Origin: Candidatus Omnitrophota bacterium | GTDB lineage: Bacteria; Omnitrophota; Gorgyraeia; Zapsychrales; Fredricksoniimonadaceae | Length of the DNA: 64,000 bases | Reading direction: 5' to 3' | NCBI GenBank assembly: GCA_015232565.1 | Contig: JADFZK010000001.1 | Span: 13,160-77,159, forward strand | Shown here: piece after piece, positions 1 to 64,000 of the stretch | Numbering within the stretch: position 1 is the first letter of the stretch | Layout of the letters: the number at the start of each line of letters is the position of its first letter | Made by a program: the position numbers and the translations under genes | Notes under the pieces: model-generated | The model's database searches: none | Told to the model about the DNA's origin: nothing | Seen by the model: only the letters and a program-made list of their open reading frames with translations

Positions 1-360
1 AAGGCGGATAAAGACTCTCATAATATGAATGTTTACTGCAATAGCGCGTTCACTGTTGAGCACACTGGAGAGCATGGCAACGCCTTGTTCAGTGAATGCA
101 AGCGGGCGGTGAGAAGAATGTTTTAATGATTTGAACCTATCGCAATTTGCGATGAGTTCGGCGTTCTCCCGGTGAGTTAGTCTAAACATAAAGTCGATCG
201 GGAAGCGGGCTTGGTTGCGCTTGACCTGCTCATTCAAGCGGTAAGTTGGAACGTTGTAAAGCATGGCCAGGTCGCGGTCGAGCATGACCTTCCTGCCGCG
301 GATAAGTATTATCTTTTGTTCGATTCGCTCGGTGATTAGTATTGCAGAAGTAGATCTCAT
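1..360 (-). CDS. ORF6N-domain (KilA-N-like) protein, partial. The start codon is inside the window and the 3' end runs past the window edge.
   Basis: Reverse-strand translation from the ATG (complement of 358-360) gives MRSTSAILITERIEQKIILIRGRKVMLDRDLAMLYNVPTYRLNEQVKRNQARFPIDF..., which is characteristic of the ORF6N domain. GGAG lies 6 nt upstream. It is absent from the ORF track because no stop falls inside the window. Confidence 0.65.
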   Translation of the reverse strand, partial: MRSTSAILITERIEQKIILIRGRKVMLDRDLAMLYNVPTYRLNEQVKRNQARFPIDFMFRLTHRENAELIANCDRFKSLKHSSHRPLAFTEQGVAMLSSVLNSERAIAVNIHIMRVFIRL

Positions 361-376
361 AATGACTCCGTTATTG

Positions 377-1906
377 TTAAATGCTTGTTTTATCCAAACA
401 CCGATAGCCGATCGCTTCGGCCAGATGTTCAACCCGGATGTTCTCACTGCCGGCCAGGTCGCTGATGGTGCGGGCGATCTTGAGGAGTTTGTCATGTACC
501 CGCGCCGAGAGGCCGAGTGTATCTATGGCCTCGTTAAGCAGGCGCCGGCCTTCCGGGGCGAGCGCACAGAATTTCTTAAGGTGCCCGGAGGCCATTTGCG
601 CGTTGGCAAATACTTTGCTGTGCTTAAAGCGTTCCGACTGCCGGGCCCGGGCTTTGGCTGTGCGCTCACGTACCACGGCCGAGCTCTCGCCGTCGGGGGC
701 GCTGCTCAGTTCGCGCGCGGTCAGGGCCGGCACCTGCAAATGCAGGTCGATCCGCTCGAGTAAGGGCCCGGAGATCCGGCCCATGTAGCGGGCAATATCG
801 GCCGGGGCACAGCGGCATTTGCGGCCGGAATTCATTAAATGCCCGCACGGGCAGGGGTTCATGGCCGCCACCAACATAAAGCGCGACGGGAAACGCAAGG
901 TGCGTGCGGCGCGGGCCACTGTAACAAAATGGTCTTCCATCGGCTGGCGCAGGCTTTCCAGGGTGCGGCGCGAGAACTCCGGCAGTTCATCGAGGAACAA
1001 AATGCCGTTATGGGCCAGGGTCACTTCGCCGGGTTTCGGATCGGTGCCGCCGCCTACCAGGGCAATGTGCGAAGCGGTATGATGCGGTGAGCGCAGCGGC
1101 CTTTCGCGGGCCAGGGTGTCAAGGGCGCGGCCGCAGGTGCGGGAAACGGAATATATCCGGGTGACCTCCAGTGCTTCTTCCATGGCCATGGGCGGGAGGA
1201 TGGTCGGCATGCGCCGGGCGAGCATGGTCTTACCTCCACCGGGCGGGCCGATCAAAAGAATGTTATGGCCGCCGGCCGCGGCTACTTCCAGTCCGCGTTT
1301 GGCGTGGGTCTGCCCTTTTACTTCTGCCAGGTCAAGCTGCTCTTCCAGTGATTCAGTCGCTTCTTCCGGTGCCGGCTGAAAAGCGCGGGTGTCGTTGGGC
1401 TCGGTCAGAAAATTCACGGCCTCGGTCAGACTGCCGAAAGGGAATATCGGCACGGTACCGGCCAAAGCGCTTTCTTTGGAGTTCCCCTGGGGCACGATCA
1501 GCCCGCGCAAAGCGCGGTTGGCGCAAGCCAGGGCCGCTGGCAGGGCGCCGGCGGCCGGCAGGATCTTGCCGCTTAAAGAAAGTTCGCCCAGGAAAGCAAA
1601 ACGCGCCAGTTCGGGGAAAACGATCTTCTCGGCGGCGGCCAGGATTCCGAAGGCGATCGGCAGGTCGAAAGCCGGGCCTTCTTTTTTGGTGTCGGCCGGG
1701 GAAAGGTTGACGGTTATCCGGCCGCAGGGAAAATCGAACCCCGCGTTCTTGATGGCCGAGCGCACCCGTTCCTTGCTTTCCCTTATTGCGCTGTCGGGCA
1801 GGCCGACGATCTGCATGGACGGCAGTCCGCGCGCCACGTCTACCTCGATCGTCACCGGATAAGCTTCTATTCCGTTTATTCCAAAACCATGGATCCTGGC
1901 AAGCAT
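377..1906 (-). CDS. yifB: YifB/ComM family Mg-chelatase-like AAA+ ATPase
   Basis: N-terminal Lon-like domain (MLARIHGFGINGIEAYPVTIEVDV...GLPDSAIRESKERV), Walker A (LLIGPPGGGKTMLARR), a CPCG zinc motif and a C-terminal ChlI-like region. The start is taken at the internal Met (MLARIHG), which has a GGGGG ribosome-binding site; the longer ORF-track start is unlikely. Confidence 0.85.
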   Translation of the reverse strand: MLARIHGFGINGIEAYPVTIEVDVARGLPSMQIVGLPDSAIRESKERVRSAIKNAGFDFPCGRITVNLSPADTKKEGPAFDLPIAFGILAAAEKIVFPELARFAFLGELSLSGKILPAAGALPAALACANRALRGLIVPQGNSKESALAGTVPIFPFGSLTEAVNFLTEPNDTRAFQPAPEEATESLEEQLDLAEVKGQTHAKRGLEVAAAGGHNILLIGPPGGGKTMLARRMPTILPPMAMEEALEVTRIYSVSRTCGRALDTLARERPLRSPHHTASHIALVGGGTDPKPGEVTLAHNGILFLDELPEFSRRTLESLRQPMEDHFVTVARAARTLRFPSRFMLVAAMNPCPCGHLMNSGRKCRCAPADIARYMGRISGPLLERIDLHLQVPALTARELSSAPDGESSAVVRERTAKARARQSERFKHSKVFANAQMASGHLKKFCALAPEGRRLLNEAIDTLGLSARVHDKLLKIARTISDLAGSENIRVEHLAEAIGYRCLDKTSI

Positions 1907-2105
1907 ACAACCCCCTTTAGTTGAAAGGAGAAAACTGCGGCCGCCCGGCAAAATGACCGGTGGCCAAAGGTTTTCCTTCGGAAATAAAGGGGGCGTGTTT
2001 TATAAGGACGTGCACTTCTTGCGGCTATTTGGCTCGGAACCACGCTAAAATTAACACGCCGGGCCGAATAATACAATATTTAATTAGCAGTGCATAAGGC
2101 AATTT

Positions 2106-2120
2106 CTGTCATTGTGACAG
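2106..2120. promoter_or_regulatory. Perfect 6-3-6 palindrome CTGTCAttgTGACAG in the divergent intergenic region. Candidate operator.
   Basis: Read directly from the sequence. It lies between the divergently transcribed yifB and DUF4160 genes. Confidence 0.3.
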
Positions 2121-2190
2121 GTGATGCCTGGCGGCTTGCATTGTTCGTGGCGCATTAAGATCGGGTAATGTCTTTGTAGTTAGCCCTGCC

Positions 2191-2218
2191 TTGACACTCG
2201 CCGTCCGGGTGTTATACT
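2191..2218 (+). promoter_or_regulatory. Sigma70-like promoter for the DUF4160/DUF2442 pair (TTGACA-N16-TATACT)
   Basis: TTGACA at 2191-2196 and TATACT at 2213-2218. The ATG at 2229 follows about 10 nt later with no Shine-Dalgarno sequence, suggesting a leaderless or near-leaderless transcript. Confidence 0.45.
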
Positions 2219-2228
2219 TTTTGCAGAT

Positions 2229-2465
2229 ATGCCGACCATTTTGATCGTAGGAGCTTACAGATTCTTCTTTTATTCCAGTGATGCGGGCGAACCGCTGCAC
2301 ATTCATGTTCAGTCAGGGAGTGCGTCTGCCAAATTCTGGGTTGAGCCAGCTCGTTTGCAGTCGTCCAAGGGGTTTACTGAAAGGCAGTTGCGTGACATTC
2401 TGAAGATCATTGAGAAACATACAGCTCTCTTTGAAAGGAAATGGCATGAATACTTTAATTCTTGA
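2229..2465 (+). CDS. DUF4160 domain protein
   Basis: 78 aa. The pattern MPTI...YRFFFYSSDAGEPLHIHV...AKFWVEP is typical of DUF4160. It is paired with a downstream DUF2442 gene. Confidence 0.8.
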   Translation: MPTILIVGAYRFFFYSSDAGEPLHIHVQSGSASAKFWVEPARLQSSKGFTERQLRDILKIIEKHTALFERKWHEYFNS

Positions 2466-2742
2466 GCATGAACATTTGGCCACGGGTCTTTCTTTTTCGG
2501 AAGATTCGTTCGCGGTTAATCTTAATGACGGGCGTTGCATTACTGTGCCCTTGATCTGGTATCCCAGGTTACTGGCGGGCGCAAAGCAGGAGCGCGAACA
2601 ATACGAGTTTATTGGCGGAGGCGAAGGGATCCACTGGCCCAAGCTTGATGAGGATATTCTTGTAGACAGTCTACTGTCAGGACTTCCTTCGCAAGAAAGT
2701 CAGAGCTCACTCAAGAAATGGCTTCAAAAACGCCGTAAATGA
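2446..2742 (+). CDS. DUF2442 domain protein
   Basis: Begins MNTLILEHEHLATGLSF..., and the start overlaps the stop of the DUF4160 gene. This is the usual small partner of DUF4160. Confidence 0.75.
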   Translation: MNTLILEHEHLATGLSFSEDSFAVNLNDGRCITVPLIWYPRLLAGAKQEREQYEFIGGGEGIHWPKLDEDILVDSLLSGLPSQESQSSLKKWLQKRRK

Positions 2743-2783
2743 AGCCCTGCCTGCGCCCTCGATAGGGGTAACCAGCTCTATTA

Positions 2784-2815
2784 CTCTTCAAGTGTCAAGA
2801 AGCGTTAGAGACACT
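2784..2815. repeat. 32-nt element ctcttcaaGtgtCaagaagcgttagagacact (copy 1 of 2)
   Basis: Matches 6655-6686 at 30 of 32 positions. Both copies are intergenic and lie on the + strand downstream of a gene. Confidence 0.5.
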
Positions 2816-2954
2816 CCGCCAGGCAATTCTCCTTGTTGTTTCTGAATCGCGTTTGCATTGACTGTTTTGCATCAAGGCGCCAAAAGTACAACCTGAATGC
2901 GAAACACGAACAGCTTGCTTTTTCTTCTTCCCTCAATATAATAGACTCACTTTT

Positions 2955-3416
2955 ATGCGCAACCTGGACTTTTTCGCAATAATATCGCAATTTTCCCACA
3001 ATCGTATCCTGTGGGTCACTGTCCTGGTGTGGATCACCGGCCAGGGCATCAAGATCGTCACCAATCTGTTGAGCGGGCGGCGGTTCAACTTTCGCTGGCT
3101 TATCCGCACCGGCGGCATGCCGTCCAGCCACGCGGCGGGAGTAACGGCTTTGTCGGTGTGTTGCGGCATGGAATACGGCTTTCATTCCGGGATGTTCGCT
3201 TTGGCCGCTATTTTCGCCATGGTCACCATGTTCGACGCCCAGGGCGTGCGCCGTTCGGCCGGTGAGCAGGCCGAGGTGCTCAACAAGGTTATCGATGATA
3301 TGTACTGGCACAAGAAGGTGGATGTGGGCCGTATTCGCGAGTTTGTGGGCCATTCGCCAATACAGGTTCTGGCCGGCCTGATCCTGGGTTTGGGGATGGC
3401 GGTACTTTTGTTTTAA
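2955..3416 (+). CDS. Divergent PAP2 family membrane protein (YuiD/DUF212-like acid phosphatase/haloperoxidase-related)
   Basis: 153 aa with the motifs GGMPSSHAA and FDAQGVRR. A TATAAT hexamer sits at 2937-2942, just upstream. Confidence 0.8.
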   Translation: MRNLDFFAIISQFSHNRILWVTVLVWITGQGIKIVTNLLSGRRFNFRWLIRTGGMPSSHAAGVTALSVCCGMEYGFHSGMFALAAIFAMVTMFDAQGVRRSAGEQAEVLNKVIDDMYWHKKVDVGRIREFVGHSPIQVLAGLILGLGMAVLLF

Positions 3417-3428
3417 TCGGGGGGCGTT

Positions 3429-4223
3429 ATGAACAAAATAATGATGAGTTGGTTCTTGATCCTGGGCGTGGTGTTGGCCGGTTGCAGTAAGGCGGATGGC
3501 ACTGCGGCCAAAGCGCCGGTGGTTCCCGCTGAAGAAGCGTACAAACAGGCCCAGTCCTTACTGGCCGAGGGCAAGGTTCTGGACGCCAAGGCGGCTTTTG
3601 AACAATTGACCGCCGAACATCCGGACTACAAGAATATCGAGCAGGCGCAAAAAGACCTTTACGACCTGAACATGAAGATCATATTCTCGGATATCGTTAC
3701 CCCCAATGCGGTCATCCATGAGGTCGTGGCCGGCGACACCCTGGGCAAGATCTGCAAGAAGTACAACGTGAATATGGACCTGGTAAAGATCTCCAATGGC
3801 ATGAAGAACGAGGTGGTGCGCCTGGGCCAGAAACTGCGGATCTGGACCGGCAAGTTCAATGTTTACGTTGATAAGTCCCAGAACATCCTGATGCTCAAGA
3901 GCGGCGAAGAGGTCGTGAAAGTTTACAATGTGTCTACCGGAGCCAACAATTCAACTCCGGTGGGCGTTTTCAAGATCACTACCCGCCTGGAGAATCCGGT
4001 GTGGTTCAAGGCCGGCGCGGTCATACCTCCGGAAAGCCCGGAGAACGTGCTGGGCACCCGCTGGATGGGTTTCGACAAGGAAGGTTATGGCATACATGGC
4101 ACGGTTGCGCCCGACAAGATCGGCCAGCAGGTAACGGCCGGCTGTATCCGGATGCGTAATGAGGAAGTGGAAGAGCTTTACAAGTTGTTGCCGCGCGGCA
4201 CCGAAGTGACTATTGTTGATTAA
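3429..4223 (+). CDS. Lipoprotein with a LysM domain and an L,D-transpeptidase (YkuD) catalytic domain
   Basis: Lipobox LAGCS; LysM region VVAGDTLGKICKKYNVNMDLVKISNG; YkuD catalytic Cys in the context GIHGT...TAGCIRMRNEEV. Confidence 0.85.
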   Translation: MNKIMMSWFLILGVVLAGCSKADGTAAKAPVVPAEEAYKQAQSLLAEGKVLDAKAAFEQLTAEHPDYKNIEQAQKDLYDLNMKIIFSDIVTPNAVIHEVVAGDTLGKICKKYNVNMDLVKISNGMKNEVVRLGQKLRIWTGKFNVYVDKSQNILMLKSGEEVVKVYNVSTGANNSTPVGVFKITTRLENPVWFKAGAVIPPESPENVLGTRWMGFDKEGYGIHGTVAPDKIGQQVTAGCIRMRNEEVEELYKLLPRGTEVTIVD

Positions 4224-4243
4224 AGATACCCCAGAGGTTTAAA

Positions 4244-5200
4244 ATGAGTTCCATGCAATTTGAGAAGCCTATTGAAGATATTCAGAACAAGATCGCGGAA
4301 CTGCGCAAGCTTTCCAACGGGCATCCGGACTTCACCGCCGAGATCCAGAAACTGGAGCAAAAAATGGGTTCAGTGCGCGAGAAAGTTTACAGCACTCTTA
4401 CCGCCTGGCAGAGGATCCAGATCGCCCGGCATCCCAAACGTCCGTACACCCTGGATTATATCGACCTGATGATGACCGATTTCGTGGAGATCCATGGCGA
4501 CCGGCTTTTTGCCGATGATTTCGCCATGATCACCGGCTTTGCCAGGATCGACGACGATATGGTGGTGGTCATTGGCCAGCAGAAGGGGCGTGATACTTCC
4601 GAGAATGTGAAGCGTAATTTCGGGTGTGCGCATCCCGAAGGGTATCGTAAGGCTATGCGCGCCATGCGTCTGGCCGAGAAATTCGGTCTGCCGGTGGTGG
4701 TTTTTATTGACACGCCCGGGGCTTATCCCGGGATCGGCGCCGAGGAGCGCGGCCAGGCCCAGGCGATCGCCGAGAACCTGCGCGATATGGCGGGGCTCAA
4801 GACGCCGATCATCGCCACGGTAATTGGCGAGGGCGGCAGTGGCGGCGCTTTGGGCGTGGGCGTGGCGGATTACGTGATGATCCTGCAGAACTCATATTAT
4901 TCGGTCATTTCTCCCGAAGGTTGCGCTTCCATCCTGTGGCGCAGCGCCACCAAAGCCCCGGAGGCTTCCGAAGCGCTTAAGCTTACCGGCGAGCATTTGA
5001 TAAAATTTGGCATTGTTGACGAGATCATCCCCGAGCCGCTGGGCGGCGCGCATAACGACCCCCAGCAGGTGGTTACCCTGCTCAAGGCCGCTATCCGCAA
5101 GCAGTTAAAGCGCCTGGCCGGCCTTAAGGAAAAAGAACTGCTCGACGCGCGCTACGAAAAGTTCCGCGCTATCGGCAAGTTCACCACCGTTAAGTCCTGA
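4244..5200 (+). CDS. accA: Acetyl-CoA carboxylase carboxyltransferase subunit alpha
   Basis: 318 aa, AccA pattern throughout: IARHPKRPYTLDYI, FIDTPGAYPG and GEGGSGGAL. Confidence 0.95.
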   Translation: MSSMQFEKPIEDIQNKIAELRKLSNGHPDFTAEIQKLEQKMGSVREKVYSTLTAWQRIQIARHPKRPYTLDYIDLMMTDFVEIHGDRLFADDFAMITGFARIDDDMVVVIGQQKGRDTSENVKRNFGCAHPEGYRKAMRAMRLAEKFGLPVVVFIDTPGAYPGIGAEERGQAQAIAENLRDMAGLKTPIIATVIGEGGSGGALGVGVADYVMILQNSYYSVISPEGCASILWRSATKAPEASEALKLTGEHLIKFGIVDEIIPEPLGGAHNDPQQVVTLLKAAIRKQLKRLAGLKEKELLDARYEKFRAIGKFTTVKS

Positions 5201-5222
5201 GAGCCTTGTTCTAATTCAATTT

Positions 5223-6308
5223 ATGGTTAACCGGGAGCCGGAAAAGAGCGAGATCAGGGATTTGTCTTTCGAGGAACTCGCCAGCTACCTTGAAAGCATC
5301 AAGGAACCACCTTTCCGGGCCGGGCAGGTTTTTAAATGGCTTTATGAGCAGGGCGTGTGGTCTTTCGCGGACATGAAAAACCTCTCCCAGGGGTTGCGGT
5401 CCCGGCTGGATCAGGACTTCATTCTTAAGCCCAACACTGTTGCGAGCCAGGTCACTTCCCGGGACGGCACCACCAAATTTCTTTTTGATCTCGCTGACCA
5501 CCAGAAAATTGAAACGGTCCTTATTCCCACCGCAGAACGGGTAACGGCTTGTATCTCAACCCAGGCGGGCTGTAAATTCGGCTGTAAGTTTTGTGCCAGC
5601 GGCCTGGGCGGCTGGGAGAGGAATTTAACCAGCGCCGAGATCCTGGACCAGGTTTTACATGTCCGGGGAGTGGTGCGGGGCTTACCACCAGAGGCAAATA
5701 AACGGGAACGGCGGTTGTCGCACATTGTTTTCATGGGGACGGGCGAGCCGCTCGATAACCTGGCCAATGTCCTGAAAGCTATCCGCATTATCAATTCCCC
5801 GCAGGGCCTGAACATCGCCGCCCGGCACATTACTATTTCGACTGTCGGGCTTATACCTAAATTCAAGGAGCTGGCTGAGCAGGGCATTCAGTTCGAGCTG
5901 GCTGTTTCCCTGCACGGTTACGACGACGCTTCCCGCAATGTGCTTATGCCCATCAATAAACAGTATCCGATCAAAGAGCTTATTGCCGCGTGCCGTGAAT
6001 ACATTAAAAGAACCAATCGTCAGGTGACTTTTGAGTACATTCTTATTGCAGGCTTAACCTGCACGGATAAGGCCGCCAGAGAGCTGGGCCGGCTTTTACG
6101 CGGCATGATATGCAAGCTTAATCTCATTCCCTGCAATCCTGTTTCCGAATTCGGCCATCAACCTCCCACCAAAGAACAGATCCGGGCTTTCACGAACGGC
6201 CTGGATGCCGTGGGCGTGCATTACACCCTGCGCCGTCCCCGCGGCCAGGACGTCGCCGCCGCCTGCGGGCAGTTGCGTGCTCTGGCCCGGAAAAGCGTTA
6301 ACACCTAG
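5223..6308 (+). CDS. rlmN: 23S rRNA (adenine2503-C2)/tRNA methyltransferase, radical SAM enzyme RlmN
   Basis: CISTQAGCKFGCKFCASG radical SAM motif, a C-terminal CGQL segment, and a length of 361 aa. Confidence 0.9.
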   Translation: MVNREPEKSEIRDLSFEELASYLESIKEPPFRAGQVFKWLYEQGVWSFADMKNLSQGLRSRLDQDFILKPNTVASQVTSRDGTTKFLFDLADHQKIETVLIPTAERVTACISTQAGCKFGCKFCASGLGGWERNLTSAEILDQVLHVRGVVRGLPPEANKRERRLSHIVFMGTGEPLDNLANVLKAIRIINSPQGLNIAARHITISTVGLIPKFKELAEQGIQFELAVSLHGYDDASRNVLMPINKQYPIKELIAACREYIKRTNRQVTFEYILIAGLTCTDKAARELGRLLRGMICKLNLIPCNPVSEFGHQPPTKEQIRAFTNGLDAVGVHYTLRRPRGQDVAAACGQLRALARKSVNT

Positions 6309-6560
6309 TGCGGTGCGGCAAAGGTGAAGCCACTTCGGTCGCGGATGATCCTTTCCGCCGCGTTCATAGAATTTAGAACGTCGCTCCGGATAAACCAACC
6401 GTCATTTTAACATTCAGCGGGGATTGAGTCGGAAGGCAATAGTTGTAGAAGATCCTACGCGTTAGCCATATCCTCCGCGACGTTCTAAATTCATGAACGC
6501 TAATGTAAACACAGTGGCGGGGATCATATGCGAACGAAGCGGCTTCACCTTTGCCTAGTG
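6306..6560. repeat. Long imperfect palindrome, about 255 bp, starting at the rlmN stop codon. Either a structured non-coding RNA or a MITE-like element.
   Basis: The outer arm 6306-6350 pairs with 6517-6560 at about 34 of 38 positions (core ggcaaaggtgaagcc). The inner arm 6361-6384 pairs with 6477-6499 (cgttcatagaatttagaacgtcgc against gcgacgttctaaattcatgaacg, one indel). No ORF is present. Confidence 0.6.
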
Positions 6561-6576
6561 TGGTGATTTATATATA

Positions 6577-6671
6577 TCTTTACATTTGAATCACCACACT
6601 GGAGCAATGGAGCAATCGAAAATAGAGAAATAATAAAACATTTAGGCTCCATTGCTCTTCAAATGTAAAGA
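6577..6671. ncRNA. Second extended hairpin, immediately upstream of the shared 32-mer and overlapping its 5' half
   Basis: A perfect 14-bp stem (tctttacatttgaa, 6577-6590, against ttcaaatgtaaaga, 6658-6671) plus an inner 12-bp stem (6602-6613 against 6646-6657) around an A-rich loop. 6557-6566 (agtgtggtga) can alternatively pair with 6591-6600. Confidence 0.45.
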
Positions 6672-6686
6672 AGCGTTAGAGACACT
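6655..6686. repeat. 32-nt element ctcttcaaAtgtAaagaagcgttagagacact (copy 2 of 2)
   Basis: Matches 2784-2815 at 30 of 32 positions. Its 5' half forms the 3' arm of the 6577-6671 hairpin. Confidence 0.5.
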
Positions 6687-6848
6687 ACACTAGTACCATC
6701 GATATCAATGCTATAATTGTGCAGCGATCAATCTTTTCAGTGGCGAAACTGGCAATAATGAATATAATGTGCTATATTTTCGTCATGTTCACATTCTTGG
6801 ACATTGGTGTCTGTTTAAATACGTAATAATCTAATAAGGAGTTGGGCG

Positions 6849-9800
6849 ATGAATGTTAATCATTATAAGGGAACTGTTGTTTACCGTTCTATCTGCAGTT
6901 TGCTGATTCTTAGTTTTATTTTCTCCGCGGTTGTCCCGCCGCGGAGTGGGTGGGCCCAGACGGTTCTTAATTTGCCGGCGCCGGGCACCATGGTTATGGC
7001 CAGCCCGGCTTTTATGCCAGTGCTGATCAAGGGGCTCAAGGTTCATCCGGAAAATCCTTTACTGTTCGATTTTATTCTGGATACCGGTTCGACTAAGCTG
7101 GCAACCAATGAAAAGCCCGGCCTGGATGTGAATGGCCCTGAATTCAAGGCCGAGACCCAAAAGCTCATTAAATATTTTCTGGCTTCGCTCACTATTAAGG
7201 AAGACGACCTGTGGGTTAATCTTTCGCCTTTTGAGCGTGACCGCATGATCGCCGCAGACCTGGGCCAGACCGAACTGGGCCGCGATATGCTGGCGCAGGA
7301 TTATATGCTCAAGCAATTAACCGCGTCCATGATCTATCCCGAGAAAGAGCTGGGCCAGGCTTTCTGGGCCAAAGTTTATGCCCAGGCCCAGGAACAGTTT
7401 GGCACCACCGACGTGCCAGTGGACACTTTTAACAAAGTCTGGATCGTAGCCGATAAAGCCCAGGTAATGGAGCACAATAACGCAGCCTATGTAGTGGGTT
7501 CCCATTTAAAAGTAATGCTGGAAACAGATTATTTAGCGACGTCGACCAGTGCAATGCCAACCCGGGGACATGATGCCCCGCCAGCGGATACCAATGAGCG
7601 GGGCTTCGTGTCCCCCCGCCGGTTGCCAACCTCTCAACCAACGAATGTGAAAGCAACCCAGGTCTCAACCCCAACGCCAAACCCCACAAAAGTTCCAAAC
7701 GACATAAACGACACAAACAATACAAATGCGACAACCCCCGAAAACAACATCGCCAAAAACATCTTACGCGAGATCGTGCTCCCGATGATCGAGAAAGAAG
7801 TGAATGAAGGCCAGAATTTTGCCCCGTTGCGCCAGATGTTCTTCTCGATGATCATGGCTTCGTGGTACAAGCAGGCTTTAAAAGGCGCGCTTTTGAACCA
7901 GGTGTATACCAACAAAGCCAAAACTGGCGGGGTGCAGGTTGACGATCAGTCGGCCAAAGAAAAGATCTACGAACAATATCTTCAGGCGTATAAGAAAGGT
8001 GTATTTAACTACATTAAAGAAGATGCCGGGCTGGCGCTTAACCCCGGCGCGGATCCCGAGGCCCAACAGTCAATTCCCCGAAAGTATTTCTCCGGCGGGC
8101 TAATAGTAATGAAGAATTTTGCGGGCAAAGGTCCCACCATTGTGCCGTTTGACGGCGCCGCCGTCGTTAGGGACTTTAGTGCGGCTGTCAATGTGCGGGC
8201 CAGGATGGATCAGTCTCAGAGCATAGACCGTGAAACTTTGGAAAGTGTTCAGATCAGCTTAAATGAATTGATGGGAAAACCTGTTACTCGTGACGTATTG
8301 CAAAATGAACTTACGTCAAAAGCCCGTCTTTCTGGAGTGTCTGTGGATGATGGCATTATAAAAGGCGTAAAAGCAGGCACAATAGTAGTTCGCGAGTCGG
8401 GCATTGAGTATGGTTTTACGCAGGATGAATTGAACAAGCTTGCCGGAAACCCGAACCAGATGACTTTCACGGTTATGTTGTTGTCAAAAGGGAAGCTGGC
8501 GTCATTTTTGGTTGTTATACCCAGAGGCACGGCGGTGGATATTGCCACAATAGCTTTGGATGAAGCCTTCAAGAAGTATGATAATGCAAGAATGTCGCTG
8601 GAGCAAATACAGAGCGGTGGCCGTGGATATACTGAGGAGCAGCAAAAGCCGGGCAGGAAAAAAGATCAGGATCTTCAAGATGAGAGGGATAAGATGGCTG
8701 AGGGTTTAGCAGAAATGATTCCTAGAGTTAAAGTTGTTTTATCTTTGGGAGGCTCAGTTGCTTGGAACATTAGGGATATCGTCGGCGAAAAGGTAAAGCC
8801 TTATCTGTCATGCTTTGTAACGTTCACCCGGAAAGATGGGCGGGTTTATGACATTACGGTTAATGGGGAAAAAGTAGTTGTTCCAATTTCGAGGCACTTG
8901 CATCCATATTGGGGAAATTTAGTTGCCATGCATCCTGATTTACGCCCGCTGGAGCATGTAAAATTGAGCGTGGCGCTGGCTGGTTATGCTGTTACTGAGC
9001 ACGATATTAATGACATCACGACCGACGAGTCGCAGAAATCCTTAATAGATGCAGGTTACAATAAGCTGACGGAAGGCCAGTCGTTGAGGTTCGCTTTAAA
9101 ACCGGGGACAATGGGTATAATGCTGGATATTGAACGAAGTGGGAAGACCAGGCGGGAAAGAGTTTATTTGTCGGTTAATAACCATTACCAGTTAATTGTA
9201 GCGTCCGAGTTGATCGGAGGAGTGCGTCAGGTTACTTTGGATGCATATGGGTTTGTCGATTTGGATGCGCTTCTGGAATCGGATGTGAGTGTGGAAATCC
9301 AATGGAATAATGGCGAAATTGTTGTGCATAGTTCCCGGAGATCGGCAGATCCGCTCTTGGTTAAAAGAAGCGTGTTTTTCCCGGATAATAATTCTGGAGA
9401 ACAGGAAGTTATTGTTTCAAGCAGTAGTGGTAAATCTGAGCGGACAATTATTAACGATGATTTCCGGGAAGGCAAGGGTAATGAATACCAGGTGAACGGT
9501 GCAAAAGTGCTTCTCGTGTCTAGTGGTTCAAATCCGGATAAACGACATGTTGTAGTAAGCGCGTTCGCAGACGTTAAGCCGGGTTCAGGTCAGGAATTTA
9601 CTGTTCAACTTGTTGATCCTTCCATGCAAACCTGGGAGTCGCTGGCTCTCGAGATCCGCGCGCAATTTCTTGCCGCCCTCAAGAGCGATCTGGAGCGCGC
9701 GCTACCAGGTGATATTACGAACATTGGGTTGAGAGGACGTTATGATTACGAAGGCTATGGTATAGCGTTTCCAGCTATTGCTAAGCTTATCCAAGAAGGA

Positions 9801-10628
9801 ACGGTTGCAGCTGATAGTTTATTCAACGCCATAACAGAGTATATTGTTAAACAACATCCAGTGGAAGGTGAGCAATCCATCAGAATTCGGTGGCCAGCAA
9901 AGGACGAAGGAAAGTCGGGCATAAGGCAGTGGGAAAGAGGGATTAGCATGTTGGAAGGTGGGAATCTTAGTCCAAGAGTCTGGACAGGAACGAGTGGGTC
10001 TGATGGACAAGTGGCCATGCTATGGGAGAATATCGCGGATGATGCTCCTTTGCAATACGTGAAAGACTGGCTGGCGAAAGAATCTGCCAAACAGCCGACC
10101 GCCGCTACTGCAGGTGTAGAAGTTAGTCCAGTGGGAAAAGCCGCATTCTCTGGTTCTAATGCTCAACCATTAGTTTTTCAAGAGTACCAGGATATGTTTA
10201 GAGCGTACTCAAATTCGGATGGGATCCGTAGGAAGTGGTTAAGAATTACAACCAAAAATAATGAGGTTGTTAGAGTTCAGGTCATCGGAATGAATGATAA
10301 TTGGATCTTTGGCTTGGATGATAAGCGAGAAAGAGTATATATTACTAGAAACGACTTCAAAAGCGCCACCAGTGATCCTTCTGCGAATCAGGCTTTTTCT
10401 CCCGGCGGTATCGAGCTTAATGCCAAAAGAATGGGTTTGGAGGTGGCAAAGGACGGCAAAGGTGTTAATATGACTATTGACCCGGCTATGGTCGCCGATT
10501 TTGAGCGCGGGGATTTCTCCGGCGTGGTTCCGGTTATTCTGCAGATCGTGCCGATCCGTAATCCGTTGGTTACTTTGGGCCTGGGGGGCGATGCGCCGGC
10601 TGAGAAACTGATACAGGGAAAAGCATGA
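6849..10628 (+). CDS. Very large secreted or membrane-anchored protein of unknown function (1259 aa)
   Basis: Strong AAGGAG ribosome-binding site 7 nt upstream. N-terminal hydrophobic signal/anchor (ICSLLILSFIFSAVV). Low-complexity Thr/Pro/Asn-rich linker (TPTPNPTKVPNDINDTNNTNATTPENN). A single LDTGST motif. I recognise no domain. Confidence 0.85.
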   Translation: MNVNHYKGTVVYRSICSLLILSFIFSAVVPPRSGWAQTVLNLPAPGTMVMASPAFMPVLIKGLKVHPENPLLFDFILDTGSTKLATNEKPGLDVNGPEFKAETQKLIKYFLASLTIKEDDLWVNLSPFERDRMIAADLGQTELGRDMLAQDYMLKQLTASMIYPEKELGQAFWAKVYAQAQEQFGTTDVPVDTFNKVWIVADKAQVMEHNNAAYVVGSHLKVMLETDYLATSTSAMPTRGHDAPPADTNERGFVSPRRLPTSQPTNVKATQVSTPTPNPTKVPNDINDTNNTNATTPENNIAKNILREIVLPMIEKEVNEGQNFAPLRQMFFSMIMASWYKQALKGALLNQVYTNKAKTGGVQVDDQSAKEKIYEQYLQAYKKGVFNYIKEDAGLALNPGADPEAQQSIPRKYFSGGLIVMKNFAGKGPTIVPFDGAAVVRDFSAAVNVRARMDQSQSIDRETLESVQISLNELMGKPVTRDVLQNELTSKARLSGVSVDDGIIKGVKAGTIVVRESGIEYGFTQDELNKLAGNPNQMTFTVMLLSKGKLASFLVVIPRGTAVDIATIALDEAFKKYDNARMSLEQIQSGGRGYTEEQQKPGRKKDQDLQDERDKMAEGLAEMIPRVKVVLSLGGSVAWNIRDIVGEKVKPYLSCFVTFTRKDGRVYDITVNGEKVVVPISRHLHPYWGNLVAMHPDLRPLEHVKLSVALAGYAVTEHDINDITTDESQKSLIDAGYNKLTEGQSLRFALKPGTMGIMLDIERSGKTRRERVYLSVNNHYQLIVASELIGGVRQVTLDAYGFVDLDALLESDVSVEIQWNNGEIVVHSSRRSADPLLVKRSVFFPDNNSGEQEVIVSSSSGKSERTIINDDFREGKGNEYQVNGAKVLLVSSGSNPDKRHVVVSAFADVKPGSGQEFTVQLVDPSMQTWESLALEIRAQFLAALKSDLERALPGDITNIGLRGRYDYEGYGIAFPAIAKLIQEGTVAADSLFNAITEYIVKQHPVEGEQSIRIRWPAKDEGKSGIRQWERGISMLEGGNLSPRVWTGTSGSDGQVAMLWENIADDAPLQYVKDWLAKESAKQPTAATAGVEVSPVGKAAFSGSNAQPLVFQEYQDMFRAYSNSDGIRRKWLRITTKNNEVVRVQVIGMNDNWIFGLDDKRERVYITRNDFKSATSDPSANQAFSPGGIELNAKRMGLEVAKDGKGVNMTIDPAMVADFERGDFSGVVPVILQIVPIRNPLVTLGLGGDAPAEKLIQGKA

Positions 10629-11110
10629 AGAAACCTTTGTTCATAATGTTGGTGTTTATGTTCCTGACGGGTTTGGCCGGGGCGGAGCCGATGCCCCGGG
10701 TCATAACTCTTAAGGACGGCTCAACTATTCAGGGGAAGATCCTCGGGATGGAGAAAGGCGCTTACCTGATAGAAAGCGCGGCCATCGGCGAGTTGCGGGT
10801 TAAGGAGAGCGAGGTGGTCTTGATCACGGCTCCCGGAGCGGCGCCCCGGGAGAATATTCCGCCCGCCGCGGAAAGCCCCGATCTGCAGGCCGTGCAGGCC
10901 AGAATGATGGCCGATCCGTCTTTGATGGCCGAGCTCCAGGCTATCGCCAGCGATCCGGAAGTAATGGCTTTGGTTACCGACCCGGCTTTTATGCAGGCCG
11001 CGCAGGCCAGGGATATGGCGGCTATCCAGGCCAACCCGCGCACGGCGCAGTTAATGAATAATCCCAAGGTTAAGGCCTTGATCGAGAGAATGCAGGCTGT
11101 ACGTCGTTAA
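10625..11110 (+). CDS. Small secreted protein with STI1/DP-like helical repeats
   Basis: ATGA start/stop overlap with the giant ORF. Signal peptide MKKPLFIMLVFMFLTGLAGA. C-terminal repeats DPSLMAELQAIASDPEVMALVTDPAFMQAAQA...ANPRTAQLMNNPKVKALIERMQ resemble the STI1/Hop DP motif. Confidence 0.8.
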   Translation: MKKPLFIMLVFMFLTGLAGAEPMPRVITLKDGSTIQGKILGMEKGAYLIESAAIGELRVKESEVVLITAPGAAPRENIPPAAESPDLQAVQARMMADPSLMAELQAIASDPEVMALVTDPAFMQAAQARDMAAIQANPRTAQLMNNPKVKALIERMQAVRR

Positions 11111-11156
11111 TTGCTTGCCATTTCCCCGGGGTTCCTGGGGGATAATTTTAAAAAAG

Positions 11157-11184
11157 TTGTTCAATTCCGTTTTTTTGTTATAAT
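11157..11184 (+). promoter_or_regulatory. Candidate sigma70 promoter for gap (TTGTTC-N16-TATAAT)
   Basis: TATAAT at 11179-11184, and TTGTTC 16 nt upstream. Confidence 0.4.
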
Positions 11185-11199
11185 CCAACCCAAACTTAA

Positions 11200-12339
<1,140 letters not shown>

Positions 12340-12344
12340 TCGTA

Positions 12345-12367
12345 GGGGCCGACTTTATGTCGGCCCG
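12345..12367 (+). other. Small stem-loop ggggccGACtttatGTCggcccg directly after the gap stop codon
   Basis: An 8-bp stem around a TTTAT loop. A near-identical motif with a compensated base pair occurs at 15418-15440. Confidence 0.45.
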
Positions 12368-12409
12368 TCGTATTGACGATAATGTCTTTGACGAATTGTT
12401 TGCAAAAAA

Positions 12410-12447
12410 GAGCGCTCCCGGCAACAGGAGCGCTCTTTTTATTTTTC
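12410..12447 (+). terminator. Rho-independent terminator downstream of gap
   Basis: Stem agagcgctcc...ggagcgctct followed by TTTTTATTTTT. An A-run precedes it, so it could act in both directions. Confidence 0.8.
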
Positions 12448-12481
12448 AAGGATTCTTGAAAAATAACTCCCACAGCTGCCT

Positions 12482-12499
12482 GGCGGCCAATTGGCCGCC
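12482..12499. promoter_or_regulatory. Perfect 18-bp palindrome GGCGGCCAATTGGCCGCC
   Basis: Read directly. It lies about 20 bp upstream of the -35 element of the second DUF4160 promoter. Confidence 0.3.
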
Positions 12500-12518
12500 G
12501 GAGCGAAGGGAGTACTTA

Positions 12519-12547
12519 TTGAATTTTTTGTAGCCATCTGCTATATT
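12519..12547 (+). promoter_or_regulatory. Sigma70-like promoter for the second DUF4160/DUF2442 pair (TTGAAT-N17-TATATT)
   Basis: TTGAAT at 12519-12524 and TATATT at 12542-12547. The GGAGAAAG ribosome-binding site and the ATG at 12582 follow. Confidence 0.45.
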
Positions 12548-12581
12548 TTGACTGGATAATAAATTACTTGGAGAAAGAAAT

Positions 12582-12842
12582 ATGCCCGAAATAGCTCGGT
12601 TTTACGGAATTATTATTTCCATGTTCTATGATGACCACAATCCGCCGCATTTTCATGCACGGTATGGAGATGAGAGCGTTGTTATACGAATTGATACACT
12701 AAGCGTTCTGGAAGGTAATGTTTCGGCCAGAGCATTAGGTCTTATTATCGAATGGGCGGCTCAGCATAAAGCAGAATTAATGGAAGACTGGAGCTTGGCT
12801 AAACAAAATCAGGTTCCCAAGAAAGTTGCTCCGTTAAAGTAA
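12582..12842 (+). CDS. DUF4160 domain protein (second copy)
   Basis: MPEIARFYGIIISMFYDDHNPPHFHARYGDES... has the same fold signature as the 2229-2465 gene. Confidence 0.8.
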   Translation: MPEIARFYGIIISMFYDDHNPPHFHARYGDESVVIRIDTLSVLEGNVSARALGLIIEWAAQHKAELMEDWSLAKQNQVPKKVAPLK

Positions 12843-12852
12843 GGACTGAATA

Positions 12853-13119
12853 ATGTATTACGATGTAAAATCCGCACAATATTGCGATGGTTATAAAATC
12901 CTGCTTTCTTTTGCGGATGGTAAAGGCGGCATCGTTGATTTTCAGCCGTATCTTCAGAAAGGCGGCGTTTTTGAGAAATTTAAAGATTTAAACTTTTTTA
13001 AGAATTTTCACATTAATGAAGAGGTTGGAGTTTTAAGTTGGGAAAATGATATTGATATCGCTCCTGAAACAATCTATTCCAAGGCAACAAAGTTACCAAT
13101 TCCCCAATGGGTTGCGTAA
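12853..13119 (+). CDS. DUF2442 domain protein (second copy)
   Basis: 88 aa, MYYDVKSAQYCDGYKILLSFADGKGGIVDF.... An AAGGA ribosome-binding site precedes it. Confidence 0.8.
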   Translation: MYYDVKSAQYCDGYKILLSFADGKGGIVDFQPYLQKGGVFEKFKDLNFFKNFHINEEVGVLSWENDIDIAPETIYSKATKLPIPQWVA

Positions 13120-13928
13120 TTAACAAGATTATTTTTGGCATTTCTCTGAGCATGTTGTTTTGTGCTCACTCCTCGATGGCAGCAGATAATAGTCGCGAAG
13201 ATCAAAAGTGCAAGGTATTTGCTTCGCCGTGTTGTTCTGATGGTTATGTTTGTGCCATGAGTGCGCCTGAATGTAATATGTCCGGGGACTTTAGTTGTAA
13301 GGACAGCCATCCGCCGTCGTTGACTCGGGTATATTGTGAGTATCACAAAGCGTCTAAAGATTATTCCCGGGCCGGATGTTATGAAAGACCCTTGTATGGG
13401 GGTGCGAATTGTAAGGAATATTGTGATTATTGGAAATCCCAGGATTGTAAAAGCACTTTTTCAGAACAACAATTAACCGCGGGATGGGATCCTTTTGACA
13501 TAAACAAATGGCAGGAGAATTGCGGGGACATGGACTGTGAATGTATCAAGACTTCTCGTTGTATTCCCGATGGGGAAAGGCTTGGTGCAAATGGCATGAG
13601 TGCCTGTTGTCCTGGTCTGGCGGATCTTCCGCTTAAGGAATGGGATCCAGCCGGGGCACAGGTGCGCTTTTGTACGAGCAAGTGCGGGGACGGGATATGC
13701 GCACTTCCTGAGACCAAGCTCAATTGCCAGCAAGATTGCGATGACACTTGCATAAAAGAGAAGTGTTTCTACGACGAACAATTCAAAAGATGCCATAAAG
13801 AGGGCGTTCTTTTCTCGAGAAAGCCGTTATCTGCCGGCGGTGTTGATCTACAGCCATGCTGCTATGGATTGAAAGAAACGCCCGCTGGCGAGATGAGTGT
13901 TTGTGTAAGAAAGGATGCAGAAGATTAA
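13107..13928 (+). CDS. Cysteine-rich secreted protein of unknown function (about 28 Cys in about 247 mature residues)
   Basis: Signal peptide MGCVINKIIFGISLSMLFCAHSSMA. Three CC-containing motifs: PCCSDGYVC, ACCPGLADLP and PCCYGLKETP. The start overlaps the DUF2442 stop by 13 nt. Confidence 0.7.
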   Translation: MGCVINKIIFGISLSMLFCAHSSMAADNSREDQKCKVFASPCCSDGYVCAMSAPECNMSGDFSCKDSHPPSLTRVYCEYHKASKDYSRAGCYERPLYGGANCKEYCDYWKSQDCKSTFSEQQLTAGWDPFDINKWQENCGDMDCECIKTSRCIPDGERLGANGMSACCPGLADLPLKEWDPAGAQVRFCTSKCGDGICALPETKLNCQQDCDDTCIKEKCFYDEQFKRCHKEGVLFSRKPLSAGGVDLQPCCYGLKETPAGEMSVCVRKDAED

Positions 13929-14363
13929 ATGACCGGTTGGAAAACTTTCTTTTATTGTTTGGGGCTGGGCTTTCTGGTTTGCAGTGCCATGTATTTGTCG
14001 GTAGCGCTCGCCCCGTTCGAGCGGCATGATGATTATTTGCTGGAAACTTCCGATCTGCCCCGGGATTGCCGCGCCTCTTTTGTTTACCGGCTGAGCATGG
14101 AGAGCGGGCGTCCGCTGGCTTCCGAAATCGGCGCCTATCAGAGCAATGCAACCTCCCGGAAGAAGCGTCCAACCCAGCTGACGCTAACTGTTGAAAATCA
14201 TGCCTGGATTATTATCCGTCGTAGATTAAGTTTTCTGCAGGTCAGGCTGGGGAGTAAGGAACTGTTTTCGGGGCGTACCCAGGAGAATGATCCAGGGTGT
14301 AGGCGTTCTGATATCAAGGATATTGAGAAAAGGCTCGGCAAAGGACCGGAATGTTTTGACTGA
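13929..14363 (+). CDS. Hypothetical membrane-anchored protein
   Basis: Its ATG immediately follows the TAA of the Cys-rich gene. One N-terminal transmembrane helix (FFYCLGLGFLVCSAMYLSVAL). Its 3' 138 nt overlap the convergent methyltransferase gene, which lowers confidence. Confidence 0.4.
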   Translation: MTGWKTFFYCLGLGFLVCSAMYLSVALAPFERHDDYLLETSDLPRDCRASFVYRLSMESGRPLASEIGAYQSNATSRKKRPTQLTLTVENHAWIIIRRRLSFLQVRLGSKELFSGRTQENDPGCRRSDIKDIEKRLGKGPECFD

Positions 14364-14879
14364 CCAGTGGTTAAGGTGCCCCGGCGTGTTGCCTCGTTCC
14401 CCGAGGTATTTCCCGCGAAGGACGTTGAGAGCCCGCCATAATGGTTCCCGCGGGACCGAGAGAAGGACGTGGGATTTCGCTGTTAGGCAAAGAGCCTCAA
14501 GGGCTTTCCGTGGATCTTCAAGATGTTCCAGGACCTCGCAACAGACCATCAGGTCTGCTGAATCTGATGTGCTGATATTGTAAATGCTTTTTGCGTAGAA
14601 GTATATCGCTGTGTTATGGAACAGGGAGCGGGCTTGTTCGATGATGAGGGGAGATACGTCACAGGCCTTGATGTTCTGATAGCCCCATAGGGAAAGACGG
14701 GTGCTGAGATAGCCCTCTCCGCAGCCCGCCTCGGTTACCGATCCGATTCGGGCGCGAACAGGTTCCAAAGTGTCCTTTATAGCTGATAAGAATCTGTTGG
14801 TCAGATGACGGACGATTGGATTCCCGGATTCATATTTGTTGCAGATATTCCCTGCAATGAGGCCGTTATCAATAATCAT
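14226..14879 (-). CDS. Class I SAM-dependent methyltransferase (type 11/12-like)
   Basis: SAM-binding motif VTEAGCGEGYLS, and an acidic post-motif-II segment CCEVLEHLEDP. Confidence 0.8.
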   Translation of the reverse strand: MIIDNGLIAGNICNKYESGNPIVRHLTNRFLSAIKDTLEPVRARIGSVTEAGCGEGYLSTRLSLWGYQNIKACDVSPLIIEQARSLFHNTAIYFYAKSIYNISTSDSADLMVCCEVLEHLEDPRKALEALCLTAKSHVLLSVPREPLWRALNVLRGKYLGERGNTPGHLNHWSVKTFRSFAEPFLNILDIRTPTPWIILLGTPRKQFLTPQPDLQKT

Positions 14880-15417
14880 ACGGGCACTTCTTTTTTAGAA
14901 GGGGTGGTTGCATGTTCTGATCTTCTGATTGGTCATCACGGGATATTTTGTATTGTTTTGGCCGAAAAGGGCATGAAATATCTTTAAGAATTTGCCGGTT
15001 CATGATCCGAGTCGAGACATTGATGATGTTACACTGAATGGCCTACTATTTCGATGGCCAGGATGTTTTTTTAAATTTATTAGAATTCCCGGAGTTAATC
15101 AAGTCATTTTATTGAATCTTATTGTGTTCTGGCGATTGTTTTCAACGGCTTGCGTCAATCTGACGTGACACTTCTTTAGGAGCTGATCTATTACTATTCG
15201 GCAGGCCAGGGTGAGTGTTGATTAGTTTGACAACTTGCAGACAATTGTTTCGATCCTGGAGCACAACACCACTTTGGGTTAACAAGAATGCGTTGATCAG
15301 AAGTGCTGTTTTTAATTGGGAATTTGACAAAGCGTCTTTGGTATAGCAATATTGGTTATTATGTATGACCAATTTGGACAGCAATTTCGTCGGTTATAGA
15401 TATTCGGGACATGAATT

Positions 15418-15440
15418 GCGGCGGACTTTATGTCCGCCCG
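15418..15440 (+). other. Small stem-loop gcggcGGACtttatGTCCgcccg (second copy of the motif at 12345-12367)
   Basis: A 7-bp stem around a TTTAT loop. It differs from copy 1 by a compensated C:G to G:C swap. It lies in the AT-rich leader region of the glycan island. Confidence 0.4.
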
Positions 15441-15633
15441 GGTGGTTATAATTACGGACAAGGACAATCTGGCCCGGGGCATTTCCGGCCGGACAGCGGT
15501 CAATATGGATCTGCCGCTTAAGGCCTTAATGTTGGGTGAGAAATAGCGCGACATAAGCAGGCACGTGTCCCCTGAATTGGAACGTTAACACATCGAATTC
15601 GCTGGAATTAAAAAAGCATTAACCCTAAAGAAT

Positions 15634-17928
15634 ATGCTTAACACATTAACCCTTCATACTCGAATTCTCCTGGGCATAATTCTTGCGGCGGGTGTTGTGG
15701 CTTTTGCGGTGGCTCACGAGAAGCTTACTTTTGCTAACCAACCCATATTTGAACTCTCTCGAACTACGTCCTGGCAAGCCAGCAAGAACCTGATCTACTA
15801 TGGCTCGTCCGGCCCCGTGGTGGAAACACTGAATTCCCATGCTTTGTGGAAGAAATTCGTCCTTAGTTTCAGCCTGGCCAATCCGTTGACCGCCGGCGTG
15901 GTCTATGATATCCGCTCCGAGGGCTGGTACCGGTTTTTTATGTTCAACCGGCCGCAAAGAACCTTGATAGCGGGGCAGAATATAAATGGCGCTATTCGTA
16001 TTGACCGTTCGTGGCCGTTGGAACTTCCTGCCGGTGAGGATCTAGTTTTGCCGTTAACGCTGGAAGTGGATGCCGCGCAGGCAGTTTTGCGCCTGGCGGG
16101 TAAACCGCTGGCATCTTTTGAGGCCGCCATAAAAGTGCCGGCGCGCTTTGGTTTGTATACCGAGCAGGCTACGGTGCGTAATAATGTTTTCCTGAATATT
16201 TTGGTAACCGGTGAGCTGGCCGACGGCCGGGCGGTGAGCCTGGGGCCGGAAAGTTATCAGGACTTCGACCGGGGCAAGCCGCTGGCGCGGCTTTGGACTG
16301 TTCCGGGAATAGGTGCGGTTATTTTGTTGTATGTGCTGGCTATTCTTTTTCTGGTTGTGTTGAAAAATAGCGGACCCGGGGCAATTGCGGTTGGGGGGAA
16401 CCATCCGGGCCGGGCATTGGATATGGCAGGGTTGATCCTGTATGCTTTAGCCGGAGCGGTGGTTTTTGTGAAGGCCTGGCAGTTGGGGCACAAGGTGGCC
16501 TTCTATCCGGCTTACTGGCAGACCATGCCGGCGCTGTTATGCGTTATGTCGATGGATATTCTTCTTCTGGGCTTAAGCTGGTTCTATGCCCGCCGGTTCA
16601 TTCGGCTTTCTCCTTTACTGGTCTTTGTGGTGCTGCCGGTTTTTCTCTATGGGGTGCATATTATCAACCTGAACCTTTTGCATTGGCCGGATCCCTGGTT
16701 CTTAAGAGGAGTGCTTGGCTTGCTGGCCTTACCGATATTGTTTATCAGCAAAGAGCAGGTGGCGGAGTTAAAGAATATTGCCGGCTCGATCTTCAAGGTT
16801 AACCGGTATAACGGGCTGGTTTTATTGTGGCTGGTTTATGTCTCATTATATTTCCTGGAATATAATTTCCGTATGCCCCGCCCGCTTTTTGGCGACGAGG
16901 CCAACCTGTGGTTTGCCGCCGCCCGGAACATGATCCACAATGGCGTCCTGGAGGCTCATTTAGCCGGCTATCCGGCGGGTGGTTACCATCCTTTCGGGAT
17001 ACCTTTTTTGACGGCTATTCCCGGCTTGCTCTGGGGTAGCGGTGATGAAAGCCTGATTTTCTTCATGCCGTTGTTCAATATTATCGTGTTCACGGTTTTC
17101 TTATTGCGTTTACGGCAGCAGCCGGGCCTTTTTCTTTTTTTCTACGCGGCTTCTTTCGTGGTATGTGATTACGCCGGGTTGATCGGTGCTTTGTTGTTCC
17201 GCTTGGTTTACGGGGAAGGTTGGTCGGGGCTTTATTTTCTGGTGATGGGCGCCGAGATCATCCGTTTGAGCCGTAACGGCAAGATCACCGACTGGCGTTG
17301 CTGGCTTGGGCTGGGCATGGCGGCCGGGCTGACTCTGCTTACGAAAAGGCCGGTATATTACTGGGGCGCGATTTTTCTTTTGACCGCGGCGGTTTGCTAT
17401 TTTAGAACGGGCTGTTCGCTCCGGCTTTTGCGTAATTTTCTGGCCGGGGTGGCGGTGTTCTTTTTGCCGGTTGGCGCCTGGGGGTGGCTGGCGCACCAGC
17501 ATGGTATCGGGTCGGCCGTCTCGGTAACGGGGACTATGTTTGGCCCGGGCAGTTGGCATTTTAACTTGGGGATACTGGACTGGCGGGCCATGATGGCCTG
17601 GTCGTATGTTAGTCCGCTGGCCGGTTATTATTTGCTGGGCGCTCTGGTGCTTTGCCTGGCGGCCTGGCGGCGCAGTGCCAGTGTGCATTTATTCCCGCCG
17701 TTGACCCTGCTCATCTTTGTGACCGGATACTATGTCTTTGGTTTTCAAAGCGATTGGACCAGTTCTTCGGTTAGGTACTACATGCCGGCGGCTTTATTGA
17801 TCTTATACCTGGCCGGGCTGGCTCTGGAGGACTGGTTACAGCGTGCGGCCGGTCGGGCGCCAAAGGCGGCGGTGTTCTTATACGGAGTGGCAGGCCTGGC
17901 AATTATTTCCGGGATGGTTATCCTATGA
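15634..17928 (+). CDS. GT-C superfamily polytopic membrane glycosyltransferase (ArnT/PMT-like) with an N-terminal periplasmic domain of about 230 aa
   Basis: 764 aa. After one N-terminal transmembrane helix and a soluble domain come at least 12 hydrophobic helices. The FGDEANLW motif sits in the first periplasmic loop, as in GT39/GT83 enzymes. Confidence 0.75.
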   Translation: MLNTLTLHTRILLGIILAAGVVAFAVAHEKLTFANQPIFELSRTTSWQASKNLIYYGSSGPVVETLNSHALWKKFVLSFSLANPLTAGVVYDIRSEGWYRFFMFNRPQRTLIAGQNINGAIRIDRSWPLELPAGEDLVLPLTLEVDAAQAVLRLAGKPLASFEAAIKVPARFGLYTEQATVRNNVFLNILVTGELADGRAVSLGPESYQDFDRGKPLARLWTVPGIGAVILLYVLAILFLVVLKNSGPGAIAVGGNHPGRALDMAGLILYALAGAVVFVKAWQLGHKVAFYPAYWQTMPALLCVMSMDILLLGLSWFYARRFIRLSPLLVFVVLPVFLYGVHIINLNLLHWPDPWFLRGVLGLLALPILFISKEQVAELKNIAGSIFKVNRYNGLVLLWLVYVSLYFLEYNFRMPRPLFGDEANLWFAAARNMIHNGVLEAHLAGYPAGGYHPFGIPFLTAIPGLLWGSGDESLIFFMPLFNIIVFTVFLLRLRQQPGLFLFFYAASFVVCDYAGLIGALLFRLVYGEGWSGLYFLVMGAEIIRLSRNGKITDWRCWLGLGMAAGLTLLTKRPVYYWGAIFLLTAAVCYFRTGCSLRLLRNFLAGVAVFFLPVGAWGWLAHQHGIGSAVSVTGTMFGPGSWHFNLGILDWRAMMAWSYVSPLAGYYLLGALVLCLAAWRRSASVHLFPPLTLLIFVTGYYVFGFQSDWTSSSVRYYMPAALLILYLAGLALEDWLQRAAGRAPKAAVFLYGVAGLAIISGMVIL

Positions 17929-18959
17929 TGCGTTTGCCGGTTTTCAATCTAGCCCGGGCGGTGCCGGCTTCGCTGGTACTGGCGCTTATTGATCTGGTGG
18001 TTTTTATTCTGGCTTACCGGTCATTTAAAGAAGTTTCTTTAAGCCTGGTGGCGTCGCGGGCTTGTTCGATGAGTATTAATTACGTCTTTATAAAGAAGGC
18101 GGTGTATTTCTCCGGCCGCAAGAATTATTGGGTTTTTGGCAAGTATCTGTTGTCGGTTATTTTCTTCAGCCTGGTTTCGTACGCGGGAATGGTCTTGCTG
18201 ATGGAACAGCTGGCGGTCAGCGTGGTGGCCGCCAAGCTGATGGTAGAGACGGTGCTTTTCACGTTGACCTTTCTGGTCCAGCGGGACCTGGTGTTCGTTA
18301 CCGACGGAGCCCGGCAGAAGACGGATTGGGACCGGTATTACCAAAAGCCGTACCAGGCGGCCCGTTTTTCAAGGAGGATCACGCAAAAGCATATTCTGGG
18401 GAAGATCCGGAAGTATGCGCCCAAGGACCCGTCGGGGCTTGCGATAATTGAACTGGGAGGGGCGAACAGCTGTTTTATTGACAGTATCCTTAAGGCCATT
18501 CGCCCGCGCGAGTACCATGTGGTCGACAATAACGCGGTGGGACTATTGAAACTTAAAGAGCGTACGGCAGGTTTGAGCAATGTGTTCTTGTATCATCAGG
18601 ATGTCCTGACGTTCCAGGCGCCCAAAAAGCTGGACCTGGCTTTTAGTACCGGCTTGATCGAGCATTTTAGTGCCAAAGATGTTGAGCGGGTTGTAAAAGC
18701 CCATTTTTCTGCAGTTAAGCCCGGCGGGGTGGTTTTGTTGACTTTTCCCCGGGCTACCTGGCTTTATCAGCTCACGCGTTTCTGGGCGGTATTGTTCCGG
18801 TTATGGATATTCACCGATGAGAAGCCTTTGGATAAAGAAGAGATCCTGTCCTTGCTGAGCGAACAGGGCGAGATCTTGTACGCTACCACCATATGGCCGA
18901 TATTTTTAACTCAAATGCTGGTGGTCATCAGGAAAACAGCCTATGATGCTGAGGTGTAA
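17925..18959 (+). CDS. Fusion protein: GtrA-family membrane domain plus class I SAM-dependent methyltransferase
   Basis: ATGA overlap with the upstream gene. The N-terminal roughly 120 aa carry four transmembrane helices with the GtrA signature SMSINYVFIKKAVYF. The C-terminal part has IELGGANSCF, LDLAFSTGLIEHF and KPGGVVLLTFP. Confidence 0.8.
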   Translation: MMRLPVFNLARAVPASLVLALIDLVVFILAYRSFKEVSLSLVASRACSMSINYVFIKKAVYFSGRKNYWVFGKYLLSVIFFSLVSYAGMVLLMEQLAVSVVAAKLMVETVLFTLTFLVQRDLVFVTDGARQKTDWDRYYQKPYQAARFSRRITQKHILGKIRKYAPKDPSGLAIIELGGANSCFIDSILKAIRPREYHVVDNNAVGLLKLKERTAGLSNVFLYHQDVLTFQAPKKLDLAFSTGLIEHFSAKDVERVVKAHFSAVKPGGVVLLTFPRATWLYQLTRFWAVLFRLWIFTDEKPLDKEEILSLLSEQGEILYATTIWPIFLTQMLVVIRKTAYDAEV

Positions 18960-18967
18960 GGATTGGA

Positions 18968-19684
18968 TCAGAATACTGCCGGCGGGATCTGGTCCAGAGG
19001 AATGCCAGCGGGTGGTTCCTGGGGGCATTGACCCAGCTTGAAGCAACAGGCAAGCGCGATAGCCAGGGCTTGTTTCTGGGCGAACTGGATGTTCTGAAAG
19101 AGTTTCTCGGCCTGGGTGTCGGTGGTGGTGTCACGGCCGGAGAATATTTGCTGGTAGGTACGCGAGGTCAGCATATATTTAACGCTGGCCAGGGGGTCGA
19201 GCTTAACGGCGTCGCTCATCAGCATATACGAACGTTCATAATCATGGGTTTGATAAAGGGTGAGGCCGAGGTTAAATTTCGACCAGAACAGGGCGGGGTT
19301 TAAATAATAAGCTTTCTGAAAGTTTTCGGCGGCGGCAGCCGGGTTGCCTGAATGGTATTCACAGACACCGTTAAAGGTGTAAGCTTCGGGAATTTTGGGC
19401 ATTGCCGTAACCAGGTTCTGATAGTATGATCTGTATTCCTGCCATTCGGCGGCGGTGACTGCCCGGCGGGAAAACAACAGCTCCTGGAGCGCAGTAAAGC
19501 CGGGCATATTGAAATTCAGGCTGGTGATCTCGGCATTCTTTTTGGTCAGGGCGCGTTGATGCGCGATCCTGGCTAAAGGTGCGGAGGTGCTGTCTTTGGC
19601 AGTGTGATCCACGCACCACAAAAGTATTAAAGCCAGGGAAAAGAAGGCGGCGGTCAGCAGGGAGTATTTTTTTATTGGGCGCAT
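18968..19684 (-). CDS. Secreted TPR-like repeat protein
   Basis: Signal peptide MRPIKKYSLLTAAFFSLALILLWC, and helical repeats of the form AAENFQKAYYLNPALFWSKFNLGLTLYQTHDYERSY. It is the only minus-strand gene in the island. Confidence 0.7.
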   Translation of the reverse strand: MRPIKKYSLLTAAFFSLALILLWCVDHTAKDSTSAPLARIAHQRALTKKNAEITSLNFNMPGFTALQELLFSRRAVTAAEWQEYRSYYQNLVTAMPKIPEAYTFNGVCEYHSGNPAAAAENFQKAYYLNPALFWSKFNLGLTLYQTHDYERSYMLMSDAVKLDPLASVKYMLTSRTYQQIFSGRDTTTDTQAEKLFQNIQFAQKQALAIALACCFKLGQCPQEPPAGIPLDQIPPAVF

Positions 19685-19698
19685 GGGTGAATTATACT

Positions 19699-21120
19699 AT
19701 GTTTAAAATCAATAGGAACAGTTTCTTTACCGGCTTTTCTCCGGTCTGGGCGGCCATTTTGCTTAGTGCGCTCTATTGGCTGTACCTTATGCCCATCACC
19801 TTTCCCTTAATGGTCAATGATTCTTTGGGGTATCGGGATTTGGGCCAGCGGATAATGTCGCATGGCGTGTTCTCTTATTTGAATGGCGGAGTGAATCGGG
19901 AACCGCTTTATCCTTGTTTCCTGGCGCTGGCTATGTGGCTGGGGAAGCTGGTTCGCATGGATTATCAGCTCGTGCAGTATGTTATGCAATTTACCCTGCT
20001 TTTGGCGACCCAGTTCATTATGGTGGAAGTTCTGCGGTGGTTAAAGATCAATAAATGGATCATTGCCGGCACGGTGCTTTATTTTGGTTTCTCCCCGGCG
20101 GTAATTGGCGCCGCGGCCAGCGGATGGTCGGAGGTGCTTACCTTTCCCCTGGGTATCGGGGTCATTTTTATATTGTGCCAGTTTTGGGAAGCTCTGGCGC
20201 CGGACGGGAAGCACAGATTCAAGCTTGCGGTTACCGCGGCGGCGCTTTGCTTTATTATGTGCCTGGTGAAAAGTGTATTTGAATATGTAGCGATCTTGCT
20301 GGTGGTCCTGTTGTTCGTCCTGGCTTTTCTGGCTTTGGACCGCAAGAGATATCTGGCGCCATTGATCGTTTTCACGCTGGTCCTTTTTGGCGGGATACTT
20401 TCTTATAAAACGGCCAGTTATTTTGCTAATGGAGAGTTTACACTGAGTCAGCAGAGTGCGTTTGGCAAGTACGCGTTCTATGCCAGCACGGTTAGCAAAA
20501 CGCGACCGTTCACCATGAAAGATGTTAAATCGGGTTTACTGAATGCTACCGGTGGTTCGCTGTGCGACCGCTGGGATCCGGAGGGTTGCGCCAGATGGAA
20601 ATTGACCGTGGTCGACGGGATAGCTTTAGAAAAGCAGAAAGAATTGGCCGGCCGTAAGGATAAAGAAAGCGTGCTGGGCGGATTGATCGTCCAGAACCTG
20701 ACCGCGCATCCCTTCCGGTTTGCGGCGTTATATGGCACTGAACTGATCGGGATGTTCTTTTGGGAGTCGTCCCGCGAGGGTTTTGTGGTGTTCCCGGCAT
20801 TGGTGGTTCGCATTTTGAAGAATCCTTTCTGGGAGGTGTGGATCATTTATATCGTCGGGATCCTGACCTTGAGCGCGGTTGCCCTGGGGGCGGGTTATTG
20901 TTGGCGTCGTTTCTCAAAAGTGAGCTTGCTTCAGGACCGGGCCTTTATATTTCTGGTATTTTCCGGGCTGGTCGTGTTTTCTTTTCTGGGGGGTACGGCC
21001 TTGATATTCTTGCTTAAAAGATATGTGTATCCGTTCGTTCCCGTGTATCTGGTGATCATCGGGTGGGCCATTCAGCAGGTTTTCCTACAAAAGGCGGGAT
21101 ATGGATCTGAAACCAAATAA
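19699..21120 (+). CDS. GT-C family membrane glycosyltransferase (PMT_2/ArnT-like)
   Basis: Start taken at the internal Met MFKINRN.... The longer ORF-track start would overlap the TPR gene. It has about 11 transmembrane helices and an N-terminal loop NDSLGYRDLGQRI...NREPLYP. TATACT lies directly upstream of the ATG. Confidence 0.8.
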   Translation: MFKINRNSFFTGFSPVWAAILLSALYWLYLMPITFPLMVNDSLGYRDLGQRIMSHGVFSYLNGGVNREPLYPCFLALAMWLGKLVRMDYQLVQYVMQFTLLLATQFIMVEVLRWLKINKWIIAGTVLYFGFSPAVIGAAASGWSEVLTFPLGIGVIFILCQFWEALAPDGKHRFKLAVTAAALCFIMCLVKSVFEYVAILLVVLLFVLAFLALDRKRYLAPLIVFTLVLFGGILSYKTASYFANGEFTLSQQSAFGKYAFYASTVSKTRPFTMKDVKSGLLNATGGSLCDRWDPEGCARWKLTVVDGIALEKQKELAGRKDKESVLGGLIVQNLTAHPFRFAALYGTELIGMFFWESSREGFVVFPALVVRILKNPFWEVWIIYIVGILTLSAVALGAGYCWRRFSKVSLLQDRAFIFLVFSGLVVFSFLGGTALIFLLKRYVYPFVPVYLVIIGWAIQQVFLQKAGYGSETK

Positions 21121-22093
21121 AGCGCCGTTGATCTCGGTGGTGTTTTCTTTTCGTAACGAGGCTTTGGGCATTGCCGAACTGGTTAAACGCTGCCGCAAGG
21201 TAATGGCGGAGTTGCGTTCCCGGGGCAGGATCAGTAATCATGAACTGATCTTTGTTAATGACGCTTCCACGGACAATTCGGTTTTTATTCTGATGGAGCT
21301 GGCCGCGGAATTGCATGATATACGGATCCTGAACATGTCCCGTAATTTCGGGGTGGCTCCGTGTGTAATGGCCGGGCTGGCTTATGCCCGGGGCGAGGTC
21401 GTGGTGTATATGGACGCCGACCTGCAGGATCCGCCGGAGATCATTCCCGAGATGCTGGCGGCCTGGCAGGCGGGTGGTGTGGATGTGGTACATACCGTGC
21501 GGCGCTCGCGGCAGGGTGAGCCGGCCTTGAAGTTATGGGTGACGGGGATAGGTTATGCGATATTGAATCGTTATTGCGCGGTCAAGATCCCGAAGGAAGC
21601 CGGGGATTTCAAACTGCTTTCGCGCCGGGTGGTGGATCATTTGTTGACGCTTAAAGAGCAGAATCCTTTTATGCGCGGGCTGGTGTCCTGGGTGGGGTTC
21701 CGGCAGGTCTTTATTTCGTACGACCGCGCGGCCCGTTTTAGCGGCGCCAGCAAATTCTTCGTGCTGAGCCGTAAAGTTATCAGCAACTTTTTTAATTCGG
21801 CTATTGTGAACTTCTCGGCGGTACCCTTGCAGATCGCTTCTTACCTGGGGCTCACGGCGATCTTTGTTGACCTTTTCTTTATCGGGCATGTCTTGATCGA
21901 AAAATTAGCGGGACGTGCTATTCCCGGCTGGACGGCCATTATGACCATAGTGTTATTCATCGGCGGGATACAGCTTTTCTGTGTGGGCATGATCGGGCTG
22001 TATTTGAATGCCGTGCATGAACAGTCCAAGATGCGGCCGCGGTATATTGTTGAGTCAACGTATGGCTTTCCCGGGGAGAATGGCGGTGCGTAA
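21101..22093 (+). CDS. GT2 polyprenyl-phosphate sugar synthase (ArnC/DPM1/GtrB-like)
   Basis: Motifs ISVVFSFRNE, VNDASTDNS and DADLQDPPEIIPEML, followed by two C-terminal transmembrane helices as in ArnC and GtrB. Confidence 0.85.
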   Translation: MDLKPNKAPLISVVFSFRNEALGIAELVKRCRKVMAELRSRGRISNHELIFVNDASTDNSVFILMELAAELHDIRILNMSRNFGVAPCVMAGLAYARGEVVVYMDADLQDPPEIIPEMLAAWQAGGVDVVHTVRRSRQGEPALKLWVTGIGYAILNRYCAVKIPKEAGDFKLLSRRVVDHLLTLKEQNPFMRGLVSWVGFRQVFISYDRAARFSGASKFFVLSRKVISNFFNSAIVNFSAVPLQIASYLGLTAIFVDLFFIGHVLIEKLAGRAIPGWTAIMTIVLFIGGIQLFCVGMIGLYLNAVHEQSKMRPRYIVESTYGFPGENGGA

Positions 22094-23114
22094 CCGGTAT
22101 TTATTATTGAAGGCCAAGCTTTTGGCCCATGCCATCTGGACCGGCAAGCTCTCCTTGCGCAAGGTCATTAATGTCCTGGTTTGCAGTGCGGCGTTCACTC
22201 TGCGTCGGACGCGCTCCGGTGCGGCGCCTTTTATCCTGAGCCTGGAGGTCGGCAATGAGTGCAATGCCAATTGCCTTTTTTGCCGGGACGCCAAAGGCCG
22301 GATCTATGATACCGATCCTAAAGCTTTGCCCCTGGGCGGTATAAGTAAGGGCGTGATGCCCTTTGAAATGGCGGCCGATCTTATCCGGCAATGCTCAAAA
22401 GATTCTTTAATAGCGGTCTTATATACCAACGGCGAGCCCTTGCTTTACAAGGATCTGCCGCGGCTTATCCAGGCTTGTTCCCGGGTGAGATTGCTTTCCA
22501 TGATCGCGACCAACGGGCTTTTGCTGAACGAGAAGAACATTACGGAAATGCTCTCGGCCGGGATCGATTTTATTAAAGTGCAAATGAGCGGTTTTACCCA
22601 GGACGTTTATGCCGTGCAGGTACGCTTTGGCAATGTGGAGCGGCTCAAAGATAATATCCGGCTGTTGGCCCGCAAGCGGGATGAAATGAAATGCCCCACG
22701 GTGTTGATGCTGGACTTTATTGCGTACAGTTACAATTCTCATCAATTGCCCGACGTGCGGGCTTTTTGCCGTGAGCTGGGAGTGTCGCTTAATATCCGTC
22801 CCGGGAATCCGCGCGGAGGCCTGGAGGGCCGGGAGCCGGAGCTTTCGGCGGAGGCTTTGCCTTTGCCGGGCGGCTGTGACTGGCCTTGGAAAGGCCTGCA
22901 GGTTAATTTTAATGGTGAGGTCTTAATGTGTTGCGACGGAGTGACCTTTAGCGGCAGCCAGCCCTATGCCGTGTTCCGTCCCGGTGATCCGGTGGCGGTT
23001 ATCTGGAACGGAGCAAAGGCGCGCCAGGCACGGGCAACGCTGGCCACTCAAGGCCGCGGAGCCATTCCCATCTGCGCCCAGTGTTACCGCAAAGACCTGG
23101 CCTTCAAATGGTAG
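22080..23114 (+). CDS. Radical SAM protein with a C-terminal SPASM/twitch-like cysteine cluster
   Basis: CNANCLFC (CxxxCxxC) near the N-terminus. C-terminal cysteines MCCDGVTFSG...CAQCYRK. GGGGAGA ribosome-binding site before the ATG at 22080. Confidence 0.8.
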   Translation: MAVRNRYLLLKAKLLAHAIWTGKLSLRKVINVLVCSAAFTLRRTRSGAAPFILSLEVGNECNANCLFCRDAKGRIYDTDPKALPLGGISKGVMPFEMAADLIRQCSKDSLIAVLYTNGEPLLYKDLPRLIQACSRVRLLSMIATNGLLLNEKNITEMLSAGIDFIKVQMSGFTQDVYAVQVRFGNVERLKDNIRLLARKRDEMKCPTVLMLDFIAYSYNSHQLPDVRAFCRELGVSLNIRPGNPRGGLEGREPELSAEALPLPGGCDWPWKGLQVNFNGEVLMCCDGVTFSGSQPYAVFRPGDPVAVIWNGAKARQARATLATQGRGAIPICAQCYRKDLAFKW

Positions 23115-23202
23115 TTCTCACTGAGCCTGTCGAAGTTTCTTTTGATCTTTTATTCCTCTTTAGATGGAAAATAGCGTTAGATCTACTACACAAGAGATCG
23201 CT

Positions 23203-24891
23203 ATGATCAAGAAATACGGGTTCCTTCTGGTGCTTCCTTTTATAGCCGCGCTGGTTACCCTGGCGGTTAAGTTCTCGCTGGGGCCGTATTGGTTGGGCCG
23301 TACTAGTGATCCGGCTTATTTCCATTTGGTGCAAAGCTTGTATTTGTTTAAAGGTGTGGCTCCGTTCCACATTGTGCATCCCGCCGCGCCATTGATGGCG
23401 CTGATCGTGCTGGTGGTCAAGCTTTTTAATCCCTGGGCACCGGTACCGGAACTTTTGGCCCAGGCCTTAAGCAACCCGGAGTTTTACTTAAACAGTGTTT
23501 ACTGGGTTCTTTTTACGGCCAGCTTTTTATCCTTTATTCTGGTGGGTGTGTATGCGTTTCGGCGTACTGCCAGCCGGACTTTTGCCTTGTTCTTTCAGGT
23601 GCCGGCCTTCTTGTACTTGGCTTTGCCGGGCCATGGCTGGTTCATCCTGGCCAGTGTTACGGCAGAAATGGGGTTGGTGCCGGCCATTAATTTGTTTTTT
23701 ATGTGTCTTATAAAAATTTATGCGAATCATAAAGCTGCAGCCAGTTTACGGAGCGCTTTGCTGTTTGCCCTGGCGTGCGCGTTCGGGCTGGCGCTGAAAA
23801 TTACGTTCCTGGCGGCGTTGATCGTGCCATTGTTCTTGCTTAAGGGCCGTAAAGTGCAATGCTTCTTTGTTGGGTCTGTCGCTGTTCTATTTGGGTTGTT
23901 CCTGTTCCCGGTATGGGGCCGTATGGAGTTGATAGTCTGGACGGTGGTCGGGCTGGTGACCTCTAGCGGGCCGTTGGGGTCGGGGACGCATAACGGTTTT
24001 ATTGCCTGGGACGGCATGTGGAATAACGCCGGGGTCCTGTTCCGGGATCAGTGGGCGGTTTGCGCGGTCTTTGTGGTCGGAGCTCTGTGGTCCGGGTGGA
24101 GATTGGCCCGGCGATCCGGAAGCCGGGAAGAGCGCATTATTTTGGTTCTGTGCCTGGCGGCGGGCGTGCATTTTCTGATGATAATAAAACATGGCACCTA
24201 TCGGTATTTTCAACTCGATCTGGCTTTGGCGGGAGCAGTGATGGCGTTTCTTACCCGGTCGCTGGCGGCCGCCGGATGGTGGCGGGTGCGCTGGTCGGCT
24301 ATTTTGCTGGTGGTTGTGGTGTTGCTGTCCGGCGTGCAGGGCGTGGGCCAGGCTTATGACCTTAACGGCTGGAGAAAGAAGAAGCTGGAATTTCTCGAGC
24401 GGATAAGAGCCAGGTATCCGCAGGATGTTATTTTGGGGTATTATCCTTCTTCCGGCCAGGGGAATGCCTTGTTTGTTGCCAATGATATTCGTAACGGCCG
24501 GGTGCTGGGAGATGAACTGAACCGGCTTTATCCCGGGCGGTTCTTTTTTGCCAGCTGGAACTATAGGGTAAGTGATTTCAAGGATGTGGTTTATTTGTCT
24601 GATATCCAGAAGTTGTCCGCGGGCGTTTATTTCCAGGGAGATTGTGCATTCCGTTTTGAGCAAGGCCCGTATCGGGTGACCCGGGTTGAGGAAGATGACG
24701 GCGAATGCCTTTTTCGCCTGGACAGTTCGCTGGAGCCTCGGGCGCTGGCCGAATGGTCGCGGGCCAAGACGGCCTGGAATCGGGACGATTTCTCCGGCGC
24801 CTGTCTGGCCGCGAAGAAAAGCCTGGCGTCCCGGTTTTATCCTCCGGCCCTGCCTCGGCAAATGATCCGCAGGGCGTGCGGCCAGAAATGA
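23203..24891 (+). CDS. Polytopic membrane protein, possibly a GT-C-like glycosyltransferase
   Basis: More than 12 predicted transmembrane helices and a soluble C-terminal domain of about 190 aa. The start may be at 23164 or 23203. Confidence 0.65.
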   Translation: MIKKYGFLLVLPFIAALVTLAVKFSLGPYWLGRTSDPAYFHLVQSLYLFKGVAPFHIVHPAAPLMALIVLVVKLFNPWAPVPELLAQALSNPEFYLNSVYWVLFTASFLSFILVGVYAFRRTASRTFALFFQVPAFLYLALPGHGWFILASVTAEMGLVPAINLFFMCLIKIYANHKAAASLRSALLFALACAFGLALKITFLAALIVPLFLLKGRKVQCFFVGSVAVLFGLFLFPVWGRMELIVWTVVGLVTSSGPLGSGTHNGFIAWDGMWNNAGVLFRDQWAVCAVFVVGALWSGWRLARRSGSREERIILVLCLAAGVHFLMIIKHGTYRYFQLDLALAGAVMAFLTRSLAAAGWWRVRWSAILLVVVVLLSGVQGVGQAYDLNGWRKKKLEFLERIRARYPQDVILGYYPSSGQGNALFVANDIRNGRVLGDELNRLYPGRFFFASWNYRVSDFKDVVYLSDIQKLSAGVYFQGDCAFRFEQGPYRVTRVEEDDGECLFRLDSSLEPRALAEWSRAKTAWNRDDFSGACLAAKKSLASRFYPPALPRQMIRRACGQK

Positions 24892-24902
24892 TTGATCAGC
24901 GC

Positions 24903-24932
24903 TTGCGGCATAAAGTATATTCTGTGATATAA
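24903..24932 (+). promoter_or_regulatory. Candidate promoter for metF (TTGCGG-N18-TATAAT)
   Basis: TATAAT at 24927-24932, with the ATG 10 nt downstream and no Shine-Dalgarno sequence. Confidence 0.35.
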
Positions 24933-24942
24933 TCGCGCCATT

Positions 24943-25824
24943 ATGAAAAAACTCACCGAAATATTCCAGGACCGGCCCAGAACCTTTTCATTCGAGGTCT
25001 TTCCGCCCAAGACTGACAAGGGCCGGGAGGCGCTGGAAGCCGCTTTGGTAGAGCTGGCGGGTTTGCCTTTTGATTTTATGTCGGTGACTTATGGCGCGGG
25101 CGGTTCCAGCCGGGATACTACGTCTTCCCTGGTGCGGGCGATACAGGATAAATTCAGTTTGCCGGCGGTACATCATTTCACTTGTGTCTTGCATACGCGG
25201 GCCCAGGTTAAGGCTATCCTGGATGACCTTAAGTCTTCGGGCGTCCGTAATTTGCTGGCCCTGCGCGGTGATCCGCCCCGGGATGAGCCGGACTGGGTAC
25301 CCGGGCCGGAGAACTTTAAATACAGCTCGGAACTGGTGGCGTTTATCCGTCAGCATTACGGGGATCATTTTGCGGTCGGAGTGGCCGGTTTTCCGGAAGG
25401 GCATTTGCTGGCGCCGGATAAAAGTTTCGATGCCGGGATCCTGAAAAAGAAGATAGCCGCCGGCGGAGATTTTGTGATGACCCAGTTATTTTTTGATAAT
25501 GCTCTTTATTTCGATTATGTCAAGCGTTTGCGCGCTCTGGGAGTGGAGGCACGGGTGATCCCGGGTGTTTTGCCCATTACCAATTATGAAGGCGCGGTAA
25601 ATTTTTGTAAAAGTTGCGGCGCGTCGGTGCCGGACGCAGTGCACCGGATATTTGCGCCGCTGGCCGGGGACAAGGATCAAACCCTGGCCGCCGGAACCAG
25701 TTATGCCATTAAGCAGTGCCGTGAGTTATTAGCGGGCGGGGCGCCGGGCATTCATTTTTACACTTTAAACAAGGTGGAGCCGGTGCGGACGATCATTCAG
25801 GAATTAATGCGGAGTCTTACATGA
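24943..25824 (+). CDS. metF: Methylenetetrahydrofolate reductase
   Basis: FSFEVFPPKT...MSVTYGAGGS and a length of 293 aa. Confidence 0.9.
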   Translation: MKKLTEIFQDRPRTFSFEVFPPKTDKGREALEAALVELAGLPFDFMSVTYGAGGSSRDTTSSLVRAIQDKFSLPAVHHFTCVLHTRAQVKAILDDLKSSGVRNLLALRGDPPRDEPDWVPGPENFKYSSELVAFIRQHYGDHFAVGVAGFPEGHLLAPDKSFDAGILKKKIAAGGDFVMTQLFFDNALYFDYVKRLRALGVEARVIPGVLPITNYEGAVNFCKSCGASVPDAVHRIFAPLAGDKDQTLAAGTSYAIKQCRELLAGGAPGIHFYTLNKVEPVRTIIQELMRSLT

Positions 25825-26810
25825 AGAGCCGGGCACAAAACATTTTAATTACCGGCGGGGCGGGGTATATAGGGTCGCATATGGTGCGGCTTTTACTCGA
25901 GCAAGGTTTTAAACCGGTAGTTTTCGATAACCTTTCCACCGGGCATAAGGAGTTTATCCCCAAGGGTGTCCCTTTGGTCAAGGGGGATTTGCGTGATCCA
26001 GCGGCGGTGCGGAGAGCTTTCCGAAGATATCCCGTCAGCGCGGTGGTGCATTTTGCCGCGGCTATTGTGGTGCCGGAGTCGGTAGCGGAGCCTTTGAACT
26101 ATTACGAGAACAATGTGAGCGCCACGGTTAATCTGCTGAAAGGTATGAAAGAGGCGGGAGTGCGGCGGATAGTGTTTTCGTCGAGCGCTTGTGTATATGG
26201 CAATCCGCTGAAAAGTCCGATATTAGAGAATGAGCCGCTTAAGATCGAGAATCCGTATGGCGCTACCAAGGTGATGGTCGAGCAGATCCTGGGCGATCTG
26301 GCCCGGGCGGGGTGCATTGATTTTATTGCTTTAAGGTATTTTAATGTGGCCGGAGCTCATTCCCAGGGCGGGATAGGTATCAAGATGGCCAAGCCAACGC
26401 ATCTTATCCCTAATGTAATGCGGGTGGCTTGCGGCCTGAAGAAGGAATTGGCGGTTTTCGGTGATGATTACCCCACCAAAGACGGCACTTGCGTCCGGGA
26501 TTATGTTCATGTGGTCGATTTGGTCGAAGCGCATCTTTTGGCATTGAGAGCTTTGGCTAAGGGTAAAGTTAAGAATGAAGTCATTAATCTGGGCAATGGC
26601 CGCGGTTTTTCGGTAAAAGAGGTTATTGAAGCGGCGGTTAAAGTTACCGGACGTCCGGTGCCGCATAAGGTCTTGCCGCGCCGTCCAGGCGATTCGGTTA
26701 ATGTGGTGGCGTCCTACGCCAAAGCCCGGCGCCTGCTGGGCTGGAAGCCACAGCGCGGGCTGGACACGATCCTGTCTTCTGCCTACCAGTGGGAATGTGC
26801 CGGCTCCTGA
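25821..26810 (+). CDS. galE: UDP-glucose 4-epimerase
   Basis: ILITGGAGYIGSH, YGATK and RYFNVAGAH. ATGA overlap with metF. Confidence 0.9.
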   Translation: MKSRAQNILITGGAGYIGSHMVRLLLEQGFKPVVFDNLSTGHKEFIPKGVPLVKGDLRDPAAVRRAFRRYPVSAVVHFAAAIVVPESVAEPLNYYENNVSATVNLLKGMKEAGVRRIVFSSSACVYGNPLKSPILENEPLKIENPYGATKVMVEQILGDLARAGCIDFIALRYFNVAGAHSQGGIGIKMAKPTHLIPNVMRVACGLKKELAVFGDDYPTKDGTCVRDYVHVVDLVEAHLLALRALAKGKVKNEVINLGNGRGFSVKEVIEAAVKVTGRPVPHKVLPRRPGDSVNVVASYAKARRLLGWKPQRGLDTILSSAYQWECAGS

Positions 26811-26819
26811 TATATTCGA

Positions 26820-26847
26820 TTGACAAATATTCTCCAATAAATATAAT
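26820..26847 (+). promoter_or_regulatory. Consensus sigma70 promoter TTGACA-N16-TATAAT
   Basis: TTGACA at 26820-26825 and TATAAT at 26842-26847, upstream of the wHTH regulator gene. Confidence 0.6.
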
Positions 26848-26848
26848 T

Positions 26849-26863
26849 GTTCATTAAATGAAC
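26849..26863. promoter_or_regulatory. 7-1-7 palindrome GTTCATTaAATGAAC at the predicted transcription start. Candidate operator.
   Basis: Read directly. It lies immediately 3' of the -10 hexamer. Confidence 0.4.
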
Positions 26864-26917
26864 GGTCGGCTATTTCCGGTATCGAACTCTATCTATTTGA
26901 ACGGGTTGAAATAAGCC

Positions 26918-27493
26918 ATGGACGAGCGAGAATTCGAATTGATCAATATCATCGGCGGTGAGCTGGGGGCCAATCAAAGGGACCTTTCCCGTCAGATGAA
27001 CCTGTCTTTAGGCATGACCAACATGCTTATCCGCCGCCTTATCACCAAAGGCTACCTGCGCATCAAACAGCTTAACAAGAAGAAGGTCGAGTATCTTTTA
27101 ACGCCGCGCGGTTTCTCGGAGAAAATGCGCAAGTCGGTGCGTTATACCATGAAGACCATTGGTTCAATAGGGCTGATTCGCAGAAGTATCTCCCGTTTAT
27201 TAAGCGAACTATATGCCGAAGGCACGCGCAAGTTTTATGTGCTTGGCAGTTCTGATCTTACGCTTCTGATCGAAATGGTTGTCCGGGAAGAGGTCTTTCA
27301 GGGCTCTGAGCTGGTTCATGTTACCGAGCCGCTACAGGCAAAGGGCGATGGCGTCCTTTTGGTGTGCCGCGAGCAGTCCGAACCGGTGGCGCTGGAAGGT
27401 GTGCGTGCGGTAAATGTGGTGGAAGAACTGGCTAAAGACGAGCTCTTCGCCGGGCACCTGAGCCCGGTGCCAGCGGGGGTCCTTAATGGCTGA
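26918..27493 (+). CDS. Winged-helix (MarR-like) transcriptional regulator with a C-terminal domain of unknown function
   Basis: The N-terminal roughly 70 aa, ELINIIGGELGANQRDLSRQMNLSLGMTNMLIRRLITKGYLRI, form a wHTH. Confidence 0.7.
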   Translation: MDEREFELINIIGGELGANQRDLSRQMNLSLGMTNMLIRRLITKGYLRIKQLNKKKVEYLLTPRGFSEKMRKSVRYTMKTIGSIGLIRRSISRLLSELYAEGTRKFYVLGSSDLTLLIEMVVREEVFQGSELVHVTEPLQAKGDGVLLVCREQSEPVALEGVRAVNVVEELAKDELFAGHLSPVPAGVLNG

Positions 27494-28493
27494 AGTTGTT
27501 GATCCGTCTTTTAATGAAGTTATCGCTCTTATCCGTGCGGCTCGTGCGCAGGCTTTTCAGACGGTCAATACGGCATTGATTGACCTTTATTGGCAGTTGG
27601 GTGAATATATCAGTCGAAAGGTGATTTCTTCGGCGTGGGGAGAAGGGGTTATTGATAATCTGGCGTGTTTTATCGCGGATGGTCACCCGGACCTTAAGGG
27701 ATTTACCCGGAGTAATTTATTTAGAATGAGGCAATTGTTTGAGGCTTACCGGGATGATGAGAAAGTCGCACCGCTGGTGCGACAATTGCCCTGGGCACAT
27801 AATTTACTTGTCTTAAGCAAGTGTAAATTATCGGAAGAAAGAGAATTCTATATTCGTTTGGCGGTTCGAGATCGTTTGCCAAAAAGAGAATTGGAGCGGC
27901 AAATTGATGGGTGTCTTTTTGAAAGAAAGGTGCTGGCTCCAGTAAAAGTGTCACCACTGGTGACACTTTTATATCCTGCTGTGCAAGAAGAGTTTAAGGA
28001 TTCTTATCTGGTCGGTTTTCTGGATTTGCCCGAGCAACATTCCGAGAAAGACCTGCAAAAGGGGTTGCTTAAGGATCTTAAGAAGGTTCTTATGGAGTTA
28101 GGCCGTGATTTTTGTTTTGTTGGCGAAGAATATCGTCTTCAGGTGGGGGGGCAGGATTTTTTTGTGGACTTGTTGTTTTTTCATCGGGGTTTGTCGTGCC
28201 TGGTAGCCTTTGAAATAAAGGTAACCGATTTTAAGCCGGATTATATGGGGCAACTTGATTTTTATTTGGAAGCATTGGACCGGGATGTGCGAAAGCCGCA
28301 TGAAAAGCCGAGTATTGGCGTTCTTTTGTGTAAGTCTAAAGACGCTGAGGTTGTGGAGTATGCTTTGAGCCGCACCTTGTCGCCGGCTCTTGTGGCTGAG
28401 TATAAAACACGCTTACCGGAGAAGGCCTTTCTTCAGCAAAAACTGCGTGAATTTTATGATCTGGAGGCAGATAAGAAGGAAGGCGCGCAATGA
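27486..28493 (+). CDS. YhcG/DUF1016 family PDDEXK nuclease
   Basis: N-terminal DUF1016 helical region (LIDLYWQLGEYISRKV...LFRMRQL...LPWAHNLLVLSK) and a C-terminal PD-(D/E)xK core (DFFVDLLFFH...AFEIK). Confidence 0.8.
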   Translation: MAEVVDPSFNEVIALIRAARAQAFQTVNTALIDLYWQLGEYISRKVISSAWGEGVIDNLACFIADGHPDLKGFTRSNLFRMRQLFEAYRDDEKVAPLVRQLPWAHNLLVLSKCKLSEEREFYIRLAVRDRLPKRELERQIDGCLFERKVLAPVKVSPLVTLLYPAVQEEFKDSYLVGFLDLPEQHSEKDLQKGLLKDLKKVLMELGRDFCFVGEEYRLQVGGQDFFVDLLFFHRGLSCLVAFEIKVTDFKPDYMGQLDFYLEALDRDVRKPHEKPSIGVLLCKSKDAEVVEYALSRTLSPALVAEYKTRLPEKAFLQQKLREFYDLEADKKEGAQ

Positions 28494-28573
28494 AACGCGA
28501 CATGTAAATGAAAGGTATATGTGTTACGGCCTATTCGGGTGGTAAAGGCCTGGAGGTTTTCGACCGGGATTAG

Positions 28574-28870
28574 TTTGTAGTTAAGGTGCCGCTGGGAGCG
28601 GAAGGCGTTGATCCGGTGTCCGGGATCAATGTTGCTGACGGGCATGGCGCAGTTCAGCAGACTACCCAGAAAACTACCCAGAAAACTACCCGGCATATAC
28701 TCGCTCTTATGAGGAAGGATCCGCATATTACCCGACAGGAATTGGCGAAAGTTCTGGCCTTGACCGATGAAGGTATCAAGTATAACTTGCGGAATATGCA
28801 AAGGGACGGGATCTTAAAGCGCGTGGGCGCCGACAAAGGCGGGCACTGGGAAGTTCTGGTTAAGGAATAA
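28574..28870 (+). pseudogene. C-terminal remnant of a Schlafen/AlbA_2-HATPase_c_4-type regulator (TTQK repeat plus HTH)
   Basis: The reading frame is closed by TAG at 28571 and no N-terminal domain lies upstream. It encodes TTQKTTQKTT from a 12-nt tandem repeat at 28661-28693, followed by the typical C-terminal HTH ILALMRKDPHITRQELAKVLALTDEGIKYNLRNMQRDGILKRVGADKGGHWEVL. Confidence 0.45.
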
Positions 28871-28904
28871 GGGCGGGTTAAACGAACAGAAAGGATGGCC
28901 GGGT

Positions 28905-29648
28905 ATGAAGACCAAGATCTATAGTTTGGGCTGGGTGCCGGATATACCGGATACCAGGGATTTATACTATAGCGCTATTCGTGCCCGGGTTAAGCTGGCG
29001 CCGGCGGTGGACTTGCGGGCGGGTTGTTCGGTGGTGGAAGATCAGGGCTCGTTGGGTAGCTGTACGGCCCAGGCCCTGGCCGGGAACCTGGAATTCCTGG
29101 ATCTTTTGGCCGACGGGGCTTACGAAGATGTGAGCCGGCTGTTCATTTATTATAATGAACGGGTACTGCAGGGAGATACCACGGTGGACTCCGGCGCTTC
29201 GTTGCGTAACGGGATCAAGACCCTGGCCAAAGCCGGTGCGTGCGCGGAGAGCTTGTGGCCATATAAAATAGAGAAATTCGCTGATAAACCGGCGGCACGC
29301 TGTTATACTGAGGCCCAAAATCATCGGATCGTTTCTTATCACCGGATCACGACTGTGGAAGAAATGCTGGCCTGCCTGTCGGAAGGCTTTCCTTTTGTTT
29401 TTGGTTTTGCGGTCTATGAAAGCCTGCAAACGCCGCAGGTGGCGAAAACCGGCAAAGTGCCAATGCCCAAAAAGACCGAACGCATGCTGGGCGGGCACGC
29501 GGTGCTGGCAGTGGGTTATAACCAGAAAGATAAGCGCTTTCTGGTGCGTAACTCCTGGGGTGCAAAGTGGGGTATGAGCGGGTATTTCACCATGCCGTTC
29601 GCTTATCTGGAAACCCTGGCGGCGGATTTTTGGACGATACGGAAATAA
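28905..29648 (+). CDS. C1 family (papain-like) cysteine peptidase
   Basis: QGSLGSCTAQA provides the catalytic Cys. GGHAVLAVGYN provides the His. NSWGAKWGMSGYF supplies the Asn/Trp. Confidence 0.85.
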   Translation: MKTKIYSLGWVPDIPDTRDLYYSAIRARVKLAPAVDLRAGCSVVEDQGSLGSCTAQALAGNLEFLDLLADGAYEDVSRLFIYYNERVLQGDTTVDSGASLRNGIKTLAKAGACAESLWPYKIEKFADKPAARCYTEAQNHRIVSYHRITTVEEMLACLSEGFPFVFGFAVYESLQTPQVAKTGKVPMPKKTERMLGGHAVLAVGYNQKDKRFLVRNSWGAKWGMSGYFTMPFAYLETLAADFWTIRK

Positions 29649-29687
29649 GGAAAGAAATTCTTTGTAAAGGGATCTTTGAGGAGAGTC

Positions 29688-30671
29688 ATGGCAGATAAGA
29701 AGAAAGTACTTATTACGGGTGCTGGCGGGTTTATTGGCAGCCATTTGGTCGAACTTTGCGTTAGCCGGGGCATGAAGGTTAAAGCGTTTGTTCGTTATAA
29801 TTCCCGCAATCACTGGGGATGGCTGGAGCAAAGCCCCTGTTTAAAAGATATTGAAGTGGTGGCCGGAGATATTCGGGATTATGATTCTGTCTTTTATGCG
29901 ATGAAAGGTTGTGCTTCGGTCTTTCATCTGGCGGCTCTCATTGGCATCCCTTATTCGTATGTTTCTCCACAGGCTTATATTAAAACCAACGTTGACGGCA
30001 CTTACAATATTCTCCAGGCGGCAAAAGAGTTGGCGCTTAAGAATGTGGTAGTGACCTCGACTAGCGAGACCTACGGGACCGCGCAGTACGTTCCGATCGA
30101 TGAGAAGCATCCGGCGGTCGGGCAGTCGCCTTATTCGGCCAGCAAGATTGCGGCCGATCAGCTGGCTATCAGTTACTACCGCTCTTTCGGGTTACCGGTG
30201 CGGATCGTGCGTCCTTTTAATACGTACGGCCCAAGGCAATCGGCGCGGGCGGTGATACCGACGATCATTTCGCAGGTGCTTTCCGGCGCCCGGGAATTAA
30301 AATTGGGCAATACCGCGCCAACCAGGGATTTTACTTTTGTTAAAGATACGGCGCTGGGTTTTGTTGAAGTGTCTTTGGCCAAAAGCCTTGTAGGTGAGGC
30401 GGTAAATTTGGGAACCGGTACGGAGATTTCGGTTAATGATCTTGCGCTTAAGATCGCCGGTTTATTGGGTAAGAAGGTTAAGATAGCTTCTGAGGCCCAG
30501 CGCTTGCGCGGGGTCAAAACTGAAGTCGAACGCTTATGTTCTGATCATACCAAGGTTACGGCGCATACTGGCTGGGTACCGCGGTATGACCTTGATAAGG
30601 GCCTTAAAGAATCCATTCTTTGGATGCAGAAGAATCTGCAGTGTTATAAGGCTGATCTTTATAATGTATAG
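29688..30671 (+). CDS. NAD-dependent sugar-nucleotide epimerase/dehydratase (4,6-dehydratase-like; LegB/PseB-type candidate)
   Basis: VLITGAGGFIGSH; a catalytic triad Thr/Tyr-x3-Lys context (TSTSETYG...YSASK). GGAG ribosome-binding site before the ATG at 29688. Confidence 0.85.
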   Translation: MADKKKVLITGAGGFIGSHLVELCVSRGMKVKAFVRYNSRNHWGWLEQSPCLKDIEVVAGDIRDYDSVFYAMKGCASVFHLAALIGIPYSYVSPQAYIKTNVDGTYNILQAAKELALKNVVVTSTSETYGTAQYVPIDEKHPAVGQSPYSASKIAADQLAISYYRSFGLPVRIVRPFNTYGPRQSARAVIPTIISQVLSGARELKLGNTAPTRDFTFVKDTALGFVEVSLAKSLVGEAVNLGTGTEISVNDLALKIAGLLGKKVKIASEAQRLRGVKTEVERLCSDHTKVTAHTGWVPRYDLDKGLKESILWMQKNLQCYKADLYNV

Positions 30672-30677
30672 TTTGTT

Positions 30678-31856
30678 GTGGTTTATATGAAGCCAGGCGC
30701 GATCGACAGGTGTATTGCATTTATCAAGTCACAATATGAGGGCGAAGAGCCCGTTGCATTGCATGCTCCGCGTTTTCTGGGAAACGAGAAAAAGTATCTG
30801 TCCGATTGTATAGATTCGACTTTTGTTTCCAGTGTCGGGAAATATGTTGAGCGATTCGAAAAGCAGTGCGCTGATTATTGTGGTGCAAAATATGCGGTTG
30901 CTGTTGTTAATGGTACTGCGGCGCTGCATATGGCGCTTGTGCTGAAGGGGATCGGCCCTGGGGATGGGGTAATCACTCAGGCGCTCAGTTTTGTGGCTAC
31001 GGCAAACGCTATTCACTATACTGGCGCCAGTCCTGTTTTTGTTGATGTTGACCGTGATACCTTGAGCCTTTCTCCGGCCAAGCTGGAAGATTTTCTGAAG
31101 ACCGAATCCGTTCTTCGGGATGGAGCCAGGATTCATAAGGCCAGCGGGTTGCGTTTGCGGTCCTGTATTGTTATGCATACTTTTGGCCATCCAGGGCGTA
31201 TGCGGGAATTGCTCCGGGTTTGTGAACATTTTGGGTTGGTGCTTATTGAAGATGCGGCGGAAGGAATGGGGAGTTTTCTGGATGGCCGGCATCTAGGCAC
31301 ATTCGCTCCGATCGGGGCTTTAAGCTTTAATGGCAACAAGATTATTACGACCGGCGGCGGCGGGATGCTTCTTTTTGATGATGAGGCGCTGGCGCGTAAG
31401 GCCAGGCATTTAACGACTACCGCCAAAGTGCCGCATTCCTGGGAATATGATCATGATGCGGCAGGCTATAATTACCGGATGCCGAATTTGAACGCGGCTT
31501 TGGGCCTGGCGCAGATCGAACAGTTACCGGGTTTCCTGGCCAGTAAAAGAGCATTGGCCGCAGCGTATTCAAAGTTCTTTTATGATGAGGGTATTGCGTT
31601 CATTAGTGAGCCGGCTGGCGCCGTAGCGAATTATTGGCTGAATGCCATCGCCCTTGGCGATCGCCGGGAAAGAGATACTTTCCTGGAGAAGACTAATGCT
31701 GCGGGTGTGATGACGCGTCCGTTGTGGAAATTGCTGGATGGCCTGCCGCCGTATCAGCAGTGCCCCAGGGCCAATCTGGATAATGCCCGTTGGCTGGAAG
31801 ACCGGGTGGTGAATATTCCCAGTAGCGTAACGAGGTGGAGAGATGGAAAGACTTAA
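30678..31856 (+). CDS. DegT/DnrJ/EryC1/StrS family PLP-dependent sugar aminotransferase
   Basis: AVVNGTAALHMA and FNGNKIITTGGGGMLL, where the Lys binds PLP. Confidence 0.9.
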   Translation: MVYMKPGAIDRCIAFIKSQYEGEEPVALHAPRFLGNEKKYLSDCIDSTFVSSVGKYVERFEKQCADYCGAKYAVAVVNGTAALHMALVLKGIGPGDGVITQALSFVATANAIHYTGASPVFVDVDRDTLSLSPAKLEDFLKTESVLRDGARIHKASGLRLRSCIVMHTFGHPGRMRELLRVCEHFGLVLIEDAAEGMGSFLDGRHLGTFAPIGALSFNGNKIITTGGGGMLLFDDEALARKARHLTTTAKVPHSWEYDHDAAGYNYRMPNLNAALGLAQIEQLPGFLASKRALAAAYSKFFYDEGIAFISEPAGAVANYWLNAIALGDRRERDTFLEKTNAAGVMTRPLWKLLDGLPPYQQCPRANLDNARWLEDRVVNIPSSVTRWRDGKT

Positions 31857-32901
31857 GAAAATACTGATCCATCCTGATAGCACGATCAAGCAGGCGCTCA
31901 AGCAGATGGACGCTATGGGTGAGAAAACACTGATCACGGTCGACGCGAATAATTACATTCTGGGGACTACTACCGACGGTGATATCCGCCGCTGGGTCCT
32001 TAAGGGTAAAGGTATCAATGAAGGCCTGGCGAAGGTGATGAACTCTCAGCCCCTGACGCTGGTGGAGGGTTATAATAAAGAGACGGCCAAAAAGATCATG
32101 TTGCGCAAACAGATCGAGTGCCTGCCGGTCGTGGATAAGGTTGGCAGGGTTACCGGTTGTCTTTGGTGGATGGATCTTTTTGAGACCAAGGCGAAGATCA
32201 AGAATGACGTTAGACTGCCGGTGGTCATTATGGCTGGCGGGGAAGGTTCGCGGCTTCATCCTTTTACCAAGATCCTGCCCAAGCCGCTGATGCCGATCGG
32301 AGATAAACCCATTATTGAAGTAATTGTCGACCGGTTCTTTGAACACGGTTGCCAGGATTTTTATTTGTCCTTGAATTATAAATCAAATCTTATTAAGGCG
32401 TATTTCAGCGATTTTGAGCATTTATACAACATTAACTATATTTTGGAGAGCAAGCCGCTGGGGACAGCGGGCAGTCTGCACCTGTTGCGCGACAAGATCA
32501 AGACGACATTCTTTGTGAGTAATTGTGATATTCTTATTGAGGCGGACTACGCTGATATGTTGAAATTTCATCGTAGTAATAAGAACAAGATCACCATGGT
32601 GAGTTCCATGAAGAATTTCACCATTCCGTATGGCGTGTGTGAGATACATAACGGCGGGACGCTCAAGAGTATTCAGGAGAAGCCGGAACATGATTTTCTG
32701 GTGAACACCGGCATGTATATTCTGGAGCCGGGAGTCCTTAAGGATATTCCGGCGGACCGGTTTTATCACATTACGGACCTGATCAATGATTATTTGAAGA
32801 AGGGTGAGCAGGTAGGCGTTTACCCTGTTTCCGAGAAGGCCTGGCTGGATATTGGGCAATTCGAGGAGTTGCAGGAAACTTTGAAGAAATTTGAGGTATA
32901 G
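31843..32901 (+). CDS. Tandem-CBS-domain sugar-1-phosphate nucleotidyltransferase (PtmE-like)
   Basis: The N-terminal roughly 120 aa form a CBS pair. They are followed by VIMAGGEGSRLHPFTKILPKPLMPIGDKPII, a nucleotidyltransferase signature. Confidence 0.85.
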   Translation: MERLKKILIHPDSTIKQALKQMDAMGEKTLITVDANNYILGTTTDGDIRRWVLKGKGINEGLAKVMNSQPLTLVEGYNKETAKKIMLRKQIECLPVVDKVGRVTGCLWWMDLFETKAKIKNDVRLPVVIMAGGEGSRLHPFTKILPKPLMPIGDKPIIEVIVDRFFEHGCQDFYLSLNYKSNLIKAYFSDFEHLYNINYILESKPLGTAGSLHLLRDKIKTTFFVSNCDILIEADYADMLKFHRSNKNKITMVSSMKNFTIPYGVCEIHNGGTLKSIQEKPEHDFLVNTGMYILEPGVLKDIPADRFYHITDLINDYLKKGEQVGVYPVSEKAWLDIGQFEELQETLKKFEV

Positions 32902-32906
32902 TGCGG

Positions 32907-34049
32907 ATGGAGAGTCAAAAGGGTTGTTATCTTTGCGGGCACCGGAGGTTTCGTGTTGTGTTGGATCGTCCGGCTGTTGTGCCTTGGACAAGTTCGGGGG
33001 ATAAAGCCAGGGGACGCCGTCGGTTTCCCTGCATTCTTCGGCAGTGCCTTGATTGCGGACATGTTTACCAACCTGTTTCTTTGTCATTGCGAAGGGAATT
33101 GGCTGCAATTTATTCCTCGGACCGAGCCCAAATGTCTACGACTATGGGCAGGGGCTGTTGGGGCAAGGCGCGGTCGGATGTATTCCTGAAGGATTTTTTT
33201 AGAGTGGTGAACTTCTTGCGTTATGACTCCATTCTTGAGATAGGCTGCGGTGACGGATATCTTTTGCGGGAGTTAAAGAAGATGGGAGGGAGGGGGTTGG
33301 CTGGTTTGGAGCCCTCTTTACCTAGTGATTCTTGCCGAAATGGGATCCGGTTGATAAAAGGGTTTGCGTCTGAAGGGGTTCGGTTACCACGACGTTATGA
33401 GTTTCTATTCTCGGCGTATGTGATGGAGCATGTGGAGAATATTCGGGGTTTTATGAGGTTTTGTCTCGCTAACTTAAAGCCTGATGGAGAGATGTATTTC
33501 ATTGTGCCTAATGCACTCAAGGCGATGAAGGATGGGGATTTGTCTCTGTTTACCCATCAGCATATTCAATATTTTATGCCGTCAACGGTGCGCCGTTTGA
33601 TGGAATCGTACGGGTTTGAGGTGTTGTCATTACGTGAGATTGCTGACGATGTTGAGGTGCTAGGGCGCTGGACAGGCCGTTTGGTGGGTAAGCTTCCAAT
33701 TGCAGGTAAGTTTGGTTACGAGGCCCGGTTGCGCAAGGTAATGAAGAGGGCTTTGCGTGTTTTGCGCCGCCCCCCAGTGATTGTCCACGGTATCAGTAAT
33801 TCGTTAAATAATCTTCTGGGTTGGCAGTCTGGGAGTTTTGACATGGCGCTGGTTGACAATGATCCAACCAAGGAGGGAAAGGTCTTTTTTGGTAAGACAG
33901 CTGTTCCTACGGCGAAGATTTCATTGGCCGGTTATCGGGGAGTGTTGATTATTCCTAATACTTATGCGGCAGCGATCCGCCATGAATATGAAGTTCGCTC
34001 TTTTCAGGGGGTTATTTCGGATTTGATTTTGGAGGATCATGAAGGTTAA
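32907..34049 (+). CDS. Zinc-ribbon plus class I methyltransferase plus C-methyltransferase C-terminal domain protein (sugar C-methyltransferase family, Methyltransf_13/14-like)
   Basis: CYLCGH...CLDCGH zinc ribbon, the SAM motif ILEIGCGDGYLLREL, and a C-terminal domain of about 130 aa. A GTG at 32901 is an alternative start. Confidence 0.8.
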   Translation: MESQKGCYLCGHRRFRVVLDRPAVVPWTSSGDKARGRRRFPCILRQCLDCGHVYQPVSLSLRRELAAIYSSDRAQMSTTMGRGCWGKARSDVFLKDFFRVVNFLRYDSILEIGCGDGYLLRELKKMGGRGLAGLEPSLPSDSCRNGIRLIKGFASEGVRLPRRYEFLFSAYVMEHVENIRGFMRFCLANLKPDGEMYFIVPNALKAMKDGDLSLFTHQHIQYFMPSTVRRLMESYGFEVLSLREIADDVEVLGRWTGRLVGKLPIAGKFGYEARLRKVMKRALRVLRRPPVIVHGISNSLNNLLGWQSGSFDMALVDNDPTKEGKVFFGKTAVPTAKISLAGYRGVLIIPNTYAAAIRHEYEVRSFQGVISDLILEDHEG

Positions 34050-34749
34050 GACTGTCTTATGTCCTCGTTTTTCGGAAGTGTCCCGTAGTTTCTTCAATCG
34101 GGATTGTCAGGTTCATACAGCGTGGACTGATGGCGCCTGTGCGCCGCGTGAGATCTTGAAAGCAGCTGAGGACCTTGGCTTGGACACGTTGGCGTTTACA
34201 GAGCACATTCGTTCCGAGAGCGTTTATTTCAAGGATTTCTTTCGCGAGATTGAAGGCCTCCGTAAAGGGTTAGTAATGAAGGTTTTTATCGGAGTGGAGA
34301 CCAAGGTTATAGATGAGGAGGGACAGTTGGATATTTCTTCGGCAGATTATGCCATGGCGGAAATTGTCCTGGGGAGTGTCCATCGTATTCCGCATAATGG
34401 CGGTTTTTATCATCCTCGTGATCTCGGACTTGAGGTGACGCTTGAAGAGGAATTCCGCTATTTAATGGCCATGTTGCGTGGCGGTCGGGTTGATGTGCTG
34501 GCTCATCCGTTTGGGATGTCACTAAGAATGTTTAATGTTTTCTCGACAGATCATTTAGAAGAGGTTATTCGAACGGCGGCTTTGACTGGCGTTGCTTTTG
34601 AGTTCAATTCCAAGTATGCCAGTCCAGTATTCTTGAAGGAAGCGGTTCGTTTTTGTCGCAAACATGATCCTTTGGTGTCGCTTGGTTCGGATGTTCATAA
34701 GATTGAGGATCTTGGCCGTTGCCGTGGGATTCTGGAAGGGTTGATATGA
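34039..34749 (+). CDS. PHP-domain metal-dependent phosphoesterase
   Basis: CQVHTAWTDG...LAFTEHIRSE...GSVHRIPHNG...LAHPFG, a pattern of metal-binding His/Asp residues. Confidence 0.7.
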   Translation: MKVKTVLCPRFSEVSRSFFNRDCQVHTAWTDGACAPREILKAAEDLGLDTLAFTEHIRSESVYFKDFFREIEGLRKGLVMKVFIGVETKVIDEEGQLDISSADYAMAEIVLGSVHRIPHNGGFYHPRDLGLEVTLEEEFRYLMAMLRGGRVDVLAHPFGMSLRMFNVFSTDHLEEVIRTAALTGVAFEFNSKYASPVFLKEAVRFCRKHDPLVSLGSDVHKIEDLGRCRGILEGLI

Positions 34750-35744
34750 TAAATGTTTTGGTGACTGGGGTTGGGTCTTTGATAGGTCAGGGCCTTTTGC
34801 GTGCGTTGAAGAGTTCAGCGTTATCCTGTTGTATTACCGGTACGGATTATTTTGCCCATGCTGTTGGACTTTACTGGGTCGATCGGGGTTATATATTACC
34901 GGACTTGTTGGCGCCTGGGGTTACCGGCAGGGCATGGTTGGCCGAGATAGTTAGGATCATTGGGGAGAGGCGTATTGATGTTGTTCTTGTTGGGCTGGAT
35001 TTTGAGGTTGCGATCTTTGCGGAGAACAGACGCATTATTGAAGAGCAGACCGGGGCAAAGGTTATTGTTGCTACTTCAGAGGCTGTCGCGATTTGCAAAG
35101 ATAAATATCGCACTGCGCTGTTCTTGCAGGAGAGTGGATTCTTGTTCCCGGATTCGTGTTTGCCGCAGGATATAGAGACTTTCTTGGAGCGTCGTGCATT
35201 TCCGTTGGTGGTCAAACCACGTGCGGGGTTCCGTTCTCGGGATCTATTTGTAGTAAGAGATCGGAAGGAACTGGCTGAGGCAATGTCCCGTTGTCCAGAT
35301 CCCGTTGTTCAGGAGCAGGTTGGTGTTTGTGAGGCAGAATATACGTGCGGTACTGTTTGTCAGGGAGGAGAAAGTCTGAGTGTCATTGCGCTTCGGCGCG
35401 ACCTGAAGGATGGCAATACGATCCGCGCCGTTTTTGATGAACAGTGTTTGGGCCTTCATGAATTTGTTCGGAGGGCCGGATTGGCGCTTAGGTCTGATGG
35501 GCCGTTTAACTTTCAGCTGAGGCTTACAGAGCGTGGGCCGGTGGTTTTTGAGATTAATCCCCGTTTCTCGGGGACGACATATATGAGGACGTTCTTCGGT
35601 GTTAATGAAGTTGAGGTGTTGATCAATAAAGTCCATTTTGGCAAGGATCCGGTACCGGTGGAATGGAGTTCGGGAGTAGCGTTAAGGTATTATGATGACC
35701 AGTTTATCCCGATGGATCAATTTCGAAAGTGGTCGATGACGTGA
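34746..35744 (+). CDS. ATP-grasp domain ligase
   Basis: ATGA overlap with the PHP gene. An N-terminal Rossmann-like region is followed by an ATP-grasp core (FPLVVKPRAGFRSRDLFVV...EQVGV...EYTCG...FEINPRFSGT). Confidence 0.8.
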   Translation: MINVLVTGVGSLIGQGLLRALKSSALSCCITGTDYFAHAVGLYWVDRGYILPDLLAPGVTGRAWLAEIVRIIGERRIDVVLVGLDFEVAIFAENRRIIEEQTGAKVIVATSEAVAICKDKYRTALFLQESGFLFPDSCLPQDIETFLERRAFPLVVKPRAGFRSRDLFVVRDRKELAEAMSRCPDPVVQEQVGVCEAEYTCGTVCQGGESLSVIALRRDLKDGNTIRAVFDEQCLGLHEFVRRAGLALRSDGPFNFQLRLTERGPVVFEINPRFSGTTYMRTFFGVNEVEVLINKVHFGKDPVPVEWSSGVALRYYDDQFIPMDQFRKWSMT

Positions 35745-36610
35745 AAGTGCTAGTAACCGGAGGCAGTGGTTTTATCGGCAGTGCGGTTGTGAACCGCCTT
35801 AAGGCGGAGCATGCAGTGCATGTTCTTTCCTCTCGGCGTAAGAGTGTAGTTATGACACACGAGTGTGATCTTTTATCTGCCGCGTCGGTGAAGTCCTTTG
35901 TCGATCATCTGGCTGGTGACGGATTTGACGCGCTGATTCATTTGGCGGCCATTACTTGTTCGGCTGAGAATCGGCTAAAGATTTCTTTGCTTGATGAGAA
36001 TAACATTATTACGGCTAATGTCATTGAGATCGCACGTGCTCTGCGGCCCAAAATGTTCATTCATGCCTCAAGTATGGCGGTATTTCCGAATTGCAACGGG
36101 ATTTATACAGAGGATAGCTTGATTAACCCGGCCGCCAACGGGGATGGGCTTTACGGGTTGGCAAAGTTTAACGCAGAGGTGATGCTGGACTTCTTTCTTG
36201 CTGCGCAGATGCCGGTAACTCATTTGCGGTTGAGCCAGGTTTATGGTCCCGGAATGGTCCGGGATCGCATCATTCCGTCAATGATGCGTGAATGGCGAGA
36301 GAAAGGGGCGATTACGGTGTACGGAAACGGGGAGCGCGTGACGAATTTCATTCATGTTCGGGATGTGGTTGAAGCGTTTGTGCGAGTCTTGGCCGCTCCA
36401 AAACAAGGGGTGTTCAATATTGCAGCTAGCCGGCATTGGTCTTTCTTTGAATTGGCACAGATGATCATTGGTTCAATGGGAAGTAAAGAGATGAGGATAA
36501 TATTGGAGCCAAAAGGATCGCGAGTTCAGCAGCGGATCGATGCTACGCGTTTTAACGCAACGTATGGTTTCTCGGCGGATTGTGTTGACTTTGCGGGTAT
36601 CGAGGCATGA
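35729..36610 (+). CDS. NAD-dependent epimerase/dehydratase family protein (short form)
   Basis: VLVTGGSGFIGSAV, with Tyr-x3-Lys (YGLAK). GTG start. Confidence 0.8.
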   Translation: MVDDVKVLVTGGSGFIGSAVVNRLKAEHAVHVLSSRRKSVVMTHECDLLSAASVKSFVDHLAGDGFDALIHLAAITCSAENRLKISLLDENNIITANVIEIARALRPKMFIHASSMAVFPNCNGIYTEDSLINPAANGDGLYGLAKFNAEVMLDFFLAAQMPVTHLRLSQVYGPGMVRDRIIPSMMREWREKGAITVYGNGERVTNFIHVRDVVEAFVRVLAAPKQGVFNIAASRHWSFFELAQMIIGSMGSKEMRIILEPKGSRVQQRIDATRFNATYGFSADCVDFAGIEA

Positions 36611-37659
36611 AAAGCACACCGGCAGCTCTCTATGATCGGATCAAGCGCGGTCCTGGGGTGTTCATTATAGGTGAAGCAGGAGTGAATCATAATGGTGACC
36701 TTGGTATGGCTTGCCGATTGATTGATGCGGCGGCAGCGGCAGGATGTGACGCTGTTAAGTTCCAGACATTTAAAACGGAGAGGGTCATTTCTACGCGAGC
36801 CCCAAAGGCCAGGTATCAGAAGGAAGCAACGGGTATCGGCGAGTCGCAGTTTGAGATGGTCAAAAGGCTTGAGTTAGATGCCGCGGCGCATCGTAAGTTG
36901 TTGATCCACTGCCGCAAGCGCGGGATCCTTTTCTTGTCTACGCCCTTCGATGAGGAGAGTGCGGACATGCTACAGGAGTTGGGGGTGCCTCTCTTTAAGA
37001 TACCGTCGGGTGAGATTACTAATATGCCGCTGTTGCGCCATATTTCACTTAAACTTAGGCCGGTCATTCTTTCGACGGGTATGTCGACTCTCGTGGAAGT
37101 TGAAAGTGCGGTGAAGGTGCTGCGCAAGGCGGGTTGTGTGCGGCTGGTCCTGTTGCACTGTGTTACTTCTTATCCATGTCCGATCGAACAGGTGAATCTT
37201 CGGGCCATGACGACATTGGCCAGGGCTTTCAAATGTCCGGTTGGATATTCGGATCATACTCTTGGCCTGGACGCGTCTTTGGCCGCGGTGGCGATGGGGG
37301 CGAGAGTGATCGAGAAGCATTTTACGATGGATATCGGTTTGCCTGGTCCGGATCATCAGGCTTCATTGCCACCGGAAGGGTTGGCTGAACTGGTTGAGCG
37401 TGTTAGGGCTTTGGAGCGGGCTATGGGCGACGGGATTAAACGGGCGGCGACTTGCGAGGTAGAGAATATCATGATCGCACGTAAGAGCGTTGTTGCAGCT
37501 CGGGATATCGCCGTTGGAGAAAAGATTGCTTTGGGGGATGTCGTAATTAAGCGTCCAGGTACCGGGATTGCTCCGGGAGATATCCGAAAGGTTGTCGGCA
37601 GGACGATGTCGCGGGCTCTTGGTCGGGATGAAGTTATTACATGGAAAGACACTCGATGA
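36607..37659 (+). CDS. NeuB family nonulosonic acid synthase (N-acetylneuraminate/legionaminate/pseudaminate synthase) with a C-terminal SAF domain
   Basis: IIGEAGVNHNGDLGMACRLIDAAAAAGCDAVKFQTFK...YSDHTLG. The C-terminal SAF domain reads GDVVIKRPGTG. ATGA overlap. Confidence 0.9.
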   Translation: MKSTPAALYDRIKRGPGVFIIGEAGVNHNGDLGMACRLIDAAAAAGCDAVKFQTFKTERVISTRAPKARYQKEATGIGESQFEMVKRLELDAAAHRKLLIHCRKRGILFLSTPFDEESADMLQELGVPLFKIPSGEITNMPLLRHISLKLRPVILSTGMSTLVEVESAVKVLRKAGCVRLVLLHCVTSYPCPIEQVNLRAMTTLARAFKCPVGYSDHTLGLDASLAAVAMGARVIEKHFTMDIGLPGPDHQASLPPEGLAELVERVRALERAMGDGIKRAATCEVENIMIARKSVVAARDIAVGEKIALGDVVIKRPGTGIAPGDIRKVVGRTMSRALGRDEVITWKDTR

Positions 37660-38831
37660 AAACGCGTAGAATTTGTGTGATCACAGGCTCTCGGGCTGAG
37701 TACGGGCATATGTTGATGTTAATGAAGGCTATTGAGGCTGACCGGGGATTACGGCTTCAGGTTGTGGTCACAGGAATGCATCTTTCTTCGGCTTTTGGGC
37801 ATACATTCCGTGTTATTGAAAAAGACGGGTTTTCTATCGATGCCCGCCTTCCTATTTTGAAGTTCGACAACACGCCGGAGGGCATTTGTCGGTCAATAGG
37901 CTTGGGGACAGCTTTGATCGCTCGGAGTTTGGGGAAGCTTAAGCCCGATATTGTTGTTATTTGTGGTGATCGCTACGAAATGCTGGCCGCGGCCACCGCC
38001 GCTCATGTTCTTGGCATTCCCATTGCTCATTTGCATGGGGGAGAGAATTCGGAGGGGGCGATCGATGAGGCGTTCCGGCATGCGATAACAAAAATGTCCA
38101 GTCTGCATTTTGCTGCTACGGAACCGTATCGCCGGCGGATCATTCAGATGGGTGAGCAGCCGTCGCGGGTTTTTAATTTTGGAGCACCCGGGCAGGATCT
38201 TATCCTTAATACGCCTGTGATGGGGCGGGAGGATTTGGCCAGGGCTTTAGGCTTTGATTTGACGGGTCCAGTTGCTTTGGTCACTTTTCATCCGGTGACG
38301 CTGGAGAAGAATAGCGTTGAAGAACAGGTTAAGGCTGTAACGGTGGCCTTGGTTTCTTCGGGACTGCGCGGTATTATCACGCGCTCGAATGCTGATCAGG
38401 GAGGGGCACGCATCAATGCGCTAATGGAGACATTTTGCCTCCGGCATCCACGCAGATTCCGCCTGTTTTCAAATCTAGGGGCCAAGATATATTTCAATTG
38501 TCTGCGTTATGCCGATCTTTTGGTGGGCAATTCTTCGAGCGGCATTGTGGAGGCTCCGACATTCCGCCTGCCGGTGGTGAATATCGGAGATCGTCAACAG
38601 GCTCGTGTTCGTTCGAGTAATGTAATTGATGTTGCGTGTGAATCTGCGGCCATTAAGAAAGGGATTTCTCAGGCTTTGTCCCCGGCGTTCAAGCGGTCCC
38701 TTAAGGGGATGAGAAATCCTTACGGGTCCGGTTCGGATGGCAAGGTCAGCGAGCGGATCAAGGATGTTCTTAAGAGCGCAGAAATCGGCGGGAAGTTGTT
38801 AAAAAAGAAGTTTTATAACATTAAGTTTTGA
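37656..38831 (+). CDS. NeuC/LegG-type hydrolysing nucleotide-sugar 2-epimerase
   Basis: RICVITGSRAEYG, MHLSSAFGHT, HLHGGE and FHPVT. Confidence 0.9.
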   Translation: MKTRRICVITGSRAEYGHMLMLMKAIEADRGLRLQVVVTGMHLSSAFGHTFRVIEKDGFSIDARLPILKFDNTPEGICRSIGLGTALIARSLGKLKPDIVVICGDRYEMLAAATAAHVLGIPIAHLHGGENSEGAIDEAFRHAITKMSSLHFAATEPYRRRIIQMGEQPSRVFNFGAPGQDLILNTPVMGREDLARALGFDLTGPVALVTFHPVTLEKNSVEEQVKAVTVALVSSGLRGIITRSNADQGGARINALMETFCLRHPRRFRLFSNLGAKIYFNCLRYADLLVGNSSSGIVEAPTFRLPVVNIGDRQQARVRSSNVIDVACESAAIKKGISQALSPAFKRSLKGMRNPYGSGSDGKVSERIKDVLKSAEIGGKLLKKKFYNIKF

Positions 38832-38851
38832 GGTCGGTTGTGGGAGTGAAT

Positions 38852-39802
38852 GTGGCTTGTGAGAAGTTAAGGGTTTTAATTATTGGGCTCGGTTCTATAG
38901 GCCAGCGGCATGCGTGTTTGCTTCAGGGAAACTTTGGCCATCAGCTTTTTGCATTGCGATCCGGTAAGGGGGATATTATTGATCTTCCTGGGGTTACGAT
39001 GTTGGATTCCTGGGAGGGTGTGGATGCGGTGTCTCCACAGGTGGCTCTTGTTACGAATCCGACGGGTTTTCATTTATCGACGGCGGTCAGGTGTGCTGTG
39101 AGGGGAATGCATTTGTTCATTGAGAAGCCGATCGATTGCACCGATCGAGGGCTTGACGATCTTTTGAAGGTTGTCAGGGATAAACATCTTGTGGCCTATG
39201 TAGCGTACCCTCTTCGTTTTCATCCGTTGATACTTCTATTGCGTAAGTTGCTTGAAGGGCGGAAGGTCTTGCATGCCCAAGTGGTTTGCTCTTCGTACTT
39301 GCCGGATTGGCGTCCAGGGCGTGATTCGCACACTTTATATTCCGCCAAGAGAGTGGAAGGCGGTGGGGTTTTGCTTGATCTTTCACATGAGCTTGATTAC
39401 GCTGAATATTTGTTTGGATCGCTTAATTTGCTTAAAGGGCGGATGGGTCGGGTATCGGATGTTACGATCGACGCTGAAGATTATGCGGATTTGGTGTGTG
39501 AATATGAACGAGCGGCTGTTAATATTCATCTGAACTATTTCAGTCGGCAGGCTAAGCGTGATATTGGGATTGACCTGAAGAATGGCCACATACAAGCGGA
39601 TTTGCTTAGTGGAAATATTCGGCAGGTTATCGATGGTAAAGTGGAAGAATACATGGTTTCGTTTGGTCGGGATGATATGTTTTTGGAGCAGTTGAGACAT
39701 TTCTTTGGTGCTATTAACGGTGCTCCCTTGATCAATGATCTCGCTTCGGCGGCTAGATTATTTCGGAAGCTCTTGGCGTTCAGAGAGGAGATTCTAGTAT
39801 GA
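38852..39802 (+). CDS. Gfo/Idh/MocA family oxidoreductase
   Basis: Rossmann motif LRVLIIGLGSIGQRHA. The start is ambiguous: TTG at 38828 or one of the in-frame GTGs at 38840, 38846 or 38852. GTG 38852 is used here because GGAG (38843-38846) lies 5 nt upstream. Confidence 0.75.
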   Translation: MACEKLRVLIIGLGSIGQRHACLLQGNFGHQLFALRSGKGDIIDLPGVTMLDSWEGVDAVSPQVALVTNPTGFHLSTAVRCAVRGMHLFIEKPIDCTDRGLDDLLKVVRDKHLVAYVAYPLRFHPLILLLRKLLEGRKVLHAQVVCSSYLPDWRPGRDSHTLYSAKRVEGGGVLLDLSHELDYAEYLFGSLNLLKGRMGRVSDVTIDAEDYADLVCEYERAAVNIHLNYFSRQAKRDIGIDLKNGHIQADLLSGNIRQVIDGKVEEYMVSFGRDDMFLEQLRHFFGAINGAPLINDLASAARLFRKLLAFREEILV

Positions 39803-40509
39803 ATATTCTGATGGTGGTATGCGCTCGGGGAGGTTCCAAGGGTGTGAAGAATAAGAATATACGGCTATTGTGCGGCAAGCCGTTGATCGCGTACTCGCTG
39901 GAGCATTGTAAGGCCTGGGGTCGCGCCGCGCATATTATTGTTTCAACAGATTCATCTGAGATCGCCGAGATAGCGCTTCGGTGGGGCGCGGAAGTCCCAT
40001 TTATGCGACCACCGGAGTTGGCTACGGACACTGCACCTAAGGTTCCGGTGATTCGGCATGCGCTTCTGTCCGCGGAGGCATATTACGGCAGTCAGTTTGA
40101 TGTGGTGGTTGATATTGACGCCTCAGCTCCCTTACGCACTGTCAGGGATATTGAAGGGGCTTTTCAGGCTTTTTGTTTCGGTGAAGTTGATACAGTCTTT
40201 AGTGTTGTTCCAGCTCATCGCAATCCGTATTTTAACATGGTTGAGGAAGGTCTGGATGGCTATTGCCAACTGGTTAAGCCCTTGCCAGGGGTGATAACAT
40301 CACGCCAGATTGCGCCTAAGGTTTTTGATCTTAACGCGTCGATCTATTTTTACAAGTCGGATTATCTCAGGGATTTGGCGGTGTTATCTCCCATTTCGCG
40401 AAAATCTAAGGTTTATGTGATGGATCCAATCTGCGCGCGTGACATTGACTCGGAAGAGGATTTTAATTACGTGGAGTATCTTGTACAGCGAGGATTGGTA
40501 ACCTTATGA
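39799..40509 (+). CDS. Acylneuraminate cytidylyltransferase family (CMP-nonulosonic acid synthetase, NeuA/LegF/PseF-like)
   Basis: MVVCARGGSKGVKNKNIRLLCGKPLIAYSLEH. ATGA overlap. Confidence 0.9.
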   Translation: MNILMVVCARGGSKGVKNKNIRLLCGKPLIAYSLEHCKAWGRAAHIIVSTDSSEIAEIALRWGAEVPFMRPPELATDTAPKVPVIRHALLSAEAYYGSQFDVVVDIDASAPLRTVRDIEGAFQAFCFGEVDTVFSVVPAHRNPYFNMVEEGLDGYCQLVKPLPGVITSRQIAPKVFDLNASIYFYKSDYLRDLAVLSPISRKSKVYVMDPICARDIDSEEDFNYVEYLVQRGLVTL

Positions 40510-41288
40510 ACAAAATGCTGGATTGCTCAGGTAAAGTGGTGGTTGTTACTGGTGGCGCAGGACGTATAGGGAAGCATTTGGCTCAGGCCTTTGCTTTGGC
40601 AGGGGCTGAAGTTGTGGTAGCTGATATCGATGAGAAAGCGGCTGCGGCGGTAAGCGATTTATTGCAACAACAGGGGCACAGGGCTATGTCCCTGCTATTG
40701 GATATTGCGGATGAATCTTCGATTGTTCAGTGCATAGCCTTACTTAAAGCGCGCTTTCAGGCTATCGATGTTTGGGTGAATAATGCCTATCCACGTACTG
40801 CTGACTGGGGAGTCAAACTTGAGGATATCCCTGCGGAGTCATGGCGTAAGAATGTTGACATGCATTTGATTGGTTACTGTTTGTGCTGTCAGAAAGTTGC
40901 CGAGCATATGAAGGTTTTGGGCACGGGCAGTATTATCAATATTTCGTCAATTTATGGTATCATTGCGCCTGACTTCTCTGTATATGAAGGTACTGCGATG
41001 ACCTCGGCGGCGCCCTATGCTGCGATAAAGGGGGGCATTGTGCAGTTTACCCGTTATTTGGCATCGTATTACGGGCCGTCGGGAGTCAGGGTAAATAGCG
41101 TCTCTCCCGGTGGTGTGTTTGACAATCAGCCCGGTTCGTTCGTGAAGGCGTACATTTCTAAGACGCCGTTGCGGCGCATGGCAACAGTTGGAGATGTGGC
41201 GGGGGCGGTCCTTTTTCTGGGCTCGGAAGCTTCGGCGTATATTACCGGGCATAATCTTGTTGTGGATGGCGGGTATAGTATTCAATAA
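40506..41288 (+). CDS. SDR family oxidoreductase
   Basis: VVVVTGGAGRIGKH, NNA and a YAAIK segment (Y-x3-K). Confidence 0.85.
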   Translation: MNKMLDCSGKVVVVTGGAGRIGKHLAQAFALAGAEVVVADIDEKAAAAVSDLLQQQGHRAMSLLLDIADESSIVQCIALLKARFQAIDVWVNNAYPRTADWGVKLEDIPAESWRKNVDMHLIGYCLCCQKVAEHMKVLGTGSIINISSIYGIIAPDFSVYEGTAMTSAAPYAAIKGGIVQFTRYLASYYGPSGVRVNSVSPGGVFDNQPGSFVKAYISKTPLRRMATVGDVAGAVLFLGSEASAYITGHNLVVDGGYSIQ

Positions 41289-41372
41289 ATTTTATGTAAA
41301 GATTTTGAATGGGGCCTGTTCGTTTTAAGGTTGAAACATGGAAACTCGTTTGGCGATCTATATGGGACAAGT

Positions 41373-42137
41373 ATGAGAATTATTCCGCGCCTGGATATCA
41401 AGAACAATACGGTTGTGAAGGGCATTCATCTTGAAGGGCTGCGCGTTGTAGGCGATCCGGCGGAGTTGTCAAGGACCTATTATGCACAGGGTGCTGATGA
41501 GATCCTGTATATGGATGCCGTGGCGAGCTTATATGAACGCAACAGCCTTAAAGATATTATTCGTGTCGTAAGTGAGGATGTGTTTATTCCGTTGACTGTT
41601 GGCGGTGGTATTCGCAGTATCGACGATATCAGAGGGATCTTACGCGCCGGGGCGGACAAGGTTGCCATTAATACGGCGGCTATTCGTCGTCCCGGGTTTA
41701 TACGCGAGGCTTCGCAGATATTCGGGTCGCAGTGTATAGCGGTTTCGATAGAGGCCAAGAGAATAGGCGATGGTGTTTGGGAAGCTTATGTTGATACTGG
41801 ACGGGAGACCACAGGAATTGATGTGGTTGAGTGGGCTCAGGAAGTGGTGCGTTTGGGGGCTGGAGAGATTATTGTAACGTCCATTGACCGCGAAGGCATG
41901 AAGAATGGTTTTGAGATCGATCTAGTAGAACGGATCATGAATCTTGTTTCTGTTCCTGTGGTGGCCTGTGGCGGGTGCGGGCGGCCGGAACACGTGGAAG
42001 CACTATTGAATCGCGCTTCGGTAAGCGGTGTTGCTTGTGCGTCGATTTTTCACTATCAATTAAGTGATGTCACGGCTTTAAAGATGCATTTGGGTAAGGC
42101 AGGTATTCCGGTGAGAGCAGTCGGGAAGAATTTATGA
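41373..42137 (+). CDS. HisF-like cyclase subunit (WbuZ/PseA-partner type, glycan acetamidino formation)
   Basis: MRIIPRLDIKNNTVVKG...GGGIRS, a (beta/alpha)8 HisF pattern. It lies next to a HisH-like gene and an amidotransferase. Confidence 0.85.
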   Translation: MRIIPRLDIKNNTVVKGIHLEGLRVVGDPAELSRTYYAQGADEILYMDAVASLYERNSLKDIIRVVSEDVFIPLTVGGGIRSIDDIRGILRAGADKVAINTAAIRRPGFIREASQIFGSQCIAVSIEAKRIGDGVWEAYVDTGRETTGIDVVEWAQEVVRLGAGEIIVTSIDREGMKNGFEIDLVERIMNLVSVPVVACGGCGRPEHVEALLNRASVSGVACASIFHYQLSDVTALKMHLGKAGIPVRAVGKNL

Positions 42138-42775
42138 AAGTTGTAATTATTGATTATGGGTTATGTAATTTGCTGAGTGTTCACAACGCGCTGAGGTCGT
42201 TTGGGGTTGATTCTACCGTAACGCCTGATCCGGAGAAACTTAAAGGCGCGGATGCCCTCATTTTGCCTGGAGTGGGTGCTTTTGAGGATGGGATGAAGGG
42301 TTTAAGGGACCGTGGTTTTATAAGGCCTATTGAGGAGTACGTGGCAAGCGGCCGTCCTCTTTTAGGCATATGCCTGGGTATGCAACTTTTGTTTGATAAA
42401 AGCTTTGAGTTCGGCGAATTTGAAGGGCTGCATCTTATTCCCGGGGAGGTTGTTCCGGTAAAGCCTGCAGGCTCAACAGGAGTTCCCTGTAAGATCCCGC
42501 ATGTTGGCTGGAATGCATTGCTGAAATCTACGCGAGACTGGAGGGGTACCATTTTGGGCGATATCCCAGCGGGCGCGGAAATGTACTTCGTGCATTCGTA
42601 TCAAGGTGTCCCTGAATATAAGGAGCATGTTCTGGCAGAAACGGATTACTGTGGGAACCGATTTTGTTCTGTGGTTGCTTGTGGCAATGTGTTTGGGTGT
42701 CAGTTTCATCCTGAGAAAAGCGCCGCAGATGGCTTAACAATTCTAAGAAGTTTTCTTTCAATAAAAGGAGTGTGA
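42134..42775 (+). CDS. HisH-like class I glutamine amidotransferase subunit
   Basis: KVVIIDYGLCNLLSV, GICLGMQLL (catalytic Cys) and a terminal HPEKS motif. Confidence 0.85.
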   Translation: MKVVIIDYGLCNLLSVHNALRSFGVDSTVTPDPEKLKGADALILPGVGAFEDGMKGLRDRGFIRPIEEYVASGRPLLGICLGMQLLFDKSFEFGEFEGLHLIPGEVVPVKPAGSTGVPCKIPHVGWNALLKSTRDWRGTILGDIPAGAEMYFVHSYQGVPEYKEHVLAETDYCGNRFCSVVACGNVFGCQFHPEKSAADGLTILRSFLSIKGV

Positions 42776-42778
42776 TTT

Positions 42779-44038
42779 ATGCCTGATTTAGAGGCGCTAT
42801 TCGGACTTCCCCGGGAGGTTAAGTTTTGCAGGATTTGCAATATTACCAATCAGCGTCCGAACTCAGTTAATGAGTATGAGCATGTGCGCTCGTCGGTCAA
42901 GAGTACGATTCAGTTTAATGAAGATGGCGTTTGCGCGGGCTGTATTAACAAGGAGCGCCAGCATTTAGCGATTGACTGGAAAAAGAGAGAAGAGGAGCTG
43001 TGGGCGCTTTGTGATCATCATCGCAAGAGTGATGGCAATTATGATTGCATTGTGCCGGGAAGCGGTGGTAAAGACAGTATATATGCTTCTTGGCTTCTTA
43101 AGTATAAGTTCAAGATGCATCCATTGACGGTCACCTGGTCGCCTCATTTGTACACTGATGTAGGCTGGAGGAATTTCCAGTCGTGGATCCATAAAGGTGG
43201 ATTTGACAATTTCTTGTTCACTCCCAATGGTAAGTCGCATCGCTTGCTGACTCGTTTGGCAGTCCAGAATCTTCTTCATCCATTTCAACCATTCATTCTG
43301 GGTCAGAAAACATTTGTTACTAAGATGTGCGCGCGAATGGATATTTCTTTGGCGTTCTACGGGGAAATGCCTGGAGAGTACGGGACTACAGGCATTCTGT
43401 CCGCTAGTGGAGAGGAGAAGAAATTCTCAGGTTACGCTGGTTCAGGCTTTAGCACGGATATGCTGGGTGGCAGGGATGTGATGGATCTCTATCTTGGCGG
43501 TGTCTCGGTTAAGGATATCGTGGAGAAACACGGTGTGGCCTTGGTTGATTTGAAAGCTTATCTTCCCCTTGAAGCTCAGATCGTTCGTGAGAAAAAGATT
43601 GATATTTATTTTACGGGCTATTTTGTAAAGTGGGATCCGCAGGAATGTTATTATTTCTCGGTTGAAAAGACCGGATTTGAAGCAAATCCCGTTCGTACTG
43701 AGGGGACTTATTCCAAATACAATAGCCTTGATGACAGGATTGATGGGTATTTCTACTATACTTCTTGGATCAAATTCGGCATGGGCAGAGCCATGCAGGA
43801 TTCAGCGCAGGAGATTCGCAATAAGAAGATCACAACAGATGAAGGCAGGGCCTTGATAAAGAAGTTTGACGGGGAATTCCCGTTGCGGTATTACAAGGAA
43901 TTTCTGGAGTATATCGGGATGACGGATAAGGAATTTCGTGATATATGTGATTCGTTCCGTTCGTCTCATTTGTGGGCTAAAGTTAATGGTGAGTGGCGGT
44001 TGCGGCATACGGCCAATAATGATGGGGTTGATGATTAA
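42779..44038 (+). CDS. N-acetyl sugar amidotransferase (PP-loop ATP pyrophosphatase, WbuX/PseA-like)
   Basis: N-terminal zinc ribbon CRICN...CAGC and the PP-loop CIVPGSGGKDSIY. 419 aa. Confidence 0.85.
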   Translation: MPDLEALFGLPREVKFCRICNITNQRPNSVNEYEHVRSSVKSTIQFNEDGVCAGCINKERQHLAIDWKKREEELWALCDHHRKSDGNYDCIVPGSGGKDSIYASWLLKYKFKMHPLTVTWSPHLYTDVGWRNFQSWIHKGGFDNFLFTPNGKSHRLLTRLAVQNLLHPFQPFILGQKTFVTKMCARMDISLAFYGEMPGEYGTTGILSASGEEKKFSGYAGSGFSTDMLGGRDVMDLYLGGVSVKDIVEKHGVALVDLKAYLPLEAQIVREKKIDIYFTGYFVKWDPQECYYFSVEKTGFEANPVRTEGTYSKYNSLDDRIDGYFYYTSWIKFGMGRAMQDSAQEIRNKKITTDEGRALIKKFDGEFPLRYYKEFLEYIGMTDKEFRDICDSFRSSHLWAKVNGEWRLRHTANNDGVDD

Positions 44039-44144
44039 TAATCGGTCGGGAAGTGCTGCAGGTCATCGCGGTCTCCTGTAAGGGCGGCATCTTTGAAGAG
44101 TATTAACACTTTAAATAGAGTTTCTTAACGGGGGAGCGAAGGTA

Positions 44145-45377
44145 ATGCATAAGAACATAGATAAATGCAGAATCTGCGGAAATACGAACCTGGTTGAGGT
44201 CGTTGATCTTGGGATGATGATGTTAACGGGCGTTTTCCCCAGATCTGTTGACACTAATATCACGTCTGGTCCCATAAGTTTGGTCAAGTGTTCCGGAGGG
44301 GAGGGAGTTTGTGGATTGCTACAATTGAGGCAATCGTATGACCTGGGTGATCTTTATGGTATGAATTATGGGTATCGTTCAGGTCTTAATAAGAGCATGG
44401 TCGAGCATTTGCATGGGAAAGTTAGAAAGATAGAGAGCTTGGTTAACCTGAAGGCCAATGATTTGATCGTCGATATCGGCAGTAATGACGGCACAACGTT
44501 GGCGGCTTATCCCGAGGAAGGTTTGGACCTGGTGGGTATTGATCCCACAGGTTTGAAGTTTAAGAATTACTATAGACCGCATATTAAGCTTATCCCGGAT
44601 TTCTTCTCGCGAGAGATCCTAATGAAATATTGCGGAAAGAAAAAAGCTAAAGTGGTTACATCATTCTCGATGTTTTATGATTTGGAAGCCCCTTTATTAT
44701 TTATGAAGGAAGTGCGAGATGTCCTGGATGATGAAGGCATTTGGGTGTTTGAGCAAAGCTATATGCCTACAATGCTCAAGACGAATTCATTTGATACTAT
44801 TTGTCAGGAACATTTGGAATATTATGCTGTTAAGCAGATCAAGTGGATGGCTGACAAGGCAGATTTAAAGATCATTGATGTTGAATTTAATAATGTTAAT
44901 GGCGGTAGTTTCTCGGTAATGGTGGCAAAAAGAAGTTCGCATTATCCGCAGGCGCTTGATTTAGAGGAGTTGTTGAACGAAGAAATTGAAAGGGGATTTG
45001 ATACGCTGGTTCCTTACCGTGAATTTGCTAAAGTGGCGGATAGGGTAAGAAACGAGCTTTTGGCGTTTATTGATCGGGTTCACTCCGAGGGGAAGACCAT
45101 TTGCGGATTGGGTGCATCTACCAAGGGAAATGTTTTGTTACAGTATTGCGGCATCACCGCTGATCGTTTGCCGTGCATTGGTGAGGTCAATGCTGAGAAG
45201 TTTGGGGCGCATACGCCGGGGACATTTATTCCGATCATTTCCGAGAGTGATCTTTTGGCGATGAATCCGGATTATTTGCTTGTTCTTCCGTGGCATTTCA
45301 GGAGTTTTTTCACTAAGATACCAAAGTTTAGGAAAGTTAAGTTGGTCTTCCCATTGCCACAACTAGAGGTGGTGTAA
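44145..45377 (+). CDS. Zinc-ribbon plus class I methyltransferase plus C-methyltransferase C-terminal domain protein (second paralog)
   Basis: CRICGN...C zinc ribbon, SAM motif IVDIGSNDGT, and a C-terminal domain. It has the same architecture as the 32907-34049 gene. Confidence 0.8.
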   Translation: MHKNIDKCRICGNTNLVEVVDLGMMMLTGVFPRSVDTNITSGPISLVKCSGGEGVCGLLQLRQSYDLGDLYGMNYGYRSGLNKSMVEHLHGKVRKIESLVNLKANDLIVDIGSNDGTTLAAYPEEGLDLVGIDPTGLKFKNYYRPHIKLIPDFFSREILMKYCGKKKAKVVTSFSMFYDLEAPLLFMKEVRDVLDDEGIWVFEQSYMPTMLKTNSFDTICQEHLEYYAVKQIKWMADKADLKIIDVEFNNVNGGSFSVMVAKRSSHYPQALDLEELLNEEIERGFDTLVPYREFAKVADRVRNELLAFIDRVHSEGKTICGLGASTKGNVLLQYCGITADRLPCIGEVNAEKFGAHTPGTFIPIISESDLLAMNPDYLLVLPWHFRSFFTKIPKFRKVKLVFPLPQLEVV

Positions 45378-45382
45378 GTTTA

Positions 45383-45850
45383 GTGCTTTCTAATGGGGGG
45401 GGAATGCATTCAGTTATTCCAGATAGGCTGTATAGACAGATTTTAAGGGTGATGCCAATTGCCTGCGTTGACTTACTTGTATTTGATCAGGTGGGTCAAA
45501 TATTACTGGTTAGAAGAAACAATGAGCCGGTAAAAGGGCAGTGGTGGTTTCCGGGTGGCAGGGTATGGTTTGGAGAAATGCGGGAGGCCGCCGCTAGGAG
45601 AAAACTTAAAGAAGAGTGTGGGATTGACGCTAAATTAGTAAAAGAGTTCGGGACATATGATGTCATTCTTCCTGTGAAGGGAAGTTTTGTGCATGCTGTT
45701 TCAACGGTGTACCGTCTTTCGGTAGCGCAGGATTCGCGCGTGATTCTTGATCAGCAGAGTAGTGAGTTTCGCTGGCGTTCGGTAGAGGATTGGCTGAAAG
45801 ATCCTATTGATGACTTTGTAAGAGGTATTTTGAAACAGGAGATTCACTGA
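45383..45850 (+). CDS. NUDIX hydrolase
   Basis: NUDIX box GQWWFPGGRVWFGEMREAAARRKLKEECGI. The start is uncertain (GTG 45383 or ATG 45404). Confidence 0.8.
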   Translation: MLSNGGGMHSVIPDRLYRQILRVMPIACVDLLVFDQVGQILLVRRNNEPVKGQWWFPGGRVWFGEMREAAARRKLKEECGIDAKLVKEFGTYDVILPVKGSFVHAVSTVYRLSVAQDSRVILDQQSSEFRWRSVEDWLKDPIDDFVRGILKQEIH

Positions 45851-45863
45851 AGTTAGGGCAGGA

Positions 45864-46667
45864 TTGAATGATATCTTAACGTATGTTGCTTTTGGGAGCG
45901 AGGGTATGTCATTGAAGAAGATAAAGAAGATTGTATTAGTGGCTCATGATAATGAAGGGTCAGCTAGATTGTTTAATAGGGTTACGTCGAATTTTCCTGA
46001 TGTCGAGTTTCTACTGGTCATTGGAGAGTCTTTGTATTATAAGAAATCATTCTTGGCTTCTGTAATTAAGCTTTTGCGAGAGGCCAGCTGGCTTTTTGTA
46101 TTTGTTCGGTTTATTGAGCTCGTAAAGTACAAGATTATCGGTAAGACCCTGAAAAAAGAATGTTTGGATAAAGGCATTCGTTATATTTGTACCAGGGACA
46201 TTAATGCGCCGGAGGCGCTTGAAAGTATCCGGGCATATGCACCGGATCTTCTTATTTCGTTGTTCACTATGCAGATCTACAAGGCATCGGTTATTGGTAT
46301 CCCTCGGTACGGGGCGATTACGAGTCATCCGTCGATTTTGCCGAAATACAGGGGATTGGAAGTGTTTTTTTGGGTTTTGGCCAATGACGAGAAGGAGACT
46401 GGTGTCAGTGTTTTCTTTTTGAATGAAAAGATAGATGCCGGAAAGGTGTTTGAACAGGAGGTTGTTCCGATAACCGCAGGTACAACGGTCGCTTCTCTTT
46501 ATAAGACCATAACCGATATCGGCGGAGATTTATTGGTAAAAGCTGTGATAGATATCGATAACGACGAGGTTCACTATATTGGTTCCGAGGGAGAGGGGTC
46601 TTATTATCCTATGCCTGATAGAGCTTCGGTACGGCGTTTTCTTAGGCTCGGGCGTAAATTCTTCTAA
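45864..46667 (+). CDS. Formyltransferase (Fmt/PurN-type N-terminal catalytic domain)
   Basis: ITSHPSILPKYRGLEVFFWVLANDEKETGVSVFFLNEKIDAGKV matches the HxSLLPxxxG and SLYxxD-like motifs. An alternative start at 45906 gives MSLKKIKKIVLV. Confidence 0.8.
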   Translation: MNDILTYVAFGSEGMSLKKIKKIVLVAHDNEGSARLFNRVTSNFPDVEFLLVIGESLYYKKSFLASVIKLLREASWLFVFVRFIELVKYKIIGKTLKKECLDKGIRYICTRDINAPEALESIRAYAPDLLISLFTMQIYKASVIGIPRYGAITSHPSILPKYRGLEVFFWVLANDEKETGVSVFFLNEKIDAGKVFEQEVVPITAGTTVASLYKTITDIGGDLLVKAVIDIDNDEVHYIGSEGEGSYYPMPDRASVRRFLRLGRKFF

Positions 46668-46697
46668 GGATTTGAACTCAATGACGAGGGGCTTTTT

Positions 46698-47816
46698 ATG
46701 GCTGATGTGCTGGTTTATAAAGAATTTATTCCCTGGGCAAAGCCTAGTTACTGGGGAAAAGAGAAAGAGTACGCTTTAGAGGCGATTTCTTCTTCGTGGA
46801 TATCTGGTGGGCCCTTTGTGGACCGGCTGGAAAAAGACATTGCCAGATATTATGGTTGTGGTCGGGCTTTGACTTCATCCAATGGTACGGCGGCACTTCA
46901 CATGGCGTTTCTTTCGCTTGGGCTCGGACCGGGTGACGAAATCATTGTCCCCGGATTTGGTTTTATGGCGGCAGCTAATGTGGGTTCCTTGATGGGGATA
47001 AAGCCTGTTTTTGCCGAGGTCGATCCGGACACATGGTGTATGCGAGCGGAAGATGTCGAGCCTTGCGTGACCGAGCGTACTAAGGCGATCGTGCCGATAC
47101 ATAATTATGGCAATGTGTGTCCGATGGATACGATCATGGCCTTTGCTTCTCGAAAGGGTATTGCCGTTGTAGAAGATGCGGCAGAATCTTTCGCTTCCCG
47201 TTATGACGGCAAGCTGTCCGGCACTTTTGGGACTATTGGTACGTTCAGTTTTCACGCGACAAAGACAATTACCACGGGTGAAGGAGGCATGGCTATTACG
47301 GATCGCCAGGATCTTGGGGATCTGATGGCGCTATATCGGAGTCATGGGTTGCTGAGGAAACGTCATTACTGGCATGAAATTACGGGACATAATTTCAGGC
47401 TAACCAATATGCAGGCGGCACTCGGGTGCGCGCAGATGGAGAGACTGGAAGAGATCATTCGTGAACGCAAGAGGATCCATCTGGCGTATGCGGGCCATCT
47501 TGGTTCTTTTGACGGAGTGTCAATGCAGGTTTTTACGCCTAAGGTTGATCCTGTGCTTTGGGCCACAGCGGTGAAGATTGATTCTGTGGCATATCCTCAG
47601 GGCAGAGATATTGTACTCCAGCAGATGCTTGCGGCAAATATTGAAACCCGGCCCGGTTTTTATACGGCTTTTGGTATGAAGCATCTTCATCAAAGCGGGC
47701 GACTGCCCGTGTGCGAAGCGTTAAGCGGCCAGATCATCAGTTTGCCGACTTTTCCGACATTGAGTGATGAACAGATCGATTTTATTTGCACAAAGTTGAA
47801 AGGTCTCCGCAGATAA
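46698..47816 (+). CDS. DegT/DnrJ/EryC1/StrS family aminotransferase (second)
   Basis: SSNGTAALHMAF, SFHATKTITTGEGGM. Confidence 0.9.
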   Translation: MADVLVYKEFIPWAKPSYWGKEKEYALEAISSSWISGGPFVDRLEKDIARYYGCGRALTSSNGTAALHMAFLSLGLGPGDEIIVPGFGFMAAANVGSLMGIKPVFAEVDPDTWCMRAEDVEPCVTERTKAIVPIHNYGNVCPMDTIMAFASRKGIAVVEDAAESFASRYDGKLSGTFGTIGTFSFHATKTITTGEGGMAITDRQDLGDLMALYRSHGLLRKRHYWHEITGHNFRLTNMQAALGCAQMERLEEIIRERKRIHLAYAGHLGSFDGVSMQVFTPKVDPVLWATAVKIDSVAYPQGRDIVLQQMLAANIETRPGFYTAFGMKHLHQSGRLPVCEALSGQIISLPTFPTLSDEQIDFICTKLKGLRR

Positions 47817-48625
47817 TGATAAAGGTAAGGAATAATGACGATTTGTTATTGGCATATATGGGTATGGCACCGCTTGCGCTTGCTTTTGAAAGATATTTGG
47901 AGTGTCAGATATACCGGGATCTTGAGCTGGCTGATCCGGTGCTTGATATCGGTTGTGGTGACGGCTTGTTCGCGCATATTCTTTTTGATGGGCAGGTTGA
48001 TACCGGCATAGACTTGAATCCGCATGAATTGGAACGGGCGCGTGTGTTGGGCGGGTATAAAGAGCTGATTACTTGCAGTGCGGGTGCGATCCCGAAACCG
48101 GATGGATCATACCGGACGATTATTTCTAACAGCGTGCTGGAACACATACCTGATCTTTCTTCTGTGCTTAAAGAGGCGCATCGTCTTCTTGTGCCGGGTG
48201 GAAGATTTTATGTGACTGTGCCTGCTCCCGAGTTCGAGGAGTATACTATCGGGAATATTGTTCTTACCGGGATTGGGTTGCGAGGGGTGGCGGCTGGGTA
48301 CAAAGCCTTCTGTAGCCGTGTGCTTTGGCGACAGATTCACTATAAGTCGGTTGAGGGCTGGAAGGCTCTTGCGATGGCGCATGGTTTTGAAGTGCTGGAT
48401 GGATTTGCCTATGATTCTCGGCAGGTTTGTCTTTTGAATGATTTTCTGTATCCCTTTAGCATTCTGGATGTGATCAAGAAGCGGTTGTTGAACCGCTGGA
48501 CACTAATGCCGACTTTTCGACGTTTCTGGATGTATCCATTTTATCTTTTTGCAAAGAATTTCTTAAAAGGCAATGTCCGGGCAGATTCTGGAGGTTTGGT
48601 TTTTCTTTCATTAAGGAAGGGGTAG
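47816..48625 (+). CDS. Class I SAM-dependent methyltransferase
   Basis: VLDIGCGDGLF, and ISNSVLEHIPD. TAATG overlap with the upstream gene. Confidence 0.8.
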   Translation: MIKVRNNDDLLLAYMGMAPLALAFERYLECQIYRDLELADPVLDIGCGDGLFAHILFDGQVDTGIDLNPHELERARVLGGYKELITCSAGAIPKPDGSYRTIISNSVLEHIPDLSSVLKEAHRLLVPGGRFYVTVPAPEFEEYTIGNIVLTGIGLRGVAAGYKAFCSRVLWRQIHYKSVEGWKALAMAHGFEVLDGFAYDSRQVCLLNDFLYPFSILDVIKKRLLNRWTLMPTFRRFWMYPFYLFAKNFLKGNVRADSGGLVFLSLRKG

Positions 48626-48630
48626 TGCAT

Positions 48631-49356
48631 ATGAAAGTATCCATCATTCTTCCCACCTATAACGAGGCAGGCAATATTGTTGCGCTGATCCGCGAGATTG
48701 TGCTTAATATCCCCCGGGAATGGGCACACGAGATTATTGTGGTTGATGACAATAGCCCCGACGGAACGTATCAGATGGTTCGGGATGCTTTCAGCGGGGA
48801 TCCTGCTGTTGTTGCTCTTTTGCGTACCATGGATCGGGGCTTTGCACGGTCGATTCGTGCCGGGATCGATGCGGCTCAGGGAGATCAGATCATCGTTATG
48901 GATACGGATTTTACTCATGATCCTGTTGAGATCCCCCGGTTGCTTCATGTTGGCGTGGTTTATGATATCGTCAGTGCTTCGCGGTTTTGTTCTGGTGGCA
49001 ATATGCAGGATGTGCAGCATTATATAGCCAGTATGTTGTATAATTGGGTTCTTCGGATCCTGCTACGTACCCAGGTTCAGGACAATCTGGGCGGGTACTT
49101 TACGATGAGGAGAGAAAAGCTGATGCAGCTTCCGCTTAACGATATATTTTTCGGATATGGAGAATACTTCTTTAGGCTGGTACGCTTTGCTAAATGCCAG
49201 GGTATGACTATTGTCGAGGTTCCCGCACTCTACAGGACCCGTCATGCCGGCAAGAGCAAGTCTAACTTTCTAAAAATGCTTTTTACCTATGGCATGGCAG
49301 CGCTCAGGTTGCGGCGCAGTTGCGCTCTAAGAAAAGAGAAGACGAATGGCTGGTGA
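48631..49356 (+). CDS. GT2 glycosyltransferase, dolichyl/polyprenyl-phosphate mannose synthase-like
   Basis: VSIILPTYNEAGNI, VVDDNSPDGT and DTDFTHDP. GGAAGGGG ribosome-binding site. Confidence 0.85.
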   Translation: MKVSIILPTYNEAGNIVALIREIVLNIPREWAHEIIVVDDNSPDGTYQMVRDAFSGDPAVVALLRTMDRGFARSIRAGIDAAQGDQIIVMDTDFTHDPVEIPRLLHVGVVYDIVSASRFCSGGNMQDVQHYIASMLYNWVLRILLRTQVQDNLGGYFTMRREKLMQLPLNDIFFGYGEYFFRLVRFAKCQGMTIVEVPALYRTRHAGKSKSNFLKMLFTYGMAALRLRRSCALRKEKTNGW

Positions 49357-51076
49357 CATTTATTGGGGTTTTGTTGCAGTCGTTTCGGCCACTGTGGGAT
49401 TGCTTACTGTTCTGCCTGAGATCTATGCGTGGTTAAAGGCGCCCTCAAGGTGGACGCCTGTCAATTCACCACCTTATATGCTCGGTGACGACTATCATTA
49501 TTTCGCACAATTGAATGATATTCACCGGAAATGCCTTAACTTCTTCTATGGAACCCGTCTTTCTACGCGCCCGCTTACGGCGCTCTTCGGTTTTCAGTTG
49601 GCAGGATATTTCTTTAATCTGCTTCCGTATCATATTGGCTTTCTACTTGGAGACAGGCGTCTGGGTGTGTTGGTAGTTAGGGTGTGGAATCGTTCATTGC
49701 TGGGGCTTGCTACAGCAGTGTTTGCAAAGGGGTTCTTTTTGTTGATCGGCGTTACGCCAACGACAGGGTTACTTATTCTGGTTTTCTTGGTGTTTTTTAT
49801 TTTCTTTCCGGGGCCTTTTGAGCTTGGAGGGGCGGATAGTATCGTGATGCAAATGGAGAATTCTCGGCATATCTATGACCGCTCGAACGCCAATGATCTT
49901 ACCAGAGGGATGTTCTCGGAGACCACTGCGCCACTACTGTTAAGTGCCTGCGCTGTCTTGACACTTGTGATTGATGTGCGGCATGGGATGGTGGTAGGGA
50001 TCTTGGGGCTTTTTTGTCTTGCAGTGCTTTTCTTTCATTATTTTCCAGCCGCGGTGGTTTTTGCTTGGTTGTTATTTCTCATCTTTCTTGTGAAGCATTA
50101 TTTCTTGTTAGCCTTTGCCTGTGGCTTGCTGACCATAGGGCTTTCCTGTTTTTCTATGCATATGTTGTCCCGTAGCGATATTGGCAAGGAGCTTTTTGTG
50201 CAGAATGCCGGTACCGCAATATTCTCTTTTCGAAGAAGTTCGTTTATTGGGGTGGCATTTACTTTGTGCTTGGCGCTTCTTCTAGTGTTTTCTCTTCCGG
50301 TTACACCACAGACAAGCGTGCTTGTGCTTTATCTTGGATCCGTGTTTTTCCTGGCCGGGCTTTTCTTTGTGAAACATCAGGCGATCCGCTTTTGGAGCCG
50401 GGGTGCAGTGATCCCTTTTGAGGTTATGTCCACGGTAGTCCTTGCTACTATTGCGCTTCCTTTATTAACCGAAGGCTTTATCTCTGTATTCATCTTGGTG
50501 TGTTTTGGTATCCTTGTTCGTTATTATTACCGACAGGCGTTTTTCCTTTATCATGTTGGAGCCACGTTATTGGCCGACGGCATTGAGTTTGATCGTGACA
50601 TTTGTCCTCGTGACGCGGGCAGGTTTCCGGCACGCAGCCGGCTAGTTGCGACTAATTCAACGGCATTGGCGGACTGTATTTGTGTTTTCAGTGCGGATGA
50701 GACGTACTTGAGAAACTATTCGATACAGTCTGTGGGTTATCGGGGGCAGGTAAGGTTCTTTTGTGCGAATTTCAAGGTGCTGGGTATTAGTTTTGCTGAA
50801 TGTGAGAGGTGGCTGGCGATGTCTGTAGAGTATAAGGATTGGCTGTTCGCTCGGCCGTTTCAGAAGCAGACGCCATTCGCGGAGCTCTGTTATGCCCATA
50901 CGCTTCAATATATGGTCAGCAACAGGGAGTATAATCAAGCGTTGTTGAGAGATGGAATGCATGACGGGACTGGATGGACACCGAAGTACAGGGACTTTTT
51001 GCGGGAGACGTGGGGAACGGTGGATCTTTCCATGATGGGCGATGTTGTCGGGGTAGTGGTAGAGCGCCCGTATTGA
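49346..51076 (+). CDS. Polytopic membrane protein of unknown function (Wzy-type polymerase or GT-C-like candidate)
   Basis: 576 aa with more than 12 hydrophobic helices. Its start overlaps the upstream gene by 11 nt. Confidence 0.7.
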   Translation: MAGDIYWGFVAVVSATVGLLTVLPEIYAWLKAPSRWTPVNSPPYMLGDDYHYFAQLNDIHRKCLNFFYGTRLSTRPLTALFGFQLAGYFFNLLPYHIGFLLGDRRLGVLVVRVWNRSLLGLATAVFAKGFFLLIGVTPTTGLLILVFLVFFIFFPGPFELGGADSIVMQMENSRHIYDRSNANDLTRGMFSETTAPLLLSACAVLTLVIDVRHGMVVGILGLFCLAVLFFHYFPAAVVFAWLLFLIFLVKHYFLLAFACGLLTIGLSCFSMHMLSRSDIGKELFVQNAGTAIFSFRRSSFIGVAFTLCLALLLVFSLPVTPQTSVLVLYLGSVFFLAGLFFVKHQAIRFWSRGAVIPFEVMSTVVLATIALPLLTEGFISVFILVCFGILVRYYYRQAFFLYHVGATLLADGIEFDRDICPRDAGRFPARSRLVATNSTALADCICVFSADETYLRNYSIQSVGYRGQVRFFCANFKVLGISFAECERWLAMSVEYKDWLFARPFQKQTPFAELCYAHTLQYMVSNREYNQALLRDGMHDGTGWTPKYRDFLRETWGTVDLSMMGDVVGVVVERPY

Positions 51077-51128
51077 TGTTTAAGGAAGAGCGTGTGGCTG
51101 ACGAGTTGTCGTCTTTTGGTTTGATGGC

Positions 51129-52646
51129 ATGATGAGAAAGAAGATCATTAAAGATACGTTATTTCTTAACATGGCCATGCTTTTGTGTCAGGGCATGGGA
51201 ATTGTTCAGACCGTGCTTATTATGCGGTTTCTGGATCCGTATTACTACGGGATATGGATGGCACTTAACATTGTTCTTATGTATGCTGATTATTTTCATC
51301 TCGGCGTAGGGTACGGTTTTCCTATAAGGCTAACTTATTATCAGGGGCAGGGCAAGCCTGACGAGGCGGCCAAGATCGCGGATAGTGGATACTTCTCTTG
51401 GAGTTTGTTGACGATCATATGTGCTTTGGGAGTGCTGATTTACGGGGTTAGCGCACCGGGATTGCCGGGATTTAGCAGGGTGGGGCTTGCTATCATTGCG
51501 ATTATTACTATCGCAGAACAGCAGATCTTTTTCTTCCTTCGTTGGCAGGCAGCAGCTTGTAAGGACTTTAAGATCTGCAGTGTTTTATTTGTTGCACGGG
51601 GTGTGTTTAGTTTCATTGTGCTGGTGCCTTGTTCGTTCTTTTTTAACGTCGCAGGGCTCATGGGAGCAACCATGATGGTTGCTATTGTTTTTGCATTGGT
51701 TTGGCGGGTTAAGACATCTTACCGTTTTCAGGGCCGGGTTAATTTTGTTAGTATTGTTGAAATGATAAAAGTTGGTTTTCCGACCATGCTTGTTTGTCTT
51801 GCGGGAAAATTGATCGAAACGGTTGACCGTATTCTGATAGTCTTTTTTCTTGGCTCTGTTAGTCTCGGGTGTTACGCTGTGACAGCAATTGGAGGAAATG
51901 CCTTGTATGGCTTGGTCGCACAGGCCGGGACTGCTATGGCACCTCATATTGTGGAGCACTTCGCGCTTAATAACGATTCCCCCGTATCATTAAAGAAGTT
52001 TCTTGTTGGTCCAACAATAGTGTTTGCGTATGTAATGAGTGCTCTTCTGATGGTTGTGGCGATATTGATTCCGCTACTCGTGATTACTTTATTGCCGAAA
52101 TATGTTCCGGGGATTAGCGCTTTCTATTGTTTCTTGCCAGGGTTCTTTTTTCTTGGCGTCATCCTTACAGCGAACAATATTTTGAACTATATCCTTATTT
52201 CCAAAGGCCACCAGATGTGGTTGGCATATTTTCAGGTAGTTCCAATTTTTGTTCAGATCGGGCTAGGGTTTTTGTTTATAAAGATTGGTTGGGGTATAGC
52301 TGGCGTCGCTTTAGCATCAACTTTATCATATGCGTTGTATGGAGGTGGGCTCTTATGGTGGACTAGTAGACATGTATTGCCTGATCGGCAGGAAAGAAGA
52401 CGATTTATGGGGGATGTGGTCTTGCCGTTTATTTATGTATTGCCTGTGGCGTGGTTAATAATTCTTTTCGGGCAAAAGTTTTTTCCCTATGATTTGATTC
52501 TAAGGGGCGTTGTTCAACTTCTGGCATGTGTTGTTTCGTTTGTTCCGTTTGTTTTCTTTCTTAATCTAAGAACAGGGATCTTTATTGACGCCAAAAATAT
52601 TATTGGTTCGGTTATTCGCCGATTCCAGGGATCTCCCGAGATGTAA
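51129..52646 (+). CDS. wzx: MOP-superfamily oligosaccharide flippase (Wzx-like polysaccharide biosynthesis protein)
   Basis: 505 aa with 12 or more transmembrane helices, and the N-terminal LFLNMAMLLCQGMGIVQTVLIMRFL motif typical of Wzx/PST proteins. Confidence 0.8.
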   Translation: MMRKKIIKDTLFLNMAMLLCQGMGIVQTVLIMRFLDPYYYGIWMALNIVLMYADYFHLGVGYGFPIRLTYYQGQGKPDEAAKIADSGYFSWSLLTIICALGVLIYGVSAPGLPGFSRVGLAIIAIITIAEQQIFFFLRWQAAACKDFKICSVLFVARGVFSFIVLVPCSFFFNVAGLMGATMMVAIVFALVWRVKTSYRFQGRVNFVSIVEMIKVGFPTMLVCLAGKLIETVDRILIVFFLGSVSLGCYAVTAIGGNALYGLVAQAGTAMAPHIVEHFALNNDSPVSLKKFLVGPTIVFAYVMSALLMVVAILIPLLVITLLPKYVPGISAFYCFLPGFFFLGVILTANNILNYILISKGHQMWLAYFQVVPIFVQIGLGFLFIKIGWGIAGVALASTLSYALYGGGLLWWTSRHVLPDRQERRRFMGDVVLPFIYVLPVAWLIILFGQKFFPYDLILRGVVQLLACVVSFVPFVFFLNLRTGIFIDAKNIIGSVIRRFQGSPEM

Positions 52647-52687
52647 TAGACGGGTTAAATGGTAAACATGTTTGTGTTGAGAAAGGC

Positions 52688-53704
52688 ATGATGAAGACAG
52701 CCATTATAGGCGCCGGTCGCATGGGACGGCGTCATATGCAGGTGGTTCGTGAAATGGGGCTGGAGTTGGCCGGGATTTGTGATGTGAGTCAGCAGGCGCT
52801 GGCGCTGGCGGCGGCCGAGCATCAGGTTCCATCGGAAAGGCAATTCTCCGATGCTAGAGTGTTGTTTAACCGTACGCGGCCAGAATGCGTGGTGATTGCC
52901 ACGACAGCTCCGTCACATTGTGAATATACGTGTCTGGCCGCTGAGAGCGGTGCAAAATACATCTTGTGCGAGAAGCCTATGGCGGTGTCCCTTGAGGAGT
53001 GCAATCGCATGATTGCTGTTTGTGAACGCGCAGGTGCGTTGTTGGCGATAAATCATCCAATGCGGTTTATGGAGCAGTACACTGTGGTCAAAAAGATCGT
53101 GGATTCTGCTGAGTTCGGAGGATTGGCAAGTACGACAGTTATTGCAGGTAATGTGGGAATCGCTATGAATGCTAGCCACTATTTTGAAATGTTCCGTTTT
53201 ATGACCGGTGAGCCCGTTCGGGAGCTCACGGCGTGGTTTGCAAAGGCGGTTGTGCCCAATCCCCGAGGGCCTCAGTTCGAGGACAGGGCGGGAGAAGTGC
53301 GGGCGGTTACGGCTTCCGGAAAGCGGCTCTATTTTGAAGCTGGGGATGATCAGGGCCATGGCGTGCAGGTAGTTTATGCTGGAAGGCAGGGTTTGCTTTT
53401 TGTTGACGAACTTACCGGGTTTGCCAGGCTTCAGGTACGGGAAGAGGTTCATCGGACCATGCCGACTACCAGGTATGGCATGCCTTGGGTCGAGCGCGTG
53501 ATTAGTATTCAGCCGGCATCTGTAATCGGACCCACACAAGCTTTACTGGCGGCATTGTTTTCTGCGCGGGGTTATACCACTGGTGCGCAAGGCCGTGCCG
53601 TGGTGGAGGCATTGGTTGCGGCGTATGTATCGCATGAGAATGGGCATATGGCGGTAGAGGTTAACAGTAGTTTACCGCAGGGCAGGGTATTCCCCTGGGC
53701 GTGA
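52688..53704 (+). CDS. Gfo/Idh/MocA family oxidoreductase
   Basis: KTAIIGAGRMGRRH, with EKP. Confidence 0.85.
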   Translation: MMKTAIIGAGRMGRRHMQVVREMGLELAGICDVSQQALALAAAEHQVPSERQFSDARVLFNRTRPECVVIATTAPSHCEYTCLAAESGAKYILCEKPMAVSLEECNRMIAVCERAGALLAINHPMRFMEQYTVVKKIVDSAEFGGLASTTVIAGNVGIAMNASHYFEMFRFMTGEPVRELTAWFAKAVVPNPRGPQFEDRAGEVRAVTASGKRLYFEAGDDQGHGVQVVYAGRQGLLFVDELTGFARLQVREEVHRTMPTTRYGMPWVERVISIQPASVIGPTQALLAALFSARGYTTGAQGRAVVEALVAAYVSHENGHMAVEVNSSLPQGRVFPWA

Positions 53705-53715
53705 AAAGGGTATCT

Positions 53716-54672
53716 ATGGCACAGTTCAATGAGTTCAGGGTTGTCATTATTGGTGCTGGATATACAGCGCGTGAACATATTCGTGCGTTTGCGGACCTTC
53801 CGGGAGTTTGTATTGTCGGAATCCATAGTCGTACTCGCAGCAAGGCGGAGGCTTTGGCAAAGGAATTTGGCATTGCTTTGGTATGTGATTCGATCGTTGA
53901 TCTTTATGTAATGACTCGGGCTGACCTTGTTGTTGTGACGGTTTCCGAATTGTCCATGCGTGACGTCAGTACGGCCTGTTTTGAATTCCCATGGGCTGTA
54001 CTGCTTGAGAAGCCGGCGGGATATGATTGTGCGGATGCGCGCCTGATTAAGACGGCTGCGGAAAAGAAAGAGCGGAAAGTCTTTGTGGCGCTTAATCGCC
54101 GGTTTTATGGGGGCATTTGTGCGGCGAAGGCCAGCCTGAAGGAGATTGGCTCGCCGCGTTTTATTAAAGTTCAGGATCAGGAGGATATGAGTGCTGCATT
54201 GGCCCTGGGTATTCCGTTAAAGGTTGTGAAGAACTGGATGTATGCCAACTCGATCCACATGATTGATCTGTTAAGGGTGTTTGGTCGAGGCAAGATCGTT
54301 GCAGTTGAACCGGTTATCCCATGGAACGCCGGCAATCCTGGTGTGGTTATGGCCAAGATTGTATTTGATAGCGGGGATATCGGCATATACGAAGGTATTT
54401 GGGACGGCCCCGGCCCTTGGTCGGTTGTTGTCAATACGCCTCTTAAGCGCTGGGAACTTCGGCCTGTTGAGCAGGCTGGGTTTCAGAATCGGGGTGAGCG
54501 CAGGCTTCAGCCCGTGGAGCTTCATTCCTGGGACCAGGCTTTCAAACCCGGGTTTCGTCTTCAGGCTGAGCAGGTGGTGTTTGCCGTCCTTGGCCGACCT
54601 TCGGAAGCGGTCTCCCTGGCCGAGGCCTTTGGGACAATGGAATTAATTGAGGCGATTTTTGAGAAATCATGA
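53716..54672 (+). CDS. Gfo/Idh/MocA-like oxidoreductase
   Basis: FRVVIIGAGYTAREH...LLEKP. AAAGGG ribosome-binding site before the ATG at 53716. The GTG at 53701 is an alternative start. Confidence 0.8.
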   Translation: MAQFNEFRVVIIGAGYTAREHIRAFADLPGVCIVGIHSRTRSKAEALAKEFGIALVCDSIVDLYVMTRADLVVVTVSELSMRDVSTACFEFPWAVLLEKPAGYDCADARLIKTAAEKKERKVFVALNRRFYGGICAAKASLKEIGSPRFIKVQDQEDMSAALALGIPLKVVKNWMYANSIHMIDLLRVFGRGKIVAVEPVIPWNAGNPGVVMAKIVFDSGDIGIYEGIWDGPGPWSVVVNTPLKRWELRPVEQAGFQNRGERRLQPVELHSWDQAFKPGFRLQAEQVVFAVLGRPSEAVSLAEAFGTMELIEAIFEKS

Positions 54673-56744
54673 ATACTGTTGAGGTTCTTCGTCAATCGGC
54701 TCAAATGGAGGTCGTGTATGCCGAGTGTCTGACCTTGCCCTGGATATTGAGGGCCTTACCTTCGTTAATGGCAGATGGTCGATCCACCAGTTGTATTTAT
54801 TTCTTTGATGCCACCCTTGTTGCCCGATTGCTTGCAGCAGGGTTGAGTGTGTTTGGCCGTGTACGTTTTGAAAAGCTGCATTTTGAGGCTATGGATGTTC
54901 GTGATGAGGAGGGCCTTTGTATTTTTATTCGGCTTCTTTATCAGGATTTGGCGTTATTGCGCGGGATTATTCTAGAGGAACACCGCGCTATGTTTACTGC
55001 TCTTGAGAATTCAGAGAGGCTTGGGGAGTATTTGTTAAAAGCTCCGGTCTGTTCGTATGATTTTTATGGCCACAGGAAATATAGTGATCTATGGCATGTT
55101 CTAATGCTGGTGCAGGTAGCGTGCTGGCATGCCCGGAGGGAAGGTCACAGCCCACGTTCTCAGTTGGTTATTTTTACCCGGCCATTCGCTTCCGCACTGG
55201 AGGCGTATTCCTGCAAGTTTGGTGTGGACTTGCGAATGATGGGACGCTTTCAGCCTTTCTCCCCCGTTTTACAAAATATATTTCTCAGGTTTTCTAAATT
55301 TAATGTCAAATTCCTGAAAGGAATACTGAGGGACTTTTGTGTTCGTTTCTCTCGGTGTCGTGGCGTCGATGTCGTCGGTGGAGCTTCCGGGGATGAAGTG
55401 CGTATGATGGCTGAGTATTACGGCCAGCTCAATCTTGAACGGTCTGGCCTGGTTTCTGATTTGTTCTTTCTTGATGATAACGGGATCCGGGGGAAGGACG
55501 TTTGCCTGGTGTTTAATGGTAGTCAAGATCCGGTAGATGAGCAGAAATCGTCCGAAATGTGCCGGCATGGCGTGAGCGCGGTTGCTCTTACGCCTCAATC
55601 CAGCCTGGTGAGTGAGGACGTGGTTCCGGTTTTTCGCTATGTGTCTGAGACTGCGGTGAGTTATCCGGAGGGCTTGTCGCCGGAGTGGGTAGAGCACGCT
55701 GGACAATATGCACGTCAGCGGGCTTATTGGGGTGCATTCTTTCGCCGGTACAATCTTAGGATGTGGTATTCCTGGACCAAGTATGATTCCGGACATATTG
55801 CCCTGGCGGATGCGCTATCGGAGTTGGGAGGCATATCGGTAATGTATCAGCGGGCGCACGAAGCGGGATCTGCACCGCAGTTGGCTGTCGGCGCGGATTT
55901 GATCTTCGGGTTTGCTCCGAGCGGATATCAGACCGAGCTCGGAAGCGGCTCGAGGTTTCGTTATCATGTGGCGGTCGGTTATTGCGGTGACGGGCGTTTT
56001 CGGCATTTGCGTTTGCAGGCTCAAGAGGTCCGTGATCGTCTGATGCGTAATGGTGCTAGTCATATTGTCACCTATTTTGACGAAAACACGATTATTGATG
56101 GACGCTGGTTTCATGGTCATGATGTTGCCGGAAGAAATTATTCGTTCTGGCTTGAGAAGTTGCTGGCAGATCCGCAGCTGGGCTTGATATTCAAACCGAA
56201 ACGACCGGTAAATCTTCGTCAGAGGCTTGGGCCTGTGGCGGCTCTGCTGAAAAGGGCAGAGAAGACCGGTCGTTGTTTTGTGTTCGAGGGAGGTCTTTTG
56301 CAGGGGGCATTTCCACCTGCGGTCGCGGCGCTTGCGTCGGATATTTCTGTGCATGAAGCCTTGAGCGCGGGAACTGCCGGATTGGAGGCCGCTCTGGCTG
56401 GCGGAAGAACGATCCTGATGGACCTTGAAGGTTGGCCGAGGAGTCCGTTGTATCGGCTTGGAAGTGAGGTTGTTTTTAAGGACTGGCCTGCGGTCTGGAG
56501 CGCTTGCAATGATTATTTCCGGGATCCAGGATCCCGTTCCGGCTTGGGTGACTGGTCGTCAATGATCAGTGAGCTGGATCCTTTCCATGACGGCCGCGCC
56601 GCTGAGCGGATGAGTATTTATTTGAAAGACTTGCTTGAGGGCTTACGCCGTGGGGAAACTCCGGCAACGGTTATGGATATGGCCGCTGAACGTTACGGAC
56701 AGCGGTGGGGCAAGGACAAGGTCCAGCGCGGGCCGCATAAATAA
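54669..56744 (+). CDS. Large soluble protein of unknown function (691 aa); GT-B-like C-terminal half suspected
   Basis: ATGA overlap. There are no transmembrane helices. The C-terminal segment RCFVFEGGLLQGAFPPAVAALASDISVHEALSAGTAGLEAALAGGRTILMD resembles a GT-B C-domain or sugar-transferase nucleotide-binding fold. Confidence 0.65.
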   Translation: MNTVEVLRQSAQMEVVYAECLTLPWILRALPSLMADGRSTSCIYFFDATLVARLLAAGLSVFGRVRFEKLHFEAMDVRDEEGLCIFIRLLYQDLALLRGIILEEHRAMFTALENSERLGEYLLKAPVCSYDFYGHRKYSDLWHVLMLVQVACWHARREGHSPRSQLVIFTRPFASALEAYSCKFGVDLRMMGRFQPFSPVLQNIFLRFSKFNVKFLKGILRDFCVRFSRCRGVDVVGGASGDEVRMMAEYYGQLNLERSGLVSDLFFLDDNGIRGKDVCLVFNGSQDPVDEQKSSEMCRHGVSAVALTPQSSLVSEDVVPVFRYVSETAVSYPEGLSPEWVEHAGQYARQRAYWGAFFRRYNLRMWYSWTKYDSGHIALADALSELGGISVMYQRAHEAGSAPQLAVGADLIFGFAPSGYQTELGSGSRFRYHVAVGYCGDGRFRHLRLQAQEVRDRLMRNGASHIVTYFDENTIIDGRWFHGHDVAGRNYSFWLEKLLADPQLGLIFKPKRPVNLRQRLGPVAALLKRAEKTGRCFVFEGGLLQGAFPPAVAALASDISVHEALSAGTAGLEAALAGGRTILMDLEGWPRSPLYRLGSEVVFKDWPAVWSACNDYFRDPGSRSGLGDWSSMISELDPFHDGRAAERMSIYLKDLLEGLRRGETPATVMDMAAERYGQRWGKDKVQRGPHK

Positions 56745-56745
56745 T

Positions 56746-58575
56746 ATGGCACAGCTCTTTCGGATCAATGATCTGCAGGCGTTTCGGATTAAGGCGGGGA
56801 AAAGCAAGCCGCTGGTCATAGTTATTGACAGGCTTGAACAAGGCGGTCAAGGGCTTGAGCAGGGGGTGCTCGAGGGCCTCCCCGTTCCGGTTTATGCGGA
56901 CAGTGACCGGTCGTTGTTTATCAAGGATTATATCGATTGTATCGCCCGTCTTAATGGTTTGTATAAGGATCAATTTTTATGGTGGGCCACCAATCTTTCT
57001 TCCAAGAACCGGTATCTTTGTCCCCTGCCCGATCTGGTGCTGGAGTTGCAGGAGATCGATCTGGCCCTGAGAACTTTTGCTGACTGCCATATTTTGATCG
57101 TAGCCCCGTCGCTTGCGATACAAGCTTCTTTGCGTAAGTTGTTGTCGGGAAGCGGCAGAACTGTTTTTTGGCAGTGTTCGGCGATCGGCCCATTGCGGGG
57201 ATGTGTAATAAACAGCGTTCTTAAATCGGCGGGCCTCTTTTACAATGCGTTCAAGATCTTTGCGCGCAGCTTTTATGCCCGGGCGCTGTTAGGCCACCAG
57301 GCAGGGGAGTTCTTTGCCCAGCGCAGGCCTTGTTATGTGATAAAAACATTCTCATATGGTTCTTCGTGGGATAAAGCAGGCCAGTATACGGATCCTTTCT
57401 TCGGAGAGCTGGCGGGTTATTTGCGGCAAGAAGGCAAGAAGGTTCTGACCTTAAGTTATCATTGGCAGGGCTTCCGTCATTTTATTAAGCAGGTCAAGAG
57501 GCCTGGCGAAGAGTTTATCCTTCCGGTCGAGTTCTTTATTTCTTTGCAGGATATTCTCGGGGCTGTTATCCGCATTCTGTCTTTTAGGATTCCATTGCCT
57601 GGCAAGGTTGATTTCCGTGGCCTTGATATTACCGCTACGCTGGCTTATGAGCTCGCCTGTAATCTGAACGGTATCCAGCTTTTTCAATTGCTCCATTATG
57701 ACGCCGTAAGGCGCCTTTCCAAATGTGTTGCAATAGAGACGTTCTTGTTCACTTTTGAGAATAATCCCTGGGAGCGCATGTGCATGCTGGCTTGCCGCCA
57801 GTGTAGTTCAACCACTTTCTTGATCGGCTATCAGCACTCGGTGGTTCCACCGGCAGCGCTTAACATGTTCGTTAGTTCGCTCGAGCGCCTTATTGTTCCT
57901 CTGCCTGACAAGGTTCTTACCACTGGGGAGGTGTCCGCGAGTATTCTGAAGCAGTATGGTGATTATTCGGCAACAGAAATTACCCCGGCGTGCGCGTTAC
58001 GGTATGCCTATCTTGAGGGTGCCCCCGTAAAGCCCCGGGCCAGGAAGCGGCGGGTCCTGGTTGTTCTTGATGGCGTATTGGAAACAAAGGCGCTGGTTGA
58101 TTATGCCTTGAGTCAGTCTGCTCTTATGCCGGAGTGGACCTTTGTCCTAAGGTCGCATCCGGCTTTGCCTTGGGCTTTCCTGGCGGGGCAGTTTGGGTAT
58201 TCTTTGGGCAGGTATTCTTCTGTTCTGTTTTCGCAGGGTGTGTTGCGCGATGATATTGAGTCAGCGGATCTGATCCTGTACTGGCAGAGTGCGGTAGTTC
58301 TTGAAGCGTTGTTGATGGGTTGTCCGGTTGTTAATTTCTCCCCTGCTGGCATTCTTAGTTATGATCCGATTCCTGGTTGTTCAAATTTGAGGTGGAATGT
58401 TTCTTTGCAACAAGGGTTGAAGGATGTAGCTGAAGAGGTTTTTAACATTACGGAAGCTCAATACCAGGAGCAAAGTCTTCTGGCCGGTCAGTATGTTCAA
58501 CGATACTTTTATCGTGTTACCCCCGAACGTTTTAGAGAGTTCCTGAGTCGCCATTTGCGTTCAAGTTCATCTTGA
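56746..58575 (+). CDS. Large soluble protein of unknown function (about 609 aa); GT-B-like C-terminal half suspected
   Basis: Start at MAQLFRIN, immediately after the upstream stop. The C-terminal part RVLVVLDGVLETKALVDYALSQS...ADLILYWQSAVVLEALLMGCPVVNF is Rossmann-like. Confidence 0.65.
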   Translation: MAQLFRINDLQAFRIKAGKSKPLVIVIDRLEQGGQGLEQGVLEGLPVPVYADSDRSLFIKDYIDCIARLNGLYKDQFLWWATNLSSKNRYLCPLPDLVLELQEIDLALRTFADCHILIVAPSLAIQASLRKLLSGSGRTVFWQCSAIGPLRGCVINSVLKSAGLFYNAFKIFARSFYARALLGHQAGEFFAQRRPCYVIKTFSYGSSWDKAGQYTDPFFGELAGYLRQEGKKVLTLSYHWQGFRHFIKQVKRPGEEFILPVEFFISLQDILGAVIRILSFRIPLPGKVDFRGLDITATLAYELACNLNGIQLFQLLHYDAVRRLSKCVAIETFLFTFENNPWERMCMLACRQCSSTTFLIGYQHSVVPPAALNMFVSSLERLIVPLPDKVLTTGEVSASILKQYGDYSATEITPACALRYAYLEGAPVKPRARKRRVLVVLDGVLETKALVDYALSQSALMPEWTFVLRSHPALPWAFLAGQFGYSLGRYSSVLFSQGVLRDDIESADLILYWQSAVVLEALLMGCPVVNFSPAGILSYDPIPGCSNLRWNVSLQQGLKDVAEEVFNITEAQYQEQSLLAGQYVQRYFYRVTPERFREFLSRHLRSSSS

Positions 58576-58638
58576 TGCTATTTACCTCTGTGCTACAATA
58601 AGCGCTCATTTGAATAAACTGACGAATAAGAGGGCTTT

Positions 58639-59355
58639 GTGGATTCATTGATCTATAAGGAACAACAGGTTTGGGGACGTACCGGGAATGAGCTTTTTTT
58701 CCAGGGGACGCGAAGCCAGGTCGATCATTTATATCGTTCGGAGAAGTTTTTTTTGCCTCAACTGGTGAAGGAGTCTGCGTCTTTTCTGGACTTGGGCTGT
58801 GCCTGCGGGGATTTCAGCCAGATCGTCAGGCATTATAATCCGGAGATCCGTTATACAGGGGCGGACATTATTGACCGTTTTGTTCAGATAGCCCGGAAAA
58901 ATTATCCGCAGGATGATTTTATTGTCAGTGACGGCATTAAGCTGGATTATCCCGATGGCGCTTTCGATCTGGTGCATTCTAGCGGGATCTTGCACCTGAA
59001 TTCCCGGTATCAGGATATTGTCCGGGAAATGTACCGTGTTTCCTCCAGGCATGTGTTATGTGATTTTCGCCTGACGAACGGGCCTGCGGTTACGGGGGAG
59101 ATGGATGTTAACCTGGCCGGCCAGAGTGAACAGCAGACTTTGCCATATTATGTGGTGAATACTGACGACCACCTGGCATTTCTTAAGAACTTATCTCCGG
59201 CGCCTTTTAAGATCACTGTTAAAGGATATGCGCATCCTCCTACCAAGGCGGCGCGCATCAGCGTGGATAAGGTTATGATGGCGTTTTTCCTTATTGAAAA
59301 GGGCCGTGCCGGAATCGGGCACGAAACTGTTGTTGAAATAAACCTTAATTCCTAA
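58639..59355 (+). CDS. Class I SAM-dependent methyltransferase
   Basis: FLDLGCACGDF, DLVHSSGILHL. GTG start. Confidence 0.75.
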   Translation: MDSLIYKEQQVWGRTGNELFFQGTRSQVDHLYRSEKFFLPQLVKESASFLDLGCACGDFSQIVRHYNPEIRYTGADIIDRFVQIARKNYPQDDFIVSDGIKLDYPDGAFDLVHSSGILHLNSRYQDIVREMYRVSSRHVLCDFRLTNGPAVTGEMDVNLAGQSEQQTLPYYVVNTDDHLAFLKNLSPAPFKITVKGYAHPPTKAARISVDKVMMAFFLIEKGRAGIGHETVVEINLNS

Positions 59356-59365
59356 TAAAAATGGA

Positions 59366-60451
59366 ATGATTATGATTCAGCCAAAAAGATTATTGCTCAA
59401 TATCTCACGGGCGCCGTCCAATACAGAGAATCGTCTGGGTAAGGTTATGCGCCTTGATCATAATGAGCGGACCACCCCGTTGCCGCAAGCGGTTCTTGAC
59501 GCGGTATGGAAGACAGTGTCTCCCGAGGAGGTGGTGGCTTATCCGGCTTTGGAAAGCCTGTATCGCAAACTGGCCGCCTCTCTTGGGGTGCCGCGTGAAT
59601 GTCTGCTGTTAACCTATGGGTCCGATACTGGTATCCGGATGGTCTTTGATACTTACCTCAACGAAGGCGATGAGGTTGTAATGCTTGATCCTGGTTATGG
59701 GATGTTCCCGGTTTATACGGACATGTTTGGGGGTAAGAGGGTGTTCGTTAAGTATGATGCCGATTTCAGTTTGCCTGTTACGCGGATTATTGAGAAGATC
59801 AACGACAATACCAAGTTGGTTATTCTTGCTAACCCTAATCATACCGGTACGGCAATGGCGGATGGGGACATCCTTAAGGTCATCCAGGTAGCTGCTACGC
59901 ATAATGCGTTGGTTTTGGTTGATGAGGCGTATCATTATTTTTATGAGAAAACCATGATCGGGCAACTGCCGGCGTATGACAATTTGATTATCGTCCGGAC
60001 CATGTCAAAAGCTTTCGGTATCGCGCCTTTACGGGTGGGGTATCTGGTAAGCCAGTCGGCGAATATCAATAATCTGATTAAAGTCAAGTTGACTTATGAC
60101 GTGACGACTTTGTCGGCCAAGTTTGCCGAATACCTTATCGATCATCCGTCAATAGGTCTGGAATATGTGCGTGATGTTAATGAGGGTAAAGCATATCTGG
60201 CCGATGAGTTCAAGAAGCTGGGGGCAAAGGTGTTCCCATCGGTAACGAATTTTGTTTTTGTACGTTTACCGGAAGGCAGTGATGCAGTGAAGCTGGTGCG
60301 GGCGCTGGAAGCCCGGGATATCTGGATCAAAGGACCGTTCAAAGGGGTGCCGGTTGACGGGTATATCCGTATAACGGTTGGCCCCCGGGCGCAGATGGCC
60401 ATCTTTATGGAGCATGTTAAGGAATTGATGGGGAAAAAGCATGAAGGATAA
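59366..60451 (+). CDS. Class I/II PLP-dependent aminotransferase (HisC/CobD-like)
   Basis: LANPNHTGT, VLVDEAY, and RTMSKAFGIAPLRVGY where the Lys binds PLP. Confidence 0.85.
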   Translation: MIMIQPKRLLLNISRAPSNTENRLGKVMRLDHNERTTPLPQAVLDAVWKTVSPEEVVAYPALESLYRKLAASLGVPRECLLLTYGSDTGIRMVFDTYLNEGDEVVMLDPGYGMFPVYTDMFGGKRVFVKYDADFSLPVTRIIEKINDNTKLVILANPNHTGTAMADGDILKVIQVAATHNALVLVDEAYHYFYEKTMIGQLPAYDNLIIVRTMSKAFGIAPLRVGYLVSQSANINNLIKVKLTYDVTTLSAKFAEYLIDHPSIGLEYVRDVNEGKAYLADEFKKLGAKVFPSVTNFVFVRLPEGSDAVKLVRALEARDIWIKGPFKGVPVDGYIRITVGPRAQMAIFMEHVKELMGKKHEG

Positions 60452-61202
60452 GTATAAAGGCAAGAAAGTCGTGGGAGTCATTCCGGCGCGCATGGAGTCG
60501 TCGCGTTTTTACGGTAAGCCGCTGGCCAGGATACTGGGCAAGGAAATGATCCAGTGGGTTTACGAGTATTGTATGAAATGCCGTAATTTGAAAGATGTTT
60601 ACGTGGCGACCGATCACGAAGATGTCGGCAAGTTTTGTGAGCAAAAAGGAATGCGGTGTATTATGACTGCTGCGACACACAAGAACTGCTCTGAACGTTC
60701 GGATGAGGTGTGTCGGCGGGTAGGGGCGGAATATGTGGTTGAGATCCAGGGGGATGAGCCTACCCTGCGCGCGCAGGATGTGGATGATTTTATCGACCGG
60801 GCTTTTGATTTCGAGCAGTTTGATGTCGTAACACAATACGTGCAGATCTCTGAAGAAGAAGCCCGCGATCCTCAGTCGGTCAAAATCGCGGTGGGTAATG
60901 AGGGTAAAGCGTTGTATTTCTCGCGGTGTGCTATTCCGTACAATTTCAAGAACCGTAATCCTGAATATTACAAGCAGGTGGGGTTGTATGTCTGGCCGGC
61001 CGAGGCTATCAAGCGTTTCTCGCAGACTCCTAAGGGTTATCTGGAAAGCATCGAAGATACCCATATGCTGCGTTTGACCGAATACGGTTTTGATGTGCGG
61101 CTGGTATCGACCGATATCGCAACGGTGGGGGTGGACCTTCCGCAACATATCGCCCAGGCAGAAGCATTTCTAACAAAACGCAAGGAGGCTGGCGGTGAGT
61201 AA
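60441..61202 (+). CDS. KdsB-type cytidylyltransferase (CMP-Kdo synthetase family)
   Basis: VIPARMESSRFYGKPLA, IQGDEP and GLYVWPAEAIKRF. Its start overlaps the upstream gene by 11 nt. Confidence 0.85.
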   Translation: MKDKYKGKKVVGVIPARMESSRFYGKPLARILGKEMIQWVYEYCMKCRNLKDVYVATDHEDVGKFCEQKGMRCIMTAATHKNCSERSDEVCRRVGAEYVVEIQGDEPTLRAQDVDDFIDRAFDFEQFDVVTQYVQISEEEARDPQSVKIAVGNEGKALYFSRCAIPYNFKNRNPEYYKQVGLYVWPAEAIKRFSQTPKGYLESIEDTHMLRLTEYGFDVRLVSTDIATVGVDLPQHIAQAEAFLTKRKEAGGE

Positions 61203-62271
61203 GGAGTTGAGGCTTGGGATCATCGGCTGCGGACGGGTGGCTTTTCATCATGCCGAGATGCTTAAAGGTTTGGATGGTATCAAGCTGGTTGCCATCTGCG
61301 ATCTGATCGAGGAGAAAGCTCGGAAGTTATCCGAGAAGTCCGGCGCTAAAGTTTACATTAATTATCGTGAAATGCTGGCACGCGAGGAGCTTGATCTGGT
61401 TACGCTGGCTACTCCTACAGGTGCTCATTATGAGCATGTAAAAGATATTCTAGCTCATTGCGCAGTGAATGTTTTGCTCGAGAAACCAATGGTTTTGCGC
61501 GTGGCCCAGGGCCTGGAGCTTAATGCCCTGGCGGCAAAGAAGGGCGTGCGGATCTTCCCGGTCTATCAGAACCGGTTCAATAAAGCGGTCCAGCGGGTAA
61601 AATCAGCGATGGTTAGTGGCGAGTTGGGTGATGTGGTGTTGGGCACGGTGCGGTTGCGTTGGTGCCGGCCTCAACGTTATTATGATCTGGCGGCCTGGCG
61701 GGGCACTTACTCCATGGACGGCGGCGCGTATGTGAATCAGGGGATCCATTATATTGATATTCTGCGTTACCTGGCCGGTGAGGTTGAGGAAGTCAATTCC
61801 TGCCTGGCACAGCTGGGGGCCAAGCTCGAGGCGGAAGACACCGGCGTGAGCCTGCTTAAGTTCCGTAGCGGCGGACTGGGCCAGCTGGAGATAACCATGG
61901 CGGCCCGGCCTGATGATTTTGAGGCGTCTGTTTCTATCGTCGGTAGTAAAGGGCTGGCGGTCCTGGGTGGAATTTGTGCTAACAAGCTGGAAACATTTTC
62001 ACCGAGTCCGGGTGAGCAGGCGATTTACAGTGAAGAGGTTGGCATGGCGTATGGCTTAAGCCATCGTCAGGTCTATAGCAAACTGATCACAGCGATCAAT
62101 GAAAAACAGCCATCGCCGGTGGACTTTAATGATGGGCTTAATACGATCCGGTTATTGCATGCTTTATATCGTAGCAATGAAGACCGCCGCTGGGTGCGGC
62201 TCGATGAAGAAGTAGAGTCGAAACGCCTGGGTGAGCGAAACGATAAATTGCTGGCGGAATATTTGATATGA
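61195..62271 (+). CDS. Gfo/Idh/MocA family oxidoreductase (WbpB-like candidate)
   Basis: LRLGIIGCGRVAFHH...LLEKP. GTG start with an AGGAGG ribosome-binding site. Confidence 0.85.
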   Translation: MSKELRLGIIGCGRVAFHHAEMLKGLDGIKLVAICDLIEEKARKLSEKSGAKVYINYREMLAREELDLVTLATPTGAHYEHVKDILAHCAVNVLLEKPMVLRVAQGLELNALAAKKGVRIFPVYQNRFNKAVQRVKSAMVSGELGDVVLGTVRLRWCRPQRYYDLAAWRGTYSMDGGAYVNQGIHYIDILRYLAGEVEEVNSCLAQLGAKLEAEDTGVSLLKFRSGGLGQLEITMAARPDDFEASVSIVGSKGLAVLGGICANKLETFSPSPGEQAIYSEEVGMAYGLSHRQVYSKLITAINEKQPSPVDFNDGLNTIRLLHALYRSNEDRRWVRLDEEVESKRLGERNDKLLAEYLI

Positions 62272-63344
62272 AAAAACCGTTGCGGGTTGGTATTGCCGGG
62301 TTTGGTGTGGTAGGCAAGGTTCGCCGGAAGTTTATCGACCAGCATCCGCGTATGCTGGTGACGGCGGTTTGCGATCAGTCTTTTGCCAAAACAGGCGGAA
62401 AACTCGAGGGGCTTTCCTGTTTCAGCAGTTACAAGCAGTTGCTGGCAGAACCGCTGGATGTGCTTTTTGTGTGTTTGCCGAATTATCTGGCGCCGGAAGT
62501 TACTATTGCCGGTTTGGAGAAGGGCTTGCACGTTTTTTGCGAGAAACCACCGGGAAAGAGTGTGGAAGATATTCTGGCGGTGATCCAGTGTGAACGGAAA
62601 CATGCGAAACAGAAACTCATGTATGGTTTTAATCATCGTTACCATGAGTCGGTGCGTAAGGCCATGGACATTATCCGTAGCGGTAGTTTGGGCAAGGTTA
62701 TTAATTTGCGTGGGGTGTATGGCAAGTCCAAGATCGTCAGTTTTGATTCGGACTGGCGTACCAAACGGGCTTTGGCGGGCGGCGGCATCTTTCTCGACCA
62801 GGGGATCCACATGGTCGACCTGATGCGCTTGTTTGCCGGCGAATTCACGGAAGTGCACAGCTATATTTCCAACGATTTCTGGAAACATGACGTGGAAGAC
62901 AATGCTTATGCTTTAATGCGTACCGCCGATGGTGTTGTGGCCCAGTTGCATTCCTCGGCGACCCAGTGGAGGCATTCGTTCAATCTTTCCATTGCGCTGA
63001 CCAAGGGCTCGCTGATCCTCTCCGGGATCCTGTCCAATTCGAAGTCTTACGGAGCCGAGACGATTACCATAGTCCGTGCCAGCGCGAATGACGGCGGCGA
63101 TCCTTTCGAGGAGATGATCCGTTATAACGAGGACAATTCCTGGCGCGATGAAGTGTTTGATTTCGCTAGTGCGGTTATCGGGGATAAGAAAGTGACCGGT
63201 GGCACCAGCCTGGAGGCGTTAAAAACGATGAAGACGGTTTATCGTATTTATTACGCGGATCTCAAGTGGCGCAAAAAATATAATATTCCTGATCCTGATC
63301 GGAAAGTGTTTTCTAGGGGTGCCCCTAAGGCAGGTGCGACTTGA
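62268..63344 (+). CDS. Gfo/Idh/MocA family oxidoreductase
   Basis: [16 protein letters not shown], with CEKP. ATGA overlap. Confidence 0.85.
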
Positions 63345-63898
63345 GGATATTGATTTATCTTTTGAGAGATATCAGGTATCGCCTATGGTGTTTGGGGGCT
63401 AGGATACAATGCGCGCATCAATTTGATTTTTATCCGCCACCAGGCACGTTGATCCGTCATCCCGAGAATATAACAATCGGGAAGCATTTCGCTTTGGCTG
63501 ATTTTTGTCAGTTGATATGTCAGGATCCTGAGCGCGGTAGCCGGTTAGTGATTGGTGATCATGTGTCGATTAACAGCAATGTACTTATTATTGCTGATGG
63601 CGGTGGAAGGATCACGATCGGTGATAATGTGCTTATTGGTCCATTGACTGTGTTGAGAGCGGCGAATCATTGTATTGCTTCGGCGGACCAATTGATCAGG
63701 GAGCAGGGGCATGAGCCGGGTGTGATTACAATTGAGAATGATGTGTGGTTAGGCGCGGGTGTGACTGTGGTCCCTGGTGTTACTATTGGACGCTCTGCTG
63801 TAATAGGTGCGGGTAGCGTAGTAACGCGAGATGTTCCTCCTTATGCGATTGCGGTGGGAGTTCCAGCTCGCGTGATAAAGATGAGAAAAGTTGTTTAG
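63341..63898 (+). CDS. Left-handed beta-helix (hexapeptide-repeat) acetyltransferase (WbpD/maltose O-acetyltransferase-like)
   Basis: Hexapeptide repeats [50 protein letters not shown] and [14 protein letters not shown]. The start is uncertain (TTG 63341). Confidence 0.75.
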
Positions 63899-63918
63899 AT
63901 CTATTTCCGGGGGTTTCT

Positions 63919-64000
63919 ATGAGTATGATGGAAGATGTTTATAAAAATAATAAAAGTGCCAGCGACTATTCAAAGGCGTACATCAGTCATCTGATTGAGA
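63919..64000 (+). CDS. Start of a further gene (truncated by the window end)
   Basis: ATG at 63919 opens MSMMEDVYKNNKSASDYSKAYISHLIE..., which continues to the window edge. It follows the co-directional island. Confidence 0.35.
   Translation, partial: MSMMEDVYKNNKSASDYSKAYISHLIE

Follow-up and report, generated by a model that had tools for sequence, protein, structure and literature searches.

Two adjoining palindromic elements in the rlmN 3′ spacer of an uncultured Omnitrophota bacterium, plausibly nested relics of a MITE-like insertion and a repeat doublet

Small non-coding repeat elements of the MITE type are known from several bacteria and include the Correia elements of Neisseria, ERIC/IRU of enterobacteria, RUP of Streptococcus and the IS231-derived MIC elements of Bacillus. 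REP, BIME and REPIN sequences, which RAYT transposases mobilise, comprise repetitive extragenic palindromes and inverted doublets of these. We analyzed a 64-kb stretch of DNA from an uncultured Omnitrophota bacterium (hereafter the window) in which the spacer downstream of rlmN contains two adjoining palindromes, E1 (6317-6555) and E2 (6555-6693), that invite comparison with these systems. Like bacterial MITEs, E1 is small and non-coding, carries terminal inverted repeats and a short flanking target repeat, lies in a spacer, at the end of a gene, and would form a hairpin in read-through transcripts; unlike most of those described, it has a longer inverted repeat (arms of 76-87 nt) and is known from one copy. 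E2 shares with REP/REPIN sequences the inverted doublet that forms a long hairpin, the singlets in other spacers, the extragenic location and the co-orientation with genes. It departs from them in that its 48-nt unit is not itself palindromic, that three copies occur in 64 kb, that the window contains no RAYT gene, and that in the left half of the doublet 11 nt have been replaced and another 11 nt inserted. A third comparison is with intrinsic terminators and hairpins stabilising 3′ UTRs. E1 and E2 share their position, next to the stop codon that closes a co-directional block of genes, but the two elements lack a U tract, and their stems exceed by a factor of 5-10 the length of the 10-20-bp hairpins found after genes in related Omnitrophota loci.

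The identity of rlmN is backed by the Pfam domains RlmN_N and Radical_SAM. The gene ends with a TAG stop codon at 6306-6308, 9 nt before the start of the large inverted repeat, and closes a co-directional block made of DUF212, YkuD, accA and rlmN. A spacer of 540 bp separates it from a gene coding for HQL20_00080, a 1259-aa product (AAGGAG at 6838-6843, ATG at 6849) with a signal-like hydrophobic segment at its N terminus, which is probably a secreted protein. We found no canonical terminator and no U tract between the two genes, and transcription reading through from rlmN into the spacer therefore stays plausible. The sole sigma-70-like promoter match of the spacer (CTGGCA-18-TATATT with TG, 6749-6778, + strand) lies outside both elements, 3′ of E1 and E2 and 5′ of the 1259-aa gene, and constitutes weak evidence because one site was found against 1.4 expected by chance. 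Base composition within the spacer is uneven, with a GC content of 49.8% for E1, 34.5% for E2 and 35.5% for the rest, compared to 50.4% for coding DNA and a mean of 44% for other spacers. E1 thus looks foreign to its surroundings, because its GC content matches that of coding DNA, unlike that of E2 and the remainder of the spacer.

E1 is a non-coding palindrome of 239 bp, about two thirds of which is inverted repeat. An inverted-repeat search followed by alignment of the arms placed the left arm, a terminal inverted repeat starting with GGCAAAGGTGAAGCC, at 6317-6392 (76 nt) and the right arm, in which 15 nt are inserted as compared with the left one, at 6469-6555 (87 nt), on either side of a non-palindromic core of 76 nt (6393-6468) devoid of promoter-like site and ORF. 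Of the 91 columns in the alignment of the two arms, 65 match; there are 7 mismatches and 3 indels of 3, 15 and 1 nt, and the blocks that align without gaps show 79% and 88% complementarity. At the outer ends the match is exact, the last 15 nt of the right arm being fully complementary to 6317-6331. The terminal 21-mer occurs in the window only at the two ends of E1, when no occurrence is expected by chance, and nothing similar to either arm was detected in the rest of the window. An earlier note made from the sequence had described here a near-perfect 255-bp palindrome with arms at 6306-6384 and 6477-6560. The large inverted repeat is indeed present, but it is not near-perfect, its arms have the limits given above, and the segment 6306-6316, counted in the note as part of the palindrome, is the left copy of a direct repeat that flanks it.

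This direct repeat, TAGTG(C/T)GGTG, measures 10-11 bp and is located exactly at both ends of E1. The left copy, TAGTGCGGTGC (6306-6316, + strand), is a candidate target-site duplication that includes the rlmN stop TAG, and the right copy, TAGTGTGGTGA (6556-6566, + strand), coincides with the left terminus of E2. Written as TAGTGCGGTG(C) and TAGTGTGGTG(A), the two copies are identical at 9/10 positions (6556-6565 for the right copy) or 9/11. Simulations with random flanks, using offsets of ±2 nt and a lenient score, give p ~0.002 or lower for a direct repeat at the ends of E1. The right copy takes part both in the outer stem of E2 and in an alternative hairpin at 6557-6600, and for this reason the left copy is best explained as a duplication produced upon entry of E1. 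Substitutions affect 7/72 aligned positions of the E1 arms and 1/10 positions of the direct repeat, an about equal divergence that fits a single old event. A duplication of 10-11 bp would fit IS4-like transposases, but the terminal sequence of E1 gives no transposase-family assignment. The picture is complicated by a 12-nt motif, CTAGTGTGGTGA, of which the spacer contains four copies in the order + + − −, so that the apparent duplication around E1 could belong to a larger repeat architecture rather than being a simple target-site duplication. The third copy (CCAGTGTGGTGA, − strand, 6591-6602) is the bulge that splits the 26-bp stem of E2; a model with two elements leaves it unexplained, and it counts against such a model.

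E2 is an AT-rich composite palindrome of 139 bp with a predicted folding energy of −51.6 kcal/mol (z = −8.4). Its outer stem (6555-6565 / 6683-6693) pairs at 10/11 positions, the lone mismatch being a G-U pair on the + strand, and is followed inward by an 11 × 11 internal loop. The inner stem comprises 26 perfect bp broken by an 11-nt bulge, in the form of a 14-bp stem (6577-6590 / 6658-6671) and a 12-bp stem (6602-6613 / 6646-6657), and closes on a 32-nt loop. The second hairpin reported in the earlier note, with its perfect 14-bp stem and inner 12-bp stem, is thus confirmed, as is the alternative pairing that it proposed between 6557-6566 and 6591-6600, which forms part of a competing hairpin with arms 6557-6576 / 6581-6600 (85% complementary, inverted-repeat search). 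This hairpin rivals the 14-bp stem for 6577-6590 and is the form adopted in the minimum free energy fold of the whole region. As a mild oddity, the inner 26 bp of E2 are perfect even though E2 should predate E1; the probability of observing no substitution at ~10% divergence is ~0.07.

A repeat search revealed that the right half of E2 is a 48-nt unit (6646-6693) with two further copies in the window. One is a solo copy 85% identical to it, located in the spacer between the DUF2442 and DUF212 genes (2775-2822), and the other is a diverged copy 65% identical to the 2775 copy, in the spacer after a radical-SAM/SPASM gene (23147-23194), recovered with an nhmmer E-value of 0.022 over 787 kb using a model built from the other two only. 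In the 64-kb window, all three copies are intergenic, lie on the + strand and share the orientation of the genes. E2 is part of a dispersed repeat family, of which no copies were found in 723 kb of related Omnitrophota loci; a conserved 19-mer of the unit gave no match in viral contigs. The solo copies fold like shuffled sequences (z = −0.27 and −0.05). We also considered the copy at 2775 as the end of a DUF2442 cassette, which was ruled out since it has no inverted partner on the other side, and the unit as a sigma-70, sigma-54 or ECF promoter, none of which fit upon inspection by eye.

The region as a whole folds far more stably than chance predicts. The comparison with shuffled controls suggested in the earlier note yields −176.7 kcal/mol for the RNA of 6300-6700 against −98.1 ± 5.1 for the shuffles (z = −15.4). 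For E1, the RNA of the + strand reaches −124.0 kcal/mol (z = −9.5) and that of the − strand −122.9 kcal/mol (z = −10.0), and E1 as single-stranded DNA gives z = −11.6. E1 is a palindrome at the DNA level rather than at the RNA level, because both strands fold equally. The 787 kb of Omnitrophota DNA made up of the window and 83 loci contain no long local palindrome other than that of the E1/E2 region. Its lack of an ORF, already remarked from the sequence, was borne out: the longest stop-free stretch of the structured region spans 64 codons, and the concatenated six-frame translation had no match among 5.8 billion proteins. Searched against 1.84 billion representatives, the 64-codon frame matches only three tandem-repeat junk ORFs at ~25 bits per repeat, with E-values that are inflated because these repeats were summed. 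The covariance-model search that the earlier note had recommended assigned the region to no family. With Rfam at a permissive E-value, 5800-7300 attracted only microRNA-precursor models (19-27 bits against gathering scores of 52-84), and Rfam at the gathering score combined with a tRNA scan retrieved nothing over the whole window. A candidate antisense pairing of the apical loop of E1 (6407-6419) with the start-codon region of the 1259-aa gene (6847-6859), matching at 12/13 positions, was dismissed, as shuffled sequences did at least as well in 627/1000 and 1279/2000 cases.

Further copies of E1 were sought widely. E1 is present in a single copy in the window, and an exact scan for its 21-nt terminus gave no match in species-representative genomes (596 Gb) or in JGI metagenomes. 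The two-ended E1 pattern with a gap of 198-228 nt had no match in metagenome contigs. By blastn, E1 was found neither in plasmids and phages nor in 83 related loci, and the spacer had no match in 81 related loci. When two mismatches were allowed, the terminal 15-mer was no more frequent in the 723 kb of related loci than chance predicts. Nine matches to an E1 18-mer in viral contigs all fall inside coding sequence, do not extend and were attributed to chance. Pfam detected no transposase, recombinase or Y1 transposase (RAYT) in the window. A transposase with ends matching those of E1 is not known, and the window and the collections searched yielded no parent insertion sequence with GGCAAAGGTGAAGCC ends. 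Comparison with relatives shows a variable rlmN 3′ flank. At 79% identity of rlmN, the next gene overlaps the stop codon, leaving no spacer; at 82% (ERZ1426822, a contig of 4039 bp) and 85% (ENA ERZ1426827, a contig of 4681 bp), spacers of 143 bp and 644 bp, respectively, follow rlmN; at 75% and 73%, the genes downstream are unrelated. Among the relatives with readable DNA, none yielded a sequence homologous to E1 or E2. We consider the 540-bp spacer to be lineage-specific because the spacer is absent, shorter or differently flanked in the relatives at 82%, 79%, 75% and 73%.

We favor, with little more than even confidence, the interpretation that the region consists of MITE-like and repeat-doublet relics, that is, two palindromic elements, one of which inserted into the end of the other. 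Most likely, it is ordinary genomic debris in an uncultured Omnitrophota bacterium and not a new RNA gene. The MITE interpretation raised in the earlier note agrees with the small size of E1, its lack of coding capacity, its terminal inverted repeats and the candidate target-site duplication at its exact ends, the motif of which occurs twice more, inverted, in the spacer. The search for numerous dispersed copies, the test named in the earlier note, gave one copy of E1 in the 64-kb window and none in the collections searched. According to our model, E2 would have come first, as a hairpin-forming inverted doublet of the 48-nt unit that adjoined the rlmN stop, its terminal CTAG giving or overlapping the TAG. 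The MITE-like E1 would then have transposed into the left terminus of E2 and doubled 10-11 bp of target, TAGTGTGGTG(A), the copies of which would be those now seen on its two sides, the left one still supplying the stop codon of rlmN. The pre-insertion site would have read ...ACC TAG TGTGGTGA... or ...ACC TAG TACC.... Subsequent drift would account for 7 substitutions and 3 indels in the E1 arms and for 1-2 substitutions in the duplication. We infer the mechanism, transposition, as well as the succession of events from palindromes, a bracketing direct repeat and a repeated 48-nt unit that are directly visible in a non-coding segment whose large palindrome folds equally on both strands and for which no related sequence was found in the relatives and collections searched. 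Any RNA that continues past the end of rlmN would finish with highly stable hairpins, which could stall or process the RNA and may thereby insulate rlmN from the next gene.

Other origins were considered. The palindromes may have formed in place, by local inverted duplication and template-switching (quasi-palindrome extension or correction) during replication, involving no mobile element and no dedicated function, which we judge possible but rather unlikely. Such an origin is consistent with the single copy of E1 in the window and all collections searched, with the aspect of the spacer as a tangle of overlapping palindromes sharing four copies of one 12-nt motif, and with the 11-nt bulge of E2, which nearly copies the complement of the adjoining arm, a product typical of template switching. 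It leaves the duplicated arm with no visible local source, because neither arm of E1 resembles other sequence of the window, does not predict a direct repeat at the exact ends of E1, and is difficult to reconcile with the GC content of E1, so unlike that of the surrounding spacer. The occurrence of the 48-nt unit in two distant spacers further calls for some mobility or recombination. Mobility of another kind is invoked if the four CTAGTGTGGTGA copies reflect two independent sequence-specific insertions into both arms of one ancestral hairpin at the rlmN stop, E1 in the left arm and 6603-6681 in the right one. This scenario, whose logic is comparable to that of REPIN/RAYT systems or of insertion sequences homing into repeats, appears improbable to us; if true, it would reveal an undescribed target-specific, hairpin-homing repeat family in Omnitrophota, in which the 48-nt unit would be the commonest member, and a second role as transcript insulators at gene ends would be conceivable for the hairpins.

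A functional structured RNA, acting either as a stabiliser, terminator or processing site in the 3′ UTR of the rlmN operon or as a leader of the 1259-aa gene through the choice between 6557-6600 and 6577-6590 / 6658-6671, seems equally doubtful. The very stable folds, the mutually exclusive stems, the perfect inner stem of E2 with a G-U pair as sole outer mismatch on the + strand, the position directly 3′ of a stop codon where the lack of a canonical terminator makes read-through likely, and the gene orientation of all three 48-nt copies would all suit such an RNA. The regulatory reading of the earlier note is nevertheless not supported, in view of the equal folding of both E1 strands, of indels of up to 15 nt between its arms, of Rfam matches that amount to microRNA noise below the gathering score, and of the failure to find kin sequence in readable relatives, one close relative having no spacer at all. 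Moreover, the promoter-like site of the downstream gene comes after the hairpins, a U-tract terminator is lacking, and neither the folding of the solo 48-nt copies nor the pairing of the E1 loop with the start-codon region surpasses that of shuffled sequence. We regard it as very improbable that recombination at the inverted repeats inverts a phase-variable promoter segment 5′ of the gene for the large secreted protein. Perfect 12-bp and 14-bp repeats do lie 5′ of a gene with a signal-like hydrophobic N terminus, but the sequence enclosed by the repeats is itself palindromic as far as a 32-nt loop, which describes a hairpin rather than a unique invertible core, E1 and E2 have no internal promoter-like site, the arms of E1 are long and imperfect, and the window encodes no recombinase. 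Whole-genome amplification is known to generate fold-back chimeras, and the sequence comes from a MAG (locus tags HQL20_), yet an assembly or amplification artefact is hardly to be expected here: the arms of a chimera would be identical and copied from adjacent sequence, whereas those of E1 differ by 7 substitutions and 3 indels and match nothing else in the window, and the flanking direct repeat has itself diverged.

The nested-relic interpretation would leave the broad understanding of gene regulation as it is. If it is correct, E1 and E2 would provide the first small non-autonomous repeat element that we found described for Omnitrophota, a full-text literature search having returned no paper linking Omnitrophota with miniature inverted-repeat elements. 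It would also imply that fold stability alone is a poor ground for annotating a regulatory RNA. For the organism and its relatives, the 3′ flank of rlmN would be a rearrangement hotspot in the lineage, and E1, E2 and the 48-nt unit would be markers for strain variation and for assembly quality in uncultured genomes.

In this stretch from an uncultured Omnitrophota bacterium, the locus runs DUF212 (2955-3416), LysM-YkuD (3429-4223), accA (4244-5200), rlmN (5223-6308; Pfam RlmN_N and Radical_SAM), a 540-bp spacer and the gene of a 1259-aa protein (6849-10628), which has no Pfam domain and matches HQL20_00080, a hypothetical protein of Candidatus Omnitrophica bacterium, at 100% identity in NCBI; the best-named rlmN relatives are Omnitrophica too. 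Two structures, the palindrome E1 (6317-6555, 239 bp) and the AT-rich hairpin E2 (6555-6693, 139 bp), occupy the first 385 bp of the spacer, and we lean, by a modest margin over even chance, toward reading the region as a synteny break point with relics of a MITE-like element and of a repeat doublet. The spacer is lineage-specific: blastn found no match to it in 723 kb of related loci, the rlmN relatives at 82% and 85% identity have spacers of 143 and 644 bp, in the 79% relative the next gene, for a membrane protein, overlaps with the stop of rlmN, and the downstream genes of the 75% and 73% relatives are unrelated.

Repeat search of the window and comparison of fold energies with shuffles bear out the presence of hairpins after rlmN, and no ORF was found in the structured stretch, as the earlier note had stated. 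Folding is far beyond chance throughout, with z = -15.4 for RNA of 6300-6700 (+), -9.5 (+) and -10.0 (-) for E1 RNA and -11.6 (+) for E1 DNA (6306-6566), and -8.4 (+) for E2 RNA (6555-6700). The same search recovered the perfect 14-bp stem (6577-6590/6658-6671), the inner perfect 12-bp stem (6602-6613/6646-6657) and the alternative pairing (6557-6576/6581-6600) of the second hairpin. The description of the palindrome as near-perfect is overstated, because in a gapped alignment of the arms 65 of 91 columns match, against 7 mismatches and three indels (3, 15 and 1 nt); the arms begin at 6317 and not at 6306. E1 comprises a 76-nt arm, a 76-nt core and an 87-nt arm, with an outer block of 48 nt (6317-6364/6508-6555, 79%) and an inner block of 24 nt (6369-6392/6469-6492, 88%), and its two ends agree exactly over the outermost 15 nt, GGCAAAGGTGAAGCC. 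It is the sole local inverted repeat at E <= 1e-3 (blastn) in 787 kb of Omnitrophota DNA, made up of the window and 83 fetched loci, in which the remaining palindromes are hairpins of 20-60 nt. One related locus, L062, carries a perfect palindrome with 26-bp arms (6662-6751; arms 6681-6706/6723-6748) about 0.7 kb downstream of its rlmN, unlike E1 and E2 in sequence.

Just outside E1 lies a direct repeat, TAGTGCGGTG(C) at 6306-6316 and TAGTGTGGTG(A) at 6556-6566, matching at 9/10 positions, with the rlmN stop codon inside the left copy; its score was equalled in 0.2% of trials with simulated random flanks, under a lenient score that allowed small offsets. We interpret it as a target-site duplication because the two copies of these 10-11 bp lie exactly one E1 length apart. 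The arms differ from each other by substitutions at about 10% of positions (7/72), as do the two repeat copies (1/10), which fits one old event. Also counted for a mobile element is the GC content of E1 (49.8%), like that of coding DNA (50.4%) and above the 34.5% of E2 and the 35.5% found in the remaining spacer. E2 would be the older structure, and E1 would later have entered its left terminus, copying 10-11 bp native to the terminal stem of E2. With E1 and one copy of the repeat taken out, the sequence reads AAC ACC TAG TGTGGTGA, so that the insertion would have left the rlmN reading frame and stop unchanged. The C-terminus of RlmN gives no date for the insertions because residues past the conserved AACGQLR vary in all relatives. 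The RlmN of the window also has seven inserted residues, VVRGLPP, next to the conserved LHVRG on its C-terminal side (about codons 150-156), lacking in its six closest homologues.

The left terminus of E2 doubles as the right copy of the direct repeat. Alone, E2 folds as a single long hairpin: the outer stem has 11 bp (10/11) and is followed by an internal loop of 11 x 11 nt, and a bulge of 11 nt interrupts the perfect 26-bp stem further in, which ends in an AT-rich loop of 32 nt. Given that E2 should be older than E1, 26 perfect inner base pairs are a mild oddity, with a chance of about 0.07 at 10% divergence. Its ends, C-TA-GTGTGG...CTACAC-TA-G, can be read either as CTAG within the inverted repeat or as TA duplicated over 2 bp, and the single copy fits both. 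Solo units matching the right-hand 48 nt of E2 (6646-6693, +) stand at 2775-2822 (+; 85% identity) and, with greater divergence, at 23147-23194 (+), so that E2 is an inverted doublet of a unit also existing as singlets. The third copy was found at E = 0.022 in the 787 kb using a profile from the first two alone, which found none in the 83 related loci (723 kb). Each of the three copies lies between genes and on the + strand, which codes for almost all genes in the window; the solo copies fold no better than shuffles, and no inverted partner of either was found. Copies 1 and 3 each start 33 nt past the upstream gene's stop codon. The solo unit at 2775-2822 sits at the right edge of a pair of small genes, the last of them for a DUF2442 protein (2410-2742), within the ChlI-like to DUF212 interval (1952-2954); the syntenic locus of a 75% relative (L001 5449-5689) lacks the pair.

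A functional structured RNA is not supported. No Rfam family was found, U-tract terminators are absent, the arms of E1 differ by large indels, and related sequence was not found in readable relatives. E1 RNA folds equally on the two strands (-124.0 and -122.9 kcal/mol), as predicted by a DNA palindrome and not by an RNA selected on one strand. The sole promoter-like site (6749-6778) is downstream of the hairpins, and most shuffles equal or better the 12/13 complementarity of the apical loop of E1 to the start-codon region of the large gene. An invertible promoter is unlikely, as the segments between repeats are themselves palindromic and contain no promoter-like site, and an assembly fold-back is made unlikely by the divergence of the arms.

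A purely local origin by template switching is a serious rival, favored by E1 being single-copy. No second copy was found in any collection searched, a count that within the source genome covers the 64-kb window, so that a low-copy family elsewhere in it would escape. The terminal 21-mer does not recur in the window and has no match in species-representative genomes or JGI metagenomes, the two-ended gapped pattern has none in metagenomes, and E1 was not found in plasmids or phages; viral contig matches to an 18-/19-mer of E1 lie in coding sequence and were dismissed as chance. Six-frame translations of the region have no relatives among 5.8 billion proteins, and neither a recombinase nor a transposase, of the Y1 type or any other, is encoded in the window. 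The spacer holds four copies of the 12-nt motif CTAGTGTGGTGA (6305, 6555, 6591-6602 and 6682-6693) in the order + + - -; the third copy, the site of the 11-nt bulge in E2, resembles a template-switch product, and the overall pattern may instead reflect an ancestral hairpin that received one insertion in each of its arms.

The 1259-aa protein has a paralogue in its own genome, HQL20_08260, which it matches over its N-terminal ~418 aa (66% identity) and C-terminal ~60 aa (62%), the central part being unrelated. More than 4000 database proteins match roughly one and the same third of it, with fusion partners as diverse as phosphoglucomutase, phosphoglycerate kinase, response-regulator, GGDEF and pentapeptide domains; this third looks like an N-terminal module that large Omnitrophota proteins share across the phylum. 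The last 50 kb of the window (~13000-64000), with nearly all genes on one strand, make up a large cluster for the biosynthesis of surface glycans and nonulosonic acids, with NeuB, UDP-GlcNAc 2-epimerase, two CMP-transferase-type genes, DegT aminotransferases, many methyltransferases, a Wzx-like flippase and several proteins of 500-760 aa without Pfam match. Two other long spacers lie at 14880-15633 (754 bp) and 28494-28904 (411 bp), the latter with 51.6% GC, above the spacer average.

Read as MITE-like and repeat-doublet relics, E1 and E2 would be an additional case of a known type of element. If the density of three copies per 64 kb held genome-wide, the 48-nt unit would be a high-copy family.

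Follow-up and report, generated by a model that had tools for sequence, protein, structure and literature searches.

A predicted exported, cysteine-rich modular protein of a Candidatus Omnitrophota bacterium and its rare 14-cysteine domain family

Background

Exported proteins stabilised by multiple disulfide bonds are well known. Hevein has a core of the pattern C-x(4,5)-CCS-x2-G-x-C, and metallothioneins, another cysteine-rich class, contain approximately 20-30% cysteine and are cytosolic. Many Omnitrophota are anaerobes.

The gene described here lies in a stretch of 64,000 nucleotides (hereafter the window) of a contig of a Candidatus Omnitrophota bacterium (GCA_015232565.1, JADFZK010000001.1), next to a DUF4160 gene and a DUF2442 gene, which are listed as a predicted toxin-antitoxin pair (PMC12654330). 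Its product is judged, with moderate confidence, to be a Sec-exported, non-enzymatic, disulfide-stabilised modular protein that would serve as an extracytoplasmic binding scaffold. The features of the locus are collected in Table 1.

Table 1. Coordinates in the window of the cysteine-rich gene, its predicted parts and its surroundings
Feature	Positions	Strand	Remarks
Terminator-like hairpin closing the GAPDH gene	12405..12440	+	14-bp stem, then T run; 5' boundary of the putative unit
Overlapping pair of sigma-70-like promoter matches, preceding DUF4160	12519..12560	+	9 of 12 positions each; consensus matches only
DUF4160 gene	12582..12842	+	86 aa; Pfam PF13711, E 4.6e-23
DUF2442 gene	12853..13119	+	88 aa; Pfam PF10387, E 9.8e-17
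Cysteine-rich ORF	13107..13928	+	273 aa; stop codon included
Predicted signal peptide, residues 1-25	13107..13181	+	n-region K7, h-region IIFGISLSMLF, c-region HSSMA; cleavage predicted between SSMA and AD
14-Cys N-domain, residues 33-148	13203..13550	+	common to P0001, P0002/P0010, P0003/P0011, P0004 and P0005
Internal ATG, M142	13530..13532	+	start of the deposited protein; inside the conserved domain, two residues ahead of invariant C144
CC module A, residues 150-190	13554..13676	+	Cys 152, 167, 168, 189; C-x2-[DE]G-x(n)-CC-xGL-x(n)-C
Module B, residues 192-220	13680..13766	+	6 Cys; KCGDGICALPETKLNCQQDC then DDTCIKEKC
CC module A', residues 227-268	13785..13910	+	Cys 229, 251, 252, 266; internal duplicate of A; matches the same regular expression
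ORF144	13929..14363	+	144 aa, N-terminal TM helix; TAA-ATG junction with the cysteine-rich ORF; codon score 0.24, best of six frames

Results and discussion

Reading frame, selection and predicted export

The frame of the cysteine-rich ORF has the best codon-usage score for both halves of the sequence. Codon-level comparison with three related loci gave pN/pS values of 0.16/0.74, 0.20/0.69 and 0.26/0.88, a ratio of approximately 0.2-0.3, and the aligned cysteines were all kept in that comparison, often despite a change between TGT and TGC. When the stop-free frames of the loci were compared all-against-all by BLAST, the sense frame scored 206 bits and its antisense shadow 39 bits. The ORF is a genuine gene on the strand and in the frame given by the initial annotation, as homologues and codon score both indicate, and neither a strong coding signal on the other strand nor a frameshift was found. 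Judging from the codon comparison, the region of the N-domain is under purifying selection.

The leader was examined by inspection for the features of a type I signal peptide, namely an n-region with positive charge, a hydrophobic h-region 7-15 residues long, residues of small size at -3 and -1, and no lipobox. It has a lysine at position 7, a hydropathy peak of 2.4 at residues 8-18 (the mean Kyte-Doolittle value of IIFGISLSMLF) and small residues ahead of the site judged to be cleaved (S-M-A followed by A, positions 23-25/26), and no lipobox is present, the M-L-F before C19 being unfitting. The leader aligns with that of the closest homologue, P0004 (MKMILAGIFLSMILCASFCAAED), and in P0001, P0002, P0005 and P0011 an N-terminal membrane anchor immediately precedes the cysteine-rich part. 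The signal peptide noted in the initial annotation is thus upheld, and these features suggest that the protein would be exported by the Sec system and cleaved between SSMA and AD.

Cysteine content and modular architecture

The ORF encodes 30 cysteines, but because C3 and C19 sit in the hydrophobic leader, the mature chain has 28 in 248 residues (11.3%), in agreement with the first estimate of about 28 in about 247. The corresponding frequency in 25 long ORFs of the window is 1.5% (binomial p ~3e-16), and no other stop-free stretch of at least 100 aa within the window is as rich in cysteine. The mature chain also contains 22 aromatic residues (10 Tyr, 8 Phe and 4 Trp).

The initial annotation had combined three similar CC-containing motifs into a disulfide-knotted repeat domain. 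The three strings are present exactly as given, PCCSDGYVC with its cysteine pair at residues 42-43, ACCPGLADLP at 167-168 and PCCYGLKETP at 251-252, but only the second and third belong to duplicated sequence. The self-alignment proposed as a check detects kinship between modules A and A' alone: their Smith-Waterman score is 39 versus 21.3 +/- 4.2 in shuffled sequences (p ~0.005), whereas the similarity of the first CC region to either of them is no better than that of shuffled sequence (p 0.4-0.6), and this rules out the first motif as one of three copies of a single repeat. Tandem Repeats Finder found no DNA-level tandem repeat in the gene. On the evidence of these alignments, the protein is a conserved, non-repetitive 14-Cys domain that includes the first CC motif, with three small modules behind it that account for a single true duplication, and the repeat-domain description has to be given up. 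The numbers of cysteines in the domain and modules (14, 4, 6 and 4, in order) are each even.

The accessory modules occur in other combinations in related proteins. Module A, present twice in the window protein (A and A'), is kept once in P0011, as KCVKEGEIVQNQSLRGYCCSSLTQVWDKNERIWYC; an equivalent of module B with the pattern CGDxxC...E...C..DC is found in P0002 (ICGDEVCSVTEAKSCPEDC), where it lies N-terminal to the 14-Cys domain.

A rare domain family

Homologues were sought by matching the whole protein, and separately its C-terminal half, to a word index of 5.8 billion proteins, by profile search, and by running HMMER in full over 1.84 billion cluster representatives with a profile of 152 positions, outside of which the C-terminal half of the protein lies. 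The word-indexed search returned P0001 and P0002, the HMMER scan additionally P0003, P0004 and P0005, and a cluster look-up identified P0011 as the full-length form of P0003. All of these relatives align to residues 33-148 of the window protein, whereas for the C-terminal half (residues 147-273) the word index of 5.8 billion proteins gave no match other than the NCBI entry of the protein itself. P0006, a protein with BNR/kelch-like repeats, was a spurious match and is not a relative. In total, the family comprises approximately six sequence clusters, including that of the window protein, among approximately 15 billion predicted proteins. Locus scans covering JGI metagenome contigs, viral contigs and 185,579 species-representative genomes gave no further cluster, nor did a second profile search, and tblastn found no match to the protein in plasmids and phages.

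The window protein and the other members share the approximate spacing of the cysteines in the domain (7,1,6,7,8,13,14,11,4,8,25,5,2), the motif CxEYCDYWxSQxC within a longer core, C(K/E)EYCDYW(K/T)SQxC...DPFD...W..NC....CxC, and the position of the domain directly behind a signal peptide or membrane anchor; E-values of members to the profile range from 1e-19 to 1e-56. In the close members all 14 domain cysteines are invariant and the spacing is nearly identical, so that the search of protein collections suggested at the outset did yield homologues that keep the spacing, in five further clusters. The conserved aromatic residues of the N-domain are Y47, Y76, Y105, Y108, W109, F130 and W135. In P0005, a further, incomplete version of the domain's helical half is weakly suggested upstream (p 0.02-0.08). 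An AF2 model of the N-domain has four strands followed by three helices at a pLDDT of 56.5, and a model of the full mature protein has a pLDDT of 42.5, both of low confidence.

Neither Pfam, NCBIfam, PHROGs nor PADLOC has a match to the protein at curated threshold. The best family match, PF10866 (DUF2704), is sub-threshold, with 14.6-17.2 bits versus a cut-off of 22, and covers residues 187-224. The curated families likewise have no match to P0001, P0002, P0003, P0005 or P0011, and PDB sequences, queried with both protein and profile, yielded chance-level matches only (methanol dehydrogenase light chain, E 1; calcineurin, E 0.65). From these searches, the domain is best described as a very rare cysteine-rich family with shuffled accessory mini-modules, belonging to no curated family searched.

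The contigs that carry the domain, including ERZ27247851 k141_1602588, GCA_041306005.1 JBFYKJ010000109.1, Ga0438302_0003538 and SRR22388067_1341811, range from 36 to 57% GC. At one locus (L006, GCA_041306005.1) the neighbouring genes TYW3 and TRM5/TYW2 are of archaeal type, and at least one carrier contig thus looks archaeal. At another locus the domain gene lies between the genes for the large and small subunits of AcnX, and at a third it adjoins a gene for a CAP-domain-like protein with a Thr/Pro/Gln-rich tail. An all-against-all ORF comparison found no neighbouring gene common to any two of the domain loci.

Probable disulfide bonds and a putative binding scaffold

The sequence signs looked for in structural disulfides were an even number of extracytoplasmic cysteines and the lack of CxxC motifs. 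The five full-length members have 28, 14, 18, 18 and 42 external cysteines, all even numbers, and none contains a CxxC or CxxCH motif, one CxC being the only motif of this kind. Together these observations favour structural disulfides over metal binding, and the window protein is probably held by approximately 14 disulfide bonds. Against this reading, no DsbA, DsbB or VKOR was seen among the window ORFs scanned, and many Omnitrophota are anaerobes.

A catalytic family signature was not detectable in Pfam, NCBIfam, PADLOC, PHROGs or PDB sequences, and this result, together with the signs of disulfide bonding, makes an exported binding scaffold the most likely mechanism. The Sec system would export the protein and its 25-residue signal peptide would be removed; the 248-residue chain would then fold oxidatively outside the cytoplasm, converting 28 cysteines to 14 disulfides. 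These are predicted to be partitioned within modules: those of the 14-Cys domain, with its predicted beta-hairpins and helical part, and those of the 4-, 6- and 4-Cys modules. The likely outcome would be a rigid, protease-resistant extracytoplasmic scaffold for binding a partner or ligand, extracellularly or at the envelope, in an adhesin-like or lectin-like, non-catalytic manner. The binding role is a speculative best guess, prompted by the absence of alternatives and by the conserved aromatic residues.

Another conceivable function, unlikely but deserving discussion, is that of a secreted antagonistic effector (a toxin, an antimicrobial or a protease inhibitor) with ORF144 as a possible immunity or helper factor. 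Toxins and inhibitors are classically small, disulfide-rich and secreted, ORF144 begins at the stop codon of the cysteine-rich gene, contains a TM helix and has the codon score of a coding sequence, and the cysteine-rich gene is found in a variable segment of low GC3 beside a toxin-antitoxin-like pair. However, the protein matches no family of toxins, inhibitors or bacteriocins in Pfam, NCBIfam, PADLOC or the PDB, four of the five homologues are membrane-anchored rather than released, no immunity-like or other partner is conserved across the loci, and the homologue at the AcnX locus sits in an enzyme operon.

A more specific role for the domain, for which the expectation is lower still, is in contact between organisms, as a surface module for recognition or attachment, such as host binding by host-dependent nanobacteria. 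According to this tentative proposal, the domain would be a novel disulfide-rich fold exchanged horizontally among Omnitrophota, other uncultivated bacteria and archaea of the same anoxic sediments or groundwater, and the CC and CGDG mini-modules would be its shuffled accessories.

Putative transcription unit and variable segment

The ATG of the cysteine-rich gene overlaps the end of the DUF2442 gene, of which the stop codon is at 13117-13119, by 13 nt, as the initial annotation had observed. No Shine-Dalgarno sequence precedes M1, the matches ahead of the DUF4160 gene are the sole promoter-like sites on the + strand upstream of the cysteine-rich gene, and a terminator-like hairpin lies behind the GAPDH gene. 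On account of these four features, co-transcription and translational coupling with DUF4160 and DUF2442 are plausible, with the promoter of the pair probably driving expression of the protein through translational coupling. ORF144 is an uncertain candidate for the fourth gene of the unit: it overlaps a convergent methyltransferase gene by 138 nt and has no family match in Pfam, NCBIfam, PADLOC or PHROG. An Rfam search gave only a sub-threshold L20-leader match, located on the terminator hairpin.

Upstream, the window encodes a protein of 1259 aa, the relatives of which come nearly all from MAGs of Candidatus Omnitrophota, consistent with the name of the organism at NCBI. In L020, a related genome of the Omnitrophota, GAPDH and MetF are 91% and 69% identical, respectively, to those of the window, but the interval between the two genes is 1.5 kb in that genome versus 12.6 kb in the window, and encodes another secreted protein together with a pair of VapBC type. 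The GC3 of the DUF4160/DUF2442/cysteine-rich cassette is 0.33-0.46, compared to 0.56-0.69 in neighbouring genes. Location in a variable segment and low GC3 both suggest that the segment with the cysteine-rich gene was probably acquired horizontally.

The same observations could be read as evidence that the cysteine-rich protein is a third component of the toxin-antitoxin-like module, or dependent cargo of the same mobile cassette: the genes overlap and share a putative promoter, all three are low in GC3, and the GAPDH-MetF interval of the related genome holds other toxin-antitoxin modules. Yet DUF4160 and DUF2442 are near none of the five other domain loci (L001, L003, L005, L006 and L025), an exported protein cannot directly contact cytoplasmic toxin-antitoxin proteins, and PADLOC has no match; membership of such a module is improbable. 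The co-transcription proposed in the initial annotation is consistent with overlap, promoter sites and terminator at this locus, but the linkage recurs at none of the five others, and since no neighbour is shared across loci, it is a local feature and not a property of the family.

An unlikely reading: cysteines as metal ligands

The reading of the cysteines as ligands, which would make this a redox or metal-binding protein (metallothionein-like, Fe-S or Zn), has slightly poorer prospects than membership of the toxin-antitoxin-like module. In its favour are the 11% cysteine, a host that may be an anaerobe of metal-rich redox gradients, a ZIP transporter encoded two genes downstream of the domain gene at one homologue locus, and an HMA P-type ATPase encoded on another contig; these metal genes, however, are neither adjacent nor conserved. 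Besides the even cysteine counts and the missing CxxC and CxxCH motifs, the signal peptide or anchor (unlike the cytosolic metallothioneins) and the 22 aromatics, many of them conserved, argue against ligation of metals, haem or Fe-S and leave a disulfide-stabilised scaffold as the preferred reading.

The deposited annotation

The protein deposited by NCBI for this locus (MBF0386236.1, P0007; hypothetical protein HQL20_00105) has 132 aa and is identical to residues 142-273. The exact 273-aa sequence is absent from a collection of 15 billion proteins. The 132-aa form has neither the signal peptide nor the conserved domain, so database searches with the full sequence cannot find the protein. That the real gene encodes only this C-terminal part, or that the long ORF is a decaying pseudogene, is highly improbable: the shorter call has AGGAG at 13513-13517 ahead of M142 and nothing comparable precedes M1, and the domain is truncated after CDY at the locus of the closest relative (L005) and frameshifted at another (L007), but M142 lies inside the domain just before an invariant cysteine, the 141 residues N-terminal to it are the most conserved in the family and show purifying selection, the 132-aa form would leave 16 cysteines in the cytoplasm without a signal peptide, and the ORF is intact over 273 codons. 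As judged from conservation and leader, the 273-aa ORF is the biologically sensible product.

Comparison with known systems

Of the proteins with which the cysteine-rich protein may be compared, the hevein/CBM18 type resembles it in being extracytoplasmic, disulfide-dense and endowed with conserved aromatics, and the sequence C-x6-CC-S-x-G-Y-x-C resembles the hevein core. In contrast, the N-domain is approximately three times longer, has 14 cysteines and has a helical C-terminal half; Chitin_bind_1 (PF00187) does not match the protein at E<=1, and the residues behind the cysteine pair vary in the family (CCSDGY, CCLNGY, CCG-GY, CCGTSY), the serine not being conserved. Knottins, too, are secreted, disulfide-stabilised mini-modules with CC doublets flanked by single cysteines, and the CCxGL of modules A and A' recalls spider toxins; but the CC modules have four cysteines in the order C...CC...C, not six in the order C-C-CC-C-C, their loops, at 13-21 residues, are longer than typical, and the first six cysteines of the N-domain read C-CC-C-C-C, which is not the knottin framework. 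Module B, with CGDGxC at its start and an acidic C..DC at its end, is like the cysteine-rich repeats of CGDG type known from surface proteins of bacteria, such as that of Myxococcus (TIGR02232, DUF4215), and is a shuffled mini-module of exported proteins, here and in P0002; it differs in having no NCBIfam or Pfam match and in occurring as a single copy, not an array. The likeness to metallothioneins is one of high cysteine content, and the differences are that this protein is predicted to be exported, contains only 11% cysteine, lacks CxxC, has one CxC and many aromatics, and follows a conserved, non-repetitive, fold-like pattern.

Correction of the annotation defines a small new domain family of so far modest biological significance. 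Among exported multi-disulfide proteins, the 14-Cys domain stands apart from every curated family searched. For a candidate phylum regarded as largely anaerobic, a bacterial protein of 248 residues that would carry 14 disulfides is unusual, and it would be a demanding test of the oxidative folding capacity of its host.

Annotation and base composition of the cysteine-rich gene

The public record of the cysteine-rich gene, MBF0386236.1 (HQL20_00105), covers just the final 132 amino acids, starting at M142, and the signal peptide and the sole conserved domain are missing from its annotation. An AGGAG sequence precedes the M142 start and probably drew the gene caller to it. In the segment formed by this gene and the upstream toxin-antitoxin-like pair, GC3 is 0.37 for DUF4160, 0.33 for DUF2442 and 0.43-0.46 for the cysteine-rich gene, and the flanking genes have values of 0.56-0.69. 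The C-terminal half of the cysteine-rich gene has a higher GC content than the half encoding the N-domain, and the contigs bearing the closest homologues of its product are 36-41% GC. Immediately downstream, an ORF encoding 144 amino acids with an N-terminal transmembrane helix starts at the stop codon of the cysteine-rich gene (TAA-ATG) and has the highest codon score among the six frames; a class I methyltransferase gene converges on it, the two overlapping by 138 nt at the 3' end of the methyltransferase gene, whose own codon-usage score is poor.

Positions of features in the window and at other loci
Feature	Sequence	Positions	Strand
1259-aa secreted protein	window	6849-10628	
GAPDH-to-MetF interval	window	12340-24942	
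L20_leader match	window	12398-12523	-
DUF4160/DUF2442/cysteine-rich segment	window	12582-13928	
Cysteine-rich gene	window	13107-13928	+
AGGAG	window	13513-13517	
MBF0386236.1	window	13530-13928	
144-aa ORF	window	13929-14363	+
Class I methyltransferase	window	14226-14879	-
Radical SAM/SPASM	window	22008-23114	
Sugar cluster	window	25821-48625	+
YhcG-type nuclease	window	27486-28493	
Papain-like protease	window	28905-29648	
P0002 between the AcnX subunit genes	L001	479-2607	
P0004	L005	152-466	
P0003	L007	818-1274	
P0005	L006	8001-9335	
GAPDH-to-MetF interval	L020	7776-9283	

Homologues at other loci

The gene of the homologue P0002 sits between the genes of the large and small subunits of AcnX, its start overlapping the end of the large-subunit gene by 10 nt; an AcnX operon is an unusual site for a membrane-anchored cysteine-rich protein. 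The closest relative, P0004 (76-83% identical), stops early after CKEYCDY, with unrelated sequence beyond, so that either the gene is truncated or the contig is chimeric. P0003 is frameshifted, the frame picking up again as KWRQNCGEMTCECI, and P0011 is its intact counterpart. Residues 100-140 of P0005 (ACLELCEFYSNSQ...FWDKNCPGRTC) weakly resemble the helical half of the conserved domain (p 0.02-0.08); judging from this sequence, P0005 may carry, ahead of the full domain, an additional incomplete copy of that half. A GKPCKTA(H/Y)DC(E/Q)G(K/R)CLV...GDNLTGRCS module occurs twice in the same protein.

Genomic surroundings

The 1259-aa secreted protein encoded upstream has no Pfam match and belongs to an Omnitrophota-specific family (L011, L015, L018, L019, L022) with a conserved N-terminus of ~420 aa, a variable middle and a conserved C-terminus of ~60-70 aa, which several MAGs carry as two to three tandem paralogues. 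Further downstream lies a long cluster of genes for a sugar that is modified or of the nonulosonic-acid type, including those of NeuB, UDP-GlcNAc 2-epimerase, CMP-sugar cytidylyltransferase, two DegT aminotransferases, 4,6-dehydratases, a HisF/HisH-like pair, a formyltransferase, a C-methyltransferase and an ATP-grasp protein, and interrupted by a YhcG-type nuclease and a papain-like protease. A sub-threshold match to the Rfam L20_leader (30.8 bits versus 58.7, E 0.0025) coincides with the terminator hairpin of GAPDH and is probably due to chance. A radical SAM/SPASM-domain gene, which overlaps the end of a GT2 glycosyltransferase gene, lies ~8 kb downstream of the cysteine-rich gene, and no connection between the two was found.

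The interval between GAPDH and MetF, which spans 12.6 kb in the window versus 1.5 kb in the related Omnitrophota genome L020, looks like a variable hotspot: in the window it contains the toxin-antitoxin-like pair, the cysteine-rich gene, methyltransferases, a 764-aa multi-pass membrane protein, GtrA-MT, GT2 and rSAM-SPASM, and in L020 another secreted protein and a VapBC-like pair.

Follow-up and report, generated by a model that had tools for sequence, protein, structure and literature searches.

A twitch-domain radical SAM enzyme family of Omnitrophota, paired with a GtrB-type glycosyltransferase, as a candidate for tailoring polyprenyl-phosphate sugars

A stretch of 64,000 nucleotides of Candidatus Omnitrophota DNA (hereafter, the window) contains a gene for a radical SAM (rSAM) enzyme that belongs to an unnamed family almost confined to Omnitrophota MAGs, that carries an auxiliary domain assigned by alignment to the single-cluster twitch type of BtrN, and that overlaps a gene for a GtrB-type family 2 glycosyltransferase (GT2). 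We tentatively propose, at slightly less than an even chance, that this enzyme uses radical chemistry to tailor the polyprenyl-phosphate sugar made by the GtrB-type partner, giving an epimer or a keto product that would then be used outside the cytoplasm. The features of the window on which the analysis rests are as follows.

15634–17928, + strand: large polytopic membrane protein, 764 aa; no Pfam or NCBIfam match
17925–18959, + strand: fusion of a GtrA-like domain (4 TM segments) and a class I SAM methyltransferase, 344 aa; by Pfam
19699–21120, + strand: polytopic membrane protein, about 473 aa, ORF opening at GTG 19579; no Pfam or PDB match
21101–22093, + strand: GtrB-type GT2, putative polyprenyl-phosphate hexosyltransferase, 330 aa, two C-terminal TM helices; by Pfam and PDB homology
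22080–22093, + strand: 14-bp overlap of GT2 stop and rSAM start (ATGGCGGTGCGTAA); read directly from the sequence
22080–23114, + strand: rSAM/twitch enzyme gene, 344 aa; Pfam Radical_SAM and SPASM over cut-off
22182–22184, + strand: C35, invariant, in the N-terminal helical hairpin; by family alignment
22260–22283, + strand: CX3CX2C rSAM cluster motif, CNANCLFC (C61, C65, C68); by family alignment
22863–23099, + strand: twitch domain, residues about 262–340; by family profile against BtrN
22875–22877, + strand: C266, putative auxiliary [4Fe-4S] ligand, aligned to BtrN C169
22929–22931, + strand: C284, putative auxiliary [4Fe-4S] ligand, aligned to BtrN C187
22932–22934, + strand: C285, extra invariant Cys; by family alignment
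23073–23075, + strand: C332, putative auxiliary [4Fe-4S] ligand, aligned to BtrN C232
23082–23084, + strand: C335, putative auxiliary [4Fe-4S] ligand, aligned to BtrN C235
23203–24891, + strand: polytopic membrane protein, 562 aa from 23203, ORF possibly from 23164; no Pfam or NCBIfam match
25821–26810, + strand: GalE-like NDP-hexose 4-epimerase; Pfam Epimerase, 200.8 bits

The rSAM enzyme and its auxiliary domain

The longest ORF of the rSAM gene opens at 22008, and the ATG at 22080 is favoured by the family alignment. The encoded protein matched Pfam Radical_SAM (PF04055; 45.1 bits, cut-off 29.5), which places it in the superfamily, as well as Pfam SPASM (31.6 bits, cut-off 21.5); together with the motif ECNANCLFC and the C-terminal sequences MCCDG and CAQCYRK, these matches bear out an initial annotation of this gene as encoding an rSAM enzyme with an auxiliary Fe-S domain. 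The three cysteines of the cluster motif did not vary among the 40 homologues aligned or in a divergent subfamily with 38–42% identity, and neither did C266, C284, C285, C332, and C335; C35, invariant in both the main alignment and this subfamily, may be a catalytic thiol or a further ligand. Among PDB entries, the family profile matched BtrN best (2-deoxy-scyllo-inosamine dehydrogenase of butirosin biosynthesis; PDB 4M7T/4M7S), the founding member of the twitch-domain rSAM enzymes; this match is distant (48 bits, E = 8e-12) and covers the core and the twitch stretch. The four auxiliary cysteines of BtrN, which ligate its cluster (PMC9012708), align with those of the family, so that an auxiliary cluster-binding domain is recognizable on alignment, with nearly the same spacing, C-x17-C-x47-C-x2-C in the rSAM family as compared to C-x17-C-x44-C-x2-C in BtrN. 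A two-cluster SPASM domain (seven-Cys motif CX9-15GX4C...CX2CX5CX3C...C) was rejected, as the C-terminal domain contains five invariant cysteines only, includes the CX2CX5CX3C block in 0 of 40 sequences, and aligns with the one-cluster domain of BtrN. Alignment identifies the auxiliary domain as a twitch domain of the BtrN type, predicted to hold one cluster; the SPASM-like label given initially was therefore right about the presence of an auxiliary domain but not about its kind, which differs from the seven-Cys, two-cluster SPASM domain of anSME. A PDB search with the twitch domain alone returned spurious penicillin acylase matches only.

The AF2 model of the protein (pLDDT 88.4, pTM 0.89) presented alternating strands and helices and matched many rSAM structures with a Foldseek probability of 1.00. 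Its neighbours at TM about 0.5–0.6 were DesII, SuiB, BlsE, BtrN, EpeE, MoaA, and viperin, with SkfB and PqqE as further fold neighbours; since the likeness to characterised rSAM enzymes is at superfamily level (12–18% identity at these TM values), their chemistry is not transferable to this protein. DesII was the top match (TM 0.58/0.43, 15–18% identity), EpeE the neighbour with the lowest rmsd (4.6–5.0 Å, TM 0.53–0.57, 14–15% identity), and anSMEcpe a weak match (rank 50, TM 0.45). The protein is about 95 aa longer than BtrN, with a conserved N-terminal helical hairpin (helices 7–20 and 26–40, modelled at pLDDT 93–97) and a conserved RPGNPxGGLExxE linker, and C35 and C285 are extra cysteines relative to BtrN. 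No TM segment was predicted in the protein, which is soluble by prediction, and the two helices at its N-terminus show little amphipathicity (muH 0.21 and 0.36), so that any contact with the membrane or a lipid would be hypothetical. Conserved Arg and Lys residues are abundant in the family and could bind a diphosphate.

A total of 163 homologues were found at 48–65% identity, none of them named, and the surrounding unnamed twitch-rSAM clade comprised 8,442 cluster representatives at E ≤ 1e-10. Some family members are fused to, or adjoin, class B (B12) rSAM enzymes, and a distant relative (P0212) is fused to two GT2 domains. Naming the enzyme by NCBIfam was rejected, as the models for W-cofactor maturase, MoaA, N_Twi_rSAM, Tes, DesII, BlsE, PqqE, and others were 6–20 times under cut-off, as were the matches of distant relatives; the weak matches included Tes for the enzyme itself and HpnH for its relatives. 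A DesII-like TDP-sugar lyase or dehydrogenase (TIGR04426) was likewise rejected (28 bits, cut-off 450). One homologue carries the JGI label "sulfatase maturation enzyme AslB".

The GT2 partner and the surrounding genes

The GT2 matched Pfam Glycos_transf_2 (97.5 bits) and, among PDB entries, Synechocystis GtrB (5ekp; 229 bits over residues 10–323), ArnC (105–114 bits), and DPMS (45 bits); its match to the PgfS model (216 bits) was under the cut-off of 500. Its DXD motif is the DAD in YMDADLQDPPE, and its orthologues have two to three predicted TM segments. From its sequence, the protein is of the GtrB/polyprenyl-phosphate hexosyltransferase type, in line with the earlier description of the upstream gene as a polyprenyl-P-sugar synthase, which the full-length GtrB homology and the ArnC homology support. 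The overlap between the GT2 and rSAM genes is preceded by GGGGAGA, suggesting translational coupling.

A GtrB orthologue (380–506 bits) was found on the same strand and within 2.2 kb of the rSAM gene in 25 of the 27 informative loci (the exceptions being L013 and L030), the two genes overlapping or lying ≤80 bp apart in 21 of 28 loci; the pairing was also kept, with the gene order reversed, in the rSAM subfamily with 38–42% identity. Co-localization of rSAM homologues with a glycosyltransferase, as initially supposed, was thus observed, but the position within a lipid-linked glycosylation cassette, which had been called unusual, turned out to be the defining context of the whole rSAM family. 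The reverse link is weaker, with an rSAM gene within 4 kb in 14 of the 31 GT2 loci with full flanks, while in the remaining 17, closely related GT2s (identity up to 67%) had none at this distance. The partner GT2s are unusually well conserved (50–69% identity). Genes without a Pfam match are inserted between GT2 and rSAM in two loci (L019 and L022). A literature search for an rSAM enzyme tied to GtrB or to polyprenyl-phosphate sugars found nothing relevant.

No constant third gene accompanies the pair; 47 membrane neighbours fell mostly into singleton clusters, and methyltransferases and B12-rSAM enzymes recur nearby without being constant. Of the two flanking genes initially put forward for a conservation check, the GT2 gene alone is conserved with the rSAM gene; the protein encoded at 23203–24891 is nearly an orphan (a single homologue, P0272, with 24% identity) and is not conserved with the pair. 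This protein, a possible user of the lipid-linked sugar, gave an unusable AF2 model (pLDDT 39.9); it shares with P0272 an N-terminal block (R..DP.Y...G.FH..H..P..PL), which may resemble the motif in the first loop of GT-C enzymes of the ArnT/PMT kind. Homologues of the protein at 19699–21120 adjoin the pair in L017 (167 bits) and L018 (189 bits), and its best hhalign match was a weak one to a YfhO-weak cluster (probability 16.5%, also the top value in an all-against-all comparison of neighbour clusters that sought GT-C enzymes). Searches of Pfam (E ≤ 1-10), NCBIfam, and the PDB by sequence and profile linked none of the three polytopic proteins (15634–17928, 19579–21120, and 23203–24891) to GT-C, so the label of membrane glycosyltransferases given to the flanking genes found no confirmation in Pfam, PDB-sequence, or profile-profile comparison; weak precomputed YfhO and PMT_2 matches occur on other membrane proteins in L001 and L003.

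The GtrA-like fusion protein matched GtrA_DPMS_TM just under the cut-off (25.4 bits, E = 1.7e-5; cut-off 26.1) and Methyltransf_12/25/23 over it. The GalE-like epimerase may provide the sugar donor used by the GT2 and has homologues (119–120 bits) near the pair in L007 and L017. A 1259-aa ORF (6849–10628), considered as MetH by comparison with a MetH seen in L003, had no Pfam match and was rejected as such. The locus neighbourhoods contained no conserved ketoreductase or aminotransferase partner near the rSAM gene and no conserved nucleotidyltransferase or other NDP-sugar gene with the pair, and in 28 loci the genes next to the rSAM gene included neither a conserved sulfatase nor a conserved precursor peptide or small ORF; a conserved RRE neighbour was likewise not seen.

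Proposed reaction and competing explanations

From the architecture, cysteine pattern, and gene linkage of the rSAM family, we infer a substrate, an order of steps, and a chemistry. The rSAM enzyme would form a functional unit with the neighbouring GtrB-type synthase, to which it is probably coupled in translation and which would load polyprenyl phosphate with a hexose taken from a nucleotide sugar at the inner face of the membrane. In the cytoplasm, the [4Fe-4S] cluster held by C61, C65, and C68 would cleave SAM to a 5'-deoxyadenosyl radical, while a second [4Fe-4S] cluster in the C-terminal domain would be fully ligated by C266, C284, C332, and C335; the enzyme would then abstract a hydrogen atom at a ring carbon of the lipid-linked hexose, converting it to a different sugar. 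An epimer would result if the thiol of C285 or C35 gave back a hydrogen atom from the opposite face, and a keto-sugar if the auxiliary cluster took up the electron, as it does in BtrN. Once tailored, the polyprenyl-phosphate sugar would be flipped and used outside the cytoplasm by variable polytopic membrane proteins acting as putative transferases.

HpnJ and calditol synthase set a precedent for rSAM chemistry on lipid-linked sugars (PMC13459092), there is also one for epimerisation of a lipid-linked sugar ahead of GT-C transfer (PMC11127046), and the nearest folds that count for a sugar reading are the sugar or nucleotide rSAM enzymes DesII, BlsE, BtrN, and viperin along with the twitch epimerase EpeE. 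The BtrN type of reaction removes two electrons from a secondary alcohol of a cyclitol or sugar and leaves a ketone; in BtrN, the substrate site is a sugar-like carbinol carbon. The BtrN gene lies in an aminoglycoside cluster, whereas the rSAM family accompanies a GtrB-type glycosyltransferase. EpeE/YydG combines a twitch-type single auxiliary cluster with a non-ligand cysteine that quenches the substrate radical, a free cysteine as hydrogen donor being the mark of this epimerase (PMC13012085); the rSAM family likewise has invariant non-ligand cysteines, although EpeE epimerises a peptide and has a precursor-peptide partner of a kind not seen at the rSAM loci. Because C35 and C285 are invariant in addition to the ligands of the clusters, because a free cysteine serves as hydrogen donor in EpeE, and because no keto-processing partner was found, we lean towards epimerisation over oxidation. 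Points that count against the proposal are the superfamily-level likeness to characterised rSAM enzymes, the soluble character of the protein with its weakly amphipathic helices, the membrane neighbours that gave no GT-C match, and the two informative loci with no GT2 nearby.

The enzyme could instead act before the GT2, turning a common nucleotide sugar into an unusual one by dehydration, deamination, or loss of a carboxyl group in the manner of DesII, BlsE, or viperin, after which the dedicated GtrB-type enzyme would load the product onto polyprenyl phosphate. DesII, BlsE, and viperin top the Foldseek list and appear in sequence searches too, and a soluble protein with Arg and Lys residues able to bind a diphosphate, as well as the high conservation of the partner GT2, would fit this order. 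However, the GT2 relatives that occur without an rSAM gene suggest that the GT2 donor is independent of the rSAM enzyme, which favours action after the GT2; the lack of a conserved NDP-sugar gene with the pair and the four auxiliary ligands predicted by alignment, unlike DesII, for which we know of no auxiliary cluster, also argue against this order, which we regard as unlikely. A more drastic remodelling of the lipid-linked sugar, in which the ring would contract to give a furanose or carbocyclic head group (the proposal made for HpnJ and calditol synthase) or water would be lost in an AprD4-type dehydration, would follow the gene logic seen here, a glycosyltransferase and then an rSAM enzyme, which is that of the genetically documented rearrangement of a lipid-bound hexose by HpnI/HpnJ and Cds (PMC13459092). 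The class B rSAM enzymes fused to or adjoining family members suggest multi-step radical tailoring, but NCBIfam and PDB searches revealed no sequence relationship to HpnJ or Cds and no datum is specific to such chemistry, so we consider this remodelling quite improbable.

Modification of a lipid, such as the polyprenyl carrier or another membrane lipid, would be comparable to the reactions of Tes/GDGT-MAS or HpnH, and GDGT-MAS (7tol, E = 1e-5) was the best single-sequence PDB match of the enzyme, alongside the weak Tes and HpnH matches in NCBIfam. As these matches span the generic rSAM core only (residues 49–221), while the family profile prefers BtrN with the twitch domain included and the gene is strictly linked to a sugar-transferring enzyme, with a distant relative even fused to GT2 domains, there seems little prospect that a lipid is the substrate. 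Least probable of all, to our mind, is a protein or peptide maturase, whether it generates formylglycine as anSME does, introduces thioethers or epimerises residues in a RiPP, or matures one of the membrane proteins encoded nearby. The Pfam SPASM match, the AslB label of one homologue, and the presence of SuiB, EpeE, SkfB, and PqqE among the fold neighbours would be consistent with such a role, but the SPASM-region cysteines suffice for one auxiliary cluster, the enzyme contains no N-terminal RRE-like domain, the NCBIfam maturase models are all far under their cut-offs, and the 28 neighbourhoods contain neither a conserved sulfatase nor a conserved precursor peptide. An anSME-type formylglycine maturase was rejected on the one-cluster cysteine pattern and because no sulfatase was seen in the 28 neighbourhoods, and the initial suggestion of peptide or protein maturation was not upheld; of the broader idea of a radical-mediated sugar or glycoprotein modification, the sugar side provides the best, if tentative, reading of the data.

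Relation to known systems and implications

Lipid-carrier glycosylation by GtrA/GtrB/GT-C systems decorates O-antigens, teichoic acids, and proteins; these systems resemble the loci described here in having a GtrB homologue, in the window also a GtrA-like domain, and variable large polytopic membrane proteins nearby, whose GT-C identity would be putative. To our knowledge, few modifications of a carrier-bound sugar are known, and the enzymes responsible are flavin/NAD-dependent or hydrolytic. Tailoring of a polyprenyl-P-sugar ahead of extracytoplasmic transfer is an established concept (PMC11127046), represented by Und-P/decaprenyl-P pentofuranose with DprE1/E2-type epimerisation and by ArnC/ArnD; the tailoring enzyme is a flavin/NAD epimerase pair or a deformylase in these systems, whereas here it would be an rSAM protein. 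With HpnI/HpnJ (hopanoid cyclitol ether) and Cds, a hexose is put on a lipid by a glycosyltransferase and then remodelled by an rSAM enzyme (PMC13459092), but the acceptor is a hopanoid or GDGT rather than the polyprenyl phosphate proposed here, and the products are membrane end products, while the product of the rSAM enzyme described here would be a donor substrate. A bolder version of our proposal, which we hold to be possible though doubtful, is that this is the first rSAM enzyme tailoring a polyprenyl-phosphate sugar, an O2-independent counterpart of DprE1/DprE2 that would provide a donor unmakeable at the nucleotide-sugar level and would define a "four-component" variant of the GtrA/GtrB/GT-C system in Omnitrophota.

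Omnitrophota is, as far as we know, an uncultivated phylum with an essentially unknown envelope, and the proposed reaction, if true, would indicate an unusual surface sugar in these bacteria. The GT2-rSAM unit is small and self-contained, consisting of two genes; an rSAM step on a carrier-bound sugar would represent a new type of chemistry in envelope glycan biosynthesis and would provide the first functional anchor for the large, unnamed twitch-rSAM clade.

The radical SAM protein and its auxiliary domain

The gene under study (rSAM) and its upstream partner (GT2) occupy the following positions:

21101–22093 (+): GT2, GtrB-type polyprenyl-phosphate hexosyltransferase
22080–23114 (+): rSAM, radical SAM protein of 344 aa
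22080 (+): rSAM ATG, overlapping the end of GT2 by 14 bp, with GGGGAGA just before it

While the longest ORF at the rSAM locus is 22008–23114 (+), an alignment of 40 homologues favours the ATG at 22080, which yields the N-terminus 'M.(R/H)N.Y'. The cysteine motifs on which rSAM had initially been called a radical SAM enzyme are all present (i.e., 'ECNANCLFC', C61/C65/C68; 'LMCCDG', C284/C285; and 'ICAQCYRK', C332/C335), and the call is borne out by Pfam Radical_SAM (45.1 bits; cut-off 29.5); Pfam SPASM is also matched (31.6 bits; cut-off 21.5). Ten cysteines are invariant in the 40-sequence alignment (C35, C61, C65, C68, C230, C266, C284, C285, C332, and C335); the CX2CX5CX3C block that is central to two-cluster SPASM domains is absent from it. 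When the family profile was compared with all PDB sequences, the top match was BtrN (48 bits, E 8e-12), aligned over two stretches. The second of these corresponds to the twitch domain, a truncated SPASM fold with one auxiliary [4Fe-4S] cluster; in it, C266/C284/C332/C335 align on BtrN C169/C187/C232/C235 (4m7s_A numbering), the four cysteines that ligate the auxiliary cluster of BtrN (PMC9012708), identifying the auxiliary domain, by alignment, as a BtrN-type twitch domain. The auxiliary Fe-S domain previously proposed for rSAM thus aligns, but as a twitch rather than a SPASM domain, and the Pfam label is right in the broad sense only. Two further cysteines, C35 and C285, are strictly conserved, family-specific thiols, assigned by alignment as non-ligands; C35 is part of an N-terminal helical hairpin that is modelled well, and C285 adjoins the cluster ligand C284. 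All listed cysteines except C230 are still invariant in a subfamily with 38–42% identity to rSAM.

From the family alignment, AlphaFold2 produced a confident model of rSAM (pLDDT 88.4, pTM 0.89). A Foldseek search with this model against the PDB returned DesII, SuiB, BlsE, BtrN, EpeE, MoaA, PqqE, viperin, and SkfB, all with TM ~0.5–0.6 and 12–18% identity. No curated NCBIfam model approached its cut-off on rSAM; the best was a tungsten-cofactor maturase (51.8 bits vs. 380), and the MoaA, N_Twi_rSAM, Tes, DesII, and BlsE models were weaker. rSAM represents a distinct family within the SPASM/twitch group, without a close characterised relative. A word-indexed search found 163 homologues, the best 120 of which (48–65% identity, ~340–365 aa) carry generic annotation only. 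When the family profile was run exhaustively against 1.84 billion cluster representatives, ~30 of them scored above 200 bits. Beneath these is a broad shoulder (221 at E ≤ 1e-30; 8,442 at E ≤ 1e-10) of relatives of similar length that keep the N-terminal hairpin and the twitch signature 'C.W.W...G.(V/I).PCC...IW.G...R...C..C'; these relatives have no curated name either. The genome records bearing rSAM are Omnitrophota MAGs almost throughout, with a few bins labelled Planctomycetales, Peribacteria, or Geobacteraceae.

Linkage between rSAM and GT2

GT2 shows full-length homology to Synechocystis GtrB (5ekp; 229 bits, residues 10–323), is more remote from ArnC (105–114 bits) and DPMS, and bears a 'YMDADLQDPPE' motif and two C-terminal TM segments. 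By this homology it is a polyprenyl-phosphate hexosyltransferase, which upholds its earlier description as a polyprenyl-P-sugar synthase.

In three contexts fetched via exact protein identity, a GT2 gene (~325–330 aa) is directly upstream of, and overlaps, the rSAM gene. A locus scan, using one genome per species and comparing the ORFs of each locus with the window proteins, provided 28 non-redundant loci, 25 of which contain an orthologue of the window GT2 (380–506 bits) on the same strand and ≤2.2 kb from rSAM; one of the three loci without GT2 (L027, no upstream DNA) was left out as uninformative, giving 25 of 27. The orthologue is directly adjacent to or overlaps rSAM in 21 loci; two unknown genes separate the pair in L019 and L022, and GT2 is 1.8 kb downstream of rSAM in L010. 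The observation made in the initial annotation is confirmed and its interpretation supported in part: besides the twitch assignment, the position of rSAM in a glycosylation cassette, which it considered unusual, is the rule for this family.

In the reverse test, with GT2 as query on metagenome contigs, rSAM was present at 14 of the 31 loci with full flanks (8/13 at ≥60% GT2 identity and 6/18 at 50–59%). Seven loci (L063, L071, L077, L082, L091, L099, and L102) show the reversed order, with the 38–42%-identical rSAM directly upstream of GT2; in L082 and L091, a 528–539-aa 9-TM protein ahead of rSAM results in a compact three-gene unit (e.g., L082 579–4436). Because the linkage outlasts sequence divergence and changed gene order, there is strong evidence that rSAM and GT2 form a functional unit. 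Co-occurrence is asymmetric, as rSAM is almost never found without GT2 and GT2 is often found without rSAM, suggesting that rSAM is accessory to the GT2 reaction and not a donor supplier.

Some loci depart from these arrangements. The partner GT2 is in two ORFs in L028 (2062–3034 (+); frameshift or pseudogene), a 77-aa ORF in L017 (12050–12283 (+)), which follows the intact rSAM gene at a distance of 1 kb, matches part of rSAM (84 bits) and may be a duplicated fragment, and a 9-TM protein overlaps the rSAM start in L030 (a Geobacteraceae-labelled bin), with no GT2 in the 8-kb contig.

Neighbours of the pair

Other window features include the following:

6849–10628 (+): 1259-aa ORF, no Pfam match at E ≤ 1e-5
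17925–18959 (+): GtrA-like 4-TM domain (PF04138, 25.4 bits, just below the cut-off of 26.1) fused to a class I SAM methyltransferase
23203–24891 (+): polytopic membrane protein of 562 aa, directly downstream of rSAM
24943–25824 (+): methylenetetrahydrofolate reductase gene, directly after the membrane protein
26918–29648 (+): winged-helix regulator, YhcG/DUF1016 PDDEXK nuclease, and papain-family cysteine protease, between the two sugar clusters
29676–38831 (+): separate nonulosonic-acid-type sugar cluster, a few kb downstream (NDP-sugar 4,6-dehydratase, DegT aminotransferase, CBS-domain nucleotidyltransferase, methyltransferase, ATP-grasp protein, NeuB, and UDP-GlcNAc 2-epimerase-like enzyme)

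In most loci, large polytopic membrane proteins (~330–1,150 aa, 4–19 predicted TM segments) are found ≤7 kb from the pair; their diversity is extreme, with 47 of them falling into mostly singleton clusters. One such family is also present beside GT2 at a locus lacking rSAM, which would fit use of the GtrB product by these proteins irrespective of rSAM. No Pfam, PDB, or profile-profile match was found for them, and the initial designation of those in the window as membrane glycosyltransferases is tentative. The window protein immediately following rSAM is nearly an orphan, with one homologue (24% identity) in a collection of 5.8 billion proteins, so that, of the two flanking genes whose conservation with rSAM was initially to be checked, GT2 is conserved and this one is not. 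AlphaFold2 gave no usable fold for it (pLDDT 39.9); its first loop contains a 'DP.Y...G...H..P..PL' block, which we take to resemble ArnT/PMT-type GT-C enzymes. A further hint of a glycosyltransferase role comes from other membrane proteins, located in L001 and L003, which have weak precomputed matches to YfhO and PMT_2.

A GalE-like 4-epimerase is close to the pair in the window, L007, and L017. A role in handling or flipping polyprenyl-P-sugars is ascribed to GtrA proteins; the GtrA-methyltransferase fusion therefore suggests that a sugar is methylated while on the carrier. Methyltransferases encoded on their own (~295–300 aa) are located beside the pair in L001, L002, and L017. Class B (B12-binding) radical SAM proteins are recurrent neighbours, with three in L001 (1954–3486, 11801–13291, and 14318–15823) and at least one in L030 (3868–5457, beside a second ORF of 529 aa), and are fused N-terminally to an rSAM family member in the homologues P0121, P0129, and P0138, hinting at further radical tailoring (e.g., methylation) in some lineages. 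A B12-dependent methionine synthase is found near the pair in L003 (15699–19418 (−)) and L004; together with the methylenetetrahydrofolate reductase gene of the window, this may reflect co-location of methyl-cycle or SAM-regeneration genes with such SAM-consuming clusters, or chance. In L007, an HTH gene similar to the window regulator directly follows rSAM. GC skew is positive in nearly all 2-kb bins of window 1–64000, with an almost monotonic rise in cumulative skew, and long ORFs are nearly all on the + strand, as would fit one segment of a replichore read on its leading strand.

Candidate substrate and reaction

We propose that rSAM would act by hydrogen-atom abstraction on the sugar that GT2 handles. 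The favoured substrate is the polyprenyl-P-sugar (the GT2 product) over the nucleotide sugar (the GT2 substrate), because of the asymmetric co-occurrence and two precedents: carrier-bound sugars are tailored before extracytoplasmic transfer (PMC11127046), and radical SAM enzymes remodel lipid-bound hexoses after a glycosyltransferase in the HpnI/HpnJ and Cds systems (PMC13459092). Action on a nucleotide sugar, as in DesII, BlsE, or viperin, is the main rival and is unlikely. Lipid-chain chemistry of the Tes or HpnH type, suggested by generic core similarity as its sole basis, is highly improbable, and a peptide or protein maturase (anSME or RiPP type) can be given hardly any probability, as rSAM has neither a second auxiliary cluster nor an RRE domain and no conserved substrate gene lies beside it.

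Among characterised twitch enzymes, those that act at carbinol or alpha-carbons are either dehydrogenases, such as BtrN, or, where a free cysteine gives the hydrogen atom back, epimerases, such as EpeE (C223; PMC13012085). Since non-ligand cysteines are invariant in the rSAM family, and the neighbourhoods compared contain no conserved reductase or aminotransferase that would process a keto product, we lean, with low confidence and by analogy, towards a redox-neutral epimerisation; oxidation, dehydration, or ring rearrangement may occur instead. As a rival reading, ring contraction or other drastic remodelling of the lipid-linked sugar seems quite improbable.

The literature searched contained no paper tying a radical SAM enzyme to GtrB or polyprenyl-phosphate sugars, and in a 2026 review of lipid-modifying radical SAM enzymes neither polyprenyl nor undecaprenyl substrates are mentioned. 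In fold and cofactor set, rSAM is of a known kind; its pairing with a lipid-carrier glycosyltransferase is new. Judged from sequence, rSAM and GT2 make up a neat two-gene unit amenable to testing, through which radical chemistry may enter lipid-linked glycosylation.
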